In this document: positions 1 through 64,000 of the stretch, piece by piece
Numbering within the stretch: the first letter of the stretch is position 1
How the letters are laid out: each line of letters starts with the position of its first letter
DNA from: a virus
Taxonomy: Duplodnaviria > Heunggongvirae > Uroviricota > Caudoviricetes
Strand: one strand, 5' to 3'
Length of the DNA: 64,000 bases
Virus record (IMG/VR): IMGVR_UViG_3300008453_000586
The notes under the pieces: generated by a model
What the model saw: the letters and a program-made list of their open reading frames with translations, nothing else
What the model was told of the DNA's origin: nothing
The model's database searches: none
Made by a program: the position numbers and the translations under genes

Positions 1-1
1 A

Positions 2-247
2 ACAACATATATTGGGGCAACAATATATAAAACAATATTCGACATTAGAGTTAATGCGAGTCAATTTAACACTACATCTAATCCAAGTAGAAGTACTGAT
101 GCCGCAACTAACCCACCAACTATAAAAGTTTCAGAAGTTGGGATTTATGATAGTAGTAAAAACCTTGTGTGTATTGGTAAACTTTCAACACCAGTACCTT
201 TGACTGAAGGTAATACAATAATGCTTGAATTAAGTATGGATTTTTAA
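2..247 (+). CDS. C-terminal fragment of an N/S/T-rich structural protein (paralog of the next gene)
   Basis: Open frame from the window edge to TAA at 245-247. Its C-terminal roughly 35 aa (EVGIYDSSKNLVCIGKLSTPVPLTEGNTIMLELSMDF) parallel the C-terminus of the 259..1461 product (EVGLYDDIGNLIAVAKTDRHITKNVNEFLALSIKITM). Confidence 0.4.
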   Translation, partial: TTYIGATIYKTIFDIRVNASQFNTTSNPSRSTDAATNPPTIKVSEVGIYDSSKNLVCIGKLSTPVPLTEGNTIMLELSMDF

Positions 248-258
248 TAAAATATAAA

Positions 259-1461
259 ATGGGATATAATAGTACAGCGACAACGCTTAGTTTAACAGCA
301 AAGTTAACACCAATAGGTAGACAAAGAATGGTTTCTACCAACAATTCACTAATTAAAACCTTTAGTTTAGGTGATTCAGATGCAAATTACCAAACATCTT
401 TGTTGTTGAACACTGGTGAAATACCAGCTATTAATGGTAACATAGGTTTTGGTAACACAACAAGCAATAGCACTGCATCAGCTGTAGCGTTAAAATCTGT
501 ATTAATTTTAAATACTAGTGGGATGATTACCAAACCAGTATCATCACAATCAGTAAATATTCTTTCAGAAACAGCACCTAATGGTTTAACAACAATTAGT
601 GGTACAAACCTTAGTTTTAATGTAATAAATAGTTTAGATTACACTACTGATGAGAGAGTTAATTTGTTTAGTTCTTTTGGATTACCAATAACATCAGCTG
701 ATTTCAACCTATTTACAGCAACAACGACAAATTTTGGCGGTTATTCAAATACATCATATAGTGGTGTTGCAACAAATAAAATATTGGTTATAGCGATTAA
801 CAATTCAACATTTGGTGAATGTATAGACGGTAAAACGGTTAAATTAGAATTACCAACTAGTGCTGGTACTTATACTATGTATTCTACTTTCCAAAGCAAC
901 CAACAATCTTCGAATGTTTTAGATAATACAATATCCGAAACAAACGTTACTACCAAGCAATTTGGTCAAAACATTGCTATGTTATTTTCTGACAATATTT
1001 TAACACCTAACGGTGGCGTTCCTTCATTAAGTTGGGCCACAGGTTACGGACTTAACAAACCATTTAGTTTAAACGCCAAACAAACATTTAATGCGCAAAC
1101 CAATACTAATATTGGTCAAACTGGTGATACAATAGTAGGTTTGGCATATTTAGACAAAGGTTTTATTGTAATTACACACCCAACAATAGTAAATAATTTC
1201 ACAACATCAGCTTCAACTGCGACAACGGTAACTTTAGATAGCGTATCAACAAACGTATTTCAAATAATCAATTGTATTGCAGATAGAGGTGAGTTCGCTT
1301 CAACAACTAACAAAACTTTCGGTTCTGGAAATACACCTAGAATTAGTGAGGTTGGTTTATATGATGATATTGGAAATCTTATCGCTGTTGCTAAAACGGA
1401 TAGACACATTACCAAAAATGTTAACGAATTTTTAGCTTTATCGATAAAAATTACTATGTAA
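259..1461 (+). CDS. N/S/T-rich structural protein, tail-fiber-like
   Basis: 400-aa ORF, low-complexity Asn/Ser/Thr-rich composition typical of fibers; shares a C-terminal module with the upstream partial ORF. Confidence 0.4.
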   Translation: MGYNSTATTLSLTAKLTPIGRQRMVSTNNSLIKTFSLGDSDANYQTSLLLNTGEIPAINGNIGFGNTTSNSTASAVALKSVLILNTSGMITKPVSSQSVNILSETAPNGLTTISGTNLSFNVINSLDYTTDERVNLFSSFGLPITSADFNLFTATTTNFGGYSNTSYSGVATNKILVIAINNSTFGECIDGKTVKLELPTSAGTYTMYSTFQSNQQSSNVLDNTISETNVTTKQFGQNIAMLFSDNILTPNGGVPSLSWATGYGLNKPFSLNAKQTFNAQTNTNIGQTGDTIVGLAYLDKGFIVITHPTIVNNFTTSASTATTVTLDSVSTNVFQIINCIADRGEFASTTNKTFGSGNTPRISEVGLYDDIGNLIAVAKTDRHITKNVNEFLALSIKITM

Positions 1462-1509
1462 CACTTTATTTTTTGAAAAACACGTCTAAATTAGTAATAA
1501 AATTTTAAT

Positions 1510-2157
1510 ATGGAAAAAGAACCAGAATTTTTATTAGCTTTAGACGTGTCAACCTCAACTATTGGTATTGCACTATTTGAAGACTTAGGTGACAAACTAG
1601 AATTAAAATTGTTACACCACGTATCTCCTAAAGTTAAACCAAAACCAGAAGGCAAAATGGAAGAATTATTTCGAAAAGTAGAAATTTTCGAAAAAGAGTT
1701 CTTATCCAACTATGCTGATTTTGGTATTACCAATGTAATCATTGAAGAACCACTTCTACAGTCTAACAATGTTTATACTATCGCAACTCTTTTACGTTTC
1801 AACGGAATGATTTCAAAATCAGTATATGATACCTTGGGTGTTGTACCAGAGTTTATATCATCATATGATGCCCGTAAATACGCATTTCCAGACCTTATGG
1901 TGGTTCGTACCAAGAAAAAGGATGGAACAGACCTAAATGAAAAACAAATCGCTAAAAACGCTCCTGTGCTGTTTGGTGGTTATCCGTTTGATGTAGATAA
2001 GAAATATGTTCTTTGGGAAAAGGTTGCTGAATTGGAACCACAAGTAAAATGGTTTTATGATAAAAACAACAAACTTAAAAAGGAAACATTCGACACTTCA
2101 GATGCTTATGTTTGTGGTTTAGCATATATTAATAAACGTAATTTGCAAATTTCCTAA
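1510..2157 (+). CDS. RuvC-like (RNase H fold) Holliday junction resolvase, putative
   Basis: N-terminal LALDVSTSTIGIALF resembles the RuvC/YqgF motif I with catalytic Asp; NVIIEEP acidic motif; C-terminal TSDAYVCGLAY resembles the RuvC DAxDAlaiA catalytic motif. Confidence 0.4.
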   Translation: MEKEPEFLLALDVSTSTIGIALFEDLGDKLELKLLHHVSPKVKPKPEGKMEELFRKVEIFEKEFLSNYADFGITNVIIEEPLLQSNNVYTIATLLRFNGMISKSVYDTLGVVPEFISSYDARKYAFPDLMVVRTKKKDGTDLNEKQIAKNAPVLFGGYPFDVDKKYVLWEKVAELEPQVKWFYDKNNKLKKETFDTSDAYVCGLAYINKRNLQIS

Positions 2158-2165
2158 AAAAGTAG

Positions 2166-2173
2166 TATCTTTG
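2166..2173 (+). promoter_or_regulatory. Bacteroidetes-type -7 box TATCTTTG (TAnnTTTG); ATG 5 nt downstream (leaderless mRNA)
   Basis: Motif tagtatctttg recurs upstream of many genes in this window. Confidence 0.5.
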
Positions 2174-2177
2174 CCAA

Positions 2178-3116
2178 ATGAGTTTATATTTGGTAGACAT
2201 ATTCGAATCATTTTTAGGCGACCCTAGAAAGCATAATGAGGACACTGGACAAATCGCTTTTGATTGTCCAGCTTGTTCAGCTGAAAAAGGTTTGGTCAAT
2301 GGTGATGGAAAAGGAAACCTAGAACTTAACTACGACAAGGGTGTTTATAACTGTTGGGTTTGTCACGATACAAACCACATGCACGGACCTATTTCTAAAT
2401 TAATCAAAAAATATGGTACCAAAAAGAATCTAGCTGATTATTTTTTATTAAAACCTGATGAATTTAAAGACAGAGAACACAAACAAGTTGTTGTAAAACT
2501 ACCAGAGGGTTACAAGAAACTAGCTGACTGCACATTTAAAGACTACAAATCAGAAATAGCCAAAGATTATTTATATCAACGAGGTATCACAGATAAAATA
2601 ATCAAAGATTTTGATATAGGATATACAATCAAAGGAGACTTTTATAATAGAGTTGTCGTTCCATCGTTGGATGTTGACGGCAACTTAAACTATTTTGTAG
2701 CCAGATGGTTTGATAAAAAATACACAAAAATTAAATATCTAAACCCAGATGCTGAGAAACAAGAAATAGTGTTTAATGAAGGTAGGGTTAATTGGGACGC
2801 TACAATCTATTTGGTTGAAGGGGTTACAGACCACATAGTAACACCAAACTCAATACCGTTGTTAGGTAAATACATTTCTGATAAATTATTCGACTTACTA
2901 CAAGATAAAGCCAAGTCTTTTGTTGTCGTGGTGCTAGATGATGACGCTTTTGAAGACGCCAAAAACCTATATTGGCAGTTAGATACTTATGACTTGGAAG
3001 GTAGGGTTAGGATAGTCAGACCACCAGAAGGTTTTGACCCATCTAAGATATACGAAAGACTAGGTAACCAAGGTATTGTCAAACTTTTAAAAACAGCACA
3101 TAAACTTAAAGATTAA
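2178..3116 (+). CDS. DNA primase (zinc ribbon + TOPRIM)
   Basis: CPACS...CWVCHDTNHMHG zinc-binding motif; TOPRIM LVEGVTDH (ExxxD) and VVVLDDDAFED (DxD) motifs. Confidence 0.6.
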   Translation: MSLYLVDIFESFLGDPRKHNEDTGQIAFDCPACSAEKGLVNGDGKGNLELNYDKGVYNCWVCHDTNHMHGPISKLIKKYGTKKNLADYFLLKPDEFKDREHKQVVVKLPEGYKKLADCTFKDYKSEIAKDYLYQRGITDKIIKDFDIGYTIKGDFYNRVVVPSLDVDGNLNYFVARWFDKKYTKIKYLNPDAEKQEIVFNEGRVNWDATIYLVEGVTDHIVTPNSIPLLGKYISDKLFDLLQDKAKSFVVVVLDDDAFEDAKNLYWQLDTYDLEGRVRIVRPPEGFDPSKIYERLGNQGIVKLLKTAHKLKD

Positions 3117-3163
3117 CCAGGTAAATAATTCATATAAAAGTTGCAAAATACACAATTTTGTAG

Positions 3164-3171
3164 TATCTTTG
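3164..3171 (+). promoter_or_regulatory. -7 box TATCTTTG with -33 TTG at 3141-3143 (20 nt spacing)
   Basis: Matches the Bacteroidetes sigma-A consensus. Confidence 0.5.
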
Positions 3172-3189
3172 TATTAAAAAATATTATAA

Positions 3190-3972
3190 ATGAGTAAAGC
3201 AAAATTATGGGAAGGTCCAGTATATCTGGAACCAATAGAACACAAATATCATCATAGAACCACTGGTAAAATATACAAGTCGGTTACTACTACACTTACA
3301 TCAATAGAACCACACTTTGACGCAGAAGGTGTGTCTGCTGCAATTGTTAATCAATTAGACTCAGTAAAACAAGAGCGTTATATCGGTTTGAACCAACAAC
3401 AAATATTGGATTATTGGCAAATGCTTAACGACGAAGCCAATATATATGGTACCAAAGTTCACGACATTGTAGAACGTTATTTGTTAGCCAACAAATGGTA
3501 TTTCCCAAAAGATGATGAAGATGGGCAATTTGAAAAGAAAGTTATTGACGGGTTTGAAGCTCTAAAAATAGATGAAGGTATTGCAATGTGGCCAGAACGT
3601 ATTATGTTTGCTGAACAATATGAGTTGGCTGGTATGTCGGATTTGGTTATCGATATTGATGACACCTTCTTTGATATTTGGGACTGGAAAACCAATAGAG
3701 AATTCAATTTCTTTAACCCATTCGGTAATGAAACATTGTTTAAACCATTCGACCACTTGCAAGCATGTCAATGGTCAATTTATACTTTACAGCTAAGTGT
3801 ATATGCTTATATGTACGAGTTGGAGTTCCCAAAAAGAAAATGTAGACAAATATGTATTGGGTATTGGGATAAAACAACAATGACATTTCAAAAAATACAA
3901 ATAATGTATCTTAAACATGAGGCCAAAAAACTTATTGAGATGCACCACTATAATCTTATGAAAAACGCATAA
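3190..3972 (+). CDS. PD-(D/E)XK family nuclease, putative
   Basis: GMSDLVIDIDDTFFDIWDWKT resembles the D...(D/E)xK core motif. Confidence 0.35.
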   Translation: MSKAKLWEGPVYLEPIEHKYHHRTTGKIYKSVTTTLTSIEPHFDAEGVSAAIVNQLDSVKQERYIGLNQQQILDYWQMLNDEANIYGTKVHDIVERYLLANKWYFPKDDEDGQFEKKVIDGFEALKIDEGIAMWPERIMFAEQYELAGMSDLVIDIDDTFFDIWDWKTNREFNFFNPFGNETLFKPFDHLQACQWSIYTLQLSVYAYMYELEFPKRKCRQICIGYWDKTTMTFQKIQIMYLKHEAKKLIEMHHYNLMKNA

Positions 3973-3973
3973 T

Positions 3974-4243
3974 ATGATACCAAATGTAAACGTAATAATG
4001 GGCGAAGTAAAAGTTTCCCAAATAATTGACACTAGAGACGTAGCTTGGTCTCCATTTGATTTACCAGAAAACATGCCAATGTTAAACCCATTTACTTGGA
4101 AACTACATGGTGAATGGGAAGATGGTTGGCATATAAACCAAAATATTTTTAGAGTAGAAAATAACACAATCGTTGAAGCATATTCAATCACTGCTTTAAA
4201 CAAAGACAATGGTGATTCATTAAGTTCACCTATTAAATTATAA
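3974..4243 (+). CDS. hypothetical protein
   Basis: 89-aa ORF tightly packed between neighbouring genes. Confidence 0.3.
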   Translation: MIPNVNVIMGEVKVSQIIDTRDVAWSPFDLPENMPMLNPFTWKLHGEWEDGWHINQNIFRVENNTIVEAYSITALNKDNGDSLSSPIKL

Positions 4244-4246
4244 ATT

Positions 4247-5059
4247 ATGGTTAAAAAAGTAGTACACTTAGCAGATATACACATCAGAACTTTTCGTATG
4301 CACGATGAGTACTTGGATGTGTTTAAAACGCTTATGGCAGATTTAACTGATTTATTGGTTGACTACAAAAGAGAAGAAATTAGAATCGTAGTGGCTGGTG
4401 ATTTGGTTCACCAGAAGATTGTAATTTCTAACGAGCAACTATTGCTTGGCACATGGTTTCTTAGAAAACTTGAAGAGATAGCACCAGTGGTTATGATAGC
4501 TGGAAATCACGATTTGTTAGAAAACAATAAAGACCGTATGGATTCAATCACACCAATGGTACAATTCCTCCCAGATAAAGATATCAACTATTTCAAAGAA
4601 TCTAAATGTTATTTGGATGATAACGTTGTTTGGTGTGTTTATTCAATTTTTGAAGGAAACTCAAGACCAAATATTGAAGCAGCTAGAGCACAGTTTGGTG
4701 ATGATAAAACATACATAGGTTTGTATCACGCACCAATCATAAACGCCAAAACAGATATTGGATATGAGATTGACCACGGTGGTGAATTAGATATATTTGA
4801 AGGGTGTGATTTAGTTATGTTGGGTGATATTCACAAAAGACAATCATTCAATCACAAAGGAATAATCATCGCGTATCCATCTAGTCTTATTCAACAAAAC
4901 TTTGGGGAGAACGTAACAAAACATGGTTTCTTGTTATGGGATTTGGATTCTAAGAGCTTTACAGAGCATGATGTGGACAACAAATCACCATACTATCAAT
5001 TTAAAATAAAGTCCCTTGAAGACCTCGAGAATGGGACAGAGGCAATAACAAATTTATAA
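4247..5059 (+). CDS. Mre11/SbcD-type nuclease (calcineurin-like phosphoesterase)
   Basis: HLADIH, GDLVH and GNHD phosphoesterase motifs in order; located immediately before a Rad50-like gene. Confidence 0.7.
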   Translation: MVKKVVHLADIHIRTFRMHDEYLDVFKTLMADLTDLLVDYKREEIRIVVAGDLVHQKIVISNEQLLLGTWFLRKLEEIAPVVMIAGNHDLLENNKDRMDSITPMVQFLPDKDINYFKESKCYLDDNVVWCVYSIFEGNSRPNIEAARAQFGDDKTYIGLYHAPIINAKTDIGYEIDHGGELDIFEGCDLVMLGDIHKRQSFNHKGIIIAYPSSLIQQNFGENVTKHGFLLWDLDSKSFTEHDVDNKSPYYQFKIKSLEDLENGTEAITNL

Positions 5060-5289
5060 TGACATTAAACGAATTAAAAGGTTTCATTAACGGATTACCA
5101 GAGGAAATGGGCGAATGGTCTGTTGTGAACGGAGAAGTTGGGTATTTAGACCCTAGTGATAACGATAGTATGATTTATCGTGTGGACAAACCAATTATTG
5201 CGTTGTATGTGGACCAACACTCACAAGAGGTGTGTTTGTTCCATCAAACGCAAGAAGACGTAACAAGCATGTTAGATGGAGGTGAATAA
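5059..5289 (+). CDS. hypothetical protein
   Basis: 76-aa ORF with overlapping stop/start ATGA at 5059. Confidence 0.3.
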   Translation: MTLNELKGFINGLPEEMGEWSVVNGEVGYLDPSDNDSMIYRVDKPIIALYVDQHSQEVCLFHQTQEDVTSMLDGGE

Positions 5290-5680
5290 AGAACTTAAAG
5301 ACGAAATATGGGATTACTGTAGAGCGAACAATATCACAAATATTGATGAGTTTACCACCAAATGTATTAAACAAGGTTTTACAGCAATAAAGTTTGGTTC
5401 CGCACCTTTTGAACAAAAAGAAAAGGTTGTTGAAAAGATTGTGGAGGTTGAAAAGATTGTGGAAGTAACAGTTGAAAAAGAAGTTTTTATTTCTGATAAT
5501 AAGGAAATGCAAAAACTAACCAAAGAAATTGAAAAACTTAACAAACACGTTAAATTAGCTTCTGAGGCCAAAGACAAAGCTTTAAAAGAGTTGGCTGCTA
5601 TCGAAATTGAACACAAGAAAGTAAAAATAGAATTAGAACAAGAAAAAAATAAAAAGAAAAGAGATATATATGGCGAATAA
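5276..5680 (+). CDS. hypothetical coiled-coil protein
   Basis: 134-aa K/E-rich ORF with repeated EKIVEVEKIVEV. Confidence 0.3.
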   Translation: MEVNKELKDEIWDYCRANNITNIDEFTTKCIKQGFTAIKFGSAPFEQKEKVVEKIVEVEKIVEVTVEKEVFISDNKEMQKLTKEIEKLNKHVKLASEAKDKALKELAAIEIEHKKVKIELEQEKNKKKRDIYGE

Positions 5681-8030
5681 AACAGACATACAATTAATTT
5701 CACCGTATTCTAAAATAAAAGTACATTGGGATGACCAACCACACAACTATAGTCGTGAGGCGAAGAATAGGATTAAAACTTATTTTGCTAATAAGTACGG
5801 TGTTAACAAAAACAACATCAATATAATATATCGCCCAGTCAGAAAAACAGACAAAGGTGATATGGTTGAGATTAGTGGTGCTGGGATTGAAAACATCATG
5901 GATGTATCATATCAAAGAGCTCTTATGAAAGAACTTATTGATAGGGATAACAAGACAGTTGATTTTAAAAGAATCCTAGCGTTAGATGAAAGAGTAAACG
6001 GTGAATTAAATATTGACTTAAACAACATTCAACACAAGTCATGGGCAATCAAATGGATAATGATTGATAACTTCTTATCGTTTGGTGAGCAAAATTACAT
6101 ACCTTTTAGCCGTTTAAATGGATTAACTATCGTTAACTCTATTCCAGCTAACCAAGGTGGTAAAACAACCCTTACAATCGACGCTATTAAGTTTTTACTT
6201 CATGGTAGTACAACTAAAACCGATACCAATGAACAAATATTCAACACATATTCTGAAAAGAATGAGTTGGTTGTTCGCGGAATGATTGAAATTGAAGGTG
6301 AAGAAACTATCATTGAAAGAAAAATGAGACGTACTTCAAAAAAAGGTGGTGGTTGGACTGTTGTGAACAAAGTTAACTACTATAAAATTCAACCAGATGG
6401 TGAAGAAGAAGAGTTAAATGAAGAAGATGCTAAACAAACTACTAAAAAGTTAAAAGAAAGTATCGGAACTGAAAAAGATTTCGAAATGTTGGTTTTGGCC
6501 ACAGAAAAAAACTTGGATGAACTGATTGGCTTGACGACAACTGAATCAGGCAAAATTCTTACTAGGCTTATTGGGTTAGAAGTGCTTGAAATGAAAGAAG
6601 CAATCGCTAGAACGATGTACAATGAATTTTCTAAAAAGAAGAAATCTAACGAGTACGATGTTATAACTTTGGGTCAAGAGATTGACGACCATAATGAAAA
6701 AATTGTAAACTACAATGAATTAGAAAATGATTTAAACGAAACTTTAGAAACTACTAAACAATCCTTGGAAGAGTTAAAAACTGAAAAAGATGGTCTATTA
6801 AACAGCAAAGAGAAAATTGACGTAACAATTTCAGAATTAAACCCTCAAAGACTTGAAGACGATATTAAAACACTTACAGACAAAGGTATTGAATTAAGTG
6901 GTAAGGTGAATACGTTAACAGATGAGATTGCCGCTATCGGTGCAATTGAATTTGATGAAGATAGACATCATGAGTTGACAAAATTAGGTAGTAAATTAAA
7001 TATGGATAAAGCAATTAAAGAAGCCGAATCAAAAAGACTTCAAAAAGTTGTATCCGATTTAATTGCTGGTGGTATTTGTCAATCATGTAACAGAAAATTA
7101 GACGATGTTGATAATTCAGCACATATAGCTAAACATGAGCTTGAGATTGAAAAAATAAACAAAGAAGTAAAAGAACTTACTGATAAACTTTTAAAAAGTA
7201 TCGAAGAACTTGAAGGTTTAAATGAAACCAAAAAAATTGCTGACTCAGTTGGTAAAAAGGAATTAGACATAGACAGATTAGAAGTTGAAATGGGTGGTTT
7301 AAGAAATCAAATTGTTGCCAAAAAGAATGATTTGAAAAAATACAAATTAAACTTAGAAGCCATAGAGTTGAATCGCAGTGTAGATATAGCAGTCAGCAAA
7401 ATTATTACAGACATTTCAGTTAAAGAATACAAAAAAGACGAAACAATTAGAAGTCTTGAACGCGTTCAAAATGAATTAAGAACCAACGCGGAACATATTG
7501 TTACAAAAACAAAACTTATTGAAACAATCAAAAAAGAAGAAGAAGTCGACAAGATTTTTAAAATCTATATTGAATTGGTCGGTAAGAAAGGTATTAGTAA
7601 ATTAGTGTTGCGTTCAGTTCTACCAATCATCAACTCAGAAGTACAAAGACTTTTAGAAGATGTTGTAGATTTTGAAATCGAGATATTTATTAATGATAAG
7701 AACGATGTTCAGTTTTTACTAGTTAAAGATGGTGTTGCTAAATTGTTAAAATCTGGGTCTGGATTAGAGAAAACGGCTGCCAGCCTAGCATTAAGAGCGG
7801 TGTTAGGGAAACTATCTACACTACCTATGCCTAATTTCATTACATTTGATGAGGTGTTGGGTAAAGTGGCGCCAGAGAATCTTGAAAAACTAAAATTGTT
7901 GTTTGATAAAGTAAAAGACATGTATGATATCGTGTTCTTTATCACTCACAACGATATTGTTAAAGATTGGGGTGATAATGTAGTAACAGTTGTTAAGAAC
8001 AATAATTTATCTAAAATAACATTTAATTAA
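5670..8030 (+). CDS. Rad50/SbcC-type ATPase
   Basis: N-terminal P-loop-like NQGGKTT; long coiled coil; central CQSC zinc hook; C-terminal signature-like SGSGLEK and Walker B FITFDEV. Confidence 0.7.
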   Translation: MANKTDIQLISPYSKIKVHWDDQPHNYSREAKNRIKTYFANKYGVNKNNINIIYRPVRKTDKGDMVEISGAGIENIMDVSYQRALMKELIDRDNKTVDFKRILALDERVNGELNIDLNNIQHKSWAIKWIMIDNFLSFGEQNYIPFSRLNGLTIVNSIPANQGGKTTLTIDAIKFLLHGSTTKTDTNEQIFNTYSEKNELVVRGMIEIEGEETIIERKMRRTSKKGGGWTVVNKVNYYKIQPDGEEEELNEEDAKQTTKKLKESIGTEKDFEMLVLATEKNLDELIGLTTTESGKILTRLIGLEVLEMKEAIARTMYNEFSKKKKSNEYDVITLGQEIDDHNEKIVNYNELENDLNETLETTKQSLEELKTEKDGLLNSKEKIDVTISELNPQRLEDDIKTLTDKGIELSGKVNTLTDEIAAIGAIEFDEDRHHELTKLGSKLNMDKAIKEAESKRLQKVVSDLIAGGICQSCNRKLDDVDNSAHIAKHELEIEKINKEVKELTDKLLKSIEELEGLNETKKIADSVGKKELDIDRLEVEMGGLRNQIVAKKNDLKKYKLNLEAIELNRSVDIAVSKIITDISVKEYKKDETIRSLERVQNELRTNAEHIVTKTKLIETIKKEEEVDKIFKIYIELVGKKGISKLVLRSVLPIINSEVQRLLEDVVDFEIEIFINDKNDVQFLLVKDGVAKLLKSGSGLEKTAASLALRAVLGKLSTLPMPNFITFDEVLGKVAPENLEKLKLLFDKVKDMYDIVFFITHNDIVKDWGDNVVTVVKNNNLSKITFN

Positions 8031-8053
8031 TTGCATATTACCCAAAAAAGTAA

Positions 8054-8061
8054 TATATTTG
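8054..8061 (+). promoter_or_regulatory. -7 box TATATTTG
   Basis: TAnnTTTG motif upstream of the 8080 ATG. Confidence 0.4.
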
Positions 8062-8079
8062 TATTATAAAATAAATGAT

Positions 8080-8607
8080 ATGAAATTCAGAAATTATTGC
8101 GTAGTAATCATGGGAGACACGATAGGTGTGGTCCCTGAGATTGACAAAGTTAGTGAATCAAAACCAAACGTTTTAGATGCAAAAGGCATAGTTATTGCTA
8201 CATTTACCTCGTTTATGGAACCCAAAGAACTATCCGAATGGTTCAAATCAAACAATAGAAGTTTTTTAGTTTTTGATTTGGACCAAGAGAATTCTGGGTT
8301 TTTTATCAACAAAAAAGATATCCACGAAGGGTTATTCGGTTTTTTAAAAGAATACAATGATAAAACACTTGGAGAAAACACGATAGACTTTTTAAACACC
8401 ATTAAAATAATTAACAATGGTGAAAAGAACACAAATAAAACTAGTGCGTATACCGAAACAACGGCAGTAACTGTCGAGTTAACGCAAGAAGATATCAACA
8501 ATATGTGCAAAACAGAAAAGAAAGAATTATATGACAATATTATTGATAAAGGTGTTCAAAACTTAACAGATTATGACAAAAAAATATTGGGTTTTTTGGT
8601 AAAATAA
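8080..8607 (+). CDS. hypothetical protein
   Basis: Track ORF 8059..8607 begins at TTG inside the promoter box; the first in-frame ATG is 8080. Confidence 0.35.
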   Translation: MKFRNYCVVIMGDTIGVVPEIDKVSESKPNVLDAKGIVIATFTSFMEPKELSEWFKSNNRSFLVFDLDQENSGFFINKKDIHEGLFGFLKEYNDKTLGENTIDFLNTIKIINNGEKNTNKTSAYTETTAVTVELTQEDINNMCKTEKKELYDNIIDKGVQNLTDYDKKILGFLVK

Positions 8608-8696
8608 TTACCGTAAACCCTTGACTTTATTGACAATATGTCGTATATTTAATAAGTTAAACATAACAAAAAAAAGAAAAAGTATGAACAATTTTA

Positions 8697-9530
8697 ATGA
8701 ACAAAAAGTATGTAAATTATAGTACAGATGACACAGTTTCAAAGTATTTTAAGGAAGTAAAAAAATCTGTTATATTGACTTCTAGTCAAGAAATAGAATT
8801 AGCAAAAAGAATCAAAAAGGGTGACACAAAAGCAACTACTGAATTGGTAGAAGCTAATCTTAAATTTGTGATTTCAATCGCAAAAGAATATCAAGGACAA
8901 GGTTTACCGTTATCAGATTTGATAAACGAAGGCAACTACGGTCTAATCAAAGCTGCTCACAGATTTGACCATAAGAGAGGTTTTAGATTTATCTCTTACG
9001 CTGTGTGGTGGGTAAAACAATCAATTATTCAAAGTCTTAACGATAACGCTAGAGTGGTAAGATTACCAGCCAACGTTATTAACAAAATTTCAAAATTGAA
9101 TAAAGAGATGTCAAATACAGAACAAGAAAACGAAACAGAACCTATTTACGTTGATATGTTTAATGAAGAAAATGATTTATCAATATTAAATTATTCAAAA
9201 ACTTCTTCATTAAACAAATTAGTTGGTGATGAAGGTGGTGAAATTGTTGATTTGTTAGTAAGTGAACCATTAACTTTAAACATTGACGAGATTGAGGTTA
9301 ACGATAAAGTTAAAGACGAATTAAATAAAATATTAAGTGTGTTGGATGAAAGAGAGAAAATGATTGTTGAATCATATTTCGGAATGAATACAACACATGA
9401 AGCAATGACACTTGAAGCCATTGGAGATAAGTATGATTTAACTAAAGAAAGAATCAGACAAATCAAAGAAAAAGCTATCAGAAAGTTAAGACACCATACA
9501 CAAACATTGCAAGATTTGATGAATCAATAA
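8697..9530 (+). CDS. sigma-70 family RNA polymerase sigma factor
   Basis: Region 2 (LINEGNYGLIKAAHRFD...GFRFISYAVWWVKQSI), region 3, and region 4 HTH (TLEAIGDKYDLTKERIRQIKEKAIRKLR). Confidence 0.85.
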   Translation: MNKKYVNYSTDDTVSKYFKEVKKSVILTSSQEIELAKRIKKGDTKATTELVEANLKFVISIAKEYQGQGLPLSDLINEGNYGLIKAAHRFDHKRGFRFISYAVWWVKQSIIQSLNDNARVVRLPANVINKISKLNKEMSNTEQENETEPIYVDMFNEENDLSILNYSKTSSLNKLVGDEGGEIVDLLVSEPLTLNIDEIEVNDKVKDELNKILSVLDEREKMIVESYFGMNTTHEAMTLEAIGDKYDLTKERIRQIKEKAIRKLRHHTQTLQDLMNQ

Positions 9531-9561
9531 TAACAATTGTATAATCGTAATATTTATTACT

Positions 9562-10794
9562 ATGAACTTTAAGATTAAATACATCATGTTATTGCTTGCG
9601 TTATCAGTTGCTGGTTGCGCGGCATACTTCTCAGTTTGGGGTTTAAGTCAATTATTCGCTGGCGCTAGCACTGCGGTCATTATTATGGCTTCAGTGTTAG
9701 AAGTTGGTAAAATTGTAACAACAACAGCTCTTCACACTTATTGGAACAAACTAGCCAAAGGGCTTAGAGCTTACTTAACATTGAGTGTTGTTGTGCTTAT
9801 GCTTATAACCTCAGCTGGTATTTACGGTTTCCTTTCAAATGCTTATCAAAAAACCGCTAACAAACTAGAAATCCATGAAGGTGAATTAAGTGTGTTAGAT
9901 GGTAAAAAACAAATATTTGAAAAAAGCGTTGCAGACAATCAAAAAATCATAGATAGTAAAAACAAACGTATTGACCAATTAAGTGGTTTAAGAACGACGC
10001 AAGAAGCTAGACTAGATGGTTCTAATTCAAATAGAGCTAGAAATAGTGTTAGAGGTGATATCTCAACCGCCAATACTGAAATCCAAAAATTATCAACAGA
10101 TATCGACGCATTAAATATTAAAAATGCTAGTTTATCAGATTCTATCAGTGTATACAATACAAAAGCGCTAGAATTAAAATCTGGTAGTGAAGTAGCAGCA
10201 GAGGTTGGTCCGTTAAAATATATTGCAGAATTAACAGGGTTATCAATGGCAAAAGTTGTTAACTATTTGATATTGTTATTGATATTTGTGTTTGACCCGT
10301 TAGCTGTAGCGTTGATTTTGATTACAAACAGAGTATTCCAAATTGAAAGTGGTCAATACATACCAGAACCAGAAGTTGAAAAAAGAAAAAAAGAATCTAT
10401 ATTAGCCAAAATAAAAAATTACAAGCGAAAAATTAAAGAAGTAAAAAATGTTGAAGTACAAACTAAACCTGATGTTGACATCACTGAATTTAAGTCACCT
10501 GGAGTTTTTACTAGAGAGTTTGATAACTTCCCTATAGAACCTATAGTGGATAATGAAGAACCAATTCTAGAAGATATTCCAGAACCAGAACCAGAAGTTG
10601 AAGAAGTTGTTCCACATTCAGCGGAACAACCAACTTATGGTAAGATAAAACTTGACGACATCAAAGAAGTTAAAGATAGAAATAGAGGTTTTTCAGTAAA
10701 CGTACCTTATCCAAAAGGTAATACTATTCAAAGAGTTAGTGGTGATAATGAAAAACCATTAAATAAAAATAACACTTACTTTAGACGTAGTTAA
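9562..10794 (+). CDS. membrane protein with coiled-coil region
   Basis: N-terminal hydrophobic segments, central coiled coil, second TM segment (LILLLIFVFDPLAVALILI), acidic PEPE repeats. Confidence 0.4.
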   Translation: MNFKIKYIMLLLALSVAGCAAYFSVWGLSQLFAGASTAVIIMASVLEVGKIVTTTALHTYWNKLAKGLRAYLTLSVVVLMLITSAGIYGFLSNAYQKTANKLEIHEGELSVLDGKKQIFEKSVADNQKIIDSKNKRIDQLSGLRTTQEARLDGSNSNRARNSVRGDISTANTEIQKLSTDIDALNIKNASLSDSISVYNTKALELKSGSEVAAEVGPLKYIAELTGLSMAKVVNYLILLLIFVFDPLAVALILITNRVFQIESGQYIPEPEVEKRKKESILAKIKNYKRKIKEVKNVEVQTKPDVDITEFKSPGVFTREFDNFPIEPIVDNEEPILEDIPEPEPEVEEVVPHSAEQPTYGKIKLDDIKEVKDRNRGFSVNVPYPKGNTIQRVSGDNEKPLNKNNTYFRRS

Positions 10795-11405
10795 TGGTTT
10801 TAGATGATACAACATATTCTTTAACAGAAAAGAATTTTACACCGATTGAAAGCGAAAAAACACAAATAGTTATAGGGCATACTTTTAATTCAGATATGAA
10901 ACATTTCCTAGGGTGGAAAAAAAGATATAATGGGAAATATAAAAAAACAGCTGCGTTCACAATAGATGCGGCTGGTTTTGTTTATAAACATTTTGACCCT
11001 AAATATTCTTCAGAATTTTTAGATAGTGATGAGTTGAATAACAAGTCAATTATTATATTGTTAGAAAATAATGGTTGGTTAGTGAAAGATGTTGAAAAAA
11101 ATGAATACATTACATGGGTTGGTAATATTTATAATAAACCAATTGATATTTCTGAAAGGCGATGGAGAAACTATAAGTATTGGGATAAATACACTGATGA
11201 ACAATTTGAATCAACACTAGAGCTAGTTAAAATGCTTTGCGAACAATTCAATATACCAAAAGCTGTGTTACCTCACAATACAAAAATTGATAATTTCTTT
11301 GATTACAAAGGTGTTATATATAAAAGCAACCTTGAAAAACACTATACAGATTTATCACCAAGTTGGGATTATTTAGAATTTAAAAATAAATTAGAATTAA
11401 AATAA
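10794..11405 (+). CDS. amidase_2/PGRP-like N-acetylmuramoyl-L-alanine amidase, putative
   Basis: IVIGHTFN and AAFTIDAAGFVYKHFDP resemble the HHT and yHflId.dG motifs of amidase_2; weak. Confidence 0.3.
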   Translation: MVLDDTTYSLTEKNFTPIESEKTQIVIGHTFNSDMKHFLGWKKRYNGKYKKTAAFTIDAAGFVYKHFDPKYSSEFLDSDELNNKSIIILLENNGWLVKDVEKNEYITWVGNIYNKPIDISERRWRNYKYWDKYTDEQFESTLELVKMLCEQFNIPKAVLPHNTKIDNFFDYKGVIYKSNLEKHYTDLSPSWDYLEFKNKLELK

Positions 11406-11411
11406 AACAAT

Positions 11412-11945
11412 ATGAAAGAAAGAATTGACGAACACGATATGACCAAAAAAATGATGGATATCATGAGAGGTGGTTACAAGTCAAGATTAATAACTGAAGC
11501 CGAAGAACAACCTGAACAACAATCAGATTCTATGGTTGAAAAAGAAGTTATGGATGTTAAAAAAGGTGATGCTGTTTACAGTGAAGAATTGAAAAAATTA
11601 CAAGCGATAAACCCTAGAGTTACTATAAAGTTCTTTAAAATATATACCGATGAAAAAAATGCTAACGTACATATGGGTGTTGTGTATTTGGAAGGTGCTA
11701 TTGGTAGTGGTGCTGGTGGTAACGACCCTAATTTAGAACGTAGTTGGATGAACGAAGGAAACCGTTCTGGTGTTTATTTTGAATTATCGTTGTTAGATGG
11801 TTTTAAAGAACCAGTTGTTAAAAACGTGTCAAACCCAGATTTATCAGAATTACTTAAAAAATTGCCAGGATTTTACCAAAACTGGGAAGACGAATGGGCT
11901 GTAAAATTACAAGAAGATTACATGGGTAAACAAAACAATCAATAA
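11412..11945 (+). CDS. hypothetical protein
   Basis: 177-aa ORF. Confidence 0.35.
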   Translation: MKERIDEHDMTKKMMDIMRGGYKSRLITEAEEQPEQQSDSMVEKEVMDVKKGDAVYSEELKKLQAINPRVTIKFFKIYTDEKNANVHMGVVYLEGAIGSGAGGNDPNLERSWMNEGNRSGVYFELSLLDGFKEPVVKNVSNPDLSELLKKLPGFYQNWEDEWAVKLQEDYMGKQNNQ

Positions 11946-11946
11946 T

Positions 11947-12669
11947 ATGAAATTAGATTTTAAAACAATAGTTATTGCAGGGTTATTTGCTTTTATGGCT
12001 TTTTATATAACCAAGTGCAATTCAGACAGAGAAACTGAAGGGTTAAGAGCTGAACTACATAAAAACGAAATTAAAATGGACACACTTAAAAAAATAAGTG
12101 AGGACCAATATGAAAAGTTAGTGGCCGACACAGTTACCAAAAGAGATATGGCTAAGATTATTAAAGAGTTGGAAATGGATGTAAAAAACCCTAAAATCAT
12201 TACTAGAATTGAATACAGACAAAAAGATGTCGAAAAACCAATGGATAACGTAATTGTCGAAAATGATTCCGTTCATATCGAAGATTATTACCCAAGCAAA
12301 GAAAAACAAACTTTGAAGTATACAGGCGGTATAAGTCTAGTTACCAAACAAGGTAAGGGTAAGTTCCAATTTCAACCTCAAAGGCTTGATTTGGTCATTT
12401 CTGAAACCGACAAGGGTATATGGAAAGCTACACTTAAAACAGATAGCGAATTTGTAGAAGTTAACAGTCTTGACGTACATACATTACCAGTTGCTGAACA
12501 AAAAATAAAAAATTGGAAATATTTTGGTGGTGCCAAGTATAATACCACTTCAGATAGAACAACACAAAATTATGAAATCCTAGGTGGTTTTAGATACAAA
12601 AAATTAAACGTGTTGGGTTCTGTGAACACGAACAGCCAATTAGGTGTTGGTTTGATGTTTGATTTTTAA
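11947..12669 (+). CDS. membrane-anchored protein, possibly beta-barrel (C-terminal Phe)
   Basis: N-terminal TM/signal segment; ends ...LGVGLMFDF with terminal F as in OMP beta-barrels. Confidence 0.35.
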   Translation: MKLDFKTIVIAGLFAFMAFYITKCNSDRETEGLRAELHKNEIKMDTLKKISEDQYEKLVADTVTKRDMAKIIKELEMDVKNPKIITRIEYRQKDVEKPMDNVIVENDSVHIEDYYPSKEKQTLKYTGGISLVTKQGKGKFQFQPQRLDLVISETDKGIWKATLKTDSEFVEVNSLDVHTLPVAEQKIKNWKYFGGAKYNTTSDRTTQNYEILGGFRYKKLNVLGSVNTNSQLGVGLMFDF

Positions 12670-12687
12670 ACAATATATCTTTAATAA

Positions 12688-12712
12688 AAGAGCCCTATAT
12701 AGGGCTTTTTTT
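12688..12712 (+). terminator. rho-independent terminator
   Basis: Stem agccctatatagggct followed by a T-run. Confidence 0.6.
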
Positions 12713-12746
12713 GTTTATTCTTAATATTTATAATAAAAACTACGCT

Positions 12747-12998
12747 ATGGCTAAAAATAGTAAAAAAATAAACGAAACACTATCAAAATCTGATGTCTCT
12801 AAAGAAATTAAAGTGTATATGAATAGCAATGAATTCAAAAATAAAATTGAAAAAATTGTTAAAGATAGACTTAAAAATGAAAAAGAATTAGAAGATAAAA
12901 TAGTTGATATAACAAAAAATGTTCTTACACAACTTTATAAAGCCTTGTGGGTTAAAAGAGGTATGTGGAGAGATAGTTTAAGTAACAAAGCAAATTAA
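12747..12998 (+). CDS. hypothetical protein
   Basis: Track ORF starts at TTG inside the terminator T-run; the first ATG is 12747. Confidence 0.35.
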   Translation: MAKNSKKINETLSKSDVSKEIKVYMNSNEFKNKIEKIVKDRLKNEKELEDKIVDITKNVLTQLYKALWVKRGMWRDSLSNKAN

Positions 12999-13000
12999 TC

Positions 13001-15457
13001 ATGAAAAAAATTAAAATAACCAAAGAACAATATCAAAAATTAAAAGCTGCTGGTTTAATCAATGAAGATGCTTCTTTTGATGTTAAAAACCCAGTTAACA
13101 AAAGTTTTAAAAAAGCTTTTGCTGGTAAAGATATTTCAGATTTTAAATATATTCCAGAAGAAGAAATTGCTAAAAAAAATGATTTTAAGATTGATAAGAG
13201 AAATAGCTCAATACCAAAATTAAATATAAACGAAGTAGAAGATTTTATTAAATATGTTTATGGTGTTAATGAAGAGTTTTCACAATATTGGGGAGAAAAT
13301 AACTTGGCTTATGAAGATTTATGCGAAGCGTTGGAAAGCAAAGGATTATTTGTTAGAAAAGAAAACGCGTATAGAATACCTAAATCTTTAGGGTCACCTG
13401 ATGAAACTAAAAAAGCAATACATGAAACATTGTCAGAAATGTTAAATCATAATATGGAAGAAGACTACCCAGCTGGTGCAGAATATGATTCTAGGGCACC
13501 TTATAACCAACCAGACCCAATATCTTCAATAGGTAACCAACCAGAAGAAAATTATGTTTTGGTTTATAATAACACAGAGTTTTCAATTTTAAAAAGCAAA
13601 ACTAGTGATGACATGTTTGCGTTTAACCATGCAAATATAGATAAAAATGCCTTTGAAGATTACGCAGAAAAACAAGGATTTATCGATGCTGATGGTGATA
13701 TGGAATATTATGATGATTGGGAAGTTGATGATAGTGCGATTCAAAGATATTTTAACGATGTATTGGCTTCGTCAAATGTTGGTGAAGGTTCTGACGCTTT
13801 TATGAGTGGTGAATACGATATTGTAAAAATTGATGGTTCTTTGAAAAATGAATTGTTAGATTTATATGACAAAGATAAAAAATTGGTTAGCGTATTAAAC
13901 ACAGTAAGTGAATCCACTACAGCCGCATCTAGTGGTGCCTTTGTAGCACCAATGAGTGGTGGTCCTATTAGTAAAGGTATGCCAGTTGATGATGATAAAT
14001 TAGATGTTAAAGTCGTTTATGAAATGGATACTGCTGATGCTGGTAACATTGGGTATGATAACCCTGGTTTTGCTGGAATTTCTAGAGATGGAGATTTTCC
14101 TAAAAATCGTAAGAAAACCAAGGCAGAAGAAAAAACACAATGGGCTGGTGGTTCGTTTGTTGAGATTGATGATTGTACAAAGCTAAATAACAACAAAAAA
14201 GCTCAAAATGGTGGTTGTAGTACTGGTGCAGTAGATAATGTCGTAAAACAACGAAAAACTAGTGGTAACATAAACGCACCTTCATTAAATGAAGGGATGA
14301 TGCGCGAAGCTTTAAAATTACAGCATGATAAAACTCAAAATAAACTTATTGTCTTGTCAGATTTAGAAGGTAGAGCGGCTAGTCAAGAAACATTTCATAA
14401 TAAAGCTGTTTTAAAACAAAATGGTTTTAATTGGAACGGTACTAATTGGGTTATAGATGCTGACAAATTAGAGATAGCTAAAAAAACACTTACATTGGTT
14501 AACAAATCAGAATATCTTATAGACCAATTAGAAGAATTGGAAGATGCTGTTGAAAATTCATCAGCAGATAACAAAGATTTCTTAAAAGCTAGACTTGACC
14601 AATACATTATGGATTTAGCCAATGCAACTGATGAAGTTGCGTTATCGGCTGAAATTAGAAGATATTTAACATTCTTCTCTAAATTTCACGGATACAGTTT
14701 TTATAATAGAATGTTAATATTCATTCAAAAACCTGACGCAACAAAAGTTGGTTCGTTTAAATTATGGGAATCAAAACATAGAAGAGTTAAAAAAGGTTCT
14801 AAAGCAATTAAAATATTAGCACCAGCTGGCAAACCAGAGATGACCCAATATGATGACGAAACAACCGAATTAATGGGTCAAATGGGTATGACAAATAGAC
14901 CTCAAATAACTAGGTTTAAAGCGGTAAACGTTTTCGATATTAGCGATACCGAACCAATTGACGAAAGAGGTGAAGTTCCTGACACACCACAATGGTGGGG
15001 CGAAAACACACCATCAGAAACTGCTGATATGTTATATAATGCAGTGACTGAAGTAGCTGCTGATTTGGGTATTAGAGTAACACAAAGTGATGCCAAAGGC
15101 GGTGAAAAAGGATACAGCGCTGGTGACCACATAAATATTTCTTCAGACGTTACAGGCGCTGCTAGATTATCAACAACGATTCACGAAATAGCACATGAGT
15201 TGATGCACTGGAAAAAATCGTCAATATATTATATAGACAATGGTGAAGGTAGAACTAAAAATGAATTACAAGAACTACAAGCTGAAAGTGTTTCCTATGT
15301 TGTATTGAAACACTATGGAATCCCAGTAGCTCACCATGCTACATATTTAGCGTTATGGAAGGCTAATAAAGACAGAATTCAAAACAATTTAGAAATTATA
15401 TCTAAAGTTTCTCAATTTATTATTGATAAAATTGACGCACAGGTTGATAACAGATAA
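13001..15457 (+). CDS. large polyvalent protein with ArdC-like ssDNA-binding N-domain and zincin metallopeptidase (HExxH)
   Basis: YSFYNRMLIFIQKPDATKVGSFKLWESKHRRVKKGSKAIKILAP resembles the ArdC N-domain (DUF1738); HEIAHELMH is an HExxH zinc motif; together about 540-818 aa of an 818-aa protein. Confidence 0.5.
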   Translation: MKKIKITKEQYQKLKAAGLINEDASFDVKNPVNKSFKKAFAGKDISDFKYIPEEEIAKKNDFKIDKRNSSIPKLNINEVEDFIKYVYGVNEEFSQYWGENNLAYEDLCEALESKGLFVRKENAYRIPKSLGSPDETKKAIHETLSEMLNHNMEEDYPAGAEYDSRAPYNQPDPISSIGNQPEENYVLVYNNTEFSILKSKTSDDMFAFNHANIDKNAFEDYAEKQGFIDADGDMEYYDDWEVDDSAIQRYFNDVLASSNVGEGSDAFMSGEYDIVKIDGSLKNELLDLYDKDKKLVSVLNTVSESTTAASSGAFVAPMSGGPISKGMPVDDDKLDVKVVYEMDTADAGNIGYDNPGFAGISRDGDFPKNRKKTKAEEKTQWAGGSFVEIDDCTKLNNNKKAQNGGCSTGAVDNVVKQRKTSGNINAPSLNEGMMREALKLQHDKTQNKLIVLSDLEGRAASQETFHNKAVLKQNGFNWNGTNWVIDADKLEIAKKTLTLVNKSEYLIDQLEELEDAVENSSADNKDFLKARLDQYIMDLANATDEVALSAEIRRYLTFFSKFHGYSFYNRMLIFIQKPDATKVGSFKLWESKHRRVKKGSKAIKILAPAGKPEMTQYDDETTELMGQMGMTNRPQITRFKAVNVFDISDTEPIDERGEVPDTPQWWGENTPSETADMLYNAVTEVAADLGIRVTQSDAKGGEKGYSAGDHINISSDVTGAARLSTTIHEIAHELMHWKKSSIYYIDNGEGRTKNELQELQAESVSYVVLKHYGIPVAHHATYLALWKANKDRIQNNLEIISKVSQFIIDKIDAQVDNR

Positions 15458-15528
15458 AAAAATGATAGATAATAGGTATTTAGATAGATTTTACATAAAA
15501 TATAGATATTTATAATAAAACTTTAAAA

Positions 15529-17031
15529 ATGGATAAAAAAATAATAAAAGATTTTTTGGCTGAAAGATTCTTGAACGAAGCTAAACCGACTACAGACACC
15601 CCAGGTATCACAGTCACAAACGCTATGCGTACAAAATCTGGAAAAGAAAACAAAGCTGGTATCAAAGACATGCAAGATAATCTTAAAGATTATGACAAGT
15701 CTGTTAAGAAACAAGCTGAAGCTACCAAAGATATGCCACAAAACAAATTCAACTACAACGACGACAACGAACAAACGTATCACCAACAAATGGAAGATAT
15801 GAATGGTCAAGAAATGATTGAGTATGACAGAGACCCAAACAAACTGTTTAAAGATAGAGCTGAAGAAGCTATTGCTGGTTCATCTAAAATGGGTAACAAC
15901 TCAGAATGGGCTAACGTTGTTCCTAAACAACAAGGCTTTACTGGCCCAGAATTTGGTAAAAATTTGGTTAAAGCAATCAAAGCTTCTCACGATAAAAGAG
16001 AAAAAGCTGTTAAAGGTATTATTAGCTTTGGTGATGATATTGAAGTGGTACCAGATGATTATGCACCTATATCAAGATTTTCTGCACTTAACGAAAACGA
16101 AGATAAAAAAGACGAACCAGACGATATGTCACAATCTGACGCTTCTGGTGATGATTACGAAAAAGCTAGCAGAGAAGTTGCTAATGAAAATAAACAAGAA
16201 GATAATAATAAAAAACAAACACAAAAAGAATCGATGAAAAGACTTAAATTCAAACAAGAATTCAATGGCGTTGGTAACGCTTTAAAAATGATTCCTGAAT
16301 CATATAGAGTTGATAACAAAGTATTTGAAATGACTGATGGAAATGAGTCGTATACAATGCGTTGGGAAGGAACATTATCTGAAGGTAGAGCGGTAGTTCT
16401 AAAAGCTTCAGACAAAACAATGATTAACGAAGACATGCAAAAGATGAAACATCTTATGGGTTACAAATCTCAAGACACTTTGGGTCTTGTTAAAGGTAAA
16501 TCAAGAATTGAAGAAAATGCTACCTTCGGAAAAATCTGGGACAAAACTAAACTGTTAATGGAAGCTGAAGACATTGAAGGTAAAAAAGCTCCTGAGAAAA
16601 AAAGTGATGAGAAAGTATCTCAAGCTGCTGACGCTAAAAAACACGTAGAAGGTTCGGTTTCAACAGACAAAGGTACTAAAGCTCCAGCTGCTAAAACAGG
16701 CTCAGCTGATTCGTTAGAAAAAGTTAAATCTCAAGCTCCAGAAGCTAAGAAAAATGTTCACGTAGGAACTGCTGGTGACGCTAAAATCGGTATGGGTTTA
16801 GGCGACCAATCAGAAGGTGAAGGAGAATGGGACCAAATGGATGTAAAACAAGCTGCTGCTCATGGTAACCCATCAAACACTACTTATGCTCCAGCCCCAA
16901 AAACTGGTGAATGGGATAAAGTAAGTGTACCACAATCATCTGACGCTAAAAAACACGTACATATGAATGAAGGTGTTCAATTAAATGGTATTGATTTTGC
17001 ACCAATGAATGTTGATGAATTATTCAAATAA
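15529..17031 (+). CDS. hypothetical charged protein with internal repeats
   Basis: K/D/E-rich; [DE]AKK[HN]V motif three times (DAKKHVEGS, EAKKNVHVG, DAKKHVHMN) in the C-terminal half. Confidence 0.4.
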   Translation: MDKKIIKDFLAERFLNEAKPTTDTPGITVTNAMRTKSGKENKAGIKDMQDNLKDYDKSVKKQAEATKDMPQNKFNYNDDNEQTYHQQMEDMNGQEMIEYDRDPNKLFKDRAEEAIAGSSKMGNNSEWANVVPKQQGFTGPEFGKNLVKAIKASHDKREKAVKGIISFGDDIEVVPDDYAPISRFSALNENEDKKDEPDDMSQSDASGDDYEKASREVANENKQEDNNKKQTQKESMKRLKFKQEFNGVGNALKMIPESYRVDNKVFEMTDGNESYTMRWEGTLSEGRAVVLKASDKTMINEDMQKMKHLMGYKSQDTLGLVKGKSRIEENATFGKIWDKTKLLMEAEDIEGKKAPEKKSDEKVSQAADAKKHVEGSVSTDKGTKAPAAKTGSADSLEKVKSQAPEAKKNVHVGTAGDAKIGMGLGDQSEGEGEWDQMDVKQAAAHGNPSNTTYAPAPKTGEWDKVSVPQSSDAKKHVHMNEGVQLNGIDFAPMNVDELFK

Positions 17032-17054
17032 TAAAAGACAAAAATAAATAAAAA

Positions 17055-17082
17055 AGCTACTCGTTTGGGTAGCTTTTTTTGT
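17055..17082 (+). terminator. rho-independent terminator
   Basis: Stem agctac/gtagct followed by a T-run. Confidence 0.6.
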
Positions 17083-17126
17083 TTTTAAGATATTTATGAA
17101 TATAACATTTTTTAAAAACAAAAACA

Positions 17127-17741
17127 ATGAGTTTAATCAAATTACAAGAAAAAATCGGAGTAAAAGCCGATGGGGCTTTTGGTCCTGGAACATTAAAAGC
17201 TGCAATGGCTTACTACAAATTAACCCCAGAAAGAGCTGCACATTTTTTTGCACAATGCGGACATGAAACAGGTAATTTTAAAGTATTCACTGAAAACCTT
17301 AATTATTCTGCACAAGGGTTACAAGGTATCTTTGGAAAATACTTCCCTGGAAACTTAGAAGAATCCTATGCACGTCAACCAGAGAAAATCGCATCTAGAG
17401 TTTATGCTGACAGAATGGGTAACGGTAACGAAGCGTCAAAAGACGGTTGGAAATTCCGTGGCAGAGGTGCTATTCAACTTACTGGTAAAGACAACTATAA
17501 ACAATTCTCTGAAAGTATTAAAAGACCTGATATTTTGACAAACCCTGATATTGTAGCTACTGAATTGGCTTTTGAATCAGCTAAATTTTTCTTTGATAAA
17601 AATAAATTATGGTCAATCTGTGACCAAGGGGTTAATGATGCTTCAATATTAGCATTAACAAAAAGAGTTAACGGTGGTACACATGGTTTAGAGGATAGAA
17701 ACGAAAAAACTAAAAAATACTACGGTTGGTTAAAAGCGTAA
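17127..17741 (+). CDS. GH19 (class I chitinase-like) endolysin
   Basis: FFAQCGHETGNF matches the GH19 catalytic motif; size typical of phage endolysins. Confidence 0.75.
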   Translation: MSLIKLQEKIGVKADGAFGPGTLKAAMAYYKLTPERAAHFFAQCGHETGNFKVFTENLNYSAQGLQGIFGKYFPGNLEESYARQPEKIASRVYADRMGNGNEASKDGWKFRGRGAIQLTGKDNYKQFSESIKRPDILTNPDIVATELAFESAKFFFDKNKLWSICDQGVNDASILALTKRVNGGTHGLEDRNEKTKKYYGWLKA

Positions 17742-17798
17742 CACAAAATAAACTTTATTTTTCATCCTATTGTCTTATATTAATAATAAAACAATAGG

Positions 17799-18278
17799 AT
17801 GAACGATAAGTACAATAAGTTAAGTTTTTTAGCGTACATTAATAACCCAATGAGTTGGGAAGCGATATCTATGGTCTATAATAAAAATAATATAAAGTAT
17901 GAGAAGTGTCAACTTTATAGTGATTTCGTACAATCGCTATTAATTACAGTTTTTGATACATACATGGGTGACGATGTTACACCACCACAAGAACAATCCA
18001 ATCATTTTAATTGGTGTTGGAATCGAACAATAGATATTTTCAAAGAAGAAGGGATTTATTTTGAAAATGAGAGAATTATGGAGTATTTTTCAGAGTTTAT
18101 GTTCGAAGTGTTTTATTTTAATAAAGAAAAAAACAAATTAGATTACACGGATAACACTATATTAAAATTATGGTTAGACATCTTCGATTATAACAAATTA
18201 AAGACCAATGCAGACATTGATACCTTCCTAGAAATCTATCGTTTAATGGAAATGTCGCTAAAAACACAAAAAAATTAG
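17799..18278 (+). CDS. hypothetical protein
   Basis: 159-aa ORF. Confidence 0.35.
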   Translation: MNDKYNKLSFLAYINNPMSWEAISMVYNKNNIKYEKCQLYSDFVQSLLITVFDTYMGDDVTPPQEQSNHFNWCWNRTIDIFKEEGIYFENERIMEYFSEFMFEVFYFNKEKNKLDYTDNTILKLWLDIFDYNKLKTNADIDTFLEIYRLMEMSLKTQKN

Positions 18279-18316
18279 GTTTTACTATTTATTTTTAATT
18301 TTTTTATAGTAGTTTT

Positions 18317-18553
18317 ATGCTTATGAATACAGAAAGATTATTTAACGTAGTACTTTTAGAACTAACTACCGATAAAATGAAATTGGAAGATAGACTAGAA
18401 CAAACAATTAATTCGAGTGAAACTATAGACCAAAAATCTAGCTCGATTAAAATGATATTAGCTAGCATAGCTAATAACGAAGCCAGTGTGGCTAAACTTC
18501 AATCTATGCTAAACAATAATAACAATAATAACATTGAACAAAAAAACGATTAA
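18317..18553 (+). CDS. hypothetical protein
   Basis: 78-aa ORF with poly-N tract. Confidence 0.3.
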   Translation: MLMNTERLFNVVLLELTTDKMKLEDRLEQTINSSETIDQKSSSIKMILASIANNEASVAKLQSMLNNNNNNNIEQKND

Positions 18554-18555
18554 CA

Positions 18556-18735
18556 ATGAATGAATTTAACGAATTAAAAGGATTAGTGATTGCATTAGAA
18601 GAAGATGCAACTAAATTTTATGAGAAAAGCAACAAAGCTGCTGGTGTAAGACTTAGAAAAGGTTTACAAGAAATTAAAGCTTTGGCTCAAACTTTGAGAC
18701 AAGACGTTTCTGCTAAGAACAAAGAAGCAAAATAA
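18556..18735 (+). CDS. Hc1-like histone H1 DNA-binding protein (below the ORF-track size cutoff)
   Basis: 59-aa ORF MNEFNELKGLVIALEEDATKFYEKSNKAAGVRLRKGLQEIKALAQTLRQDVSAKNKEAK; KSNKAAGVRLRK resembles the Hc1 signature gNKAAAqRvR found in Chlamydia and Bacteroidetes. Confidence 0.5.
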   Translation: MNEFNELKGLVIALEEDATKFYEKSNKAAGVRLRKGLQEIKALAQTLRQDVSAKNKEAK

Positions 18736-18743
18736 CAAACATT

Positions 18744-18959
18744 ATGTTAGAGACGATACTTAACAAATTATTGGTAGTGTTATTCTTGTTATCAATATTC
18801 AATGTGTTTAGACATGGATATTATTTTATCCAAGCAATGTTCAAAACCAATGAAGAAGGTCAAACAAGCAAGTACATTATTTCAAACAAATCATTGTTCT
18901 TGTTAGGTTTATCCCTTGCATACGCACTATCTGCAATTTTTACAGGTATTACAATTTAA
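18744..18959 (+). CDS. small membrane protein
   Basis: Two hydrophobic segments. Confidence 0.35.
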   Translation: MLETILNKLLVVLFLLSIFNVFRHGYYFIQAMFKTNEEGQTSKYIISNKSLFLLGLSLAYALSAIFTGITI

Positions 18960-18968
18960 AAATAAAAT

Positions 18969-19652
18969 ATGTCAAACATACAAAAAACATTAGACGCACT
19001 TCAACCATATGTGGTAGGAATTAGATATGTAGAAGGGGTACCAGTCATAGATGCAGTTTTTAAAGAAGGTTGGACAGTGCAAACAGACCAAACAATAAAA
19101 ACAATTAAAGGTGATGAATCTTTGAATTATTTTATGGTTTACAGTGATGCACCTAATATTGGTGTTGATGAATTACTAGGGTTTGTTGGTAAAACAATCA
19201 AAATGAATCAAGAGCGAGAAAAGAAACATGAGCTTTTGAAATTAAAAGTTGAAGAACTAAAAAACATTTTCAAACAAAACTCGTTGGAGAAATTAACTCG
19301 ATTGAAGTTTTCATTTGCTGATGAAGAATTGGTGCCGAAATTAAATGATTTTGATTTAAACATTGACGATGAAGTGGTAGAAGAAGAAATAATTCAACCA
19401 CAATCAGAAAAAGAAGTGATAATTGTAACAGACCCAGATAGTTTTAATGGTTACAGCGATTATGACACACAAGATGAAATAAATAGTGTTAACCACATAG
19501 CTTATGTAGATGAAAATGGTAACCCAATAGAATATTCTGAAGAAGAATTAGAAATGTTGGAAGAAGAGGCTAGGGCCGAGCGCAATAGAAAATATCTTGA
19601 CAGCAAGAAACCAAAATCAAACAGGAGTAAAATTGAATTACCCCCTAAATAA
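18969..19652 (+). CDS. hypothetical acidic protein
   Basis: 227-aa ORF with acidic C-terminal half. Confidence 0.35.
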   Translation: MSNIQKTLDALQPYVVGIRYVEGVPVIDAVFKEGWTVQTDQTIKTIKGDESLNYFMVYSDAPNIGVDELLGFVGKTIKMNQEREKKHELLKLKVEELKNIFKQNSLEKLTRLKFSFADEELVPKLNDFDLNIDDEVVEEEIIQPQSEKEVIIVTDPDSFNGYSDYDTQDEINSVNHIAYVDENGNPIEYSEEELEMLEEEARAERNRKYLDSKKPKSNRSKIELPPK

Positions 19653-19680
19653 AAAAAGCCTCAGAAATGAGGCTTTTTTC
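19651..19680. terminator. bidirectional rho-independent terminator
   Basis: A-run, stem aagcctc/gaggctt, T-run; sits between convergent genes. Confidence 0.6.
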
Positions 19681-19694
19681 GTTAAACAAAAACA

Positions 19695-20030
19695 TTAAGC
19701 TGAAACCCCTTCCAGAGCTTCCTGTAGAGTATGTATCAACCAGACACCGCCAGCTGAAACCAATCCATTTAAAAAAATCATTAAATATAAATTATCTACA
19801 CCAATAGAACCCATCGGGGTTAAATGCGCGTAACCAAAATGAGTCATTAATGCTGAAACAGCAAAACCCATCCAAGTACCTAAACACATAAAACAGGTAA
19901 ATAACTTATATAAACTATAACCACCTTGTCCGAATTTAGCTAAAAAATTTCTAAACCCTTCAAAAAGTGAACCGTAAATAATATTGTTACATGCACCGTA
20001 ACAAATCAGAATAAAAAGTATTGTAATCAT
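19695..20030 (-). CDS. membrane protein (minus strand)
   Basis: 111 aa with three or four hydrophobic segments; one of few minus-strand genes. Confidence 0.4.
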   Translation of the reverse strand: MITILFILICYGACNNIIYGSLFEGFRNFLAKFGQGGYSLYKLFTCFMCLGTWMGFAVSALMTHFGYAHLTPMGSIGVDNLYLMIFLNGLVSAGGVWLIHTLQEALEGVSA

Positions 20031-20054
20031 AATTTTTATTCAAATATACGGTTT

Positions 20055-20351
20055 ATGAGTAAAATAGTCAATATTTATATACAAATATTTTTGTTATTTA
20101 CAAAATTAAAAACAATAATTATATTTAAAACAAAAAATATGAGTATAACTAACAATAGAGAAATTGCGCAAGCGGAAAAAGAAATAATTGCGGAAAAATA
20201 CAAGACAGCTTTAAAGAAAGCTCAGTTTGTACAAGAAATAAAAAGTGGGTTAGGTGAAGAAATAAAAAAGAAACCAAAACCTATCATTAAAAAACCAACT
20301 CTTGGTCAAAAAATAATGATATCAATAAAAAAAATATTTACAAAATTTTAA
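20055..20351 (+). CDS. hypothetical protein
   Basis: 98-aa ORF. Confidence 0.3.
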   Translation: MSKIVNIYIQIFLLFTKLKTIIIFKTKNMSITNNREIAQAEKEIIAEKYKTALKKAQFVQEIKSGLGEEIKKKPKPIIKKPTLGQKIMISIKKIFTKF

Positions 20352-20352
20352 T

Positions 20353-20583
20353 ATGACTTACGAACAATTAATAGAAACAGTATCGGTAATAATTGCCGAC
20401 GAAAGAATACAAAAGAAAGGTTTAATGTTGTCATATACACTACCAGAACATGAGTATAGAAAAATCAATGAAGTTTTGTTTTATAAAAACAATCCAACAG
20501 CAAACTTTATAACTTATGATGATGAGTTTGAGATTGAGATTGCTGGTATTGTTGTAAAACTTAGCAAAATAGTTGGAGTATAA
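20353..20583 (+). CDS. hypothetical protein
   Basis: 76-aa ORF. Confidence 0.3.
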   Translation: MTYEQLIETVSVIIADERIQKKGLMLSYTLPEHEYRKINEVLFYKNNPTANFITYDDEFEIEIAGIVVKLSKIVGV

Positions 20584-20595
20584 GGTTTAATTTAG

Positions 20596-20603
20596 TATCT
20601 TTG
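20596..20603 (+). promoter_or_regulatory. -7 box TATCTTTG; ATG 5 nt downstream (leaderless)
   Basis: tagtatctttgcaaaATG. Confidence 0.5.
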
Positions 20604-20607
20604 CAAA

Positions 20608-20865
20608 ATGAATAGCGAAGTAATAGGTTCAATCGGTACAACACTTATGTTAGCAGCATTCTTGCTGAACATACTAGATAAGTTAGATAACAACAATATC
20701 TTATACATATCCATGAATTTTGTTGGCGGTGCGTTAGCTTGTATAGCGTCATGGATGATTAACTATATCCCATTTGTAATACTTGAAGGGACATGGTCAA
20801 TTATCTCTGGTTGGGCGGTTTATGATTATTTCCAAAAACTGTTTAAAAGCGATGGCAAAAATTAA
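20608..20865 (+). CDS. small membrane protein
   Basis: 85 aa, hydrophobic. Confidence 0.35.
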   Translation: MNSEVIGSIGTTLMLAAFLLNILDKLDNNNILYISMNFVGGALACIASWMINYIPFVILEGTWSIISGWAVYDYFQKLFKSDGKN

Positions 20866-21451
20866 AAAAATTCTAGAAGATTTCGGTGACTATGATTATG
20901 TTGCTGGGTTAGATGAAGTAGGTAGAGGTTGTGGTGCTGGTCCAGTGGTGACAGCAGCGGTAATCATGCCAAAAGGGTTCAAGTCTGAACTTATAAGAGA
21001 TTCCAAACAACTTACCGAAAAACAACGAAACGATGCGTATAAACTTATTTTAGATAACGCGCTGGATGTTGTTTGTTTGGCAAGTACTATCCAAGATATA
21101 AACGATTTGGGTATTAACCCAGCAACATTTAAAACAATGCACAGATGTCTTGATGGTTTAACAATTGAACCAGAACAAATCCTTGTTGATGGTACTGTAT
21201 GGGATAAATGGACAAAAGACATTCCAGTAACACTTGTACCTAAAGGTGATGATACATATACTTGTATAGCTGCGGCTGCTATCGTAGCTAAAGTTAGACG
21301 AGATGAATACATGACCAAGTTACATAAATTGTATCCAATATACCTTTGGGATGGCAATAAAGGGTATCTTAGCCCTCAACATATAGCCGCAATTAAAGAA
21401 CATGGGATATGTAAGTACCATAGAAATCAGTACGTTAGAAATTTTTTATAA
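20852..21451 (+). CDS. rnhB: ribonuclease HII
   Basis: AGLDEVGRGCGAGPVV matches the RNase HII DEAGRGpl active-site motif; start set to ATG 20852 (the track ORF extends upstream with an overlap). Confidence 0.8.
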   Translation: MAKIKKILEDFGDYDYVAGLDEVGRGCGAGPVVTAAVIMPKGFKSELIRDSKQLTEKQRNDAYKLILDNALDVVCLASTIQDINDLGINPATFKTMHRCLDGLTIEPEQILVDGTVWDKWTKDIPVTLVPKGDDTYTCIAAAAIVAKVRRDEYMTKLHKLYPIYLWDGNKGYLSPQHIAAIKEHGICKYHRNQYVRNFL

Positions 21452-21492
21452 AAAAAACGAAAAAAAACTTGACAAGCATATATAAAAAGTAG

Positions 21493-21500
21493 TATCTTTG
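21493..21500 (+). promoter_or_regulatory. -7 box TATCTTTG with -33 TTG (aaacTTGacaagc)
   Basis: Consensus spacing of about 21 nt. Confidence 0.5.
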
Positions 21501-21536
21501 CATTATCAAAAATTAACAATCAAAAATTTTATTATT

Positions 21537-22973
21537 ATGAGTACATTATTAAATGCTATGCAAACTAAAGATTCATTGACTGAAAACGGTATGTCAACTA
21601 ACTCTTCATCATTAAACCTATGTGTGGATTTATTCTTCCAGATTGGTGCTATGAGAGGACAAGATAAACAACGTCTTATCAATGTATTCACGAAAGCGTT
21701 TGGTGAAAACTCATTAACAGCAATGCGTTTGTTGTTCTGGGCACGTGACGTTCGTGGTGGAGCTGGAGAAAGAAAAATCTTCAGAGATATCATAGAGTAT
21801 CTTGCGGCTAACCGTACAGACGCTTTGCGTAAAAACTTACATTTGATTGCCGAGTTCGGTAGATGGGATGACTTACTTGTATTGGTAGGTACACCTTTGG
21901 AAAAAGAAGCTTTGGAGTTAATCGCTAGCGCGTTAGCTAACAAAAACGGTCTTTGTGCTAAATGGATGCCACGTCCAAACGTAGGTAATCGTGAGAAAAA
22001 AAGATGGGCGACAGCCTTGAGAAAACACATGGGTATGTCACCAAAAGACTACCGTAAAATGTTAGTGGAAAACTCTAACACCGTTGAGCAATTGATGTGT
22101 GCTAAAGAATTCTCTAAAATTGAGTACTCTAAATTGCCTTCAAAAGCAATGAGTGACTACATGAAAGCGTTCTCTAAAAATGACTTGGCGCGTTTCCAAG
22201 AATACCTTAACTCTGTTGAGAAAGGTGAAACAAAAATAAACGCTGGTGCCGTATACCCATACGACATTATCAAAAGCTTGAACCAAGGTAACACCAAAGG
22301 TGCTAACGCACAATGGGGTGCACTACCTAACTACATGGAAAACAACAACGAGAAATTCTTGCCAGTTGTTGACGTGTCAGGTTCAATGTCTTGTTCAGCT
22401 GGTGGTAGCGCTAGCGTAACTTGTATGGATGTAGCAATCTCTTTGGGATTATACATTTCAGAAAGAAACGTTGGTCCTTTCCAAGATGCGTTTGTGACTT
22501 TCTCAAGTCGTCCTTCGCTTCAAATCTTGAAAGGTTCTCTTAGTGAGAGATACAACCAATTGAGACGTGCTGATTGGGCAATGTCTACCAACATCGAAGC
22601 AGTGTTCAACTTGATACTTGACAAAGCGAAAGCTTCTAAAGTTTCTCAAGAAGAAATGCCAACAATGATTCTTATCCTTTCGGATATGGAATTCAACTAC
22701 GCTGGTGGTGGAAGTTGGAACCCAACTGCGCAACAAATGATTGAAGCCAAATACGCTCAAGCTGGCTACGCTATGCCTAAAGTTGTATACTGGAACATTC
22801 AGTCAAGAGGTGATAACAACAAACCAGTTCAGTTTGATAAAAACGGTACTGCTTTAGTGTCTGGTTTCTCACCATCTTTATTAACTAGCTTGCTAGCGGG
22901 TAAAGAGATGACACCATACTCTATGATGATGTCTGTTATCGGCTCAGAACGTTACGCTTGCGTAACTGTTTAA
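21537..22973 (+). CDS. vWA-domain protein (DUF2828/UCP015417-like, possibly TROVE-related)
   Basis: MIDAS-like VVDVSGSMSCSAGGS in the C-terminal half; helical N-terminal region. Start set at ATG 21537 (the track start is TTG inside the promoter). Confidence 0.45.
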   Translation: MSTLLNAMQTKDSLTENGMSTNSSSLNLCVDLFFQIGAMRGQDKQRLINVFTKAFGENSLTAMRLLFWARDVRGGAGERKIFRDIIEYLAANRTDALRKNLHLIAEFGRWDDLLVLVGTPLEKEALELIASALANKNGLCAKWMPRPNVGNREKKRWATALRKHMGMSPKDYRKMLVENSNTVEQLMCAKEFSKIEYSKLPSKAMSDYMKAFSKNDLARFQEYLNSVEKGETKINAGAVYPYDIIKSLNQGNTKGANAQWGALPNYMENNNEKFLPVVDVSGSMSCSAGGSASVTCMDVAISLGLYISERNVGPFQDAFVTFSSRPSLQILKGSLSERYNQLRRADWAMSTNIEAVFNLILDKAKASKVSQEEMPTMILILSDMEFNYAGGGSWNPTAQQMIEAKYAQAGYAMPKVVYWNIQSRGDNNKPVQFDKNGTALVSGFSPSLLTSLLAGKEMTPYSMMMSVIGSERYACVTV

Positions 22974-23187
22974 AAATAAGTGTGGGGTGGGAAACTGCTC
23001 CACATCTTAACTAGATTTGTCGCTTAAAAGTTGTATGCAGCAAACAAAAAAACTACAAATATTCAGATACACTATTTAACGTAGGTCCTCTCTTGTAACC
23101 TCTAAAATTTTTTGAATCGAGAGAAACTTCGTAACTGGGTTTAGAAGTAAATGCCCCCGCATCTTGTAGACAAATCGAATAAAAAGA

Positions 23188-23216
23188 AAGCTCCAGCAAT
23201 GGGGCTTTTTTTATTT
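23188..23216 (+). terminator. rho-independent terminator
   Basis: Stem gctcc/ggggc followed by a T-run; closes a 275-nt non-coding region after the vWA gene. Confidence 0.5.
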
Positions 23217-23250
23217 ATAGCATTTACATATTTATTGTTTTTCGTTATAC

Positions 23251-23511
23251 TTGTCTAAAATAAATTTTATGACAAAAATAATAGTAAAAGAAATTGATAG
23301 ATTTTACAGTAGAAAAAAAGGAAAAAACTATATTAGCGAATACTTAATATATATAAACATTGATGGTAAAAACATTGCATGTAGAGAAGTTTTAGGTCAA
23401 ACCGAAAAATCCTTGGTGGTTACAGAATATTTGGTAACACATTTCAAAACTATCCCAAACATTGACGATGTATCAAATTATGTTGAAGAAATAACAAATT
23501 ATAAACAATAA
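23251..23511 (+). CDS. hypothetical protein
   Basis: 86-aa ORF. Confidence 0.3.
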   Translation: MSKINFMTKIIVKEIDRFYSRKKGKNYISEYLIYINIDGKNIACREVLGQTEKSLVVTEYLVTHFKTIPNIDDVSNYVEEITNYKQ

Positions 23512-23514
23512 ACT

Positions 23515-23853
23515 ATGGAAAACCAATATCCACTTATCCTAGTATTTTACTTGGATGCTGAAATGATGAAAATCAAAGAAATTATTCAACCTTTTGCTGA
23601 ATCTGTAAATCATATGTTAGCAGAAAAAAATTCTAACGCTATGGCATTCTTTATACCTACCAAAGGTGAAGAAAGAGTAGAATGTATCAACCCATCAATT
23701 ATAGCTGAGGCTGATATGGCAAAAATCAATCAAATGGTTGAAGATATTAAAGAACAATTCTCAATCGATGCTGATATCGATGTTGAAGACGAAGAAATTG
23801 AAAATAAACCATGCGAATGCGGTGGTAACTGTAAATGTAATAAAAATGACTAA
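23515..23853 (+). CDS. hypothetical acidic protein with C-terminal Cys cluster
   Basis: Ends CECGGNCKCNKND. Confidence 0.3.
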   Translation: MENQYPLILVFYLDAEMMKIKEIIQPFAESVNHMLAEKNSNAMAFFIPTKGEERVECINPSIIAEADMAKINQMVEDIKEQFSIDADIDVEDEEIENKPCECGGNCKCNKND

Positions 23854-24034
23854 CGACCAAAAAGCTGCAATATATGAAGAATGTCTTAGAGAAAGCGATG
23901 CGCTTCAAAGACAAAACTCTAAAATAAAATCTGAATTTGCTGGTAACATACCACCACACTTAGAAGAACAAATAAGAAAAAATGATGCTAGGATTTCGGT
24001 ACTAGTTGGAAAACTTGAAGGTTTGTTTAAATAA
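23846..24034 (+). CDS. hypothetical protein
   Basis: ATG 23846, in frame with track ORF 23738..24034. Confidence 0.3.
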   Translation: MTNDQKAAIYEECLRESDALQRQNSKIKSEFAGNIPPHLEEQIRKNDARISVLVGKLEGLFK

Positions 24035-24663
24035 TGGAAAAAAGATTGTTTGATTATATGGATATGAACTATGTGTTGGGTGATTCAAACATAGTTCATA
24101 CTCATTTTGGTGGTAAAGATTATGGTAGACATATTGCAGAAGAAATTACACTTATTTTTTCTGTAGAATTATCTATTTCTGAACATGTAGTTAAACAATG
24201 GATTTCAAACAAAATTGATGATTTAGAGAACCTAGATAAATTTTGGAGCAAACCTAACCTAGCTAGTTTTTATGAACCTAAAAGACCTAATAGATTTATG
24301 TTGTTATTCCCAGACGAATTTGAAATCCCTCATCAAGTTGTAAAAACAACTGTTAGACCTAGTGTTACGTTTAATAATGGTAGAGTGGAATGGGAAGATA
24401 TTGAAATAATTTTTAGAGACCCAATTCAACCATCAATGGCTGAAAGAATGCACGAATTATTTTTAAGAATTGGTAGTCATTATACCAATAGAGAATTTGA
24501 GTATAGAATACTTATGTTGGGGCCAGTTGGTGACATTGTTGAAGAATGGCGAATATCTGGTTTTGTTAGTCGAATAGATTTTGGTGAGTTAGATTATATC
24601 TCTGATGAACTAATGGATATTAAATTATATATCAAACCAAATAACTGTGTTTTGAACTTTTAA
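24034..24663 (+). CDS. hypothetical protein
   Basis: 209-aa ORF. Confidence 0.35.
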   Translation: MEKRLFDYMDMNYVLGDSNIVHTHFGGKDYGRHIAEEITLIFSVELSISEHVVKQWISNKIDDLENLDKFWSKPNLASFYEPKRPNRFMLLFPDEFEIPHQVVKTTVRPSVTFNNGRVEWEDIEIIFRDPIQPSMAERMHELFLRIGSHYTNREFEYRILMLGPVGDIVEEWRISGFVSRIDFGELDYISDELMDIKLYIKPNNCVLNF

Positions 24664-25313
24664 GGCTTTGTACTGGTTCTTCTTATCTTTCTGTACGGCC
24701 AACCTGTTTCATCGTGAATTAAATCGTATAAACGCCCTATATTCGCTTTTGAAGCGGTACCCATAAACAATAAACTTTTAATTTTTTGTTTTTTTACGAT
24801 TTTACCTAGCGTATGATGTAATCTTTGAGCTTCTTCTAGGTTTTTACAAATAATCAATTCAAATTGTTCTTCATTGTAGATGATTAGCTTATTATAAACC
24901 ACAATAACTTGTTTCACAATCTTTTTTGAGTGAGCGTTGACCATAAGACGTTTAACTATTTCGGTAATAGTAGGTCTTTCTTTTTCTTCATATCCGTATA
25001 TGTAAAATGTTTCTTCTATTTCGAAATAATCCGAATGTAGGATGGTCCAATCACCCAACGGTGGTTCAGTATACAGCTTTCCATAATCATCTCTACGTGT
25101 TCTAAACACATCATTTTCTTCAGTTGGTTTTGTGATACATATTTCGTACTTAACTGGTCTAATACCATGACTATTAATAAATTTTTTAGGAAAATAAACT
25201 TTGTTCTCATCCTTTATCTTATAAAAATTCTTAAAAGCTGTTTCTCTGGTTTTACATATGTGCAAAGTTTTCTTGTATTCACCGTTGGATGTTAAAATTA
25301 CGCGGTATTTCAT
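24660..25313 (-). CDS. hypothetical protein (minus strand)
   Basis: 217-aa ORF converging with the upstream + gene. Confidence 0.35.
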   Translation of the reverse strand: MKYRVILTSNGEYKKTLHICKTRETAFKNFYKIKDENKVYFPKKFINSHGIRPVKYEICITKPTEENDVFRTRRDDYGKLYTEPPLGDWTILHSDYFEIEETFYIYGYEEKERPTITEIVKRLMVNAHSKKIVKQVIVVYNKLIIYNEEQFELIICKNLEEAQRLHHTLGKIVKKQKIKSLLFMGTASKANIGRLYDLIHDETGWPYRKIRRTSTKP

Positions 25314-25343
25314 AAATTATTTGTTTTATATGATAAATTTAAG

Positions 25344-25351
25344 TATATTTG
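25344..25351 (+). promoter_or_regulatory. -7 box TATATTTG
   Basis: TAnnTTTG motif 20 nt upstream of the dnaJ ATG. Confidence 0.45.
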
Positions 25352-25371
25352 CATAAAAATAAAGATTACAT

Positions 25372-26391
25372 ATGAGTAAAAGAGATTATTATGCGGTTTT
25401 AGGGTTAGCCAAAGGGGCTTCACAAGATGAAATCAAAAAAGCTTATAGAAAGCTAGCCAAAGAATTACACCCAGATAAAGGTGGTGATGAAAATAAGTTT
25501 AAAGAAGTGTCTGAAGCTTATGAAGTTCTGTCAGACGAGGATAAAAAATCAAATTATGATAGATTCGGACATAATCAACCTAGAGGCGGTGGTGGAAACC
25601 CATTTGGTTTTAACATGGAAGACATATTTGGTAGTCATTTCAACCAAGGTTATAAACAAGTAAGAGTTGGTGAATCTCTTAGTATCACAGTCAAATTAAC
25701 TCTAGAAGAAATATTCTCTGGTGTTAATAAAACATATAACTATAACAGAAATGTCAGTTGTACAGACTGTGAAGGTCATGGGGGTACTGACCCATATGAT
25801 TGTCCATCGTGTAATGGTAGTGGTATGATAACAAACCTTACTAGAACACCAATGGGAGTGTTTCAATCATCACAACCATGCCCTACGTGTGACGCTACTG
25901 GGACCAAACACAGAACTCCTTGTAACACATGTAGTGGTAGTGGTTTAACAAATATAAAAGAAACTGTAGAAGTTACAGTTCCAGCTGGTATTCAAAATGG
26001 AATGACATTTGTGATGGAAGGTAAAGGTCAAGGTATTAAATCAGGAAACAATGGTGATTTACACATAAAAATCATTGAGTTGCCACATAAAGTGTTTACT
26101 AGAATAGGTGCTGATTTAAAGATGAATCTTAAACTATCTTATCCACAATTGGTTTTGGGCGACAAGGTAGAAATAGACACAATTGAAGGTAACAAAATAA
26201 GAATGAGTGTTCCAGAGTATAGCGACGTTGGTACTAACCTTAGAGTTCCGTTTAAAGGTGTTAGCGTATACGGTAAAGATGGTAGAGGTGACCTTATAGT
26301 TACGTTAGGTATTGAAATACCTAAAGCTTTGGGTGATGAAGCTAAAGAAGCTGTGATAAATCTTAAAGAAAAACTTGCAAAGGAAAAATAA
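25372..26391 (+). CDS. dnaJ: DnaJ chaperone (J domain, four CxxCxGxG zinc-finger repeats, C-terminal domain)
   Basis: DYYAVLGL...HPDK J-domain with HPD; [32 protein letters not shown] repeats. Confidence 0.85.
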
Positions 26392-26397
26392 TATTAG

Positions 26398-26405
26398 TAT
26401 ATTTG
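26398..26405 (+). promoter_or_regulatory. -7 box TATATTTG
   Basis: TAnnTTTG motif upstream of 26442. Confidence 0.4.
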
Positions 26406-26441
26406 TAAAAATAACATAACAAAAATAAAAACATTAAACAA

Positions 26442-26876
26442 ATGGCAAAATACGAAGCTCCGTATGACGACACATTAGATTTGTATAACCAATTAATCGA
26501 TAGAGCAGGGTTAGCAAACTACTTAAACATTACAATCTTAGCTGACAACAAACAAAAGAAAATCTTTGTGGTTAAGAAATGTACAGAACTTGAAAAGTTC
26601 AAAACTGGTGATGACGTAAACATTATCATCAACCAAACTCTTTTGGACCAATTACAACCAGACCAAATTCAAATCGTAATGGAAGAATCATTGGCTGGTA
26701 TTCATTACAACACCGAAAAAGACAAATTAGAAATGACTAACCCAGATGTAATCACATATAGTGGTGTCTTGGCTAAATACGGTTTTGATAAATGGAATGT
26801 GATGAGAGAGTCAATCATAACTCTTCAACAAGCTGAAAAGCAACAAGAAGATGAAACAGAAGCTATAACAAAATAA
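26442..26876 (+). CDS. hypothetical protein
   Basis: 144-aa ORF. Confidence 0.35.
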   Translation: MAKYEAPYDDTLDLYNQLIDRAGLANYLNITILADNKQKKIFVVKKCTELEKFKTGDDVNIIINQTLLDQLQPDQIQIVMEESLAGIHYNTEKDKLEMTNPDVITYSGVLAKYGFDKWNVMRESIITLQQAEKQQEDETEAITK

Positions 26877-27298
26877 TGACTAGGGATGAAATCGCTTCAT
26901 TAAGTCCAAACGCTATTGTGTGGGATGATTTAGACGAAGCAATTATAGGGTTGGCCAAAAGAGAAGATTTTGGCCCCCTAGTTATCTACAATTCTGACGG
27001 TATTGTAGATATTAAATTAGACCCAACTTTTTATCAGAGTTTTGAAGACGATGATGAATTTGACTCAATAGATAATTGGGACAGACCAAGTTTTGAAGGT
27101 TTAGTAGCTTACGATGTTGAAAAAGCGATTAAAATATTAATGAATGAGATGGAAGTGTCTGATGATGATATCGAAGATGGTATGACACGAGATGATGTGG
27201 CTTATATGATGGCTTTGGAATATTTCGGTTATAATGTGGCTGGAGCGTTTGTTGGAGATTACACACCGTTGCATTTGTTTATAGAAGAAACAGAATAA
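26876..27298 (+). CDS. hypothetical acidic protein
   Basis: 140-aa ORF. Confidence 0.35.
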   Translation: MTRDEIASLSPNAIVWDDLDEAIIGLAKREDFGPLVIYNSDGIVDIKLDPTFYQSFEDDDEFDSIDNWDRPSFEGLVAYDVEKAIKILMNEMEVSDDDIEDGMTRDDVAYMMALEYFGYNVAGAFVGDYTPLHLFIEETE

Positions 27299-27315
27299 AA
27301 TAACAAAACAAAAAT

Positions 27316-28035
27316 ATGAATTACACACAAGAATTTAAAGACTATGCTATTAAGCATATGGGAATATCTGGTATAGATTTCCACAATTGGGAACAACTTC
27401 AAGAAAAAATCTATGGTGCACAAGCTCCTTTGATTACAACTGGTCCGTCAGCATCTTTGACACCATATATCCTTGAAGAAAGAGAATTGAGGGTGACTCA
27501 AATGGATATCTTTTCCAGAATGATGATGGATAGAATCATTTGGTTGGCTGGTCCAGTTAACGATAGAATGAGCACTGTAGTACAAGCACAGTTATTGTTC
27601 TTGGACAATTTAGAATTGAAAGACATCACCTTGCACGTAGACAGTCCAGGTGGTTCCGTTAAATCAGGTTTGTCAATCGTAGACATTATGAACTACGTTA
27701 AATCCGATATCATCACAATCAACACTGGTATGGCTGCTAGTATGGGTAGCATCCTTTTGGGTGCTGGGACCAAAGGTAAGAGATTTACGTTGAATTTCAG
27801 TCGCGTAATGTTACACCAAGTATCAAGTGGTGCGCAAGGTACTATTCAAGACATCGAAATCTCATTGGCAGAAGCTAGAAAATACAACGAACTTTTGTTT
27901 GGTTTGTTAGGTCAATATACTGACAAAGACCCAGCACAAGTTAAAATAGATGCTGACAGAGATTTATGGTTAAATGCGGAAGAAGCTAAAGCTTACGGTA
28001 TTGTTGATGATATAATCATAAACAGAAAGAAATAA
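27316..28035 (+). CDS. clpP: ATP-dependent Clp protease proteolytic subunit ClpP
   Basis: HVDSPGGSV and GMAASMGS (catalytic Ser) motifs, then MLHQ (catalytic His). Confidence 0.85.
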   Translation: MNYTQEFKDYAIKHMGISGIDFHNWEQLQEKIYGAQAPLITTGPSASLTPYILEERELRVTQMDIFSRMMMDRIIWLAGPVNDRMSTVVQAQLLFLDNLELKDITLHVDSPGGSVKSGLSIVDIMNYVKSDIITINTGMAASMGSILLGAGTKGKRFTLNFSRVMLHQVSSGAQGTIQDIEISLAEARKYNELLFGLLGQYTDKDPAQVKIDADRDLWLNAEEAKAYGIVDDIIINRKK

Positions 28036-28355
28036 TGTTTTCAACCATTCAAAAATATTATAAAGAACTTAAGGTTAACGCCAAAGACTTTATAAAAAAC
28101 ATTGAACAAGAAAGCCTCGAAACCAAAGAGGCTTTCATGTTGATTGTTGACTCGGTCAAAGAAGGGAAAGAATTGACTCAAGAAGAAAAGAATAAAATTG
28201 GTGAACAATTGAAAGATGTTTTGAAAACTACTGGGTTGGTTGGTATTGCATTGTTGCCTGGTGGTACGATATTTTTCATTCTTACCAAGTATTTAAAACT
28301 TAACAAGTATATATTACCATCTTCGTTTCAAGAAAAAGAAAATAATTTAAAATAA
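28035..28355 (+). CDS. hypothetical membrane-associated protein
   Basis: 106 aa with one TM (LVGIALLPGGTIFFIL). Confidence 0.3.
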   Translation: MFSTIQKYYKELKVNAKDFIKNIEQESLETKEAFMLIVDSVKEGKELTQEEKNKIGEQLKDVLKTTGLVGIALLPGGTIFFILTKYLKLNKYILPSSFQEKENNLK

Positions 28356-28380
28356 ACTTGCATTTTGATAAAATATGTAG

Positions 28381-28388
28381 TATATTTG
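28381..28388 (+). promoter_or_regulatory. -7 box TATATTTG with -33 TTG at 28358-28360, driving the tmRNA
   Basis: Consensus spacing of 21 nt; the tmRNA 5' end lies about 50 nt downstream. Confidence 0.5.
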
Positions 28389-28438
28389 TAAAAAATAAAA
28401 AATACGTATATTTATATACATAAGTTCTTTAAATTATT

Positions 28439-28813
28439 GGGGTTAAACGGTATTGACTGGATATAGTCGTAAATCGTAAGCATGTAGTGCTAGATTGGAA
28501 GCACTTTAATCTGTCTATTAAAAAATTGAATTGACAACGATTTCATCGTTTCTGAAAATTTCCTTAACGAAGCTGCATGCAGTTTCGCAGGAGAGGTAGC
28601 TGTAGCCTAATTATAGCTAATAGTGGTAATTCCACTTGATGGTGATAAATCACCAAGAACCAACTTCCTAGTTGTAAAAAAAGGAACGATGGTCGCTGCA
28701 CTTCCATCGGGATAAATAACGCAGCACAACTTTGCTAGAATTAGAAACTAGATAAACATGTAGAAAGCTTTTGAAGAATATGCAACACTGGGGTTCGATT
28801 CCCCATAACTCCA
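28439..28813 (+). ncRNA. ssrA: tmRNA (SsrA)
   Basis: 5' GGGGUUA pairs with 3' UAACUCC (7-bp acceptor stem, one G-U). T-arm GGGGUUCGAUUCCCC next to the 3' end, discriminator A. The 5' GGGGUUAAACGGUAUUGACUGG resembles the canonical tmRNA 5' region. Internal tag-like frame ...gaa gct gca tgc agt ttc gca gga gag gta gct gta gcc taa encodes ...EAACSFAGEVAVA-stop. Confidence 0.7.
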
Positions 28814-28860
28814 CTCGTTATGATTCTGCTCAAAAATAACCGATGAGTGAGAAATAAAAA

Positions 28861-28898
28861 CCCCACTGTAAATCGCTTTACGTGGGGTTTAATTTTTT
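28861..28898 (+). terminator. rho-independent terminator after the tmRNA
   Basis: Stem ccccac...gtgggg followed by a T-run. Confidence 0.55.
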
Positions 28899-29016
28899 AA
28901 GATAATTTGATTATCTTTTAGGTGGTTTGCAACCGCATCCTTTGTTTTTCATGATTTTGTAGAATTATTTAAAGTGTTATAACAAATATAAATATCAATA
29001 AAAATAAATTATTAAT

Positions 29017-29226
29017 ATGTTTAGTAAAAAATATAATATAACTTTGTTAGATAGTAAATGGAATGTTATAAAATCCAACGTAAAATTACCAACAGTACCT
29101 AGGAGAGATGAATATGTTTGGCACGTAAATGTTTATTATAGGGTTCTAAATGTAGTACATTCTACTGATGATAAACAATCGACGTTCATTATTGTTGAAC
29201 AATTTGGTGACAAATTACCCTTATAA
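29017..29226 (+). CDS. hypothetical protein
   Basis: 69-aa ORF. Confidence 0.25.
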   Translation: MFSKKYNITLLDSKWNVIKSNVKLPTVPRRDEYVWHVNVYYRVLNVVHSTDDKQSTFIIVEQFGDKLPL

Positions 29227-29291
29227 TCAAGCAGTTACAAAAAAATTAAAAAAAAGTTTGAAAAAAACTTGACATGAGAGTGAATAATTAG

Positions 29292-29299
29292 TATCTTTG
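29292..29299 (+). promoter_or_regulatory. -7 box TATCTTTG with -33 TTGaca at 29269-29271
   Basis: aaaaaacTTGacatgagagtgaataattagTATCTTTGca; precedes a roughly 400-nt ORF-free region and tRNA-Met. Confidence 0.5.
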
Positions 29300-29311
29300 C
29301 ATATATTTATT

Positions 29312-37256: not shown

Positions 37257-37716
37257 TTATAAACAACAACCTACTGGAAATACATGCGGTCCAACATGTA
37301 TATACATGGCTTTAAGATATGTTATGAACAAACCAAACGATTTACCGTTTGATGTTGAAATTTCAGACACAGTAGAGAAAATTGCTGAAGCATGCGGTAC
37401 TGATTGGGTGGTAGGAACACCACCAGATAAAATGATTAAAGGATTCGAAGCGTGTAACTTAAAATACATCGAATACATTCACTCTCCAAGACCTTTTGAT
37501 TTACTTAAACAAGTTATCGACTCAGATAATATACCAATTGTTAGAACAATAACACACGGTGTCCCACATTGGATAATAGTAAACGGATACAGTGAACAAC
37601 ACTTCGACATATTAGACCCATGGCAAGGAATAATCAAATATACACCAAAACAACTTAACGATATTTGGATGGTCAGAGACTATCAATTTTTTGAAATTAT
37701 TACAGATGCAGATTAA
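37240..37716 (+). CDS. C39-like (papain-fold) cysteine peptidase, putative
   Basis: YKQQPTGNTCGPTCIYMAL (Q...CG.aC catalytic Cys motif) and PHWIIVNGY (HyVV His motif). Confidence 0.45.
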   Translation: MMITISYKQQPTGNTCGPTCIYMALRYVMNKPNDLPFDVEISDTVEKIAEACGTDWVVGTPPDKMIKGFEACNLKYIEYIHSPRPFDLLKQVIDSDNIPIVRTITHGVPHWIIVNGYSEQHFDILDPWQGIIKYTPKQLNDIWMVRDYQFFEIITDAD

Positions 37717-38149
37717 AAAAGGAATACCAGAAGAATTAATAAATGATGTCTTAGAGTTTTCATACCCATACTTTAATCATCTTATGAGCAAATATATTTA
37801 CGAAGAGTATTTAAAATCAGTAAGCAATTGGGGTATATCATCTTTGCTACTTAATGAAGATGGAAAAATATTAGGCGTTTATTTATTAGGTAATCATCAA
37901 ATAACAGATTTTGTAACAGCATCAAAATATGATAACCTAGTAGGTGTTGAAGGAGTATTGTTGGTGGTAGATTCTACAATAAGAGGAATGGGTTACGGAA
38001 ACAAATTAAAAGATTACCCAAAAACACTAGGTGTTGACTATATTTGGGGTCAACAGTTCAAAGGTTTAAAAAATCTTGACGATTGGTTAAAACGCAGAGA
38101 ATTGGTCGCTACAACATCAGAAGTTTATATAACAGCTGAAATTTTTTAA
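37691..38149 (+). CDS. GNAT family N-acetyltransferase, putative
   Basis: VVDSTIRGMGYGNKL resembles GNAT motif A (R/QxxGxG/A). Confidence 0.45.
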   Translation: MKLLQMQIKKGIPEELINDVLEFSYPYFNHLMSKYIYEEYLKSVSNWGISSLLLNEDGKILGVYLLGNHQITDFVTASKYDNLVGVEGVLLVVDSTIRGMGYGNKLKDYPKTLGVDYIWGQQFKGLKNLDDWLKRRELVATTSEVYITAEIF

Positions 38150-38179
38150 AAAAAACTTGCACAGTATTTGAACTTTTTG

Positions 38180-38187
38180 TATCTTTG
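38180..38187 (+). promoter_or_regulatory. -7 box TATCTTTG with -33 TTG (aaacTTGcacag)
   Basis: Upstream of a small basic ORF. Confidence 0.45.
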
Positions 38188-38209
38188 CACATATTTAATA
38201 ATAAAAGAT

Positions 38210-38323
38210 ATGTCATCACATAAAAGGAAAGCACATTCTAGAGTTATTGAAACAAGAAAAGGTACTACAAACAGTAGAAAAACAGTCCAAGTATCAAGAA
38301 CAACAGTAAAAAGAAAAAAATAG
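38210..38323 (+). CDS. small highly basic protein (37 aa, below the ORF-track cutoff)
   Basis: MSSHKRKAHSRVIETRKGTTNSRKTVQVSRTTVKRKK with its own promoter. Confidence 0.3.
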   Translation: MSSHKRKAHSRVIETRKGTTNSRKTVQVSRTTVKRKK

Positions 38324-38366
38324 AAAAAAAAGTTGCAAAAAACTTGACTTGTATTAAATAAGTTCG

Positions 38367-38374
38367 TATATTTG
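38367..38374 (+). promoter_or_regulatory. -7 box TATATTTG with -33 TTGact at 38344-38346
   Basis: aacTTGacttgtattaaataagttcgTATATTTGcaaag. Confidence 0.5.
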
Positions 38375-38537
38375 CAAAGAATTTAAAAACAACATAAAAA
38401 ACAAAACAAAATGAGAACAATTAACATACATATGATTTCGATTTCGAATTGGAGACGCAATAGTCACCAAGTGTCGGGTATGTCTAATTGTGACATCATA
38501 GAGTTCTAGTAAGAATTCAAAAGATAACAATATACAA

Positions 38538-38569
38538 CCCGATGAGTGAAAACTTAATCGGGTTTTTTT
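38538..38569 (+). terminator. rho-independent terminator
   Basis: Stem cccgat/atcggg followed by a T-run. Confidence 0.55.
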
Positions 38570-38580
38570 ATTTTAAGACT

Positions 38581-38760
38581 ATGGGTGAGTTGGTAAGAAA
38601 ATTAGGAACAGAGAAAACTGTAAACCTTACAAAAGATTTCGACCTGATAGTCGATAAGTACAGAAAGATAGCTGATGCCAGTGGTTATCACGGTGAGCTA
38701 AAGTTTCAAAAAGAAGGTGGGTTCACCGTAATCTTTGTAGAGATTAAAACGGACGAATAA
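38581..38760 (+). CDS. hypothetical protein
   Basis: ATG 38581 in frame with track ORF 38542 (which starts inside the terminator hairpin). Confidence 0.3.
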   Translation: MGELVRKLGTEKTVNLTKDFDLIVDKYRKIADASGYHGELKFQKEGGFTVIFVEIKTDE

Positions 38761-38763
38761 ATT

Positions 38764-38850
38764 GGAGAGGTAAGCAGAGTTGGCCTAACTGCAACGGTCT
38801 TGAAAACCGTAGGCCCCAGAGGTGTGTGGGTTCGAGTCCCACCCTCTCCG
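38764..38850 (+). tRNA. tRNA-Ser (anticodon TGA), type II
   Basis: Acceptor ggagagg/cctctcc, anticodon stem acggt/accgt with loop cuUGAaa, long variable arm, T-arm gtggg-TTCGAGT-cccac. Confidence 0.75.
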
Positions 38851-38920
38851 CAAAAATTTACACATGCGGTGAATAACGGTGATAATCACCGCAAAAATGC
38901 GGTGAATGTAAATTAAACAT

Positions 38921-38996
38921 GGTGGCTATAGCTCAGTTTGGTTAGAGCGTCTGATTGTGGTTCAGAAGGTCGTGGGTTCGAGCCCCACTAGTCACC
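38921..38996 (+). tRNA. tRNA-His (anticodon GTG) with G-1
   Basis: G-1 then gtggcta/tagtcac acceptor, D-stem gctc/gagc, anticodon stem tctga/tcaga with loop uuGUGgu, T-arm gtggg-TTCGAGC-cccac. Confidence 0.7.
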
Positions 38997-39004
38997 CAAA
39001 ATAC

Positions 39005-39092
39005 ACATGGTGTTTGTAGTACGTAACGGTAGCGAGTCTGGTTGTGAGCCAGATGACAGAAATGTCCTTGCGGGTTCGAGTCCCGTCTTTCA
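39005..39092 (+). tRNA. degenerate tRNA-like element (canonical T-arm and 3' acceptor strand; 5' acceptor unpaired)
   Basis: T-arm gcggg-TTCGAGT-cccgt followed by ctttcac+c. The only 5' partner, gtgtttg, leaves three U·U mismatches. Anticodon-like hairpin tctgg-uuGUGag-ccaga. Confidence 0.25.
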
Positions 39093-39099
39093 CCCTAAA

Positions 39100-39197
39100 T
39101 TTATCACGTGAGTCAAAAGAGTAAACTGGGTACTGACTGCTGTAGTGAAAACGGTAACCCGAGAAGGGTGTAAAGGTTCGAATCCTTTGGTGATAAA
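39100..39197 (+). tRNA. oversized tRNA-like element (about 97 nt), perfect 7-bp acceptor ttatcac/gtgataa and T-arm but no clean D/anticodon arms
   Basis: T-arm taaagg-TTCGAAT-cctttg; internal 66 nt do not fold into a standard cloverleaf. Confidence 0.25.
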
Positions 39198-39203
39198 TTA
39201 AAT

Positions 39204-39275
39204 ACTTCGCTGGTGAAATGGCTATCATCTTGGTCTCCAAAACCAAGGTTTCAGGTTCGAGTCCTGAGCGGAGTG
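39204..39275 (+). tRNA. tRNA-Trp (anticodon CCA)
   Basis: Acceptor acttcgc/gcggagt, D-stem gtga/tcat, anticodon stem ttggt/accaa with loop cuCCAaa, T-arm tcagg-TTCGAGT-cctga. Confidence 0.7.
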
Positions 39276-39284
39276 CTAAAACAT

Positions 39285-39357
39285 AGGCGTGTGGTGAAAT
39301 TGGTTATCACGCAAGACTGATACTTTTGTATTTCGAGTTCGAGTCTCGACATGCCTA
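39285..39357 (+). tRNA. tRNA-Ile (anticodon GAT)
   Basis: Acceptor aggcgtg/catgcct, D-stem gtga/tcac, anticodon stem caaga/ttttg with loop cuGAUac, T-arm tcgag-TTCGAGT-ctcga. Confidence 0.7.
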
Positions 39358-39362
39358 CAAAC

Positions 39363-39446
39363 TGTGATGTGGATGAATGGTTTAGTCACCAGCCTGATAC
39401 GCTGGGTGTTTATAACACAATGTGGGTTCGAGTCCCACCGTCACAA
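39363..39446 (+). tRNA. tRNA-like gene with long variable arm and GAT-containing anticodon loop (identity uncertain)
   Basis: Acceptor tgtgatg/cgtcaca, anticodon stem ccagc/gctgg with loop cuGAUac, variable-arm hairpin gtgtt-tat-aacac, T-arm gtggg-TTCGAGT-cccac; D-arm imperfect. Confidence 0.45.
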
Positions 39447-39454
39447 CAATATAA

Positions 39455-39528
39455 GGTCCTCTGGCGCAATTGGTTAGCGCAGCGCGCTCATAACGCGACG
39501 GTTTCGGGTTCGAGTCCCGAGGGGACCA
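39455..39528 (+). tRNA. tRNA-Met or Ile2 (anticodon CAT)
   Basis: Acceptor ggtcctc/ggggacc, D-stem gcgc/gcgc, anticodon loop cuCAUaa, T-arm tcggg-TTCGAGT-cccga. Confidence 0.7.
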
Positions 39529-39637
39529 CACCCTATCAAATGGTGTAACCACGGGTAAAAACAGCATTGCTGGCGAGTAGGCCAGAGGCGCACCGTAATT
39601 GTGGTACTCGGTGTATTGATAAAAATACAATATAAAT

Positions 39638-39709
39638 TCTCCTTTCGTATAATGGTAATTACGCTGGGCTGTTAACTCAGATATCTAGGTTCGAGCCCTA
39701 GAGGGAGAG
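39638..39709 (+). tRNA. tRNA-Asn (anticodon GTT), copy 1
   Basis: Acceptor tctcctt/agggaga, anticodon stem ctggg/ctcag with loop cuGUUaa, T-arm ctagg-TTCGAGC-cctag. Confidence 0.65.
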
Positions 39710-39722
39710 CAAAATATTAAAT

Positions 39723-39796
39723 TCCTCAGTAGCTCAGTTGGTTAGAGCAACGCACTGTTAATGCGTGGGTCCTAGGTTCGAATCCTAGCTGGGGAG
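39723..39796 (+). tRNA. tRNA-Asn (anticodon GTT), copy 2
   Basis: Acceptor tcctcag/ctgggga, D-stem gctc/gagc, anticodon stem acgca/tgcgt with loop cuGUUaa, T-arm ctagg-TTCGAAT-cctag; resembles the canonical bacterial tRNA-Asn. Confidence 0.75.
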
Positions 39797-39808
39797 CAAA
39801 ATAAATAT

Positions 39809-39882
39809 TCTCTCGTAGCTATAACGGTCAGAGCGGTGAGTTGTTAACTCAAGGGTTACAGGTTCGAATCCTGTCGAGAGAG
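39809..39882 (+). tRNA. tRNA-Asn (anticodon GTT), copy 3
   Basis: Acceptor tctctcg/cgagaga, anticodon loop uuGUUaa, T-arm acagg-TTCGAAT-cctgt. Confidence 0.65.
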
Positions 39883-39895
39883 CAAAATAAAAAAT

Positions 39896-40060
39896 ATGGA
39901 AAAGACAAGTGAAGCTGATATGCAGCGTCTTTATGACTACATGGATAAAATGGGTGTTACCTATACGGTAGACCGAAATCCAAGTCCAGAAAAGATTGCT
40001 AGAATCAAAGCACAAATTGAAAGAAGCCGCAGGTTATTGGAAAACGTTCATCCCTCATAA
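39896..40060 (+). CDS. small protein (54 aa) encoded inside the tRNA array, below the ORF-track cutoff
   Basis: MEKTSEADMQRLYDYMDKMGVTYTVDRNPSPEKIARIKAQIERSRRLLENVHPS; protein-like composition with a C-terminal helix. Confidence 0.35.
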   Translation: MEKTSEADMQRLYDYMDKMGVTYTVDRNPSPEKIARIKAQIERSRRLLENVHPS

Positions 40061-40100
40061 AGATGAATAATCGGGTTCGACTCCCGAATGCGGTACAGCT
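40045..40100 (+). tRNA. tRNA 3'-half-like remnant (CAU loop, T-arm, acceptor 3' strand)
   Basis: tcatc-ccucauaaa-gatga hairpin followed by tcggg-TTCGACT-cccga and atgcggt; no matching 5' half; overlaps the end of the 54-aa ORF. Confidence 0.2.
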
Positions 40101-40140
40101 ATTGCGACATTAATCACGACATTGTGTCGCAATAAAAATT

Positions 40141-40214
40141 GGCCACGTGGCGCAACTGGATAGCGCACCGCATTACGACTGCGGAGGTTGTAGGTTCGAA
40201 TCCTACCGTGGTCA
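40141..40214 (+). tRNA. tRNA-Arg (anticodon ACG)
   Basis: Acceptor ggccacg/cgtggtc, D-stem gcgc/gcgc, anticodon stem ccgca/tgcgg with loop uuACGac, T-arm gtagg-TTCGAAT-cctac; preceded by a 9-bp hairpin (40101-40133). Confidence 0.75.
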
Positions 40215-40222
40215 CAACAATT

Positions 40223-40296
40223 GGCTCCGTAGCTCAGATGGATAGAGCAACAGATTTCTAATCTGTGGGTCACAGGTTCGAGCCCTGTCGGAGTCA
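40223..40296 (+). tRNA. tRNA-Arg (anticodon TCT), copy 1
   Basis: Acceptor ggctccg/cggagtc, D-stem gctc/gagc, anticodon stem acaga/tctgt with loop uuUCUaa, T-arm acagg-TTCGAGC-cctgt. Confidence 0.75.
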
Positions 40297-40305
40297 CAAA
40301 CAAAT

Positions 40306-40378
40306 GCCTCTATCGTTCAACTGGATAGGACATGGCTCTTCTAAAGCCGTAATTGGGGTTCGAGTCCCTGTAGGGGTA
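40306..40378 (+). tRNA. tRNA-Arg (anticodon TCT), copy 2
   Basis: Acceptor gcctcta/taggggt (two G-U), D-stem gttc/ggac, anticodon stem tggct/agccg with loop cuUCUaa, T-arm tgggg-TTCGAGT-ccctg. Confidence 0.6.
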
Positions 40379-40386
40379 CAAAATAT

Positions 40387-40471
40387 GGAGAGTTGCCAGA
40401 GTGGTTATTGGAGCGGTTTGCTAAACCGTGGCCTCGAAAGGGGCCCGTGGGTTCGAATCCCACACTCTCCG
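40387..40471 (+). tRNA. tRNA-Ser (anticodon GCT), type II
   Basis: Acceptor ggagagt/actctcc, anticodon stem gcggt/accgt with loop uuGCUaa, long variable arm, T-arm gtggg-TTCGAAT-cccac. Confidence 0.75.
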
Positions 40472-40490
40472 CTGAATTTTCCTTTGAAAC

Positions 40491-41318
40491 ATGATATTTA
40501 TATTAAAAGAAAATATGATATTAAGGATAATGAAAAACATGGAACCAGCACAATACTACGGTTCTATGTTTGGTCAAGACGTTGAACCAGCTGGTACTTA
40601 TGTAATTGAAAAAGATACTGATAGAGCAGTTAAGGAACCATGGGTTTCTGGTTTGGCAGTTATAAAAAACCCTATCACAATAGAGGTTGATGACGATACT
40701 CAAATTTCTTATAAATATGAATTGGCCAAAGAATATAAAGCCAAGGGTAAACAATTAACAAAAAAATTAATGGGGTTGGGTTATGATGCAATTATCACAA
40801 TGAAAGATGGTGAAACCAATGAAATTATTTTATTCCCAAACTGTAATTTTATGTTAAATTCGTTAAATGAAAATAAGTTTTTAATTAAAACTTTGCTTAG
40901 GGAAAACTTATTAGAAAACGAATACACTGGTTGGCATAAACCACCAAACAAAACAAATGGTCACCCTATGTATGATATAAGTAATTATTACGATGATGAT
41001 TTATATGGACCTAATGGTGCTAGATACTATGGTCATGGTGGTTCATCAATATCGATGGATAATCAAGCTATTAATATATTAAAAACAGCTAAAGCAATCC
41101 CAGAACAACCAATTAAAATTTATAGAGCGATACCTAACTCAATAGAAAACCCAACAATAAATGTTGGTGATTGGGTTACCATATCGTTACAACACGCAAA
41201 AAACCATGGTTACCAACAATACGATAATGATTATATAATACTATCTAAAGTAGTTAAAGCTAAAGACTTATATACAGATGGTGGTTCAATACACGAATGG
41301 GGTTATGACCCTAGTTAA
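40491..41318 (+). CDS. hypothetical protein containing an internal FLIKTLLRENLL motif (start uncertain)
   Basis: 275-aa ORF immediately after the tRNA array; alternative ATG at 40530; the motif shared with other genes sits mid-protein. Confidence 0.35.
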   Translation: MIFILKENMILRIMKNMEPAQYYGSMFGQDVEPAGTYVIEKDTDRAVKEPWVSGLAVIKNPITIEVDDDTQISYKYELAKEYKAKGKQLTKKLMGLGYDAIITMKDGETNEIILFPNCNFMLNSLNENKFLIKTLLRENLLENEYTGWHKPPNKTNGHPMYDISNYYDDDLYGPNGARYYGHGGSSISMDNQAINILKTAKAIPEQPIKIYRAIPNSIENPTINVGDWVTISLQHAKNHGYQQYDNDYIILSKVVKAKDLYTDGGSIHEWGYDPS

Positions 41319-41321
41319 AAT

Positions 41322-41918
41322 ATGAAAGATTTAATTAAAAATTTACTTAGAGAAAACTTATTACCAGAAGCAGCAGCTTCTACGTTTGAAATGTATCATG
41401 GTAGTCCAATTCAGATAACTAAATTTATGGATGATTTTGTTGGTGGTAAGGATGCCAATGACCAAGAGGGTCCTGGAATTTATTTTACTAGTTCATGGAA
41501 AAACGCTAGGTCTTATGGTGGTTACGTATATACTGTTAGGTTATCACCTAGAAAAGTTGTGTCAACACAGGAAGGTAAAAACGCACCAGCAAAAGAACTT
41601 GAATGGTTAATGAAACAAGCTCCAGATTGGAAGGGTACTGCTGAAAATTGGGATGAAAATCCAATGAGAGGTTTAAAGATAGCGGTAAACGATTTTATAC
41701 AATACAATGACGACCCACATAATCAATTTTTGCAAGTTTGGATAGACTTTTATAGAGACAATCCAGTTGAATATGTTAGAAATATGACTAAATTGGGTTA
41801 TGATGCTGTTATAATCGAAAATTTGAATAGTTTACATGCTTTAGGTGAGAATATCAAACACATTATTGTATTAAACCCATCAATTATTGAATTTATTAAA
41901 GTAGAAGACGATAATTAA
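41322..41918 (+). CDS. hypothetical protein with N-terminal MKDLIKNLLRENLL motif
   Basis: 198-aa ORF. Confidence 0.4.
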   Translation: MKDLIKNLLRENLLPEAAASTFEMYHGSPIQITKFMDDFVGGKDANDQEGPGIYFTSSWKNARSYGGYVYTVRLSPRKVVSTQEGKNAPAKELEWLMKQAPDWKGTAENWDENPMRGLKIAVNDFIQYNDDPHNQFLQVWIDFYRDNPVEYVRNMTKLGYDAVIIENLNSLHALGENIKHIIVLNPSIIEFIKVEDDN

Positions 41919-41942
41919 CTTGATAAATCAAACTTAATTTAG

Positions 41943-41950
41943 TATATTTG
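41943..41950 (+). promoter_or_regulatory. -7 box TATATTTG
   Basis: ttagtatatttgtttataacacaaaatacATG. Confidence 0.4.
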
Positions 41951-41967
41951 TTTATAACACAAAATAC

Positions 41968-42726
41968 ATGAAATTATTAGTAGTAGATATTGAAACAACA
42001 GGTTTTTACGCGCAGTCGGATGCTATCGTAGAAATAGGTATTGCCCTAGTTGATACCGTAACCAAAAAAATCGAAATAGTTTTCGATAACGTAATTAAAC
42101 ACGATAAGTTTAACTCAAAAAGACATAAGAACTCTTGGATATTCCAAAACACAACACTTACGGTTGAAGACGTTGAAAATGCGAAATCTTTGGATGACTA
42201 CAGAGAAGAACTCCAAGAATTGTTTGACAAATACAAAATGACCGCGTATAACAAATCATTTGACCTTAGATTCTTAAAAGCTGCTGGGTTTGAAATGAAA
42301 GATGTTAAGTGTCTTATGCAAACAGCCACACAATACTCACAATACAAAGATAAGAATGGTAAAACCAAAAGACCATCGGTGGAAGAGATTTATAACCAAT
42401 TCTTTATGAAGGACGGTGAGGTATATGTTGAAGAACATAGAGCTGGCGCTGATGCTAAAGATGAGGCTAAGATTATGCTTCACATGGTTGATTTAAAAGA
42501 TTCTAAACTTATGTTAATGGAAGATAAAAAGAAACCAGCCACAACCAAAGTATCAAAAGCGTTGGATGAAGATGATGTGATTAATTTTGGTAAGAACAAA
42601 GGTAAAACAGTTGGTGAGATTGTCAAAACAGCACCGCATTATCTTAAATGGTGTTTAAAAGAAATTCCAAATTTCTCTTTAACACCAAACGTTAAAAAAT
42701 TATTATATAAAAAAGTTGCTAGTTAA
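41968..42726 (+). CDS. DEDD-family (DnaQ-like) 3'-5' exonuclease
   Basis: Exo I VVDIETTG, Exo II YNKSFD, Exo III HRAGADAKDEA motifs. Confidence 0.7.
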   Translation: MKLLVVDIETTGFYAQSDAIVEIGIALVDTVTKKIEIVFDNVIKHDKFNSKRHKNSWIFQNTTLTVEDVENAKSLDDYREELQELFDKYKMTAYNKSFDLRFLKAAGFEMKDVKCLMQTATQYSQYKDKNGKTKRPSVEEIYNQFFMKDGEVYVEEHRAGADAKDEAKIMLHMVDLKDSKLMLMEDKKKPATTKVSKALDEDDVINFGKNKGKTVGEIVKTAPHYLKWCLKEIPNFSLTPNVKKLLYKKVAS

Positions 42727-42738
42727 AAAACTAATATA

Positions 42739-42746
42739 TACATTTG
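42739..42746 (+). promoter_or_regulatory. -7 box TACATTTG; ATG 5 nt downstream
   Basis: TAnnTTTG match. Confidence 0.4.
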
Positions 42747-42750
42747 CACA

Positions 42751-43689
42751 ATGAAAAAAGAAATAAGAACAATATTAAGAGAAGACATGAAAAAAAATGC
42801 GTTGGGTGTTGTGGTTACAAGACCAACACAAGAACTGATAGTTATGCGCGGAATACCAGGTTCTGGTAAATCAACAAAAGCTAAAGAACTAGTAGGTGAA
42901 GGTATCATACACTCCACAGACGATGTTATTGAGTCACAAGGTGATTACAACAAATTCTTTGCAGCAATGTTTGAGTCGAAAGATTTCACACCATTGTCAA
43001 GAGCGCACTCAACAAACTTGAAAAATGCGATAAAATCTTTGAAAGAAGGTTTATCACCAGTTATTGTGGATAACACGAACATCAAACAAAACGAATCCAA
43101 AGCGTATGTGAAAGCAGCGTTAGAATTAGGTTTGTCTGATAACAACATAAAATTTGTTGATATAGGCACCAATGGATTGTCAGCTGAAATACTTGCTGAG
43201 AGAAATACTCACGGTGTACCATTGGAAAAAATTCAATCAATGATTGAATCTCACAAAGGTCAAGGGTTGTTAACATTGAAAAGTGTTTTGGAGTCTAAAG
43301 ACATGTACAAAGAATCTGATGTGGCATATTCGTGTGTGTTGTTGGAAAAAGCGTCACAAAATGTTTTGTTGCACAATTTGGAACGTTATATGCCAGAAGG
43401 GTGGAAAGTATTTGCGCACCACATGACAATAAATATGGGTGCGTTAAAACAAAAAGAACTTTTGGGTACTGAACAATTTTTGAAGGTAACACAAGTTGGT
43501 TTGAGCGATATGGCTATGGCTGTTAAGGTTAAAACTGACATTGAAACCAAAAATGCTTTCCCACATGTAACTGTAGCGATAAACCCAGATGGTGGTAAAC
43601 CAGTAATGTCTAACGAGATAACTAAATGGCAAGATGTAAAACCATTTATATTGTTGGGGAAAGTAACTGAAATAAAAAAGGGGTCTTAG
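42751..43689 (+). CDS. polynucleotide kinase (P-loop) fused to 2H phosphoesterase (CPDase/LigT-like)
   Basis: N-terminal Walker A GIPGSGKST with the kinase fold; C-terminal tandem H-x-T-x motifs HHMTI and PHVTVA typical of the 2H superfamily. N-terminal MKKEIRTILRED motif. Confidence 0.6.
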   Translation: MKKEIRTILREDMKKNALGVVVTRPTQELIVMRGIPGSGKSTKAKELVGEGIIHSTDDVIESQGDYNKFFAAMFESKDFTPLSRAHSTNLKNAIKSLKEGLSPVIVDNTNIKQNESKAYVKAALELGLSDNNIKFVDIGTNGLSAEILAERNTHGVPLEKIQSMIESHKGQGLLTLKSVLESKDMYKESDVAYSCVLLEKASQNVLLHNLERYMPEGWKVFAHHMTINMGALKQKELLGTEQFLKVTQVGLSDMAMAVKVKTDIETKNAFPHVTVAINPDGGKPVMSNEITKWQDVKPFILLGKVTEIKKGS

Positions 43690-43712
43690 GACCCCTTTGT
43701 TATTTTTTTTTA
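43675..43712. terminator. bidirectional rho-independent terminator between the convergent + and - gene blocks
   Basis: A-run, stem ggggtc/gacccc, long T-run. Confidence 0.65.
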
Positions 43713-43717
43713 AAGCG

Positions 43718-45130
43718 TTAAACATTAATATTTTTTATTAATGTAATGTCAATGTCTGTAATTTTGCTAACTTGGTTATCATTGAATCCATAAATTTTAT
43801 TAGTGAAACTACCCGAAGATGTAATAGTTATTGTTTGTTGTAAATCATTATAACCAGTTGCACTTTCCCATAAACCTATATTTGCTAATTGAATAGAATA
43901 TGCTGGCATATCTTCTAAACCAGCATTTTTATCTGAAATATGTAAATATAAATCATACGTATCATCAGGTACATCATTAGGTATGTTAAAATTAAAACTA
44001 TTACTACCTTTATTCAAAGTTCTAAAATCCTTATCCAAAAGTCTTTTATACTCAACGTTTAAAGCATTTCTTAAAACTATATAAACTTTTTTCTCAAATA
44101 AAATTTTAGCATAACCTACGTTATTTATATTTAGTGTTAAATTATTACCGTTTAGTGTAGATGATGATAATACTAATCGATAACCCATATTTTTTAATAT
44201 TTCATCATAATAACCTTGAGCTATCCAACCATCCCAAACTGGTAGGTAATAATCTCTATTTATAACACTAAAATTTAATAAGTTAAATTCATAGGTTGCG
44301 TTGACACCACTAGTTCTTAACCCTCCATTACAAGAATTAAAACCATTTGATTCTCCAGTGTTAGGTAAATAAATACCAGCATTAGATATCAAATCGTAAT
44401 CAACACTACCAACTGGGTTAGTACATTGACCAATAATTTCATAAGTACCTTGGTCTCCATAACTATTTAGTAAAGCATCGTTATAAAAACCAATACGAGC
44501 CAATGGTGTGTTTTGATAAGCTGTTAAATTAGATATTAAAGTTGAACCGTACATTTCTCTTTTAGCTTTAGCTGTTCTTAATTGAATTGGTACATCTTGA
44601 AAATTGTTTAACATAGCATCAACAACATTTTGTCTATTCAACCATTGGCTTGGAGATACATTGCTTTGGTCTCCAAATTCAGTACTACTATCAGTGTAGA
44701 ACCATTCTCCATATAAACCAATAGAACCAGCTTGTATAGACAATATAACATCTTTATTTGCATTTATCGTACTTGATAACGCCTCTATATGGGCTATAAT
44801 TCTACTTTTTGAAGGTTGTGTGCTAGCTGTTGTTGTTATATTATAAGCAATTCTAGGAATTACTTTAACACCAGCATTTCTTATTCTAGTAAAATCTGTT
44901 TGTAAATTATTTAAATAAGTAGAATCTATGATATCAGTATTCATATAATTTTCTAACATTATATACCTATATAAAACAGTTATTTTATCACTACCTGTTC
45001 TATTATTTATTAATGTTGTTTGGTTAATGAGAGAATAAGAACCTCCACTTGTGTTTTTAGAATATTTTTGCAAACCCCTTTCAGGGTTTGCAATAATAGA
45101 TGTGGATGCTGTATAATTAACTGTTGTCAT
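43718..45130 (-). CDS. structural protein, probable tail fiber/receptor-binding protein (possibly with glycoside-hydrolase-like domain)
   Basis: 470 aa, N/S/T-rich, in an operon with a collagen-like tail fiber; an IPRIAY...GLYGEWF segment hints at a TIM-barrel hydrolase-like region (weak). Confidence 0.35.
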   Translation of the reverse strand: MTTVNYTASTSIIANPERGLQKYSKNTSGGSYSLINQTTLINNRTGSDKITVLYRYIMLENYMNTDIIDSTYLNNLQTDFTRIRNAGVKVIPRIAYNITTTASTQPSKSRIIAHIEALSSTINANKDVILSIQAGSIGLYGEWFYTDSSTEFGDQSNVSPSQWLNRQNVVDAMLNNFQDVPIQLRTAKAKREMYGSTLISNLTAYQNTPLARIGFYNDALLNSYGDQGTYEIIGQCTNPVGSVDYDLISNAGIYLPNTGESNGFNSCNGGLRTSGVNATYEFNLLNFSVINRDYYLPVWDGWIAQGYYDEILKNMGYRLVLSSSTLNGNNLTLNINNVGYAKILFEKKVYIVLRNALNVEYKRLLDKDFRTLNKGSNSFNFNIPNDVPDDTYDLYLHISDKNAGLEDMPAYSIQLANIGLWESATGYNDLQQTITITSSGSFTNKIYGFNDNQVSKITDIDITLIKNINV

Positions 45131-45136
45131 GATATC

Positions 45137-47854
45137 TTAAACTATTTCTATCCAAGTATTATCAGGGTTAAAATAAATAGTATCATTAACGCTATCTATA
45201 CAATATCCAATAACCCTAACCACTTCATTTGAACTTGAAGGAGCTGTTGTTTGGAAAAAACCGTTTGTAGTACTTAAATATAAAACATCACCAGTACCAA
45301 CACTTGAATAATTCCCTACAGCGTATCTAGCGTAACCTTTAATCAATATACCATCTGTTATTGATGTACCCAACGCAATTCCTATTAAATATTTTGATGA
45401 ACTAACGGTTGTTGCGTTAGCTACTGTCCATTGCCCTGAACTATTGAAATAATAAATCAAACCAGCCGATAACCCTGAACCTGTACCAAAATAAACTATT
45501 TCACCAGTAGAACCAGTACTACTTGGTAAAGTAATCTTAGTGTTAGGGTTAGTAAAAGTACCACCACTAATAGATGTTCCAGTCATCCCAGTTATTTGAC
45601 TTAAATTAACCGCTTCGTTAGCAGAACTTCCATTAGGTATTATTACTTTACCACCTGTTACTTCAATTGCTCTAAAATCAAAAGCTGAAGTTAATGTAGG
45701 TGCAATTCTAACACCATGGATAATTGATGATGTAGAACCTGTTTGATTTATTGTAGGTTCTAAATTAATCATTCTAATTGCTGTTCCACCTGTAACTGGG
45801 TTTATTGTATAGTTTTGATGAATAACATTTTGAGTGGCCCCAGTAATTGTCCAACTAGGATATATTGGTATAAATTCAAAAAGATTACCATTTGGATTAT
45901 AGGCCCTAAATTTTATACTACTCCCAGTATCACTATACATACCAGTAGCATCATCAGCAAAGAAGTAACCATTAACACCTTTTACTCTATAAGAACCAAT
46001 TATACCTACATCCCCATTAACAAATAATTTATTTGTTAATACCTTGGTACTGGTATCAGTATTTGCGTTGATTAGTACTTTATCTGAATAATAAATACTA
46101 GAACCAGTAGCACTCCAATAAGATGATTGCCCACTAACTACATTTCCATTAACATCTACGCCTAAATTATTTATAGATGTTCCAGTAAATAAATTTTTAA
46201 TATTTAATCTATCAACATATGTTGTATTTGATGTTAACCCAGTAATATTATTACCCAAAACAATTGTACTTGACCCAACAGCTAGTGAATTACTACCATG
46301 TACAAATGAAGTTTCTCCATTAGCAATAGATTGACTACCACCAGCATGTGAATAATTACCATTTGCGGTTGTCAAACCACCTTCAGCGTGTGAATAGTTT
46401 CCACTTGCTAGAGTTTCTGACCCTTCAGCGTGTGAAGCTTCACCAGATGCTGTTGTTTGTAAACCTTCAGCATGGCTAAAATCACCATTAGCTGCTGTAC
46501 TATCACCTTCAGCATGTGACGCATAACCATTTGCAATTGAAACAGAACCTTCAGCATGACTTGCTTGACCTATAGCAATCGCAAAAGAACCTTCAGCATG
46601 ACTATAATCACCACCAGCCGTTGTGTTAGCACCTTCAGAGTGACTTGTAAAACCAGATGCTGTTGTAAAGAATCCTTCAGCGTGAGCACCATTATTATCA
46701 GCTTTTGTTTGATAACCTTCAGTGTGGCTATAATCACCATTTGCTGTTGTTTGAAGACCTTCAGCGTGTGCGCTATTACCATTAGCTGTTGTACTACTAC
46801 CTTCAGCGTGACTACCACTACCACCATTAGCCAATGTAGCTACACCTTCAGCGTGTGCATAGGTCCCATTAGCTATTGTAGCATAACCTTGAGCATGCGT
46901 ATATTGACCTTGTGCTCTTGTTAGATAACCTTCAGCATGTGAATAAATACCCGTAGCTCTTGTACCACCACCTTCAGCATGAGATGTGTTACCACTAGCT
47001 GTTGTACCATTACCTTCAGCGTGTGAATAATTTCCAATAGCTTTAGTTTGATAACCTTCAGTGTGTGACATTTGACCACTAGCTGTTGTTAAATAACCTT
47101 CAGCGTGTGATACAGGACCAGATGCTAACGTTGACCAACCTTCAGCGTGTGCTACCGTGGTAGTAGCAGATGCTTTATAACCTTCAGCATATGAGTACAT
47201 ACCGCTAGCAAGTGTTTGACTACCAATAGCAAAAGCGTAATCTCCAGTAGCATCCAAACCAGTTGCATTAATTGCTTTTATCGAACTAATACCAGTTGAA
47301 CCAGATACGAAATAAGAAATTGTTGTTGCTGTGTTGGCTGGACCTTGAGGACCTGTAGGACCTGTAGGGCCTTGAGGACCTGTTGCTCCTTGAGCAGCTA
47401 ACAACGCCCAACTAGCTGTATCAACAGTAGGGTCATCGTTACCAGTACCTGAAACAGGGTTATAACAGAAATATGAAGCACCACTAAAACCTACAGCGTC
47501 ATTAATATTATAAGATGTGTCGCCATCCCAAAGACCTTGCCATAGCAAACCAGCAGGGCCTACTGCACCATCAGGACCTGTAGGACCTGTAGGACCTGTA
47601 GGACCTGTAGGACCTTGAGGTCCTGTTAGTCCTTGAATACCTTGAGGACCTTCAGGACCTGTAGCACCAGGCAAACCATCAGCACCAGCTGGACCCACAG
47701 GTCCTTGAGGTCCACCATTTACGTAAGGGATAATTCCAGTTGCGAAAGTATCGAAAGTTACTTGAGTTGTAATTCCATTAGTAACAACTGGTAAAATGCT
47801 AGCCATATCTAATGAACCAACGGGTAATTGACTAATTTTTTTGTCTACTGCCAT
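45137..47854 (-). CDS. tail fiber protein with collagen-like region and about 25 SHAEG beta-repeats
   Basis: About 40 consecutive G-x-y triplets near the N-terminus ([49 protein letters not shown]); central roughly 300 aa of repeated xSHAEGxxTxAxG units. Confidence 0.65.
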
Positions 47855-47856
47855 AA

Positions 47857-48111
47857 TTAAAGATAAATTTTACCACCATCCTCTAAAAGTAAGTAAGGAC
47901 CTAACTCTATTAAAAGGTAGCCGAGTTGATTGTTATTGTTATTGTTATTGTTTGAACTACCTCCAGTTGAACCACCAGCACCACCAGCAGCAGACCCAAT
48001 ACAAGCAGACCCAGCACCTATTTTGTTTGGGTTTGACCAATAGCTAGGTAAGTCACTTTTATCGGTTTCGATAGTAACCACTTGTGGACTAATTAATTTT
48101 TTTATGAACAT
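47857..48111 (-). CDS. small structural-module protein with poly-Asn tract
   Basis: 84 aa, Gly/Ser/Ala-rich then NNNNNNNN encoded by a (TTGTTA)n microsatellite; first gene of the minus-strand fiber operon. Confidence 0.35.
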
Positions 48112-48177
48112 AGCTTAATTGTTTTAATATAAATATAAAAATTAAACAATAAATTTTGTTTTATAAACAAAAAATTG

Positions 48178-48185
48178 TATCTTTG
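48178..48185 (+). promoter_or_regulatory. -7 box TATCTTTG
   Basis: aaattgtatctttgcaaaaaaatatattATG. Confidence 0.45.
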
Positions 48186-48199
48186 CAAAAAAATATATT

Positions 48200-48832
48200 A
48201 TGATAACAGCACAAGTAGTTTTAATTAACGAAGAAGGATTGGTACTAGGTGTATCAAGAAAAGATAACCATAGCGATTTCGGATTACCAGGTGGTAAAAT
48301 GGACCCAGAAGACAACAACGACTCTATGATAACAGCGATAAGAGAGTGTAAAGAAGAAACTGGTTTAGATATTTCTGATTTACAATTAGTATTCGCAATA
48401 CATAAAAGTGGTAACATGGGTTATACTTATTTAGCCAAGTATTCTGGTGAAATAAACCATAATGAACCGCATGTGGTTAAATGGGTGCCAATGCAAGTTC
48501 TTATCAACGGAAGTTTTGGTAGATACAATGAAATGGTTAGTGAATCATTAACTTCGATGGGTGTTCAATACCAAATGGATATTGATGAAGAAACACTTAA
48601 AGAAGAATTAAATGAGTTTATGAAAGACCATACGTTTAACGGTTTCAACGTAACTGTTAAAGACCTCAGAAAAGAAAAAGATTGGTTGGGTAAATCTCAG
48701 TATACTCTTTATCTTACAAGTATAGTTGAAGAAACTTGTGATTTTGACACTAGGTTTACAGAAGGCATTGATGCTGTGGGTGCCAGACATGGTGTTAAAA
48801 TAAGAATTCCAAGTTATTATTATTCAAAATAA
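48200..48832 (+). CDS. NUDIX hydrolase
   Basis: Nudix box GLPGGKMDPEDNNDSMITAIRECKEETGL (GX5EX7REUXEEXGU). Confidence 0.75.
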   Translation: MITAQVVLINEEGLVLGVSRKDNHSDFGLPGGKMDPEDNNDSMITAIRECKEETGLDISDLQLVFAIHKSGNMGYTYLAKYSGEINHNEPHVVKWVPMQVLINGSFGRYNEMVSESLTSMGVQYQMDIDEETLKEELNEFMKDHTFNGFNVTVKDLRKEKDWLGKSQYTLYLTSIVEETCDFDTRFTEGIDAVGARHGVKIRIPSYYYSK

Positions 48833-48855
48833 TTGCATGATATAATTTAAAATAG

Positions 48856-48863
48856 TATCTTTG
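48856..48863 (+). promoter_or_regulatory. -7 box TATCTTTG
   Basis: aatagtatctttgtaaaaaatataaaatATG. Confidence 0.45.
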
Positions 48864-48878
48864 TAAAAAATATAAAAT

Positions 48879-49238
48879 ATGGCAAACATAGAAAGACGAT
48901 TAGAGTTGACCACTAAATTCATGAAAATGGGTCAAGCTTTAATGCACGAAGGTTCTGAAACTGGTGATGTAACAATATCGCAGTTAGGAACAATGTTAAT
49001 TTTCTTAGGCGGTTTAGCTTTCGATGAAAATGATGTAAACAAATTTAGCGAACTGGTTTCCATGTTCTCTGCTAAAAAATTATTTGATAATTTGGATGAA
49101 AATGATTCATCTTTCCTTAGGGAAATGAAAAGTAGAGCGGACAGCGGAACTTATGATGATATCATCAGAGCAATTGAAGACATGAGAGAAGATGGCTTCG
49201 ATGATAACGATGATAACGAAGAAGACGACGAACAATAA
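48879..49238 (+). CDS. hypothetical acidic protein
   Basis: 119 aa with D/E-rich tail. Confidence 0.35.
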   Translation: MANIERRLELTTKFMKMGQALMHEGSETGDVTISQLGTMLIFLGGLAFDENDVNKFSELVSMFSAKKLFDNLDENDSSFLREMKSRADSGTYDDIIRAIEDMREDGFDDNDDNEEDDEQ

Positions 49239-49257
49239 TTAAACTTTAATATTTAAA

Positions 49258-50103
49258 ATGGAAATTAAGAAACAAAAAACTAAAACCTTAATAACCAGAG
49301 ATAATGATAGAAGTAGTGATGCTATTTCACCTAATTTTATATATGGTTGTCTTGGTGGGTGTATGAAGTCATATTGTTATGTAGGTAGATATAATGCTGA
49401 CAAGGTTTATATCAACGAAAACACAGAGCAAATCTTAGCTTCCGTTAATAAATGGGTTGAATCCAAGCCATGGCCTAAAGTGTCAAATCAAGTTGATGAC
49501 ACTTACTATTGTATAGATATAGGGTGTAGTACTGATGTGCCTTTACATGGTAAACACTATGAGTGGCAACAAGTATTTGATTTTTTCAACACACATGACA
49601 AAGTAAAAACTACTTTTGCAACCAAATACCCAACAAAGTTTAATATACAAGACTATAATTTAGCTGCAAATAAGCATAGAATAAGAATTAGTTTAATGCC
49701 TCAAAAAATATCAGATGTTTTAGAACCTAAAACGGATAGTATCGCTGATAGAATTGCAATGATTCCTATTCTTCAAGAAAAAATGGAAGTTCATATTAAC
49801 TTTAGTCCTATTGTATATTATCCAAATTGGTTAGATGATTATAAAGAGTTGTTTGAAATGTTGAAAGGTATTGATTTTAAATCAGAATGTATCTTTTTAA
49901 CTTACAATAATATTCAACTTAAAAGAAATACTTTAGAAGTAAATAATCTACTTAGTATTCCTGAGTTACAAGAAGCTAAAGATTCTCAGTATGCTGCTGA
50001 TAACATCAGATATGAAAGACGTTTCAAACATGGTTTAATATTAGAGTTTAAAGATTTATATTCTAAGTATTTTCCTTTAGAAACTATCAGATATATTTTT
50101 TAA
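49258..50103 (+). CDS. hypothetical protein
   Basis: 281-aa ORF. Confidence 0.35.
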   Translation: MEIKKQKTKTLITRDNDRSSDAISPNFIYGCLGGCMKSYCYVGRYNADKVYINENTEQILASVNKWVESKPWPKVSNQVDDTYYCIDIGCSTDVPLHGKHYEWQQVFDFFNTHDKVKTTFATKYPTKFNIQDYNLAANKHRIRISLMPQKISDVLEPKTDSIADRIAMIPILQEKMEVHINFSPIVYYPNWLDDYKELFEMLKGIDFKSECIFLTYNNIQLKRNTLEVNNLLSIPELQEAKDSQYAADNIRYERRFKHGLILEFKDLYSKYFPLETIRYIF

Positions 50104-50120
50104 TTTAAAAACAAAAAAAA

Positions 50121-51257
50121 ATGAAAAATAATGAATTAGCTATCGTTACATATATAAAAAAATATGGGCTAGATAAAGCTATAAATGACTTTAAACTTAA
50201 ATCAAGAGAATACGATAAGAAGATTCTTTTGAAATACGACCAATTATCATCACCAACTCTTATGGGGTTGCCAGAGATGCAAGATTGTCGTGGTCTTATT
50301 CTTGAAAAAGGTACGTGGAAAGTTATGTCGTTGGCGTTCCGTAAATTCTTCAACGCTGAGGAAGGAAACGCTGCTAAAATAGATTGGAACACAGCCAATG
50401 TGTTAGAGAAACTTGATGGTACCCTTATACAAGTATATTGGGATTGGCACGCTAATAAATGGTTTGCTGGTACAACTGGTACCGCTGAGGGTGAAGGTGA
50501 AGTAAACAACAAAAACGGAACAACATTTAACGATTTGTTTTGGGATACAGTAAACAACAAATACACATTCAATGAATGTTTATTGAACAAAGACCTTATA
50601 TATGTTTTTGAGTTGACAACACCATATAACATAGTGGTTAAACCACATGGTGAATCATCAGCAACATTGTTAACTGTGAGAAACAGAGAAACACTAGTTG
50701 AATTATCTGGAAAAGCTTTAGAAATGACCTCTGTGTCATTAAGCATACCATTGGTAAAATCGTTTGACTTGAATGCTAAGGATGTAGGTGCATTGTTACG
50801 TACATTTGAAGGTATGCCATGGTCAGAAGAAGGTTACGTTGTTGTAGACGCTAATTTCAACCGTATCAAGATAAAAAACCCAGCTTATGTTGCGGTTCAC
50901 CACTTGAAAGGTAAAACTGCTGAACACAATATCATAACTATCGTTAAATCTAACGAGATAGAAGAATTCGCCTCAACTTTCCCAGAAAGAAAAGACGAAT
51001 TGTTAAGACTTAAAGAAAACTACGATAAATTGACTGTAAAGTTAAATGATATGTGGGTTGAGTTAAGTGCTCGTAAACCAAGAAACATAACCAAAGAAGA
51101 AAAGAAAAGATACGCTGCGGCTGTCTTTGAAGTTTGTGGTAAACACGACTTAAAACAATTCACTGGATTGTATTTTGGGTTGGTTGATGGTAAAGTTGAT
51201 TCAGTAGAAGACTTCATAGTTAACTACGATGACAAATTGTTATACAAAATGCTCTAA
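50121..51257 (+). CDS. ATP-dependent RNA ligase (Rnl family)
   Basis: Motif I LEKLDGTL (KxDG), motif IV EGYVVV, motif V KIKNPAY. Confidence 0.65.
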   Translation: MKNNELAIVTYIKKYGLDKAINDFKLKSREYDKKILLKYDQLSSPTLMGLPEMQDCRGLILEKGTWKVMSLAFRKFFNAEEGNAAKIDWNTANVLEKLDGTLIQVYWDWHANKWFAGTTGTAEGEGEVNNKNGTTFNDLFWDTVNNKYTFNECLLNKDLIYVFELTTPYNIVVKPHGESSATLLTVRNRETLVELSGKALEMTSVSLSIPLVKSFDLNAKDVGALLRTFEGMPWSEEGYVVVDANFNRIKIKNPAYVAVHHLKGKTAEHNIITIVKSNEIEEFASTFPERKDELLRLKENYDKLTVKLNDMWVELSARKPRNITKEEKKRYAAAVFEVCGKHDLKQFTGLYFGLVDGKVDSVEDFIVNYDDKLLYKML

Positions 51258-51295
51258 TCCTTATGGGTTAGAGCATAACCTTTAAAATAAATAAT

Positions 51296-51544
51296 ATGAA
51301 AGAAAACATTACGGCCGACTGGGCTAGAAAAACAGCGGAAACAATCTTAGGTGAACAGGTTGAAAAACAAATTAAGTTATGTTTGGAAGCGGTAGAAATG
51401 TCAGTAAAAAGAAATCAATTTTCTTGTGATGTTTCATGTTACCCACAAGATTTAGCAATCAAAGAGTTAAACAAACGTGGTTTTAAAACCAAGTATGTTG
51501 ATGGGGAATTTAGAGATGGTGGTTACTTAAGAATTAGTTGGTAA
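51296..51544 (+). CDS. hypothetical protein
   Basis: 82-aa ORF. Confidence 0.3.
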   Translation: MKENITADWARKTAETILGEQVEKQIKLCLEAVEMSVKRNQFSCDVSCYPQDLAIKELNKRGFKTKYVDGEFRDGGYLRISW

Positions 51545-51782
51545 TGGTAAATTGAAGCAAAAAAGAGAAACAAAAAATGAATATAAATACCTTTTAATCA
51601 GAAGATAATATGCACAAACTAGATAGATACGGCAGGGTAATTAACGAATACGGTCAAGAAATGGGTTTCGGTAATTATTACCCAAATTGGAATATTCCAG
51701 ACATCAAATCAAACCCTTGTTCCGAAATTGAGTTACCGAAACAAAAAGAAAACAAACACAAATACATTTTAATCAGAAGATA

Positions 51783-52286
51783 ATGACTTACACTGACAAA
51801 ACTTACGAAGAAGCAAAGTTGGTAGCTATCAAAGCGCACAGCAACCAATCCTATGATGAGATATTTCCATACCACAAACACTTACAAGATGTTGTGGATG
51901 TAATCAAACGATTTGGTTACTCTGGGAAATACATTGTGGCCGCTTGGTTACACGATGCCATAGAAGATGATGGTATAAGCTACAACGACATTAAAAAACA
52001 TTTCGGTATTGAAGTCGCTGAGATGGTTTTCTGTGTTACTGATGAGCTTGGAAGAAACAGAAAAGAGAAAAAAGAGAAAACTCTACCTAAAACAGCTAGC
52101 AACCCAGATGCGATTATTTTAAAATTAGCGGATAGAATTGCGAACATCGAACACGGTGGTAAAATTGACATGTATGCCAAGGAATACGCGGAGTTCAAAG
52201 GTGTTTTGTACCTTAATACACCCATCGCTGCCAAACCAATGTGGGAACATTTGGAAAAATTATTGGGAAAAAGTTTGGAGGATTAA
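51783..52286 (+). CDS. HD-domain phosphohydrolase
   Basis: H...HKHLQD...AAWLHDAIED...D arrangement (H, HD, D metal ligands). Confidence 0.55.
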   Translation: MTYTDKTYEEAKLVAIKAHSNQSYDEIFPYHKHLQDVVDVIKRFGYSGKYIVAAWLHDAIEDDGISYNDIKKHFGIEVAEMVFCVTDELGRNRKEKKEKTLPKTASNPDAIILKLADRIANIEHGGKIDMYAKEYAEFKGVLYLNTPIAAKPMWEHLEKLLGKSLED

Positions 52287-52296
52287 AAATAAGTAG

Positions 52297-52304
52297 TATA
52301 TTTG
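52297..52304 (+). promoter_or_regulatory. -7 box TATATTTG inside the 17-mer aagtagtatatttgtac (identical copy at 54281-54297)
   Basis: Exact repeat of the extended promoter sequence upstream of two membrane-protein genes. Confidence 0.45.
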
Positions 52305-52324
52305 TACTCTAAAACAAAAACATT

Positions 52325-52636
52325 ATGGCTGGAGAAATAATTGGAGATTTAATAGTAGGGATTGCTGAAGTAGGGCTTGAAGCCGCTGGTAGTTCAGATA
52401 ATAAAAAATCTGGTTGGGGTTGTTTAATTACAACAATCCTTTTAATATTGATATGTGTTGGTGTATACTTTATAGTCACCGCAGAAAGACCACAACCAAC
52501 ACAAGGTCTAGTGACCAAAAAATTACCCGATGACAAGATGGTTATCAAAACCAAAAAAGGTGAAGATGTTTATACAATAACTCATGAGTTATACCTTAAC
52601 AAAAAAGTAGGTGACTCAATAATCTTAAATAATTAA
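52325..52636 (+). CDS. small membrane protein
   Basis: 103 aa with one TM. Confidence 0.35.
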   Translation: MAGEIIGDLIVGIAEVGLEAAGSSDNKKSGWGCLITTILLILICVGVYFIVTAERPQPTQGLVTKKLPDDKMVIKTKKGEDVYTITHELYLNKKVGDSIILNN

Positions 52637-52637
52637 T

Positions 52638-54038
52638 ATGATAATCAAACAAATTTTTGACGAGATTGCTGCTGAGAGCGGTAACAACGCTAAGGTTGAT
52701 ATCCTTAGAAAATACTCAGATAATGAACTTTTAAAAAGAGTGCTATATTTGGCCAACTCTAAACGAGTTAAATTCTATCTAAAACGTGTTCCAGAATACA
52801 CGCCAGACAACGATGGTGGTGAAACACTTGAATGGGCTTTAGCTGGGTTAGAGAAAATTTACAACAGAGAATTCACTGGGTCTGAAGCTATAAACTGGCT
52901 TGTAGTGTTATTGAGTGGTGTATCAACAGATGATGCCTATATCATTGAGCGTATTATCGAGAAAGACTGTAAAATTGGTATGGGTACTACGTTTATGAAC
53001 AAAGTGTTTAAAGACCTTATTGAAGATACACCTTATATGGGTGCTGTATCTTTTGACGAGAAGAAAGCTCGTAAAATTTTTGAAAAAGGTGGTAAAGGTA
53101 TATCACAAATCAAAATGGATGGTCGTTACTGCAACGCTGTCATTCGAAGTGGTGAGGTTGAAATGGAATCACGTCAAGGTGAGCCAACAATCCTTACTGG
53201 TGCCAAGTTCTTAGATGAATTAACTTCATTTGAAGATTGTGTTCTTAACGGTGAGTTAACCATGGTTGATACACCTAGATATGAGTCTAACGGTATCATA
53301 GCATCACTTATTGACATCTTGGGTAAGAAAGACTCTAGAACTGATAAAGAAAATGAGAAAAAACTAAAAGCGTTCACTGACAAACATGGTTCGATGGAAG
53401 AAGCTTTAGACAAAATTCGTTATACCGTATGGGACCGTCTTACAGTAGATGAATACTTCAACAAATCATCAAAACTTAAATACGCTGAACGTTTAGCATA
53501 TTTGGAAAGAGCTATTGAAAGAGTTGGTCCAACACATGTAAACATCGTTGAAAGCCTTATTGTTCACAATTATGCGCAAGCTATGACCCACTTCCAAGAA
53601 GTGTTATCTGCTGGTGAAGAAGGTACAATCCTTAAAGCATGGAATGGTGAGTGGAAAGACGGAAAACCAACATGGCAAATCAAAATGAAATTGGAAATGG
53701 ATGTTGATTTACGTATTGTAGGGTTCAACTACGGAACCAAAGGAACAAAGAATGAGAATGTAATCTCTAGTCTTAACTGTGAGTCTTCTGATGGATTGGT
53801 TAAAACAAGACCACAAGGTCTTAAAGAAGATATGATGGCTTATATCACAGAAAACCAAGAGAACTTGTTAGGTACTGTAATACAATGCAAATGTAACGGT
53901 TTATCAAACGATATTGATGGTAACTATTCATTGTTATACCCTTCTTTTGCTGGGTTCAGAGATGACAAAAACACATGTGATTCCTTGGAGTCCATCAAAG
54001 AAATTGAGAACATGATTAAAACTTTATTGGTAGAGTAA
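52638..54038 (+). CDS. ATP-dependent DNA ligase
   Basis: Motif I SQIKMDGRY (KxDG), motif IV EGTILK, motif V WQIKMK; 466 aa. Confidence 0.75.
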   Translation: MIIKQIFDEIAAESGNNAKVDILRKYSDNELLKRVLYLANSKRVKFYLKRVPEYTPDNDGGETLEWALAGLEKIYNREFTGSEAINWLVVLLSGVSTDDAYIIERIIEKDCKIGMGTTFMNKVFKDLIEDTPYMGAVSFDEKKARKIFEKGGKGISQIKMDGRYCNAVIRSGEVEMESRQGEPTILTGAKFLDELTSFEDCVLNGELTMVDTPRYESNGIIASLIDILGKKDSRTDKENEKKLKAFTDKHGSMEEALDKIRYTVWDRLTVDEYFNKSSKLKYAERLAYLERAIERVGPTHVNIVESLIVHNYAQAMTHFQEVLSAGEEGTILKAWNGEWKDGKPTWQIKMKLEMDVDLRIVGFNYGTKGTKNENVISSLNCESSDGLVKTRPQGLKEDMMAYITENQENLLGTVIQCKCNGLSNDIDGNYSLLYPSFAGFRDDKNTCDSLESIKEIENMIKTLLVE

Positions 54039-54262
54039 TGAGTATTGCGTTGACGATTTTAATAGTGATTCTATCTATTTTACTATTGGTGGTATTAGGT
54101 TCTTATATAGCGGTTTTTTATGCGGCATATAAGGTTAAAAAACGAGCAGAAGAATTTATGATTAACAAGGGTAAACAAATCCTAAATGACAACATTGACA
54201 TGGGTGTTGGTAAATTCCAAAAAAGGTTAATTGAAGAAGTTAATAAAAAAAACAATAAATAA
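54038..54262 (+). CDS. small membrane protein
   Basis: 74 aa with N-terminal TM. Confidence 0.35.
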   Translation: MSIALTILIVILSILLLVVLGSYIAVFYAAYKVKKRAEEFMINKGKQILNDNIDMGVGKFQKRLIEEVNKKNNK

Positions 54263-54286
54263 TTTTGTGGTTACAAAATAAAGTAG

Positions 54287-54294
54287 TATATTTG
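54287..54294 (+). promoter_or_regulatory. -7 box TATATTTG (second copy of the 17-mer)
   Basis: aagtagtatatttgtacctc. Confidence 0.45.
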
Positions 54295-54345
54295 TACCTC
54301 AAAACAATAACAATAAAATTAAAAACAAATTAAAAACAAAAAAAG

Positions 54346-54831
54346 ATGAAAAAATTAATTTATGTATTATTCGCGTTTATCGCGTTAACAGTTTCAGCAC
54401 AAGCTCAAGAAACTAAAAAAGAAAAACTAAACCAGTATGTGTCAGCTAGTTTATCGCTGGCTAATTCTAACGGACAAACGTTCAGCCAAAGCACTTATGC
54501 TAGTGTTGAGTATGGTATTGTTAGCAAGGGTATTGGTTATGGTTTAGCCGTGGGTCGTGGTCAATTAAACGGTGATGTTACAACAAACACCACAGCTCAA
54601 GATTTAAGAAACTATTTCTGGCAAGTTCGTGTACAACCTACATTTCCTTTGGGTTCAGTAACTGGTAGTGTAATTTTAGGTGCTGGTAGTTACTTTGCTA
54701 CATCTGACGCTGGTTTCATTGAATACGGTTTAGGTGTATCTAAGAGCTACGGTGATATTAGCTACGGTTTAACATACAGCAACTGGAATGGAGTTGACTA
54801 TGTAACTCCAAGTGTTAGTTACGCGTTTTAA
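54346..54831 (+). CDS. secreted beta-barrel-like outer-membrane protein
   Basis: Signal peptide MKKLIYVLFAFIALTVSAQAQ; Gly/Tyr/Ser-rich alternating pattern; terminal ...SVSYAF with C-terminal Phe. Confidence 0.45.
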   Translation: MKKLIYVLFAFIALTVSAQAQETKKEKLNQYVSASLSLANSNGQTFSQSTYASVEYGIVSKGIGYGLAVGRGQLNGDVTTNTTAQDLRNYFWQVRVQPTFPLGSVTGSVILGAGSYFATSDAGFIEYGLGVSKSYGDISYGLTYSNWNGVDYVTPSVSYAF

Positions 54832-54857
54832 ACGAATAAACCATTTTATAAAAAATA

Positions 54858-54889
54858 AAAATGGGTGTCTAATAGCACCCATTTTTTTC
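54858..54889 (+). terminator. rho-independent terminator
   Basis: Stem atgggtg/cacccat followed by a T-run. Confidence 0.6.
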
Positions 54890-54918
54890 TAGGTATTAAT
54901 TAAACAATAAATTACATC

Positions 54919-55971
54919 ATGAAAAAAATGATTAAATTTCCGTCTATCGAACAATTCAGAAGCGTAGTAGCTACTATCCTTAGACAATACAATTTCGTAG
55001 GTTTAGACGAGAATGGTGACGCTATTTATGACACCACTAAACCAAAACCAACACTTACATTCAAAGGTACTGTAAAACTTCATGGAACCAACGCTGGTGT
55101 TTCTTTCAAATACGGTTATGATAACACTAGCGAGTATTGGGTACAATCTCGTGAAAACATTATCACGCCAGAAAAAGACAATGCTGGTTTTGCTTTCTTT
55201 GTTGAATCACATAAAGAAGCTTTTAAAAAATTTGCTAGTCAAATTGATTCGTTAGGTATGTTCGATGTTCGTCACAATATCGTCACAATCTACGGTGAAT
55301 GGGCTGGTGGTAACATCCAAAAGGGTGTTGGTATTTCAAACCTACCAAAATCATTCTTTATCTTTGGTGTTAAAGTAACTCCGATTACACAAACCGAAGA
55401 AGAAGCTAGACAAAAACCAGCTTATTGGATTCCTTCACATTATTTAAAAAGCCCTGAGGATAACATTTACAATATTGAAGATTTCCAAACATGGACAATG
55501 GATATTGACTTTAACATGCCACAGTTGGTTCAAAACAAATTGTCTGAACTTACACTAGCTGTTGAAGAAGAATGTCCAGTTGCCAAAGCATTTGGGTTCT
55601 CTGGAATCGGTGAAGGTATCGTATGGTCAACTAACCTAAACGGTAACGTACACCGTTTCAAAGTGAAAGGTGAAAAACACTCTAGTTCAAAAGTAAAAAC
55701 ACTTGCAGCAGTTGACACTGAGAAATTAGAGTCAATCCAAAGCTTTGTTGAATATGCTGTAACTGAAAGTCGTTTCAACCAAGCGCTTGAAAACGTATTC
55801 CCTAACGAAGAACCAATCGAAAACAAAAAATTGGGTGATGTAATTCGTTGGGTAGTAAACGACGTAATAAAAGAGGAAATGGACACCATGACTGATAACA
55901 AAATCGAACCAAAAGATGTGAACAAATACATCTCTTCAAAAGTTAGAGATATGTTCTTTAAGTTGGTGTAA
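54919..55971 (+). CDS. Rnl2-like RNA ligase
   Basis: Motif I VKLHGTN (KxHGxN as in T4 Rnl2 KIHGTN), motif IV YGEWAGG, motif V RFKVKGEKH. Confidence 0.65.
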   Translation: MKKMIKFPSIEQFRSVVATILRQYNFVGLDENGDAIYDTTKPKPTLTFKGTVKLHGTNAGVSFKYGYDNTSEYWVQSRENIITPEKDNAGFAFFVESHKEAFKKFASQIDSLGMFDVRHNIVTIYGEWAGGNIQKGVGISNLPKSFFIFGVKVTPITQTEEEARQKPAYWIPSHYLKSPEDNIYNIEDFQTWTMDIDFNMPQLVQNKLSELTLAVEEECPVAKAFGFSGIGEGIVWSTNLNGNVHRFKVKGEKHSSSKVKTLAAVDTEKLESIQSFVEYAVTESRFNQALENVFPNEEPIENKKLGDVIRWVVNDVIKEEMDTMTDNKIEPKDVNKYISSKVRDMFFKLV

Positions 55972-56064
55972 ATCAAAGAGTTAGTAGCTGAAAAAAGTCA
56001 CATTTTTTTAGTGAAAACTCTTTATTTTTTTAGAAAATAACGTATATTAATAATAAAAAAACGA

Positions 56065-57402
56065 ATGAATTCAAAATTATTTATTGCAGAAAAAGTTAAG
56101 GTTGGTTTTAACCCAAGAACCGATACTTATAGTGGAAAATTGGGTTACGTCATAGGTCATGACGGTAAAAAATGGCGTAAAGAACCTTCTTGGGATGGGT
56201 GGAGATATCACCACATGGATGATGCTACATATCAACAAAAAAGACTTGAGCAGTACAATGACCGTGTAGCTAAATCTAAAAAAGACCACGCTTATTACGT
56301 TGAAGAATCTTCAAAAAATAAAAATAATTGGTATAAGCAATATGCTGATATGACTGAGGAAGAATATCTTGATAAGTTTGTTGGTTCTTATGATAAATTC
56401 ACACCTAGTCTTGGTAGGGTTTCTTCTGATGAAACACTTAAACCTATTGAATTTGACAACGTGCCAACTGAAGGTTTCGTATTGAACAAAAAAGTTGGTG
56501 GTTATTCAAACGGTTGGGACCATAGGTCAACTTATTGTCGTGTTTACGACCCAAGAGGTTTTGAGTTTGAAATCAGTGTACCTAACTTGTTGTTCATTCT
56601 TCAAGAATGTAACGCGATGAAAGGTAAAGGTTTAGAAGGGACTTTTGTGTATGCTTGGGATGGTAAGGATTTGGTTTTGTTACCAACAACAAGTGCTGAT
56701 TACCAAGAGTCGCAAAAATTCACTGAAATGCAATCACAAAAAATTGGTGTTAAAGACTTGGTAGAAGGTTGCACTTACAAAACAAAACAAATGGAAGATT
56801 ATATCTATTTGGGTAAATTCAATTGGTTTACTGACAATTATCAGTACAGCAACGATGCACACGCAACTACAAGTTGTAGTAAAACACATGTGTTTTATAA
56901 AGTTAAAAAAGAAACTTGGCAAGAAAGTTTTGAACCTTTTAACGGTTTAACCAAGTTCGCTTCTAAAGTTAGTGATACACCAGTATCAAACTATGCTGAG
57001 TTGTTAGATGAATTTAACGCTTCAAAATTCAGTGGTGTGATAAATTCACCAGAAGCTATTGGAGTTAGTGTTGCTAGAGTTTTAGACTACTATTCTAGAA
57101 AAAGAGATTCTTATTTAGGTGAAGTTGTTTTACCGATTGATGAAAACACTTATGAAGTTTACAATTTAGAAGCTGCTGAAACAGAATACAGTAACGGCAA
57201 CTATTACCACAACAGAAAAAACAACATCAAGAATTACAATTTGACTAGTAGAAAAGTTGTAACGATAAAAGATGGCGATTTTAAAGTTAAAACAACAAAA
57301 CCAAAAGTTATTGAAAAGATTTCTTACTATAAATTGGTAGAAATGGATTTGAAACTTTTAACAATCAAAAAAGATAACAAACAAAGAGTATTATATTTTT
57401 AA
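56065..57402 (+). CDS. hypothetical protein
   Basis: 445-aa ORF. Confidence 0.35.
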   Translation: MNSKLFIAEKVKVGFNPRTDTYSGKLGYVIGHDGKKWRKEPSWDGWRYHHMDDATYQQKRLEQYNDRVAKSKKDHAYYVEESSKNKNNWYKQYADMTEEEYLDKFVGSYDKFTPSLGRVSSDETLKPIEFDNVPTEGFVLNKKVGGYSNGWDHRSTYCRVYDPRGFEFEISVPNLLFILQECNAMKGKGLEGTFVYAWDGKDLVLLPTTSADYQESQKFTEMQSQKIGVKDLVEGCTYKTKQMEDYIYLGKFNWFTDNYQYSNDAHATTSCSKTHVFYKVKKETWQESFEPFNGLTKFASKVSDTPVSNYAELLDEFNASKFSGVINSPEAIGVSVARVLDYYSRKRDSYLGEVVLPIDENTYEVYNLEAAETEYSNGNYYHNRKNNIKNYNLTSRKVVTIKDGDFKVKTTKPKVIEKISYYKLVEMDLKLLTIKKDNKQRVLYF

Positions 57403-57404
57403 TT

Positions 57405-57845
57405 ATGGCAACAAACAACAATGACCAATTGGTACAAGAGTTAACAAAGATTGTTAACGCAAAAAAATTAGCTATCGCTAAAGCCGAAAGACCTAACTGG
57501 AAAACTAACTGTGCTTTCAGATACAGCAAAGATTCATCAGCAAGTACAAACCTACAAGTTTGTGCTGTTGTAGAGGACTTGGTTTATATGTTAGGTTTAT
57601 TGTGTGAGAAACGCAACGCGTTTAACGAAGCACAAAAAATCGTAGGAACAACTTTAGAGTTCAAATGGTTCGGTTTCACGTTCGATGATTGGGCTGAGGA
57701 TATCAAAACAAGAATCGACAAAATCGAGATTACTATGAAGAAAAAAGAGTTGGAACTTTTAGAGGACCGTCTTAATAAACTAATCAGTCCAGAGCTTAGA
57801 GCACAAATGGAACTTGAAGAAATTAAAAGAAGTCTTGGCGTCTAA
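57405..57845 (+). CDS. hypothetical protein
   Basis: 146-aa ORF. Confidence 0.35.
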   Translation: MATNNNDQLVQELTKIVNAKKLAIAKAERPNWKTNCAFRYSKDSSASTNLQVCAVVEDLVYMLGLLCEKRNAFNEAQKIVGTTLEFKWFGFTFDDWAEDIKTRIDKIEITMKKKELELLEDRLNKLISPELRAQMELEEIKRSLGV

Positions 57846-58051
57846 TGATACAGAATAAAGTCTACAGACTTAAAGAAGCAGTTGAAGTGGCAAAAAATAT
57901 GCCACTTCCAGCTGGCCAAGAAGTCGAAATAGTAATGGATGTTGTTTATGTAAACGGATATCCAGTTCCACCAGCAATGCAAAAATTGTTTTTGGACTAT
58001 GTAACAAATAATGAGTCAAAATTTGACGATGTAACAAAAAAATGGAAGTAA
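57845..58051 (+). CDS. hypothetical protein
   Basis: 68-aa ORF. Confidence 0.3.
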   Translation: MIQNKVYRLKEAVEVAKNMPLPAGQEVEIVMDVVYVNGYPVPPAMQKLFLDYVTNNESKFDDVTKKWK

Positions 58052-58317
58052 CTATGGGAAGTATTATTATAATTTTATTATTAACGTATTTTTTAATTGG
58101 GGGAATCATGTTTGGGTTGCAAATAACAAAAATAGTTGATGATGACCCAGAATTTTTTGATAATTTAGAAGATTTGTTTTTACTGGAATTAGCCGCTGAG
58201 TGTGTTTTTTTATGGCCTATGCACTTGTGGCGATATTATTCTAGAAAAATAATATTTAGCGAATGGTGGAGAAACAACATTTGCGAAAGACTTCCAGATG
58301 ATTTCAAAGGTTTTTAA
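58042..58317 (+). CDS. small membrane protein
   Basis: 91 aa with N-terminal TM. Confidence 0.3.
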   Translation: MEVTMGSIIIILLLTYFLIGGIMFGLQITKIVDDDPEFFDNLEDLFLLELAAECVFLWPMHLWRYYSRKIIFSEWWRNNICERLPDDFKGF

Positions 58318-58352
58318 AAAAAAAAATATTTGGTGATTTAAAATTATAATTG

Positions 58353-58360
58353 TATATTTG
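58353..58360 (+). promoter_or_regulatory. -7 box TATATTTG
   Basis: attgtatatttgtcaaaaattatttaaaATG. Confidence 0.45.
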
Positions 58361-58376
58361 TCAAAAATTATTTAAA

Positions 58377-59666
58377 ATGATTACAAAAGAAAACGGATTA
58401 AGATACGCTAAACTGATTCACGTGTCGGTAGACAACGGTAAAACAGACAATAGCAACAAAGTCTACATTATGGAAGAACTTTCAGATGGTAGAATCAAAT
58501 GTGAGTATGGTAGAGTGGGCAAAAACATGGCTACCGTGTTTAAGAGTAAAAACGAGTGGGATAAAATATTACGAGAGAAAACTTCATCAACAAAAGGTTA
58601 CACTGATGTAACTGAGTTGTTGGCTGAGCCAGTAGTGGATGATTCTAACGCTGCATCAAAAAATAACACCGTTGAAGCAATCAAAGACGCGATGGTTAAG
58701 AAATTGGTTCAAGACCTTATGGCATACGCGAATAAGTCTATCCAGAAAAACTATAAAGTAACGCAAGATGCGGTTTCTGAACAACAAGTGGAATCAGCTC
58801 AAGAAGTTCTATCTAGAGTAACTGCGATGTTGAAAGTTGGTGGTGACCTTAAAGACGTTAACAACGAGTTGTTGAAGCTTTACACAATCATACCAAGAAA
58901 GATGGACAACGTTAAAAACCACTTGGTTCAAGGGTTGGGTGATGATGTTGAATTAGAGAAAGCTCAAAGGTTGTTAGGTGAGGAACAAAGCGCGTTAGAC
59001 ACAATGGCTGGTCAGGTTAAACTTATCAAACAACAAAAACAAACTGTTGAAACCACTGGTAAAGAAATGTCAGACATCGACATTCTTACTCAAATGGGTC
59101 TTAAAGTTGAAGTTGAGAAAGATACTGAAACACTTAATCTTATCACAAAATTATTGGGTGATAACGCCAATAAAGCTAAAAAGATTTTCAAAGTGGTTAA
59201 CTTGGCTACACAAGCTAAGTTTGATGCTCACTTTAAAACTGCCAAAGTTAAAAAGAAAAGACTTTACTGGCATGGTTCACGTAACGAGAACTGGTTTAAC
59301 ATTATTCAGACTGGTCTTATGATTAGACCTTCTGGCGCGGTGTATACTGGTTCAATGTTCGGTGACGGTGTATATTTTGCAAACAAGAGTCAAAAATCGT
59401 TAGGGTATAGTTCTCTGTCAGGTTCTCATTGGACTAGAGGGAACTCTCAAGTAGGTTTCTTGGCTTTGTTCGATGTACATTTAGGAAACGAGAAACACAT
59501 TCACAAACATGATTCATCGTGTTATAGTTTGAGTTACTCTAACATCCAAAAGGATGGTTTTGATAGCGTATACGCTCACGGTGGTGCTGACTTGAGAAAT
59601 GATGAGTTTATCATTTACAATCCAGTACAATGTACAATTTCTCACTTAATACAAATGGAACACTAA
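58377..59666 (+). CDS. PARP-like ADP-ribosyltransferase with N-terminal WGR-like domain
   Basis: WGR-like KVYIMEELSDGRIKCEYGRVG; catalytic H-Y-E-type core YWHGSRNENWFNIIQTGLMIRPSGAVYTGSMFGDGVYFANKSQKSLGYS (HGS, GxGxYFA, SxxY). Start set at ATG 58377. Confidence 0.55.
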   Translation: MITKENGLRYAKLIHVSVDNGKTDNSNKVYIMEELSDGRIKCEYGRVGKNMATVFKSKNEWDKILREKTSSTKGYTDVTELLAEPVVDDSNAASKNNTVEAIKDAMVKKLVQDLMAYANKSIQKNYKVTQDAVSEQQVESAQEVLSRVTAMLKVGGDLKDVNNELLKLYTIIPRKMDNVKNHLVQGLGDDVELEKAQRLLGEEQSALDTMAGQVKLIKQQKQTVETTGKEMSDIDILTQMGLKVEVEKDTETLNLITKLLGDNANKAKKIFKVVNLATQAKFDAHFKTAKVKKKRLYWHGSRNENWFNIIQTGLMIRPSGAVYTGSMFGDGVYFANKSQKSLGYSSLSGSHWTRGNSQVGFLALFDVHLGNEKHIHKHDSSCYSLSYSNIQKDGFDSVYAHGGADLRNDEFIIYNPVQCTISHLIQMEH

Positions 59667-59875
59667 TGGATTTTAGTTTAAACGAAAAAGAAAAACAAAA
59701 CTTAAAAGAAGTTGAAGACGCTGTTAAAACATTATACGGTCATGAGACTCACTACACAAGAACGTTTTGCTTTACACCAACTGGTATTGGTGATAACATT
59801 GAAGTTATTATAAAAAGCAAAGAAAAAGGATTGTTTGAAGTTAAAAAAGATATAACCGACTACGATAGTTGGTAA
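59666..59875 (+). CDS. hypothetical protein
   Basis: ATG 59666 in frame with track ORF 59630; overlaps the PARP-like stop. Confidence 0.3.
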   Translation: MDFSLNEKEKQNLKEVEDAVKTLYGHETHYTRTFCFTPTGIGDNIEVIIKSKEKGLFEVKKDITDYDSW

Positions 59876-59886
59876 AATAAAAGAAA

Positions 59887-60609
59887 ATGGAACAAATGGA
59901 ATTAAAAACACCTTATCAATGGTGTTTAGAACTTAACATTAGGGTCTTGAACCTTAATGAATGGCCACTAGAGTGGTATGGGTCGAAAGAAAAACATTAT
60001 TTTACATTTCCAACAATGCCGAAGGATGAATTTCTTGAAGCATTGTCACAATGTAAAGTAAAAGCCAACTCGATGCCAAGAAAAACTGAAATGTATTTGG
60101 AATACAGAATGTATGGACTTGTACCTTACAACTTAAGTCCAATTCAACAAGGAATACAATTTGGACACGCTGTGGTAGAGTATCAACAAAACGTTAGAAA
60201 CTTACCACCACATGAAGCTATTTACAACAAATGGGCTCAAAAAGATAAAACATTTATCATTCTTAATGGTGGTACGACAAACAACACCCCAGATAAATTA
60301 GGAAGTCTTAATCAACATTTAGCAACCCTTAATAACCTAGGTTTGTTGACATCTGAGTTCTACGAACCAGACTTAGGTGACCAATTAACAGCTGTAGTGT
60401 TCTTGGTAGATGAAAGAGTATTTAACAGAGAAATGTATCCAGATTTCCAAGAAGAAAAGCTACCATATGGTGTTCGCAAACCATCCAAAAAAGCAATTAT
60501 TGAATTAGAAGAACGTAACGTGAATAATTACCATAAATGGGTTGAAAAGATTGGTGGAGCAGAAAATGCTTTTCTTAGAGAGTTTTTGAAACCACTTAGG
60601 TTAGCGTAA
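59887..60609 (+). CDS. hypothetical protein
   Basis: 240-aa ORF directly downstream of the PARP-like gene. Confidence 0.35.
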   Translation: MEQMELKTPYQWCLELNIRVLNLNEWPLEWYGSKEKHYFTFPTMPKDEFLEALSQCKVKANSMPRKTEMYLEYRMYGLVPYNLSPIQQGIQFGHAVVEYQQNVRNLPPHEAIYNKWAQKDKTFIILNGGTTNNTPDKLGSLNQHLATLNNLGLLTSEFYEPDLGDQLTAVVFLVDERVFNREMYPDFQEEKLPYGVRKPSKKAIIELEERNVNNYHKWVEKIGGAENAFLREFLKPLRLA

Positions 60610-60639
60610 CGTTTACATATTACTCTGGTTTTCGTATAA

Positions 60640-61041
60640 TTGTATATGACAACCAGAGATAAATATGATTTAATAAACAAATACATTACCAAAAACTATA
60701 TCATACAAGATAATAGGTTTTGGGATAAACACGACCCACATGAGGTAAAAGGAAGTGACGTTACCTCATCATTAATCACAATATTCCAATATACCAAAGA
60801 ATATTGCGATTATTGTTTAAAGAGATGGGCACTTAACAACGGGTTACCTGAAAAAGAGTGGGGTGGAGCTTATTGGAGAGGATTAAGAGTCTCATGGACA
60901 CCAGAAATGGCTCAAGATTTACGAGCCTTCCATAACATAGATGCAGAAGCCGAATTAACAGCATTGTTGTCTCATGAAATCGCGCATGAGATAGATACAG
61001 AAATACTTAACAATTTATTTGGATTACGACGTGAAGAATAG
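60640..61041 (+). CDS. hypothetical protein with HExxH-like motif
   Basis: SHEIAHEID near the C-terminus. Confidence 0.3.
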   Translation: MYMTTRDKYDLINKYITKNYIIQDNRFWDKHDPHEVKGSDVTSSLITIFQYTKEYCDYCLKRWALNNGLPEKEWGGAYWRGLRVSWTPEMAQDLRAFHNIDAEAELTALLSHEIAHEIDTEILNNLFGLRREE

Positions 61042-61555
61042 AATAACACTTACTGGCAAGATTGAGTTTGAGCCAGAAGACAAGACAAAAAAACACATGA
61101 ATCAAGCCGCATGGAAAAAAATGGCTATGGTTCTTATAGATGGAGAGATTTGCGAATACTACGCATGGTTCATCAAAAAGAGATACAACTTGGTATTGAA
61201 TAAACCTCTTAGAGGGGCCCACATTTCGTTTATTAACGACAGCATGAAGGATTTGACTCAAAACGGGGAAAAGTCCGAGGAAGAAGCTCTAAATGCGTGG
61301 GAAGCTGCTAAGAAGAAATGGCACGGTAAGAAAATTGAAATAGTGTTGGATTTAAACCCAAGAAGTGACGGTAGAAGCTGGTGGTTGAATATCCCAAACG
61401 AAGAACGAGATGGGTTACAAGCCATCAGAAGTGAAATAGGTTTAGGTAGACCATTTTTTGGGATGCATATGAGCCTTGGGTACGCTAATGAAAAGAACAT
61501 AGAACACTCGGAATACCTACATAATATGATGATAAAAGGGTTTATTTTAACTTAA
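61019..61555 (+). CDS. 2H phosphoesterase superfamily protein (CPDase/LigT-like), putative
   Basis: Two H-x-S-x motifs (GAHISF and GMHMSLGY) about 80 aa apart. Confidence 0.4.
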   Translation: MDYDVKNRITLTGKIEFEPEDKTKKHMNQAAWKKMAMVLIDGEICEYYAWFIKKRYNLVLNKPLRGAHISFINDSMKDLTQNGEKSEEEALNAWEAAKKKWHGKKIEIVLDLNPRSDGRSWWLNIPNEERDGLQAIRSEIGLGRPFFGMHMSLGYANEKNIEHSEYLHNMMIKGFILT

Positions 61556-61587
61556 AATTTTTACCAAAAAACACTAAGTTTTTAAAA

Positions 61588-62874
61588 ATGTGGACTATTT
61601 ATATTTTAGAATGTAATAGCCCACATTTGTTTTTAAATATGATATCAAAATATAAAGTTTCGCTAATAATTTCTATATTAATTTTTTTAGCATCTTTTAC
61701 CGTACAGTCTTTATTACTTTTAAATGTAATTCAATATTCAAAATTTTTAGGTTATTTTGAATTAATATGTTTTATAACTTTTTTCATACCTTTTTATTTT
61801 TTCATAAAAGGTTTTAACAATAAAATAAGACGCAAAGAAAATGAATTTTCCAATAGAATGGACGCGATTAATAAATCGAATGCGGTTATTGAGTTTAATT
61901 TAGATGGTACGATAATTTTTGCAAATGAATTATTTTTAAATACATTAGGGTACGAAAATCAAGATGAAATTGTAGGGAAGCATCACAGTTTATTTGTTCA
62001 AGATGGTGTAAAAGACACTAAAGAATATGAACACTTTTGGGAAACACTTAAAAAAGGTGAATTTTTTACTGGTGAAATTATCAGAAAGAAAAAAAATGGT
62101 GATTTAATTTATCTTCAAGCGACATACAACCCTATCTTTGGGAATAACGGTAAATCTTACAGAGTAATGAAAATAGCTACTGATATTACCGAAAAAATTA
62201 ACCAACAATTGGAGATTGACAAGAAAAACACATACCTAGAACATGCTGCCAAGATATTAAGACATGATATGCATTCTGGTATTAATACATACATACCTAG
62301 AGGTGTATCATCTTTAGAAAGAAGATTAACCCCAGAAATCATAGAATCGGCAAAATTAGAAGCACCTTTAAAAATGATAAAAGAAGGTTTGAAACACACC
62401 CAAAAAGTTTATAAAGGTGTGTATGAATTTACCAACTTGGTAAAAACTGATGTGGTTTTAAGTAAAACTGAATGTAGTATCCAAAAAATAATGGATGATT
62501 ATTTAACTTCCACCGCTTACAAATCACAAGTATATTTAGATGATAATTTACCTACAATCGAAGTCAATGAATCTTTGATGTGTACATCTATTGATAATTT
62601 AATTAGAAATGGTTTAAAATACAACGATAGTAAAAGCAAACTTGTTAAAATTTACAGTGAAGATGGTTATATTTGTATTGAAGATAATGGTAGGGGTATT
62701 GACCAGAAAGATTTTGATGAACTTTCAAAACCTTACGTTAGAAAAGAAGGTCAAAAAGAAACAGGTACTGGGTTAGGACTTAATATATGTAAAGCGATTT
62801 TAAAAGAACATGGTTTTGATATCACAGCTGAAAAGTTAGAACAAGGTACAAAATTAAGAATAAAAATAAAATAA
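61588..62874 (+). CDS. sensor histidine kinase (TM, PAS, HisKA, HATPase_c)
   Basis: N-terminal TM segments; PAS (IEFNLDGTIIFANELFLNTLGY); H-box LEHAAKILRHDMHSGI; N/G1/G2 boxes NLIRNGLKYN, EDNGRGID, GTGLGLNICKAIL. Confidence 0.75.
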   Translation: MWTIYILECNSPHLFLNMISKYKVSLIISILIFLASFTVQSLLLLNVIQYSKFLGYFELICFITFFIPFYFFIKGFNNKIRRKENEFSNRMDAINKSNAVIEFNLDGTIIFANELFLNTLGYENQDEIVGKHHSLFVQDGVKDTKEYEHFWETLKKGEFFTGEIIRKKKNGDLIYLQATYNPIFGNNGKSYRVMKIATDITEKINQQLEIDKKNTYLEHAAKILRHDMHSGINTYIPRGVSSLERRLTPEIIESAKLEAPLKMIKEGLKHTQKVYKGVYEFTNLVKTDVVLSKTECSIQKIMDDYLTSTAYKSQVYLDDNLPTIEVNESLMCTSIDNLIRNGLKYNDSKSKLVKIYSEDGYICIEDNGRGIDQKDFDELSKPYVRKEGQKETGTGLGLNICKAILKEHGFDITAEKLEQGTKLRIKIK

Positions 62875-62900
62875 ACAAAAAAACAAAAACAAAAACAAAA

Positions 62901-63338
62901 ATGATTAACTCTATTTTATTAGTGGATGATGAAGATTTATTCCACTTAGTATTTGAAGACGCATGTAGTCTTTTAGACATAACGCTTTCCTTAGAAAGTT
63001 TAGATAGTGCTGACACAGCTGAAACCATGTTCAAAGATTGGAACGAAAACGCTGATACTTCAAACAAACCAGAATGTGTGTTTGTTGACTTAAATATAAT
63101 TGGTTCATCTTATGATGGTATTGAATTGATTAGAAAAATAAATTTTGATTACGGTAACAATGTTGTTATCGGTATTATTTCATCTAGTGATGAAGCCAAC
63201 GAGCAAGCAAAAGCAATTCAAGCTGGTGCACAATTTTGGATTATCAAATCAGATGAAATTGAACCTAGACTTGAAGAGTTTAGAAAAGATTACGAAGGTT
63301 ACAAAAACAAAACCAACCCATTTAAAATCTATAGATAA
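62901..63338 (+). CDS. stand-alone response-regulator receiver domain protein
   Basis: ILLVDDEDL (acidic pocket), VFVDLNI (phospho-acceptor Asp), conserved Ser/Lys positions; no output domain. Confidence 0.6.
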   Translation: MINSILLVDDEDLFHLVFEDACSLLDITLSLESLDSADTAETMFKDWNENADTSNKPECVFVDLNIIGSSYDGIELIRKINFDYGNNVVIGIISSSDEANEQAKAIQAGAQFWIIKSDEIEPRLEEFRKDYEGYKNKTNPFKIYR

Positions 63339-63994
63339 TGATTAAAATAGATAAAAAAACAAAAGAACAATTAATCCAACTCCATCAAACAAAAAAAATA
63401 TCTTTAGAAGGTAATATATTGAAAGTTATTGATGTTGATGGTGATGTTGAATTTCAAAATTATGTTAATGAATCTATAGAAAAAGACAACGCAACCAGGA
63501 AAAAACGTTTAGAAATAACCAAACAAATTCAAAAACAAAACAAAGAGTTAACCGATTGGAAAACTGAAAATGAACGAATTAATGGTGAACTACTCGAAAC
63601 ACTAGAACTTAATAGAGTTGCTATTGTTGAAGCTGAAAACGCAAAAGAAGAAGCAGAGGCATCCAAGGACAAAGCTGAGAAATCAATGATTGAGGCTATG
63701 ACAGCAAGAGCTGAAGCTGAAAACGCAAAGGCCAACGCTGAAAATGATTTAGAGTTAATTCAAAAGAAATCTCAATTCGAATTAATTGGGACAATAGTTA
63801 AAGTAGCTCTTTGGGTTATTATGGGTGTTGGTGTAACAACCACACTTATGTTTTTAATTGCGTTATTTGCTGGTGTTGATACTAGTGTTATTGGTTCGAC
63901 ATGGAGTAATATAATAGGAATACTACTAACCAATGCTTTTAGTATTGTCGGCACAATTATGGGAGTAAAATATGCCTCCGAAAAAAATTCTTAA
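63338..63994 (+). CDS. coiled-coil protein with C-terminal transmembrane segments
   Basis: 218 aa; E/A/K-rich coiled coil then two hydrophobic helices. Confidence 0.35.
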   Translation: MIKIDKKTKEQLIQLHQTKKISLEGNILKVIDVDGDVEFQNYVNESIEKDNATRKKRLEITKQIQKQNKELTDWKTENERINGELLETLELNRVAIVEAENAKEEAEASKDKAEKSMIEAMTARAEAENAKANAENDLELIQKKSQFELIGTIVKVALWVIMGVGVTTTLMFLIALFAGVDTSVIGSTWSNIIGILLTNAFSIVGTIMGVKYASEKNS

Positions 63995-64000
63995 AATATA

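Follow-up and report, generated by a model that had tools for sequence, protein, structure and literature searches.

Phage-encoded tmRNAs have been reported in mycobacteriophage clusters such as C1, in huge phages (Al-Shayeb et al. 2020), and in Bacillus phage G; the description of them as uncommon in an earlier note on this DNA was therefore overstated. Phage G also encodes ClpP, and its tmRNA specifies its own noncanonical tag, ending ...ELQVA. In Mollicutes, the tag (mf-SsrA) and the protease (mf-Lon) were switched together, and a long tag is read by Lon (PMC9382460). That system is cellular and arose where ClpXP had been lost. Bacteroidota-type tmRNAs are encoded on bacterial chromosomes and specify a tag of 9 residues, GENNYALAA or GETNYALAA, that ends in ALAA; GETNYALAA is the native Bacteroides tag.

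The tmRNA described here lies in a 64,000-nucleotide stretch of viral DNA from IMG/VR (the window), in which all features given below are on the plus strand. Like the known phage tmRNAs, it is a complete gene in a large lytic-type phage genome that has many tRNAs and translation genes. Phage G has its tmRNA (gp550-556) far from clpP (gp257-258) and encodes ClpX, whereas the tmRNA here is directly downstream of clpP and no ClpX is seen among the annotated window genes. The tags quoted for the tmRNAs of mycobacteriophages, huge phages, and phage G are all shorter than the one found here. The present tag resembles the Mollicutes tag in its length, in its hydrophobic end that is not LAA (VAVA here, NYAFA there), and in its departure from the norm of its relatives; however, the neighboring protease here is a ClpP, which may read the tag. 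Elements of this kind are known; what sets the present one apart is its tag and its linkage to clpP.

Results

Identification of the tmRNA gene

Positions 28439-28813 hold a genuine phage-encoded one-piece tmRNA. The mature RNA is 375 nt long, including the discriminator A, and is supported by Rfam RF00023, nhmmer homologues, and structure with covariation. The RF00023 covariance model matched at 58.9 bits (gathering score, 47; E = 1.7e-20) and did so end to end, from window position 28439 to 28816 and model position 1 to 374, with low posterior probability in the middle part of the alignment of the window copy. Relatives scored 63-106 bits. ARAGORN called no tmRNA in the 64-kb window; among the homologous loci, it made a tmRNA call in about one in three. 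Such a call depends on how the software works and does not define a tmRNA biologically. In practical terms, surveys of huge phages have used this program to find tmRNAs, and the window copy and most of this family escape it. The earlier note had named both searches as checks; the Rfam model upheld its proposal, and ARAGORN did not call the window copy.

The acceptor stem, T-arm, and A discriminator that had been described from the letters were all present. The 5' strand of the acceptor stem, GGGGTTA (28439-28445), includes G3 of the G3:U70 pair and pairs with TAACTCC (28806-28812), which is followed by the discriminator A (28813). All 7 bp of the stem were formed in 25 of 27 members, and approximately ten different sequences occurred at positions 4-7. 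G3:U70, the alanine identity pair, was G-U in all 26 distinct alignment rows; when each sequence was checked, the sole departure was L031, which has a degenerate stem with 4 of 7 pairs. The discriminator was T in four family members. The T-arm (TGGGG, loop TTCGATT, CCCCA; 28789-28805) was 100% paired, with compensatory changes in 4 of 5 pairs. Because the bases after the discriminator are CTC, CCA is not encoded in the window copy. ACCA is encoded by the sister copies L001 and L008, which differ from the window copy at only a few positions. A CCA-adding tRNA nucleotidyltransferase (35646-36827; Pfam PolyA_pol and PolyA_pol_RNAbd) is conserved in the family and scored 208.6 bits against NCBIfam NF009814, under the curated cut-off of 290.

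We recovered 39 distinct homologues in IMG/VR contigs of up to 362 kb, 27 through the pseudoknot 1 (PK1) block and 12 through ClpP. The tmRNA is carried by a clade of large phages. Among GenBank phages, blastn of the RNA in distant mode and megablast of the surrounding 20 kb gave no relatives and only tRNA-sized hits. A search for the PK1 block in 185,579 bacterial species genomes gave no bacterial donor or host ssrA; the sole hit was a contig binned in a 'Gammaproteobacteria' assembly, and that contig has the same phage gene block. The gene content of the window is likewise phage-like (an SbcC-like nuclease, an anti-restriction protein, a Gp23-like fragment, a tRNA array, and RNA ligases), with no cellular housekeeping genes.

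Secondary structure and covariation

The structure was assessed with 27 aligned members and 48 pairs, using shuffles and slid partners as controls. Pairing was found in 96.5% of structure cells, compared to 42-51% with partners slid, and compensatory changes were found in 27 of the 48 pairs, compared to 5-10. On four of five measures, none of 500 shuffles came up to what was observed. Together, the 39 distinct homologues and covariation far above both controls indicate that this RNA is not a product of chance.

Helix 2a (5' strand, 28458-28464; partner, approximately 28778-28785) has one G-G mismatch in the window copy. Across its 8 pairs, 95.7% of cells were paired and 5 pairs had compensatory changes. 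Helix 2d, formed by GCATGT (28480-28485) and ACATGT (28756-28761), was 99.4% paired, and in the long helix 2, parts 2a and 2d together had 6 covarying pairs. Stem 1 of the predicted PK1 (AGTGCT/AGCACT, loop AGATTGGA; 28486-28505) was 100% paired; one pair covaried, from C-G to U-A, and more variants were seen among members ascertained through ClpP. A putative second PK1 stem, AGAUU/AAUCU, is visible in the window sequence. The PK1 loop is nearly invariant across the family, partly because the PK1 block served to find the family. Helix 5 (CTGT/ATAG; 28600-28616) holds the TAA stop in its loop and had compensatory changes in 4 of 4 pairs. The variable region that follows (28622-28755), equivalent to PK2-PK4, aligns poorly across the family. 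Its first hairpin (28622-28626 with 28632-28636) covaries; its other hairpins and its candidate pseudoknot pairings were picked out by eye, using the window sequence only.

Bacteroidota-type tmRNAs share the one-piece form, the acceptor stem with G3:U70, the T-arm, the long helix 2, the predicted PK1, an A/U-rich stretch that precedes the resume codon, and a helix 5 loop containing the stop codon. Blocks common to both are GTAAGCATGTAGTGC...GCACTTAAATCT on the 5' side and GATAAACATGTAGAAAGC on the 3' side. In contrast, the phage tmRNA is approximately 20-25 nt shorter, is divergent in the PK2-PK4 region, and is encoded by a phage beside clpP. With the family HMM, the 5' half resembled only Bacteroidota-type tmRNAs, and 2 of 18 Bacteroidota-type copies aligned over the full length, at 45 and 41 bits. 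Shine-Dalgarno motifs were found in 4 of the 73 window genes. This scarcity, the intergenic TAnnTTTG boxes described below, and the likeness of the 5' half suggest that the host is probably a member of the Bacteroidota, which agrees with the guess made earlier, although the family contig in the 'Gammaproteobacteria' assembly speaks against it.

Tag reading frame

The tag frame (28533-28610) starts at the predicted resume codon GAC (Asp) and has 25 codons, DNDFIVSENFLNEAACSFAGEVAVA (28533-28607), before the TAA stop (28608-28610). The resume codon, GAC or GGN, was assigned from the Rfam register, the opening of the frame, and the ARAGORN calls in relatives; ARAGORN called the same tag start in L038, L222, and L224. 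The tag begins with Asp or, in some members, with Gly. All 39 distinct members had an open frame of 24-26 codons, with in-frame indels only and a stop that was always TAA. The layout of resume codon, frame, and helix 5 was thus present, the frame was conserved, and the helices covaried, which settles the check on resume-codon architecture in the earlier note in favor of a tmRNA.

The tag frame is under clear purifying selection as coding sequence. Entropy summed over first, second, and third codon positions was 14.6, 10.7, and 20.5, with third positions varying most, and both CTT and TTA were used for Leu22 among members. Residues E8, N9, and E21 were invariant, and F10, G20, A23, V24, and A25 were also strongly conserved. 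Part of this conservation belongs to RNA structure and not to the peptide: a small hairpin within codons 2-6 (ACGA...TCGT; 28537-28549) had compensatory changes in 3 of 4 pairs, and those changes alter tag residues 3 and 5. However, the peptide is conserved while the PK2-PK4 region diverges past alignment, which argues that the peptide itself matters.

The tag ends in V-A-V-A in the window copy and in L-A-V-A in most relatives. Both points made earlier about the tag held, namely that an internal frame ends in VAVA-TAA, now seen to be conserved in 39 copies, and that the tag differs from the usual bacterial A-L-A-A end. The canonical L-A-A end of the ssrA degron, which is read by ClpXP, is absent from the window tag. 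A tag variant ending in ...LVA still works as an ssrA-type degron in other bacteria (PMC9382460); a degron function is therefore possible for the window tag despite the lack of LAA.

Promoter, leader, and terminator

The tmRNA gene had been proposed to have its own promoter and terminator, and candidates for both were located. A -7 box, TATATTTG (TAnnTTTG; 28381-28388), lies 50 nt before the start of the mature RNA. It is of Bacteroidota type rather than sigma-70 type, and a sigma-70 consensus scan gave nothing above chance. TATMTTTG occurred 29 times on the plus strand of the window, 20 of them in intergenic DNA, which makes up 14.6% of the window. Of 27 relatives, 17 had a TAnnTTTG box upstream of the tmRNA, in most cases at a distance of 72-75 nt. 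The leader motif GTTCTTTAA (28424-28432), just 5' of the mature end, was present in nearly all members, even the most diverged (L012, L017, and L025), and is possibly a context for precursor processing. Downstream, an intrinsic terminator is predicted from the hairpin AAAACCCCAC...GTGGGGTTT (28857-28898; -17.3 kcal/mol) followed by AATTTTTT, the T-run (TTTAATTTTTT). A simple terminator-rule scan missed this bulged hairpin, and a family-wide folding check was used instead. Most relatives have an equivalent hairpin and T-run downstream, with different stem sequences and the pairing kept, as judged by eye.

Conserved gene block

The tmRNA follows a DnaJ co-chaperone gene (25372-26391; Pfam DnaJ, DnaJ_CXXCXGXG, and DnaJ_C), a putative phage metallopeptidase gene (26442-26876; Pfam PF18894), a gene for a conserved acidic 140-aa protein (26876-27298), and, immediately upstream, a gene for a ClpP protease subunit of 239 aa (27316-28035; Pfam CLP_protease, 194.9 bits). 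By tblastn, the order DnaJ, metallopeptidase, ClpP, tmRNA was conserved in every tmRNA-ascertained locus with enough flank, and the 140-aa protein shares in the conserved gene order. ClpP scored 238 bits against NCBIfam NF011091 over residues 5-237, below the equivalog cut-off of 361, and only 65 bits against a prohead-protease model; the Ser, His, and Asp motifs GMAASMG, MLHQ, and DRD were read from the translation. Judged by sequence, the neighboring gene is a true ClpP and not a prohead protease.

When the association was examined in reverse, 25 of 25 loci having a ClpP of at least 69% identity and room downstream had the tmRNA 116-1850 nt downstream. The tmRNA of this family was found only beside ClpP. 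Related phage ClpPs at 50-67% identity had no adjacent tmRNA, and among published megaphages, those whose ClpP was most similar (LR745206, LR756502, Lak-C1, and Lak-B1) had no tmRNA within 6 kb of clpP. These ClpPs of relatives, Lak, and other huge phages indicate that ClpP does not need the tmRNA. Neither SmpB nor ClpX or another unfoldase was found among the window genes annotated with Pfam, so both partners would have to be supplied by the host or by regions of the genome that were not sampled.

Discussion

We think it likely that this locus encodes a functional, separately transcribed one-piece tmRNA of large phages, which most likely infect Bacteroidota, and that the RNA rescues ribosomes while its tag probably feeds a Clp-type protease. 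Based on established tmRNA biology, the precursor would be trimmed by RNase P at the 5' end and by host nucleases at the 3' end, and CCA would then be added, possibly by the CCA-adding enzyme of the phage. Host AlaRS would charge the RNA with alanine through G3:U70, and the charged RNA would enter stalled ribosomes with SmpB and EF-Tu. Translation would resume at GAC, append Ala and the 25 residues of the tag, and end at TAA, and ribosomes would be freed during infection. The nonpolar ...AVA end probably marks incomplete proteins for a Clp-type protease composed of phage ClpP and a host unfoldase. The demand for rescue is plausibly raised by the amber-suppressor tRNA(CUA) of the phage, which would read through host stop codons; this tRNA accompanies the tmRNA in 18 loci, and read-through by suppressor tRNAs feeds trans-translation (PMC3985003). 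The earlier note had paired clpP and the tmRNA as a tagging and degradation system. Their adjacency is borne out by the conserved gene order, and phage ClpP may degrade the tagged proteins, a step that we infer.

It is also possible, though we consider it distinctly less probable, that the tmRNA serves in rescue only, recycling ribosomes as transcription of host ssrA stops or as demand rises. Its place beside clpP would then reflect a general block for proteostasis and translation, and the tag would not be tied to phage ClpP. The region does contain a tRNA array, the CCA-adding enzyme, two RNA ligases, a PNK-like kinase/phosphoesterase, and an RF1-like gene, and the occurrence of ClpP without the tmRNA in related phages and the lack of an unfoldase among the annotated window genes fit this explanation as well. 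However, rescue alone does not account well for a tag peptide that is strongly conserved while PK2-PK4 diverges, or for a tmRNA found solely beside ClpP. Another scenario, which we regard as rather unlikely, is that the tag has diverged from the host GENNYALAA type to become an orthogonal degron, read by phage ClpP with an adaptor (the acidic 140-aa protein, for example) or by the metallopeptidase, in parallel with the Mollicutes tag and Lon. The 25 residues and different ending, set against 9 residues in the Bacteroidota-type tmRNAs recovered and against the native Bacteroides GETNYALAA, are consistent with such a change, as are the precedent for a joint switch of tag and protease (PMC9382460) and the presence of ClpP, the metallopeptidase, and the conserved 140-aa protein as fixed neighbors. 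Yet no adaptor was identified, and ...AVA resembles ...LVA, which is still read by ClpXP of the host type (PMC9382460).

Two other explanations would deny the phage a working tmRNA. Prophages often integrate at ssrA. Host-type tmRNAs do occur at the ends of many IMG/VR contigs, and one contig of this family is in a bacterial assembly, so the sequence could in principle be a bacterial ssrA on a cellular contig or an ssrA-derived prophage attachment site. We consider this extremely improbable: the gene is complete and lies inside its contigs, which reach 362 kb; the gene content is phage-like; the contig from the bacterial assembly has this phage gene block as well; and, that contig aside, the PK1 block was found in none of the genomes of 185,579 bacterial species. 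Nearly as improbable is a decaying relic, that is, a captured host tmRNA that has lost its function. The silence of ARAGORN on the window copy, the G-G mismatch in helix 2a, the CCA that is encoded in the sister copy and not in the window copy, and the imperfect acceptor stems of L031 and L024 could all be taken as signs of decay, but the 39 distinct copies keep the helices (with compensatory change), the tag frame, the promoter, and the terminator, and the window copy is only a few positions from L001 and L008.

Genome papers usually do no more than list phage-borne tmRNAs. In this case, several features make the question of their role testable: the 39-member family, a tag unlike that expected of the presumed host phylum, the clear purifying selection on that tag, the fixed place of the tmRNA by ClpP, DnaJ, and the metallopeptidase, and the presence in the same region of a recoded RF1-like gene and the amber-suppressor tRNA. 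Should the tag be read by the protease module of the phage, the two would be a natural orthogonal degron-protease pair, and large phages would be seen to control how ribosomes are rescued and proteins turned over during infection. A more speculative extension, to which we assign a low probability, is that the tmRNA is part of a phage 'stop-codon takeover' kit. In it, tRNA(CUA) and a recoding-dependent RF1-like factor would cause read-through of host stop codons, so that ribosomes run to the ends of host mRNAs; the tmRNA would rescue these ribosomes and add a private 25-residue degron, and the phage ClpP module, rather than the host ssrA pathway, would destroy the products. The phage would in this way gain amino acids and free ribosomes from host translation.

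Two candidate explanations in the neighborhood of the RF1-like gene were rejected. A 133-aa GGQ protein was considered as an ArfB-like stand-alone factor; upstream in-frame sequence completes an RF1 without domain 1, so the protein is not ArfB-like. General reassignment of TGA or TAG in the window was also rejected, because in-frame TGAs occur only in the RF1-like gene and TAG read-through lengthens genes by only 1-28 codons. No tRNA(UCA) that would explain the in-frame TGAs was found in the family loci examined. The RF1-like gene itself has two conserved in-frame TGAs in this clade; in relatives it has a prfB-like CUU-UAG +1 frameshift site instead.

Identification and conservation of the tmRNA

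The element at 28439-28813 on the plus strand is a genuine phage tmRNA and was correctly identified as such by the earlier note. The sequence bears out its tRNA-like ends: a 7-bp acceptor stem (GGGGTTA at 28439-28445 with TAACTCC at 28806-28812) that includes a G3:U70 wobble, a T-arm at 28789-28805 with a 5-bp T-stem and the loop TTCGATT, and a discriminator A at 28813, all on the plus strand. The next bases are CTC, and the window tmRNA therefore lacks an encoded CCA; CCA is encoded in a sister copy (IMG/VR locus L001/L008). The Rfam tmRNA model RF00023 aligned end to end at 28439-28816 with 58.9 bits (E 1.7e-20), above its gathering score of 47, with the tRNA-like ends aligned confidently and the middle poorly. 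ARAGORN, the other program that the earlier note had proposed, called no tmRNA at 28439-28813 with either the window or the sub-region as input. It also missed approximately two thirds of the homologous phage tmRNAs, often placing the tag start too late in those it called. Surveys with ARAGORN only would under-count these phage tmRNAs.

There were no DNA-level relatives of the window tmRNA among GenBank phages. Exact-pattern scans of IMG/VR for three parts of the RNA, its 3' end, the end of the tag, and the pseudoknot 1 (PK1) block, yielded 35 loci, each with a full-length homologue by nhmmer, representing 27 distinct sequences. A search seeded with ClpP added 12 distinct copies that had not been selected through the RNA. 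The largest source contigs were 360-362 kb. Run on the alignment of the 27 sequences, RNAalifold recovered both tRNA-like helices (acceptor stem and T-arm), helices 2a and 2d, stem 1 of PK1, helix 5, which encloses the stop codon, and the hairpin next downstream of the tag. Standard pairs made up 96.5% of cells compared to 42-51% when the 3' partners were slid by 1-3 columns, and two-sided changes occurred in 27 of 48 pairs compared to 5-10 when slid; these counts used a structure taken from the alignment itself, which is somewhat in its favor. None of 500 shuffles matched the observed value on four of five measures, and 3 of 500 reached it on the fifth, the count of further pair types. Use of the PK1 block as a search pattern explains why it does not vary among the first 27 sequences; in the 12 copies found through ClpP it did vary, with the stem kept. 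When the 27 sequences were checked individually, the acceptor stem was fully paired in 25, with about 10 different sequences at positions 4-7, and G3:U70 was present in all except L031, a locus with a degenerate stem.

The tag reading frame

The Rfam alignment sets a register in which the internal frame opens with GAC at 28533, reads DNDFIVSENFLNEAACSFAGEVAVA, and stops with TAA at 28608-28610, which confirms the predicted frame and its VAVA ending. From the column of this GAC, the frame is open in every family member and always ends with TAA. The standard length is 25 codons, with 24 in locus L010 (an in-frame 3-nt deletion) and 26 in L028 and L218/L219. Most members resume at GAC (Asp); L010, L011, L012, L017, L025, L215, L220, and L232 resume at GGN (Gly). 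Where ARAGORN made a call, it chose this same tag start in L010, L038, L215, L220, L222, and L224 and a later one in other members.

Summed entropies for codon positions 1, 2, and 3 were 14.6, 10.7, and 20.5, and third positions are therefore the most variable. Residues E8, N9, and E21 are invariant; V6, F10, A14, G20, A23, V24, and A25 are nearly so; and residue 22 is Val or Leu, with both CTT and TTA used for Leu (consensus [DG]-N-x-[FL]-x-V-S-E-N-F-[LF]-x-E-A-x5-G-E-[VL]-A-V-A). The tag behaves like a translated sequence and is under clear selection. A 4-bp hairpin within tag codons 2-6 (28537-28549, plus strand) shows covariation, with compensatory changes that replace the amino acids at tag positions 3 and 5. 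A second in-frame hairpin at 28572-28583 on the same strand (GCTG-CATG-CAGT) appeared by eye to covary with residues 14-17. With hairpins inside its frame, the tag is thus constrained both as RNA and as peptide.

Expression signals

A sigma-70 scan returned hits at chance level, and the terminator rule of the same tool chose another, weaker site. Promoters of the window genome are of a type other than the sigma-70 consensus. TAnnTTTG is the -7 box of Bacteroidota promoters, and the window holds 135 matches to it compared to 106 +/- 10 expected. Twenty of the 29 plus-strand occurrences of TATMTTTG lie in intergenic DNA (14.6% of the window), typically just before genes. One such -7 box is found at 28381-28388 (plus strand), 50 nt 5' of the mature tmRNA end, and a TAnnTTTG-type box lies upstream in 17 of 27 relatives, mostly at 72-75 nt. 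Downstream, a terminator hairpin at 28857-28898 on the plus strand (-17.3 kcal/mol) is followed by TTTAATTTTTT; most relatives have counterparts in which the stem sequences differ and the pairing is kept. The claims of an own promoter and an own terminator were both upheld. From these positions the primary transcript would be about 500 nt, with both ends needing to be trimmed. The motif GTTCTTTAA at 28424-28432 (plus strand), 7-15 nt 5' of the mature end, is present in nearly all members, including the most diverged. In most relatives within the window clade, the leader also forms a hairpin between promoter box and motif; the window copy has none.

The window also encodes a sigma-70 family factor and what looks like a two-component system made up of a PAS histidine kinase and a response-regulator receiver (8697-9530, 61588-62874, and 62901-63338, plus strand).

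Linkage to clpP

Upstream of the tmRNA, on the same strand, are genes for DnaJ (25372-26391), a putative phage metallopeptidase (26442-26876), a conserved acidic protein (26876-27298), and ClpP (27316-28035); a small membrane protein (28035-28355) is encoded between ClpP and the tmRNA. Cellular ClpP models covered the window ClpP from end to end (238 bits for NCBIfam NF011091), a prohead-protease model matched it far more weakly (65 bits), and its Ser, His, and Asp motifs are visible. By tblastn, the order DnaJ, metallopeptidase, ClpP, tmRNA was found in every locus identified through the RNA that had sufficient flank, and it persisted down to 55% ClpP and 34% DnaJ identity. Where ClpP identity was at least 69% and there was enough room downstream, a tmRNA was present in 25 of 25 loci, 116-1850 nt downstream. 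In contrast, nhmmer and ARAGORN detected no tmRNA in any of 19 loci with 50-67% ClpP identity (Rfam agreed on the 13 tested), and there was none in four published megaphage clpP regions. The linkage is therefore a stable trait of this clade and is not general to phage ClpP.

Two phages with a more distant ClpP (L239 and L243, approximately 60% identity) lack the tmRNA. Their clpP genes lie beside dense tRNA arrays with GOLLD RNA (241-243 bits; L239 8220-8650 and L243 8032-8466) and, in L243, freshwater-1 RNA at 6261-6323. These RNAs point to a freshwater habitat for the wider phage group.

Suppressor tRNA and a recoded RF1-like gene

A tRNA(CUA) gene (anticodon CTA), an amber suppressor, lies at 33376-33448 on the plus strand, with a TATCTTTG box at 33355. 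TAG is an ordinary but rare stop in the window (6 of 73 genes), and TGA is the stop of 1 of 73. Recoding may occur in late genes elsewhere in the phage genome. One related locus, L227, has a tRNA with anticodon TTA.

A 133-aa ORF with only the GGQ motif (30863-31264) is the 3' end of a 225-codon gene at 30587-31264 (plus strand), the upstream part of which encodes a release factor (RF) codon-recognition domain (...GNHRWQRVPPTERKGRVHTSS...) and which contains in-frame TGA codons at 30701-30703 and 30740-30742. Translated with TGA as Trp, it matched positions 106-332 of 347 in RF1 with 191.9 bits, compared to 99.7 for RF2 and 69.4 for PrfH; the predicted product is an RF1 without domain 1 (PCRF and RF-1 domains). 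Both TGAs occupy identical positions in orthologues of 66-100% identity, except for Arg at the second site in one locus and Ala at the first in a paralogue. Among the real genes of the window, in-frame TGAs are confined to this one, and no tRNA(UCA) was found in the family loci examined. In three related loci, L014 (~8060-8741), L016, and L035, the gene instead has ...TGT CTT TAG CGG..., after which the coding sequence goes on in the +1 frame, and the CTT TAG C site corresponds in protein position to the second TGA of the window. The frameshift site of prfB (RF2) is CUU UGA C, and TAG is an RF1-specific stop; the three loci thus have the prfB layout, but with the stop specific to RF1. Borges et al., in their work on code-change genes in phages, mentioned neither tmRNAs nor recoding inside RF genes.

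Host, origin, and novelty

The scarcity of Shine-Dalgarno-like motifs (before 4 of 73 window start codons, below the 9% background), the TAnnTTTG boxes, and the nearest GenBank ClpPs, those of huge phages and of the Prevotella Lak megaphages, point to a Bacteroidota host. For comparison we took from viral contigs two groups of distinct tmRNAs, 18 tagged GENNYALAA and 33 tagged ANDENYALAA, presumably host ssrA genes at prophage ends. The family HMM aligned to the 5' half (helix 2 and PK1) of the GENNYALAA group only, two cases of which aligned over the full length (44.9 and 40.6 bits); all of the gammaproteobacterial (ANDENYALAA) group matched solely at the universal 3' tRNA-like segment. Bacteroides itself natively uses GETNYALAA, which causes strong degradation, and the phage tag is unlike this tag of the presumed host phylum. 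Taken together, the HMM matches and the Bacteroides tag suggest that the phage RNA derives from a Bacteroidota-type tmRNA, with its tag replaced or extended.

Among 185,579 bacterial species genomes, the PK1 block had one hit, in CAUYTX010000233.1 (L047), a 20.6-kb contig of 'Gammaproteobacteria bacterium CCP3-SC1AL1' with the DnaJ, metallopeptidase, ClpP, and tmRNA block. This is probably a phage contig binned with the bacterium, and the bin was not taken as a host assignment.

The earlier note considered phage tmRNAs uncommon; however, they are well documented in huge phages (with SmpB), in phage G (tag AKLNITNNELQVA, plus ClpP and ClpX), and in several mycobacteriophage clusters. The element is of a known kind; its tag is unusual and well conserved, and it has a conserved protease neighbor. 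What appears to be undescribed is the combination of a selected 25-residue tag unlike that of the presumed host phylum, a fixed site downstream of clpP in the DnaJ, metallopeptidase, ClpP block, and the presence alongside it of both a suppressor tRNA and a release-factor gene with recoding.

Proposed mechanism

The tmRNA architecture, selection acting on both helices and tag, the signals for expression, and the link to neighboring genes are directly established, and the following steps would extend them by established tmRNA biology (reviewed in PMC3985003). The precursor would be trimmed by RNase P and 3' nucleases, CCA would be added, possibly by the phage's own enzyme, and the RNA would be alanylated via G3:U70. 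Together with SmpB it would enter ribosomes with an empty A site, translation would resume at GAC with the A/U-rich stretch at -6 to -1 as a guide, and Ala plus 25 residues would be appended. Read-through by suppressor tRNAs yields tmRNA substrates (Ueda et al. 2002, as described in PMC3985003), and tRNA(CUA) accompanies the tmRNA in 18 loci. Decay of host mRNA during infection would add to the rescue load.

The non-polar ...AVA end of the phage tag resembles the ...LVA variant, which is still a working ssrA-type degron, and the long tag of Mollicutes indicates that tag and protease are able to change together (PMC9382460). With clpP as the fixed neighbor, the Clp route is the best guess for the tagged proteins. 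No SmpB, ClpX, or other Clp unfoldase was found among the annotated window genes; since ClpP requires an unfoldase, we infer the Clp degradation step. The tag and ClpP may plausibly form a functional pair.

Other RNA-related genes

Downstream of the tmRNA are tRNA-Met genes, an HNH endonuclease, the RF1-like gene, a Band 7 protein, and tRNA(CUA), and further downstream a CCA-adding enzyme (35646-36827) and an array of 13 tRNA genes. Elsewhere, the window encodes Rnl1- and Rnl2-type RNA ligases, a PNK-like kinase/phosphoesterase, RNase HII, and PARP and ART domains. The translation-repair genes on the plus strand (35646-36827, 42751-43689, 50121-51257, and 54919-55971), namely the CCA-adding enzyme, the PNK-like kinase with a phosphoesterase domain, and the two ligases, are like the T4 tRNA-repair pathway, which acts against host anticodon nucleases. 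A Ro-like RNA-binding protein (DUF2828/DUF7788; phrog_850, 524 bits) is encoded at 21537-22973 (plus strand); cellular Ro proteins partner small Y RNAs that are often encoded close by. The tRNAs for Met, His, and Ile at 30369-30455, 39010-39095, and 39363-39447 (plus strand) are 85-87 nt long, where 73-77 nt is normal, and have lower Rfam scores than their neighbors; they may contain insertions or unusual arms.

Follow-up and report, generated by a model that had tools for sequence, protein, structure and literature searches.

A putative kinase-receiver-membrane protein signalling module of a large phage, with a possible role in the timing of host lysis

The window, by which we mean the whole 64,000-nt stretch of phage DNA that was analyzed, closes with three genes on the + strand. 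These specify a sensor histidine kinase of 428 amino acid residues (61588-62874), recognized by its Pfam domains and motif conservation; a stand-alone receiver, that is a single-domain response regulator, of 145 residues (62901-63338), recognized by Pfam and residue conservation; and a protein of 218 residues, designated DN218 (63338-63994), which is the probable output protein and the ORF of which ends 6 nt before the window does. The first two ORFs are 26 nt apart and lie exactly where the original prediction had placed them. That prediction described a two-gene system; both of its genes are real, but it missed the conserved third gene and the apparent bacterial origin of the set. Values of dN/dS for the three genes range from 0.03 to 0.24 (0.11-0.21 for the kinase, indicating purifying selection, and 0.03-0.14 for the receiver) and they are therefore functional genes rather than chance ORFs.

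The kinase and receiver genes are separated by an A-rich intergenic leader of 26 nt without a Shine-Dalgarno sequence (62875-62900, + strand). It reads ACAAAAAAACAAAAACAAAAACAAAA, an A-run followed by about three CAAAAA hexamers, and not (AAAAC)4 as had been proposed. TRF reports an A-rich array at 62850-62902 that repeats imperfectly with period 6 and overlaps the kinase gene at its 3′-end. In relatives the spacer is always an A-rich leader, of 2-26 nt, likewise lacking a Shine-Dalgarno sequence, and it is more simply regarded as a Bacteroidota-style leader. Its length differs among relatives, being 19 nt in L004, a 95%-identical relative, versus 26 nt in the window. Slipped-strand switching at this site was considered and is the less simple reading, since the spacer is flanked by a stop codon and a start codon and every relative has an A-rich one.

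The kinase possesses a two-helix membrane anchor (residues 21-77; 61648-61818, + strand, as are all features of the module given below), supported, in agreement with the earlier claim of such an anchor, by two hydrophobic segments at residues 21-49 and 53-77. A cytoplasmic PAS domain (residues 98-203; 61879-62196; Pfam PAS_9/PAS_3) follows, which belongs to the NifL/MmoS/Aer-like “S-box” class; our guess for its cue would be redox or energy state. The DHp domain (residues 205-290; 62200-62457) carries the putative phospho-accepting His226 (62263-62265) and leads into the catalytic ATP-binding domain (residues 291-428; 62458-62871), where Pfam HATPase_c matches residues 334-427 with 58.8 bits against a cutoff of 26.4. 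This is a GHKL domain with N, G1, F, and G2 boxes. The H (R-H226-DMHSGIN), N (DNLIRN341GLKYN), G1 (D366NGRGI), and G2 (G393TGLGLN) boxes had been called complete, and they are invariant in 46-48 distinct kinase homologues, with N341, D366xGxG370, and G393xGxG397 unchanged in 46 sequences.

The domain search suggested with the original prediction recovered PAS, HATPase_c, and Response_reg in Pfam, but no HisKA-type model. No Pfam DHp family (HisKA, HisKA_2, HisKA_3, and similar) matched when the whole kinase was searched at E ≤ 0.01 or residues 205-300 alone at E ≤ 1, and no NCBIfam kinase equivalog scored above its cutoff. H226 aligns with the His of SHD in the solved RpBphP2 kinase domain (8f71). 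Our assignment of the H-box rests on that alignment, on the predicted helical hairpin (helices 206-246 and 258-285 of the structure model, corresponding to a DHp hairpin), and on Foldseek matches of the model to PAS-DHp-CA kinases with E-values down to 1e-17. Sequence and model point to a class I (HisKA-type) kinase of PAS-DHp-CA architecture, for which autophosphorylation is putative.

Pfam Response_reg matches residues 5-117 of the receiver with 35.3 bits (cutoff 30.2). The absence of an output domain, noted earlier, holds throughout the family: all 120 homologues listed measure 143-148 residues and match PF00072 only. The conserved Asp is likewise present: D63, the putative phospho-acceptor (63087-63089), aligns with the acceptor Asp of 3ilh, which together with 4zyl represents the solved relatives in PDB. 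In 54 distinct homologues there is no change at the acidic pocket (D9/D10), at D63, at S95/96, at W113 (the aromatic switch), or at K116. A receiver that retains these five signature residues and has no output domain must act by protein-protein contact. The gene directly upstream of the receiver encodes a kinase in 129 of 142 related loci, as it does in the window. Across kinases with differing sensor domains the first DHp helix displays a mean identity of 93%, and the first receiver helix is invariant. The sequence comparisons support a genuine and complete phage-encoded pair of kinase and stand-alone receiver. Contigs carrying a 100%-identical receiver are only about 1 kb each.

The start codon of DN218 overlaps the stop codon of the receiver gene (TAATG). 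The gene accompanies the receiver in 142 of 142 related IMG/VR viral contigs, overlapping it or sitting a few nucleotides downstream in nearly all of them; the other neighbors of the receiver vary among these loci, whereas DN218 does not. DN218 is a novel membrane protein, with no match in Pfam, PHROG, NCBIfam, or PADLOC and no significant PDB match in a fold search. It consists of an N-terminal domain plus the first part of a coiled coil (“DN_N,” residues 1-110; 63338-63667) and a conserved C-terminal transmembrane hairpin (“DN_C,” residues ~146-212; 63773-63973), neither of which has a Pfam match at E ≤ 10 when searched alone. The second helix of DN_C, GILLTNAFSIVGTIMGVKYAS, is almost invariant. 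A single continuous helix (residues 37-178) enters the first transmembrane segment; the AF2 model shows helices at 37-178 and 183-216, and the hydrophobic segments are at 146-188 and 192-210. With at least one transmembrane segment, DN218 resembles the small membrane proteins that serve as holins and antiholins; at 218 residues, some 145 of them cytoplasmic, it exceeds the typical holin size. DN_C has no similarity to a known holin or antiholin family or fold in Pfam, PHROG, NCBIfam, or PDB. A role in defense or anti-defense was rejected, as PADLOC gave no match for the kinase, the receiver, DN218, the upstream 178-residue protein, or the PARP-like protein.

The window further encodes 17 tRNAs, a primase, a gp46/47-like nuclease, a sigma factor, ClpP, RNA and DNA ligases, and tail-fiber and GH19 endolysin genes, a set that bears out its phage origin. 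A PARP-domain protein is encoded 3 kb upstream of the module. The motif GTAT[AC]TTTG, which we take to be a promoter element of the Bacteroidota consensus TAnnTTTG, occurs 22 times where 2.1 occurrences are expected; 20 of these are on the + strand, most of them a short distance before a gene. The window shows no enrichment of sigma-70 promoters. The nearest upstream Bacteroidota-type −7 box, GTATATTTG (58352-58360, + strand), which matches TAnnTTTG, is a candidate promoter for a possible unit running through the PARP-like gene, kinase, receiver, and DN218; no + strand terminator-like site with a convincing T-tail is found between this box and position 64000. The enrichment of the −7 motif and the A-rich leaders without Shine-Dalgarno sequences hint at a Bacteroidota host, and the phage probably infects members of this group. 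A suppressor tRNA was seen; stop-codon recoding was dismissed because no long + strand ORFs are joined by in-frame TAG. From its habitat, host, and gene content the phage is plausibly one of the “moraphages,” in the description of which kinases go unmentioned (PMC12619734).

Kinase and regulator pairs had been called unusual in phages, and 50,697 GenBank phage records indeed hold no credible homologue. The 58-64 kb portion of the window had no megablast match in GenBank phages and the receiver no tblastn match there; kinase matches in GenBank “phage” records are weak and come from unannotated or probably bacterial fragments. The literature searched contained no description of a phage-encoded kinase and regulator pair, nor of the kinase-receiver-DN218 module. 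IMG/VR, by contrast, has the receiver in over 570 viral contigs, the longest of which measures 483 kb (3300027996_002186); another long one is 3300031951_000001, of 322 kb.

The kinases which share this common receiver in relatives carry a membrane anchor, PAS-PAS, GAF-PAS-PAS, or a periplasmic domain, and some of these genomes possess two kinases. DN_C is also found in one-component proteins, fused to PAS-PAS in at least 253 viral contigs (for example L186:5950-7113) and to GAF in at least three. The kinase core, the receiver, and DN_N are absent from 83 of 83 such loci, which points to the hairpin as the regulated output; in the same comparison of fusions, DN_N occurs only where the receiver is present.

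An endolysin is encoded in 69 of 80 one-component loci, within 1 kb of the fusion gene in 65 of the 80, and these enzymes are of four unrelated types (GH19, PG_binding_1 plus phrog_3000, Phage_lysozyme, and Peptidase_M15_3); holins are likewise present. Among 103 distinct two-component modules, 64 have an endolysin no more than 1.5 kb away, and of the 99 whose flanks are long enough to judge, 25 have it as the very next gene downstream. Kinase, receiver, DN218, endolysin, and holin typically succeed one another in this order, as exemplified by L071 (DN218, PG_binding_1 plus GH19, Phage_holin_10; endolysin and holin at 7123-8163) and L091 (DN218, Peptidase_M15_3). Both independent architectures show linkage to endolysins, which may be encoded to the left or right of the module and on the same or the opposite strand. 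By our estimate, a gene placed at random in a genome of at least 200 kb would have a chance of a few percent of being 1.5 kb or less from an endolysin. About 30 of the 103 modules have no recognized lysis gene within 3 kb. The module of the window is not beside lysis genes, and the only recognizable endolysin, a GH19-type candidate (17127-17741, + strand; Glyco_hydro_19, 30.6 bits versus a cutoff of 25.5), is 44 kb upstream. BLAST matches this candidate to the endolysin adjoining one-component homologues, and a GH19-type endolysin stands immediately downstream of DN218 in many relatives. In L004 the module neighbors a small protein with two transmembrane segments, and a Phage_holin_10 gene is 4.3 kb away.

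Our preferred reading, to which we would assign about an even chance, is that the three genes work together as a signalling module by which a large, probably Bacteroidota-infecting phage adjusts the time of host lysis. Its cytoplasmic PAS domain would let the membrane-anchored kinase respond to a cue inside the cell; the kinase would then autophosphorylate on His226 and pass the phosphoryl group to Asp63 of the receiver. The phosphorylated receiver, having no output domain, would then dock on DN_N of the co-translated DN218, and the signal would move down the DN218 coiled coil to the C-terminal transmembrane hairpin. DN_C would be an element of the lysis cassette, most probably one modulating the holin or acting as an antiholin, and the module would thereby tune the timing of lysis. 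What the sequences demonstrate is domain composition, conservation of the catalytic residues, purifying selection, gene linkage, domain fusion, and the neighborhood statistics. We infer phosphotransfer, docking of the receiver on DN218, the role in lysis, the host, and the kind of signal: contact between receiver and DN_N is suggested by their co-occurrence, and the lysis role of DN_C by the genes in its neighborhood. The earlier idea was that the pair times phage development; the comparative context suggests a sharper version, namely lysis timing.

The closest cellular counterpart is a chromosomal operon of Bacteroidota (L315/L316; ENA MEHR18 scaffold_731), reached through the domain fusions of DN218. 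The L315 contig, of 100.9 kb, is Bacteroidota-like in carrying T9SS Por_Secre_tail genes, and has 40% GC compared to 33% for the window. Gene order and translational coupling, with the TAATG overlap, are alike in operon and phage module. The bacterial kinase, with three PAS domains and no membrane anchor where the window kinase has one PAS domain and is anchored, is 54% identical across PAS-DHp-CA. The bacterial third gene begins with DN_N (43% identity over residues 1-89), which is joined there to a HisKA-HATPase core and in the phage to the transmembrane hairpin; the linkage of receiver and DN_N therefore holds while the attached output differs. The phage module is, as far as such comparisons indicate, of bacterial origin. 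Scans of viral and metagenome contigs for DN_N fused to a kinase (P0458) yielded nothing useful.

This resemblance raises the question of whether the phage pair copies a Bacteroidota pathway chiefly in order to engage in cross-talk with the host version, DN218 being secondary. The phage receiver might have the host DN_N-kinase as its target or withdraw phosphate from the host kinase; conversely, the host kinase might phosphorylate the phage receiver. We retain this alternative because the kinase/receiver interface of the Bacteroidota homologue is nearly identical: the H-box, AKILRHDMHSGIN, is the same in L315 and the window, and the 143-residue bacterial receiver, 72% identical overall, agrees at 26 of the 27 N-terminal positions that make up the specificity surface. 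It also agrees with the earlier suggestion that the pair titrates phosphoryl flux in a host pathway. Nevertheless, cross-talk leaves three observations unexplained, namely the co-translation of DN218 with the receiver in all 142 loci, the PAS/GAF-DN_C fusions that have no receiver, and the linkage to lysis genes. Furthermore, a scan of species-representative genomes with peptide patterns of the window kinase, which missed the L315-type homologue, produced no close homologue, only 48% PAS-domain similarity in Bacteroidota. As the main function we consider cross-talk rather unlikely.

A second alternative accepts the module as real and gives it a membrane output other than lysis, such as superinfection exclusion, membrane remodelling, or an ion leak or other pmf-related effect, the proximity to lysis genes merely reflecting the clustering of late membrane genes. 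DN_C indeed resembles no family of holins or antiholins, the cassettes already have small holin-like genes besides it, and roughly 30% of the modules, including those of the window's lineage, have no adjacent endolysin. Linkage to four unrelated endolysin types in two architectures is, by contrast, the classic signature of a lysis cassette, and chance proximity would account for only the few percent estimated above. We regard a non-lysis output as improbable. That the genes are an inert passenger or an assembly artefact, whether mis-binned bacterial genes or a moron without phage function, is very improbable indeed, for although a cellular homologue exists and the GenBank “phage” matches are mostly unannotated, bacterial-looking fragments, the genes share the 30-34% GC, strand, and tight packing of the phage, are flanked by phage genes in both the window and L004, recur in more than 570 viral contigs under strong purifying selection, and include a phage-specific output gene in which a transmembrane hairpin takes the place of the kinase core.

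Returning to lysis timing as the preferred reading, we tentatively extend it, at somewhat less than even likelihood, to the family as a whole. DN_C might define a new class of lysis regulators, signal-gated and widespread among aquatic Bacteroidota phages, in which the hairpin modulates holin triggering and the inputs are interchangeable, being either fused PAS/GAF domains or a host-derived His-Asp phosphotransfer in which one receiver integrates several kinases, periplasm-sensing ones included. For a lytic phage, when to lyse is the foremost life-history decision. We know of no lysis control, among holin clocks, antiholins, and T4 lysis inhibition, which possesses modular sensors or phosphotransfer. 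If the proposal is correct, a large group of uncultivated aquatic phages feeds sensed signals into its lysis machinery, and lytic phages would work out when to lyse from host state together with extracellular or superinfection cues. The single-domain response regulator would gain a partner domain, DN_N, used by bacteria and phages alike, and the family would constitute a natural rewiring experiment in which the same sensor and output are joined without an intermediary in some cases and by way of a kinase and receiver in others. Being small and modular, the module could also become a tool for signal-controlled lysis.

In its PAS-DHp-CA architecture the window kinase resembles classical class I kinases such as YF1 (4gcz), HK853, and RpBphP2 (8f71), and the receiver is a single-domain protein like CheY, DivK, Spo0F, and the phytochrome-associated Rcp1/RphyB type. 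The system of the window differs from these classical ones in being phage-encoded, in having a DHp domain too divergent for Pfam HisKA, and in its proposed partner, which is a novel membrane protein instead of a motor, kinase, or phosphotransferase. A receiver fold is likewise found in very large phages as cREC, which is described as never occurring with histidine kinases and as tied to NAD+/ADP-ribose enzymes (Iyer et al. 2021, PMC7824862). The PARP-domain gene upstream of the module is a point of resemblance. We rejected this identity for the window receiver, which matches PF00072 and lies 26 nt downstream of a kinase. A precedent for a phage-borne kinase gene is agrC, carried with other agr genes by Clostridioides difficile phage phiCDHM1 (PMC3901668). 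That phage differs in being temperate, in the class of its kinase, and in having no link to lysis. It reportedly possesses agrB, agrC, and agrD and no response regulator.

Two-component control of lysis-like functions is known from bacteria. In Firmicutes, LytSR is coupled to the holin- and antiholin-like membrane proteins LrgAB/CidAB (PMC6997555), and in Yersinia entomophaga a lysis cassette is under PhoB-like control (PMC10101115). Both are bacterial systems that operate transcriptionally, through DNA-binding regulators; the receiver of the window has no DNA-binding domain, and its coupling would presumably be direct, from protein to protein. The module has no homology to LytS, LytR, LrgA, or LrgB. 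Lysis inhibition in phage T4 depends on the holin T and the antiholins RI and RIII, and antiholins are also represented by lambda S107 and P1 LydB. The T4, lambda, and P1 antiholins exhibit no sequence or fold similarity to DN218, and an antiholin receiving its input through PAS/GAF domains or His-Asp phosphotransfer was not described in the literature searched. The logic is nonetheless the same as that proposed here, in that a protein associated with the lysis cassette takes up a signal and modulates the firing of the holin; the periplasm-sensing kinase paralogues of relatives recall the sensing of periplasmic events by T4 RI. Should the extended reading hold, the module would represent a two-component analogue of T4 lysis inhibition.

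The histidine kinase (428 aa; 61588-62874, +) and the stand-alone receiver (145 aa; 62901-63338, +) have exactly the boundaries originally predicted, as does the 26-nt gap between them. Hydropathy and an AlphaFold model give the kinase two N-terminal membrane helices with next to no external loop, followed by a PAS domain (residues 98-203 in Pfam), a helical hairpin (206-246 / 258-285) and an α/β ATP-binding domain, in support of a membrane-anchored PAS kinase. Of the domains named in the original prediction, Pfam matched PAS, HATPase_c (residues 334-427; 58.8 bits, cutoff 26.4) and, in the second protein, Response_reg (35.3 bits, cutoff 30.2), but none of its DHp (HisKA) models matched the kinase. 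Foldseek revealed resemblance to the PAS-DHp-CA kinases WalK, YF1 (4gcz), VicK, HK853 and RpBphP2 (best E 1e-17), and in phmmer the solved RpBphP2 kinase domain (8f71) aligned to residues 199-414, its phospho-accepting His coinciding with H226. R-H226-DMHSGIN, DNLIRN341GLKYN, D366NGRGI and G393TGLGLN are invariant among 46-48 distinct homologues; the H, N, G1 and G2 boxes are thus complete, with no sign of a degenerate H-box. The nearest relatives of the PAS domain are those of the FAD-binding redox sensors MmoS (3ewk), Aer (8dik) and NifL. The flavin-binding motif of Aer, RHPDMP, is absent from the window kinase PAS.

Among 54 homologues of the receiver, D9/D10, D63, S95/96, W113 and K116 never vary, so the Asp whose loss had been raised as an objection is in place, and all 120 listed homologues measure 143-148 aa, as expected of a receiver without an output domain. 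Comparison with eleven relatives gave dN/dS values of 0.11-0.21 (kinase) and 0.03-0.14 (receiver). The intergenic spacer, described as (AAAAC)4, actually reads ACAAAAAAACAAAAACAAAAACAAAA with a period of ~6, the sole factual error of the original prediction. An A-rich leader of 2-26 nt precedes the receiver in all relatives, and none of these leaders contains a Shine-Dalgarno sequence. The two genes very probably encode a functional, cognate pair; the finding is genuine, and of greater interest than first stated.

A third gene, encoding a 218-aa protein designated DN218 (63338-63994), starts within the receiver stop codon (TAATG) and belongs to the same unit. A DN218 homologue accompanies the receiver in 142/142 IMG/VR loci, nearly always overlapping it or a few nucleotides away, with a kinase upstream in 129 of them; every other neighboring gene family is conserved in half of the loci or fewer. 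DN218 has no match in Pfam, PHROG, NCBIfam, PADLOC or among PDB folds. Its model (pLDDT 83) displays a small N-terminal domain, a continuous helix (37-178) that reaches into the membrane, then another membrane helix (183-216). Conservation within DN218 peaks in this final helix, GILLTNAFSIVGTIMGVKYAS, at a level above what a plain membrane anchor would require.

The sensor regions of the kinases differ among close relatives and fall into four types: a two-helix membrane anchor plus PAS (417-438 aa), as in the window; PAS-PAS (about 530 aa); GAF-PAS-PAS (645-728 aa), in both soluble and membrane-anchored forms; and a second paralogue in which a signal peptide, ~200 aa of extracytoplasmic domain, a coiled coil and a single transmembrane helix lead straight into the DHp. 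In four related loci (L025:3958-5999, L043:4025-5991, L071:3938-5996 and L012:4595-5986) this paralogue, which may sense periplasmic or external conditions, is flanked by the PAS kinase on one side and the receiver on the other. A gene for a secreted protein of ~200 aa (200-218 aa) often comes just before it. Kinase paralogues of the same genome have the DHp-CA core alone in common (56-61% identity), and several sensors would feed a single receiver. Mean pairwise identity is 93% for the first DHp helix, 83% for the receiver, 71% for the catalytic domain, 63% for PAS and 59% for DN218, from which the kinase/receiver interface appears frozen while the inputs are shuffled. In some relatives a GIY-YIG/NUMOD3 homing-endonuclease gene (240 aa) splits the module between the last kinase and the receiver (L044:3518-4240, L051:3324-4046, L063:5273-5995). 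On a 483-kb contig (L070) no kinase lies within 6 kb of the receiver; the region upstream (361-1086 and 2037-2651, both -) encodes, judged from sequence alone, a nucleotidyl cyclase-like protein, together with an M50-like membrane protease (HEMAH motif) and very Cys-rich proteins.

A DN218 profile search against 1.84 billion representative proteins returned only 269 clusters, a few of them longer proteins. In PAS-PAS proteins (P0432, P0426), PAS domains ~50% identical to that of the kinase are fused to the DN218 coiled coil and transmembrane hairpin; in P0375 a GAF domain is fused to the hairpin; and P0458, P0502 and P0509 join DN218 residues 1 to ~100 to a HisKA-HATPase core of the classical kind. 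At least 253 IMG/VR contigs carry the PAS-PAS-hairpin gene and at least three the GAF form; other phages have one-component equivalents of the module. No kinase core, receiver or DN218 N-domain was found within 5-6 kb of the one-component genes in the 83 loci examined, whereas receiver and N-domain are both present in 142/142 two-component loci. The simplest reading is that the hairpin would be the regulated output and the N-domain an adaptor for the phosphorylated receiver, unneeded once a sensor is fused straight to the hairpin.

P0512, from the same cluster as P0502, sits on a 100.9-kb contig (40% GC) that resembles a Bacteroidota chromosome, encoding T9SS (Por_Secre_tail) substrates, CreD, and HD and HAD hydrolases. 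Its locus comprises a PAS×3 kinase (54% identity to the window kinase, with an identical AKILRHDMHSGIN), a 143-aa receiver (72% identity overall, with 26 matches among the first 27 residues) and the N-domain-kinase fusion (43% identity over residues 1-89), with a TAATG overlap as in the phage. The phage module is therefore akin to a bacterial kinase, receiver and N-domain system, its last gene having a different business end. The same homologue keeps alive the idea that the module mainly cross-talks with a host version of the pathway, which we consider unlikely; it also supports the proposed step from receiver to N-domain. In the adaptor reading, phosphorylation of the stand-alone receiver would be relayed through the DN218 N-domain to the membrane hairpin, and DN218 is probably the output of the module by this route.

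The one-component loci contain an endolysin in 69 of 80 cases (within 1 kb in 65, within 100 nt in 26), of four unrelated types: GH19 (phrog_181), PG_binding_1 with phrog_3000, Phage_lysozyme (phrog_7) and Peptidase_M15_3 (phrog_894). They also hold Phage_holin_4_1 and small 2-TM proteins; the GAF form is followed by a 2-TM protein, a 1-TM protein and GH19. Among 103 distinct two-component modules, 64 have an endolysin within 1.5 kb and 73 an endolysin or holin-like gene within 3 kb; of the 99 modules with sufficiently long flanks, 25 have a same-strand endolysin as the very next gene downstream. Representative arrangements run kinase, receiver, DN218, PG_binding_1+GH19, Phage_holin_10 (L071) and DN218, Peptidase_M15_3 (L091). 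We estimate that a random gene would lie this near an endolysin in a few percent of cases in genomes of at least 200 kb. The window endolysin (17127-17741) lies away from the module; the window represents a sub-lineage in which the module has moved off from it. The window covers just 6 nt past DN218, and the downstream context was read from relatives such as the 95%-identical L004, where the module is followed by a convergent gene for a small 2-TM protein, of a family also found in one-component cassettes, and, 4.3 kb downstream, by a Phage_holin_10 gene. Whether the output bears on lysis timing we regard as evenly balanced, these functional assignments being drawn from comparison. Since the cassettes already contain small holin-like genes, DN218 is more likely an antiholin-like modulator than the holin itself.

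The window (33% GC, nearly every gene on one strand) has no close relative among GenBank phages; over 570 viral contigs in IMG/VR, the longest 483 kb, carry the receiver, and the lineage is a widespread, uncultivated one of large phages. It encodes 17 tRNAs, primase, exonuclease, gp46/47-like SbcCD, ClpP (27316-28035; Pfam E=1.5e-57), an RpoD-like sigma factor (8697-9530), a CCA-adding enzyme, polynucleotide kinase, two RNA ligases, one DNA ligase, spore-photoproduct lyase, a PARP-domain protein, a tail-fiber-like protein and the GH19 endolysin. The Bacteroidota sigma-A -7 promoter consensus is TAnnTTTG. GTAT[AC]TTTG, which fits it, occurs 22 times versus 2.1 expected, 20 times on the + strand and mostly 20-40 nt 5′ of start codons (e.g., 3163, 25343, 26397, 41942, 48177, 48855, 52296, 54286 and 58352). 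This enrichment, the lack of enrichment of sigma-70 sites in the window and the leaders without Shine-Dalgarno sequences point to a Bacteroidota host, though the phage's own sigma factor might be what reads the motif.

The tRNA cluster (29722-40472) includes a TAG suppressor (33376-33448; anticodon CTA, labeled 'Pyl' by ARAGORN); TAG terminates 7/59 long ORFs, and no in-frame TAG joining long + strand ORFs was found in the window. Among the class-I tRNAs, several exceed the usual length, including those for Met (30369-30455, 87 nt), His (39010-39095, 86 nt) and Ile (39363-39447, 85 nt). The 133-aa product of 60640-61041, also kept in L004, matches a central part of Gp23, the major capsid protein of T4, over residues 80-127 (Pfam E=7e-15, phrog_138) and may be a capsid-protein fragment retained as a separate small gene. 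The PARP catalytic-domain gene (58350-59666; Pfam E=2e-24, phrog_23333) lies 3 kb 5′ of the kinase, possibly in one transcription unit with it; the promoter-like box at 58352 suggests a true start at ATG 58377. The sole sizeable minus-strand block (43718-47854; GC 0.41 versus 0.33 elsewhere) encodes a DUF4874/DUF4832 protein (469 aa) and a 905-aa tail-fiber-like protein, and might represent an exchanged cassette for host recognition or depolymerase activity.

Literature searches revealed no phage-encoded kinase and regulator pair, consistent with the rarity originally claimed, and no sensor-domain holin or antiholin. A 2021 jumbo-phage survey (PMC7824862) describes only a receiver-like domain, cREC, explicitly unlinked to kinases, and the words kinase, sensing and two-component are all absent from a 2026 jumbo-phage review. 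The moraphages (PMC12619734), freshwater phages of Bacteroidota hosts described with no mention of kinases, may cover a related lineage, since sigma-factor and Clp genes appear both in their core list and in the window. The individual parts are ordinary; the arrangement is, as far as we found, undescribed: what would be a host-related two-component system with its stand-alone receiver hard-wired to a novel, lysis-cassette-associated membrane hairpin. T4 lysis inhibition is among the nearest precedents. So are agrC of phiCDHM1 (PMC3901668), bacterial LytSR-LrgAB (PMC6997555) and PhoB-controlled lysis cassettes (PMC10101115), and each of the four differs from the present module in its parts or mode of action.
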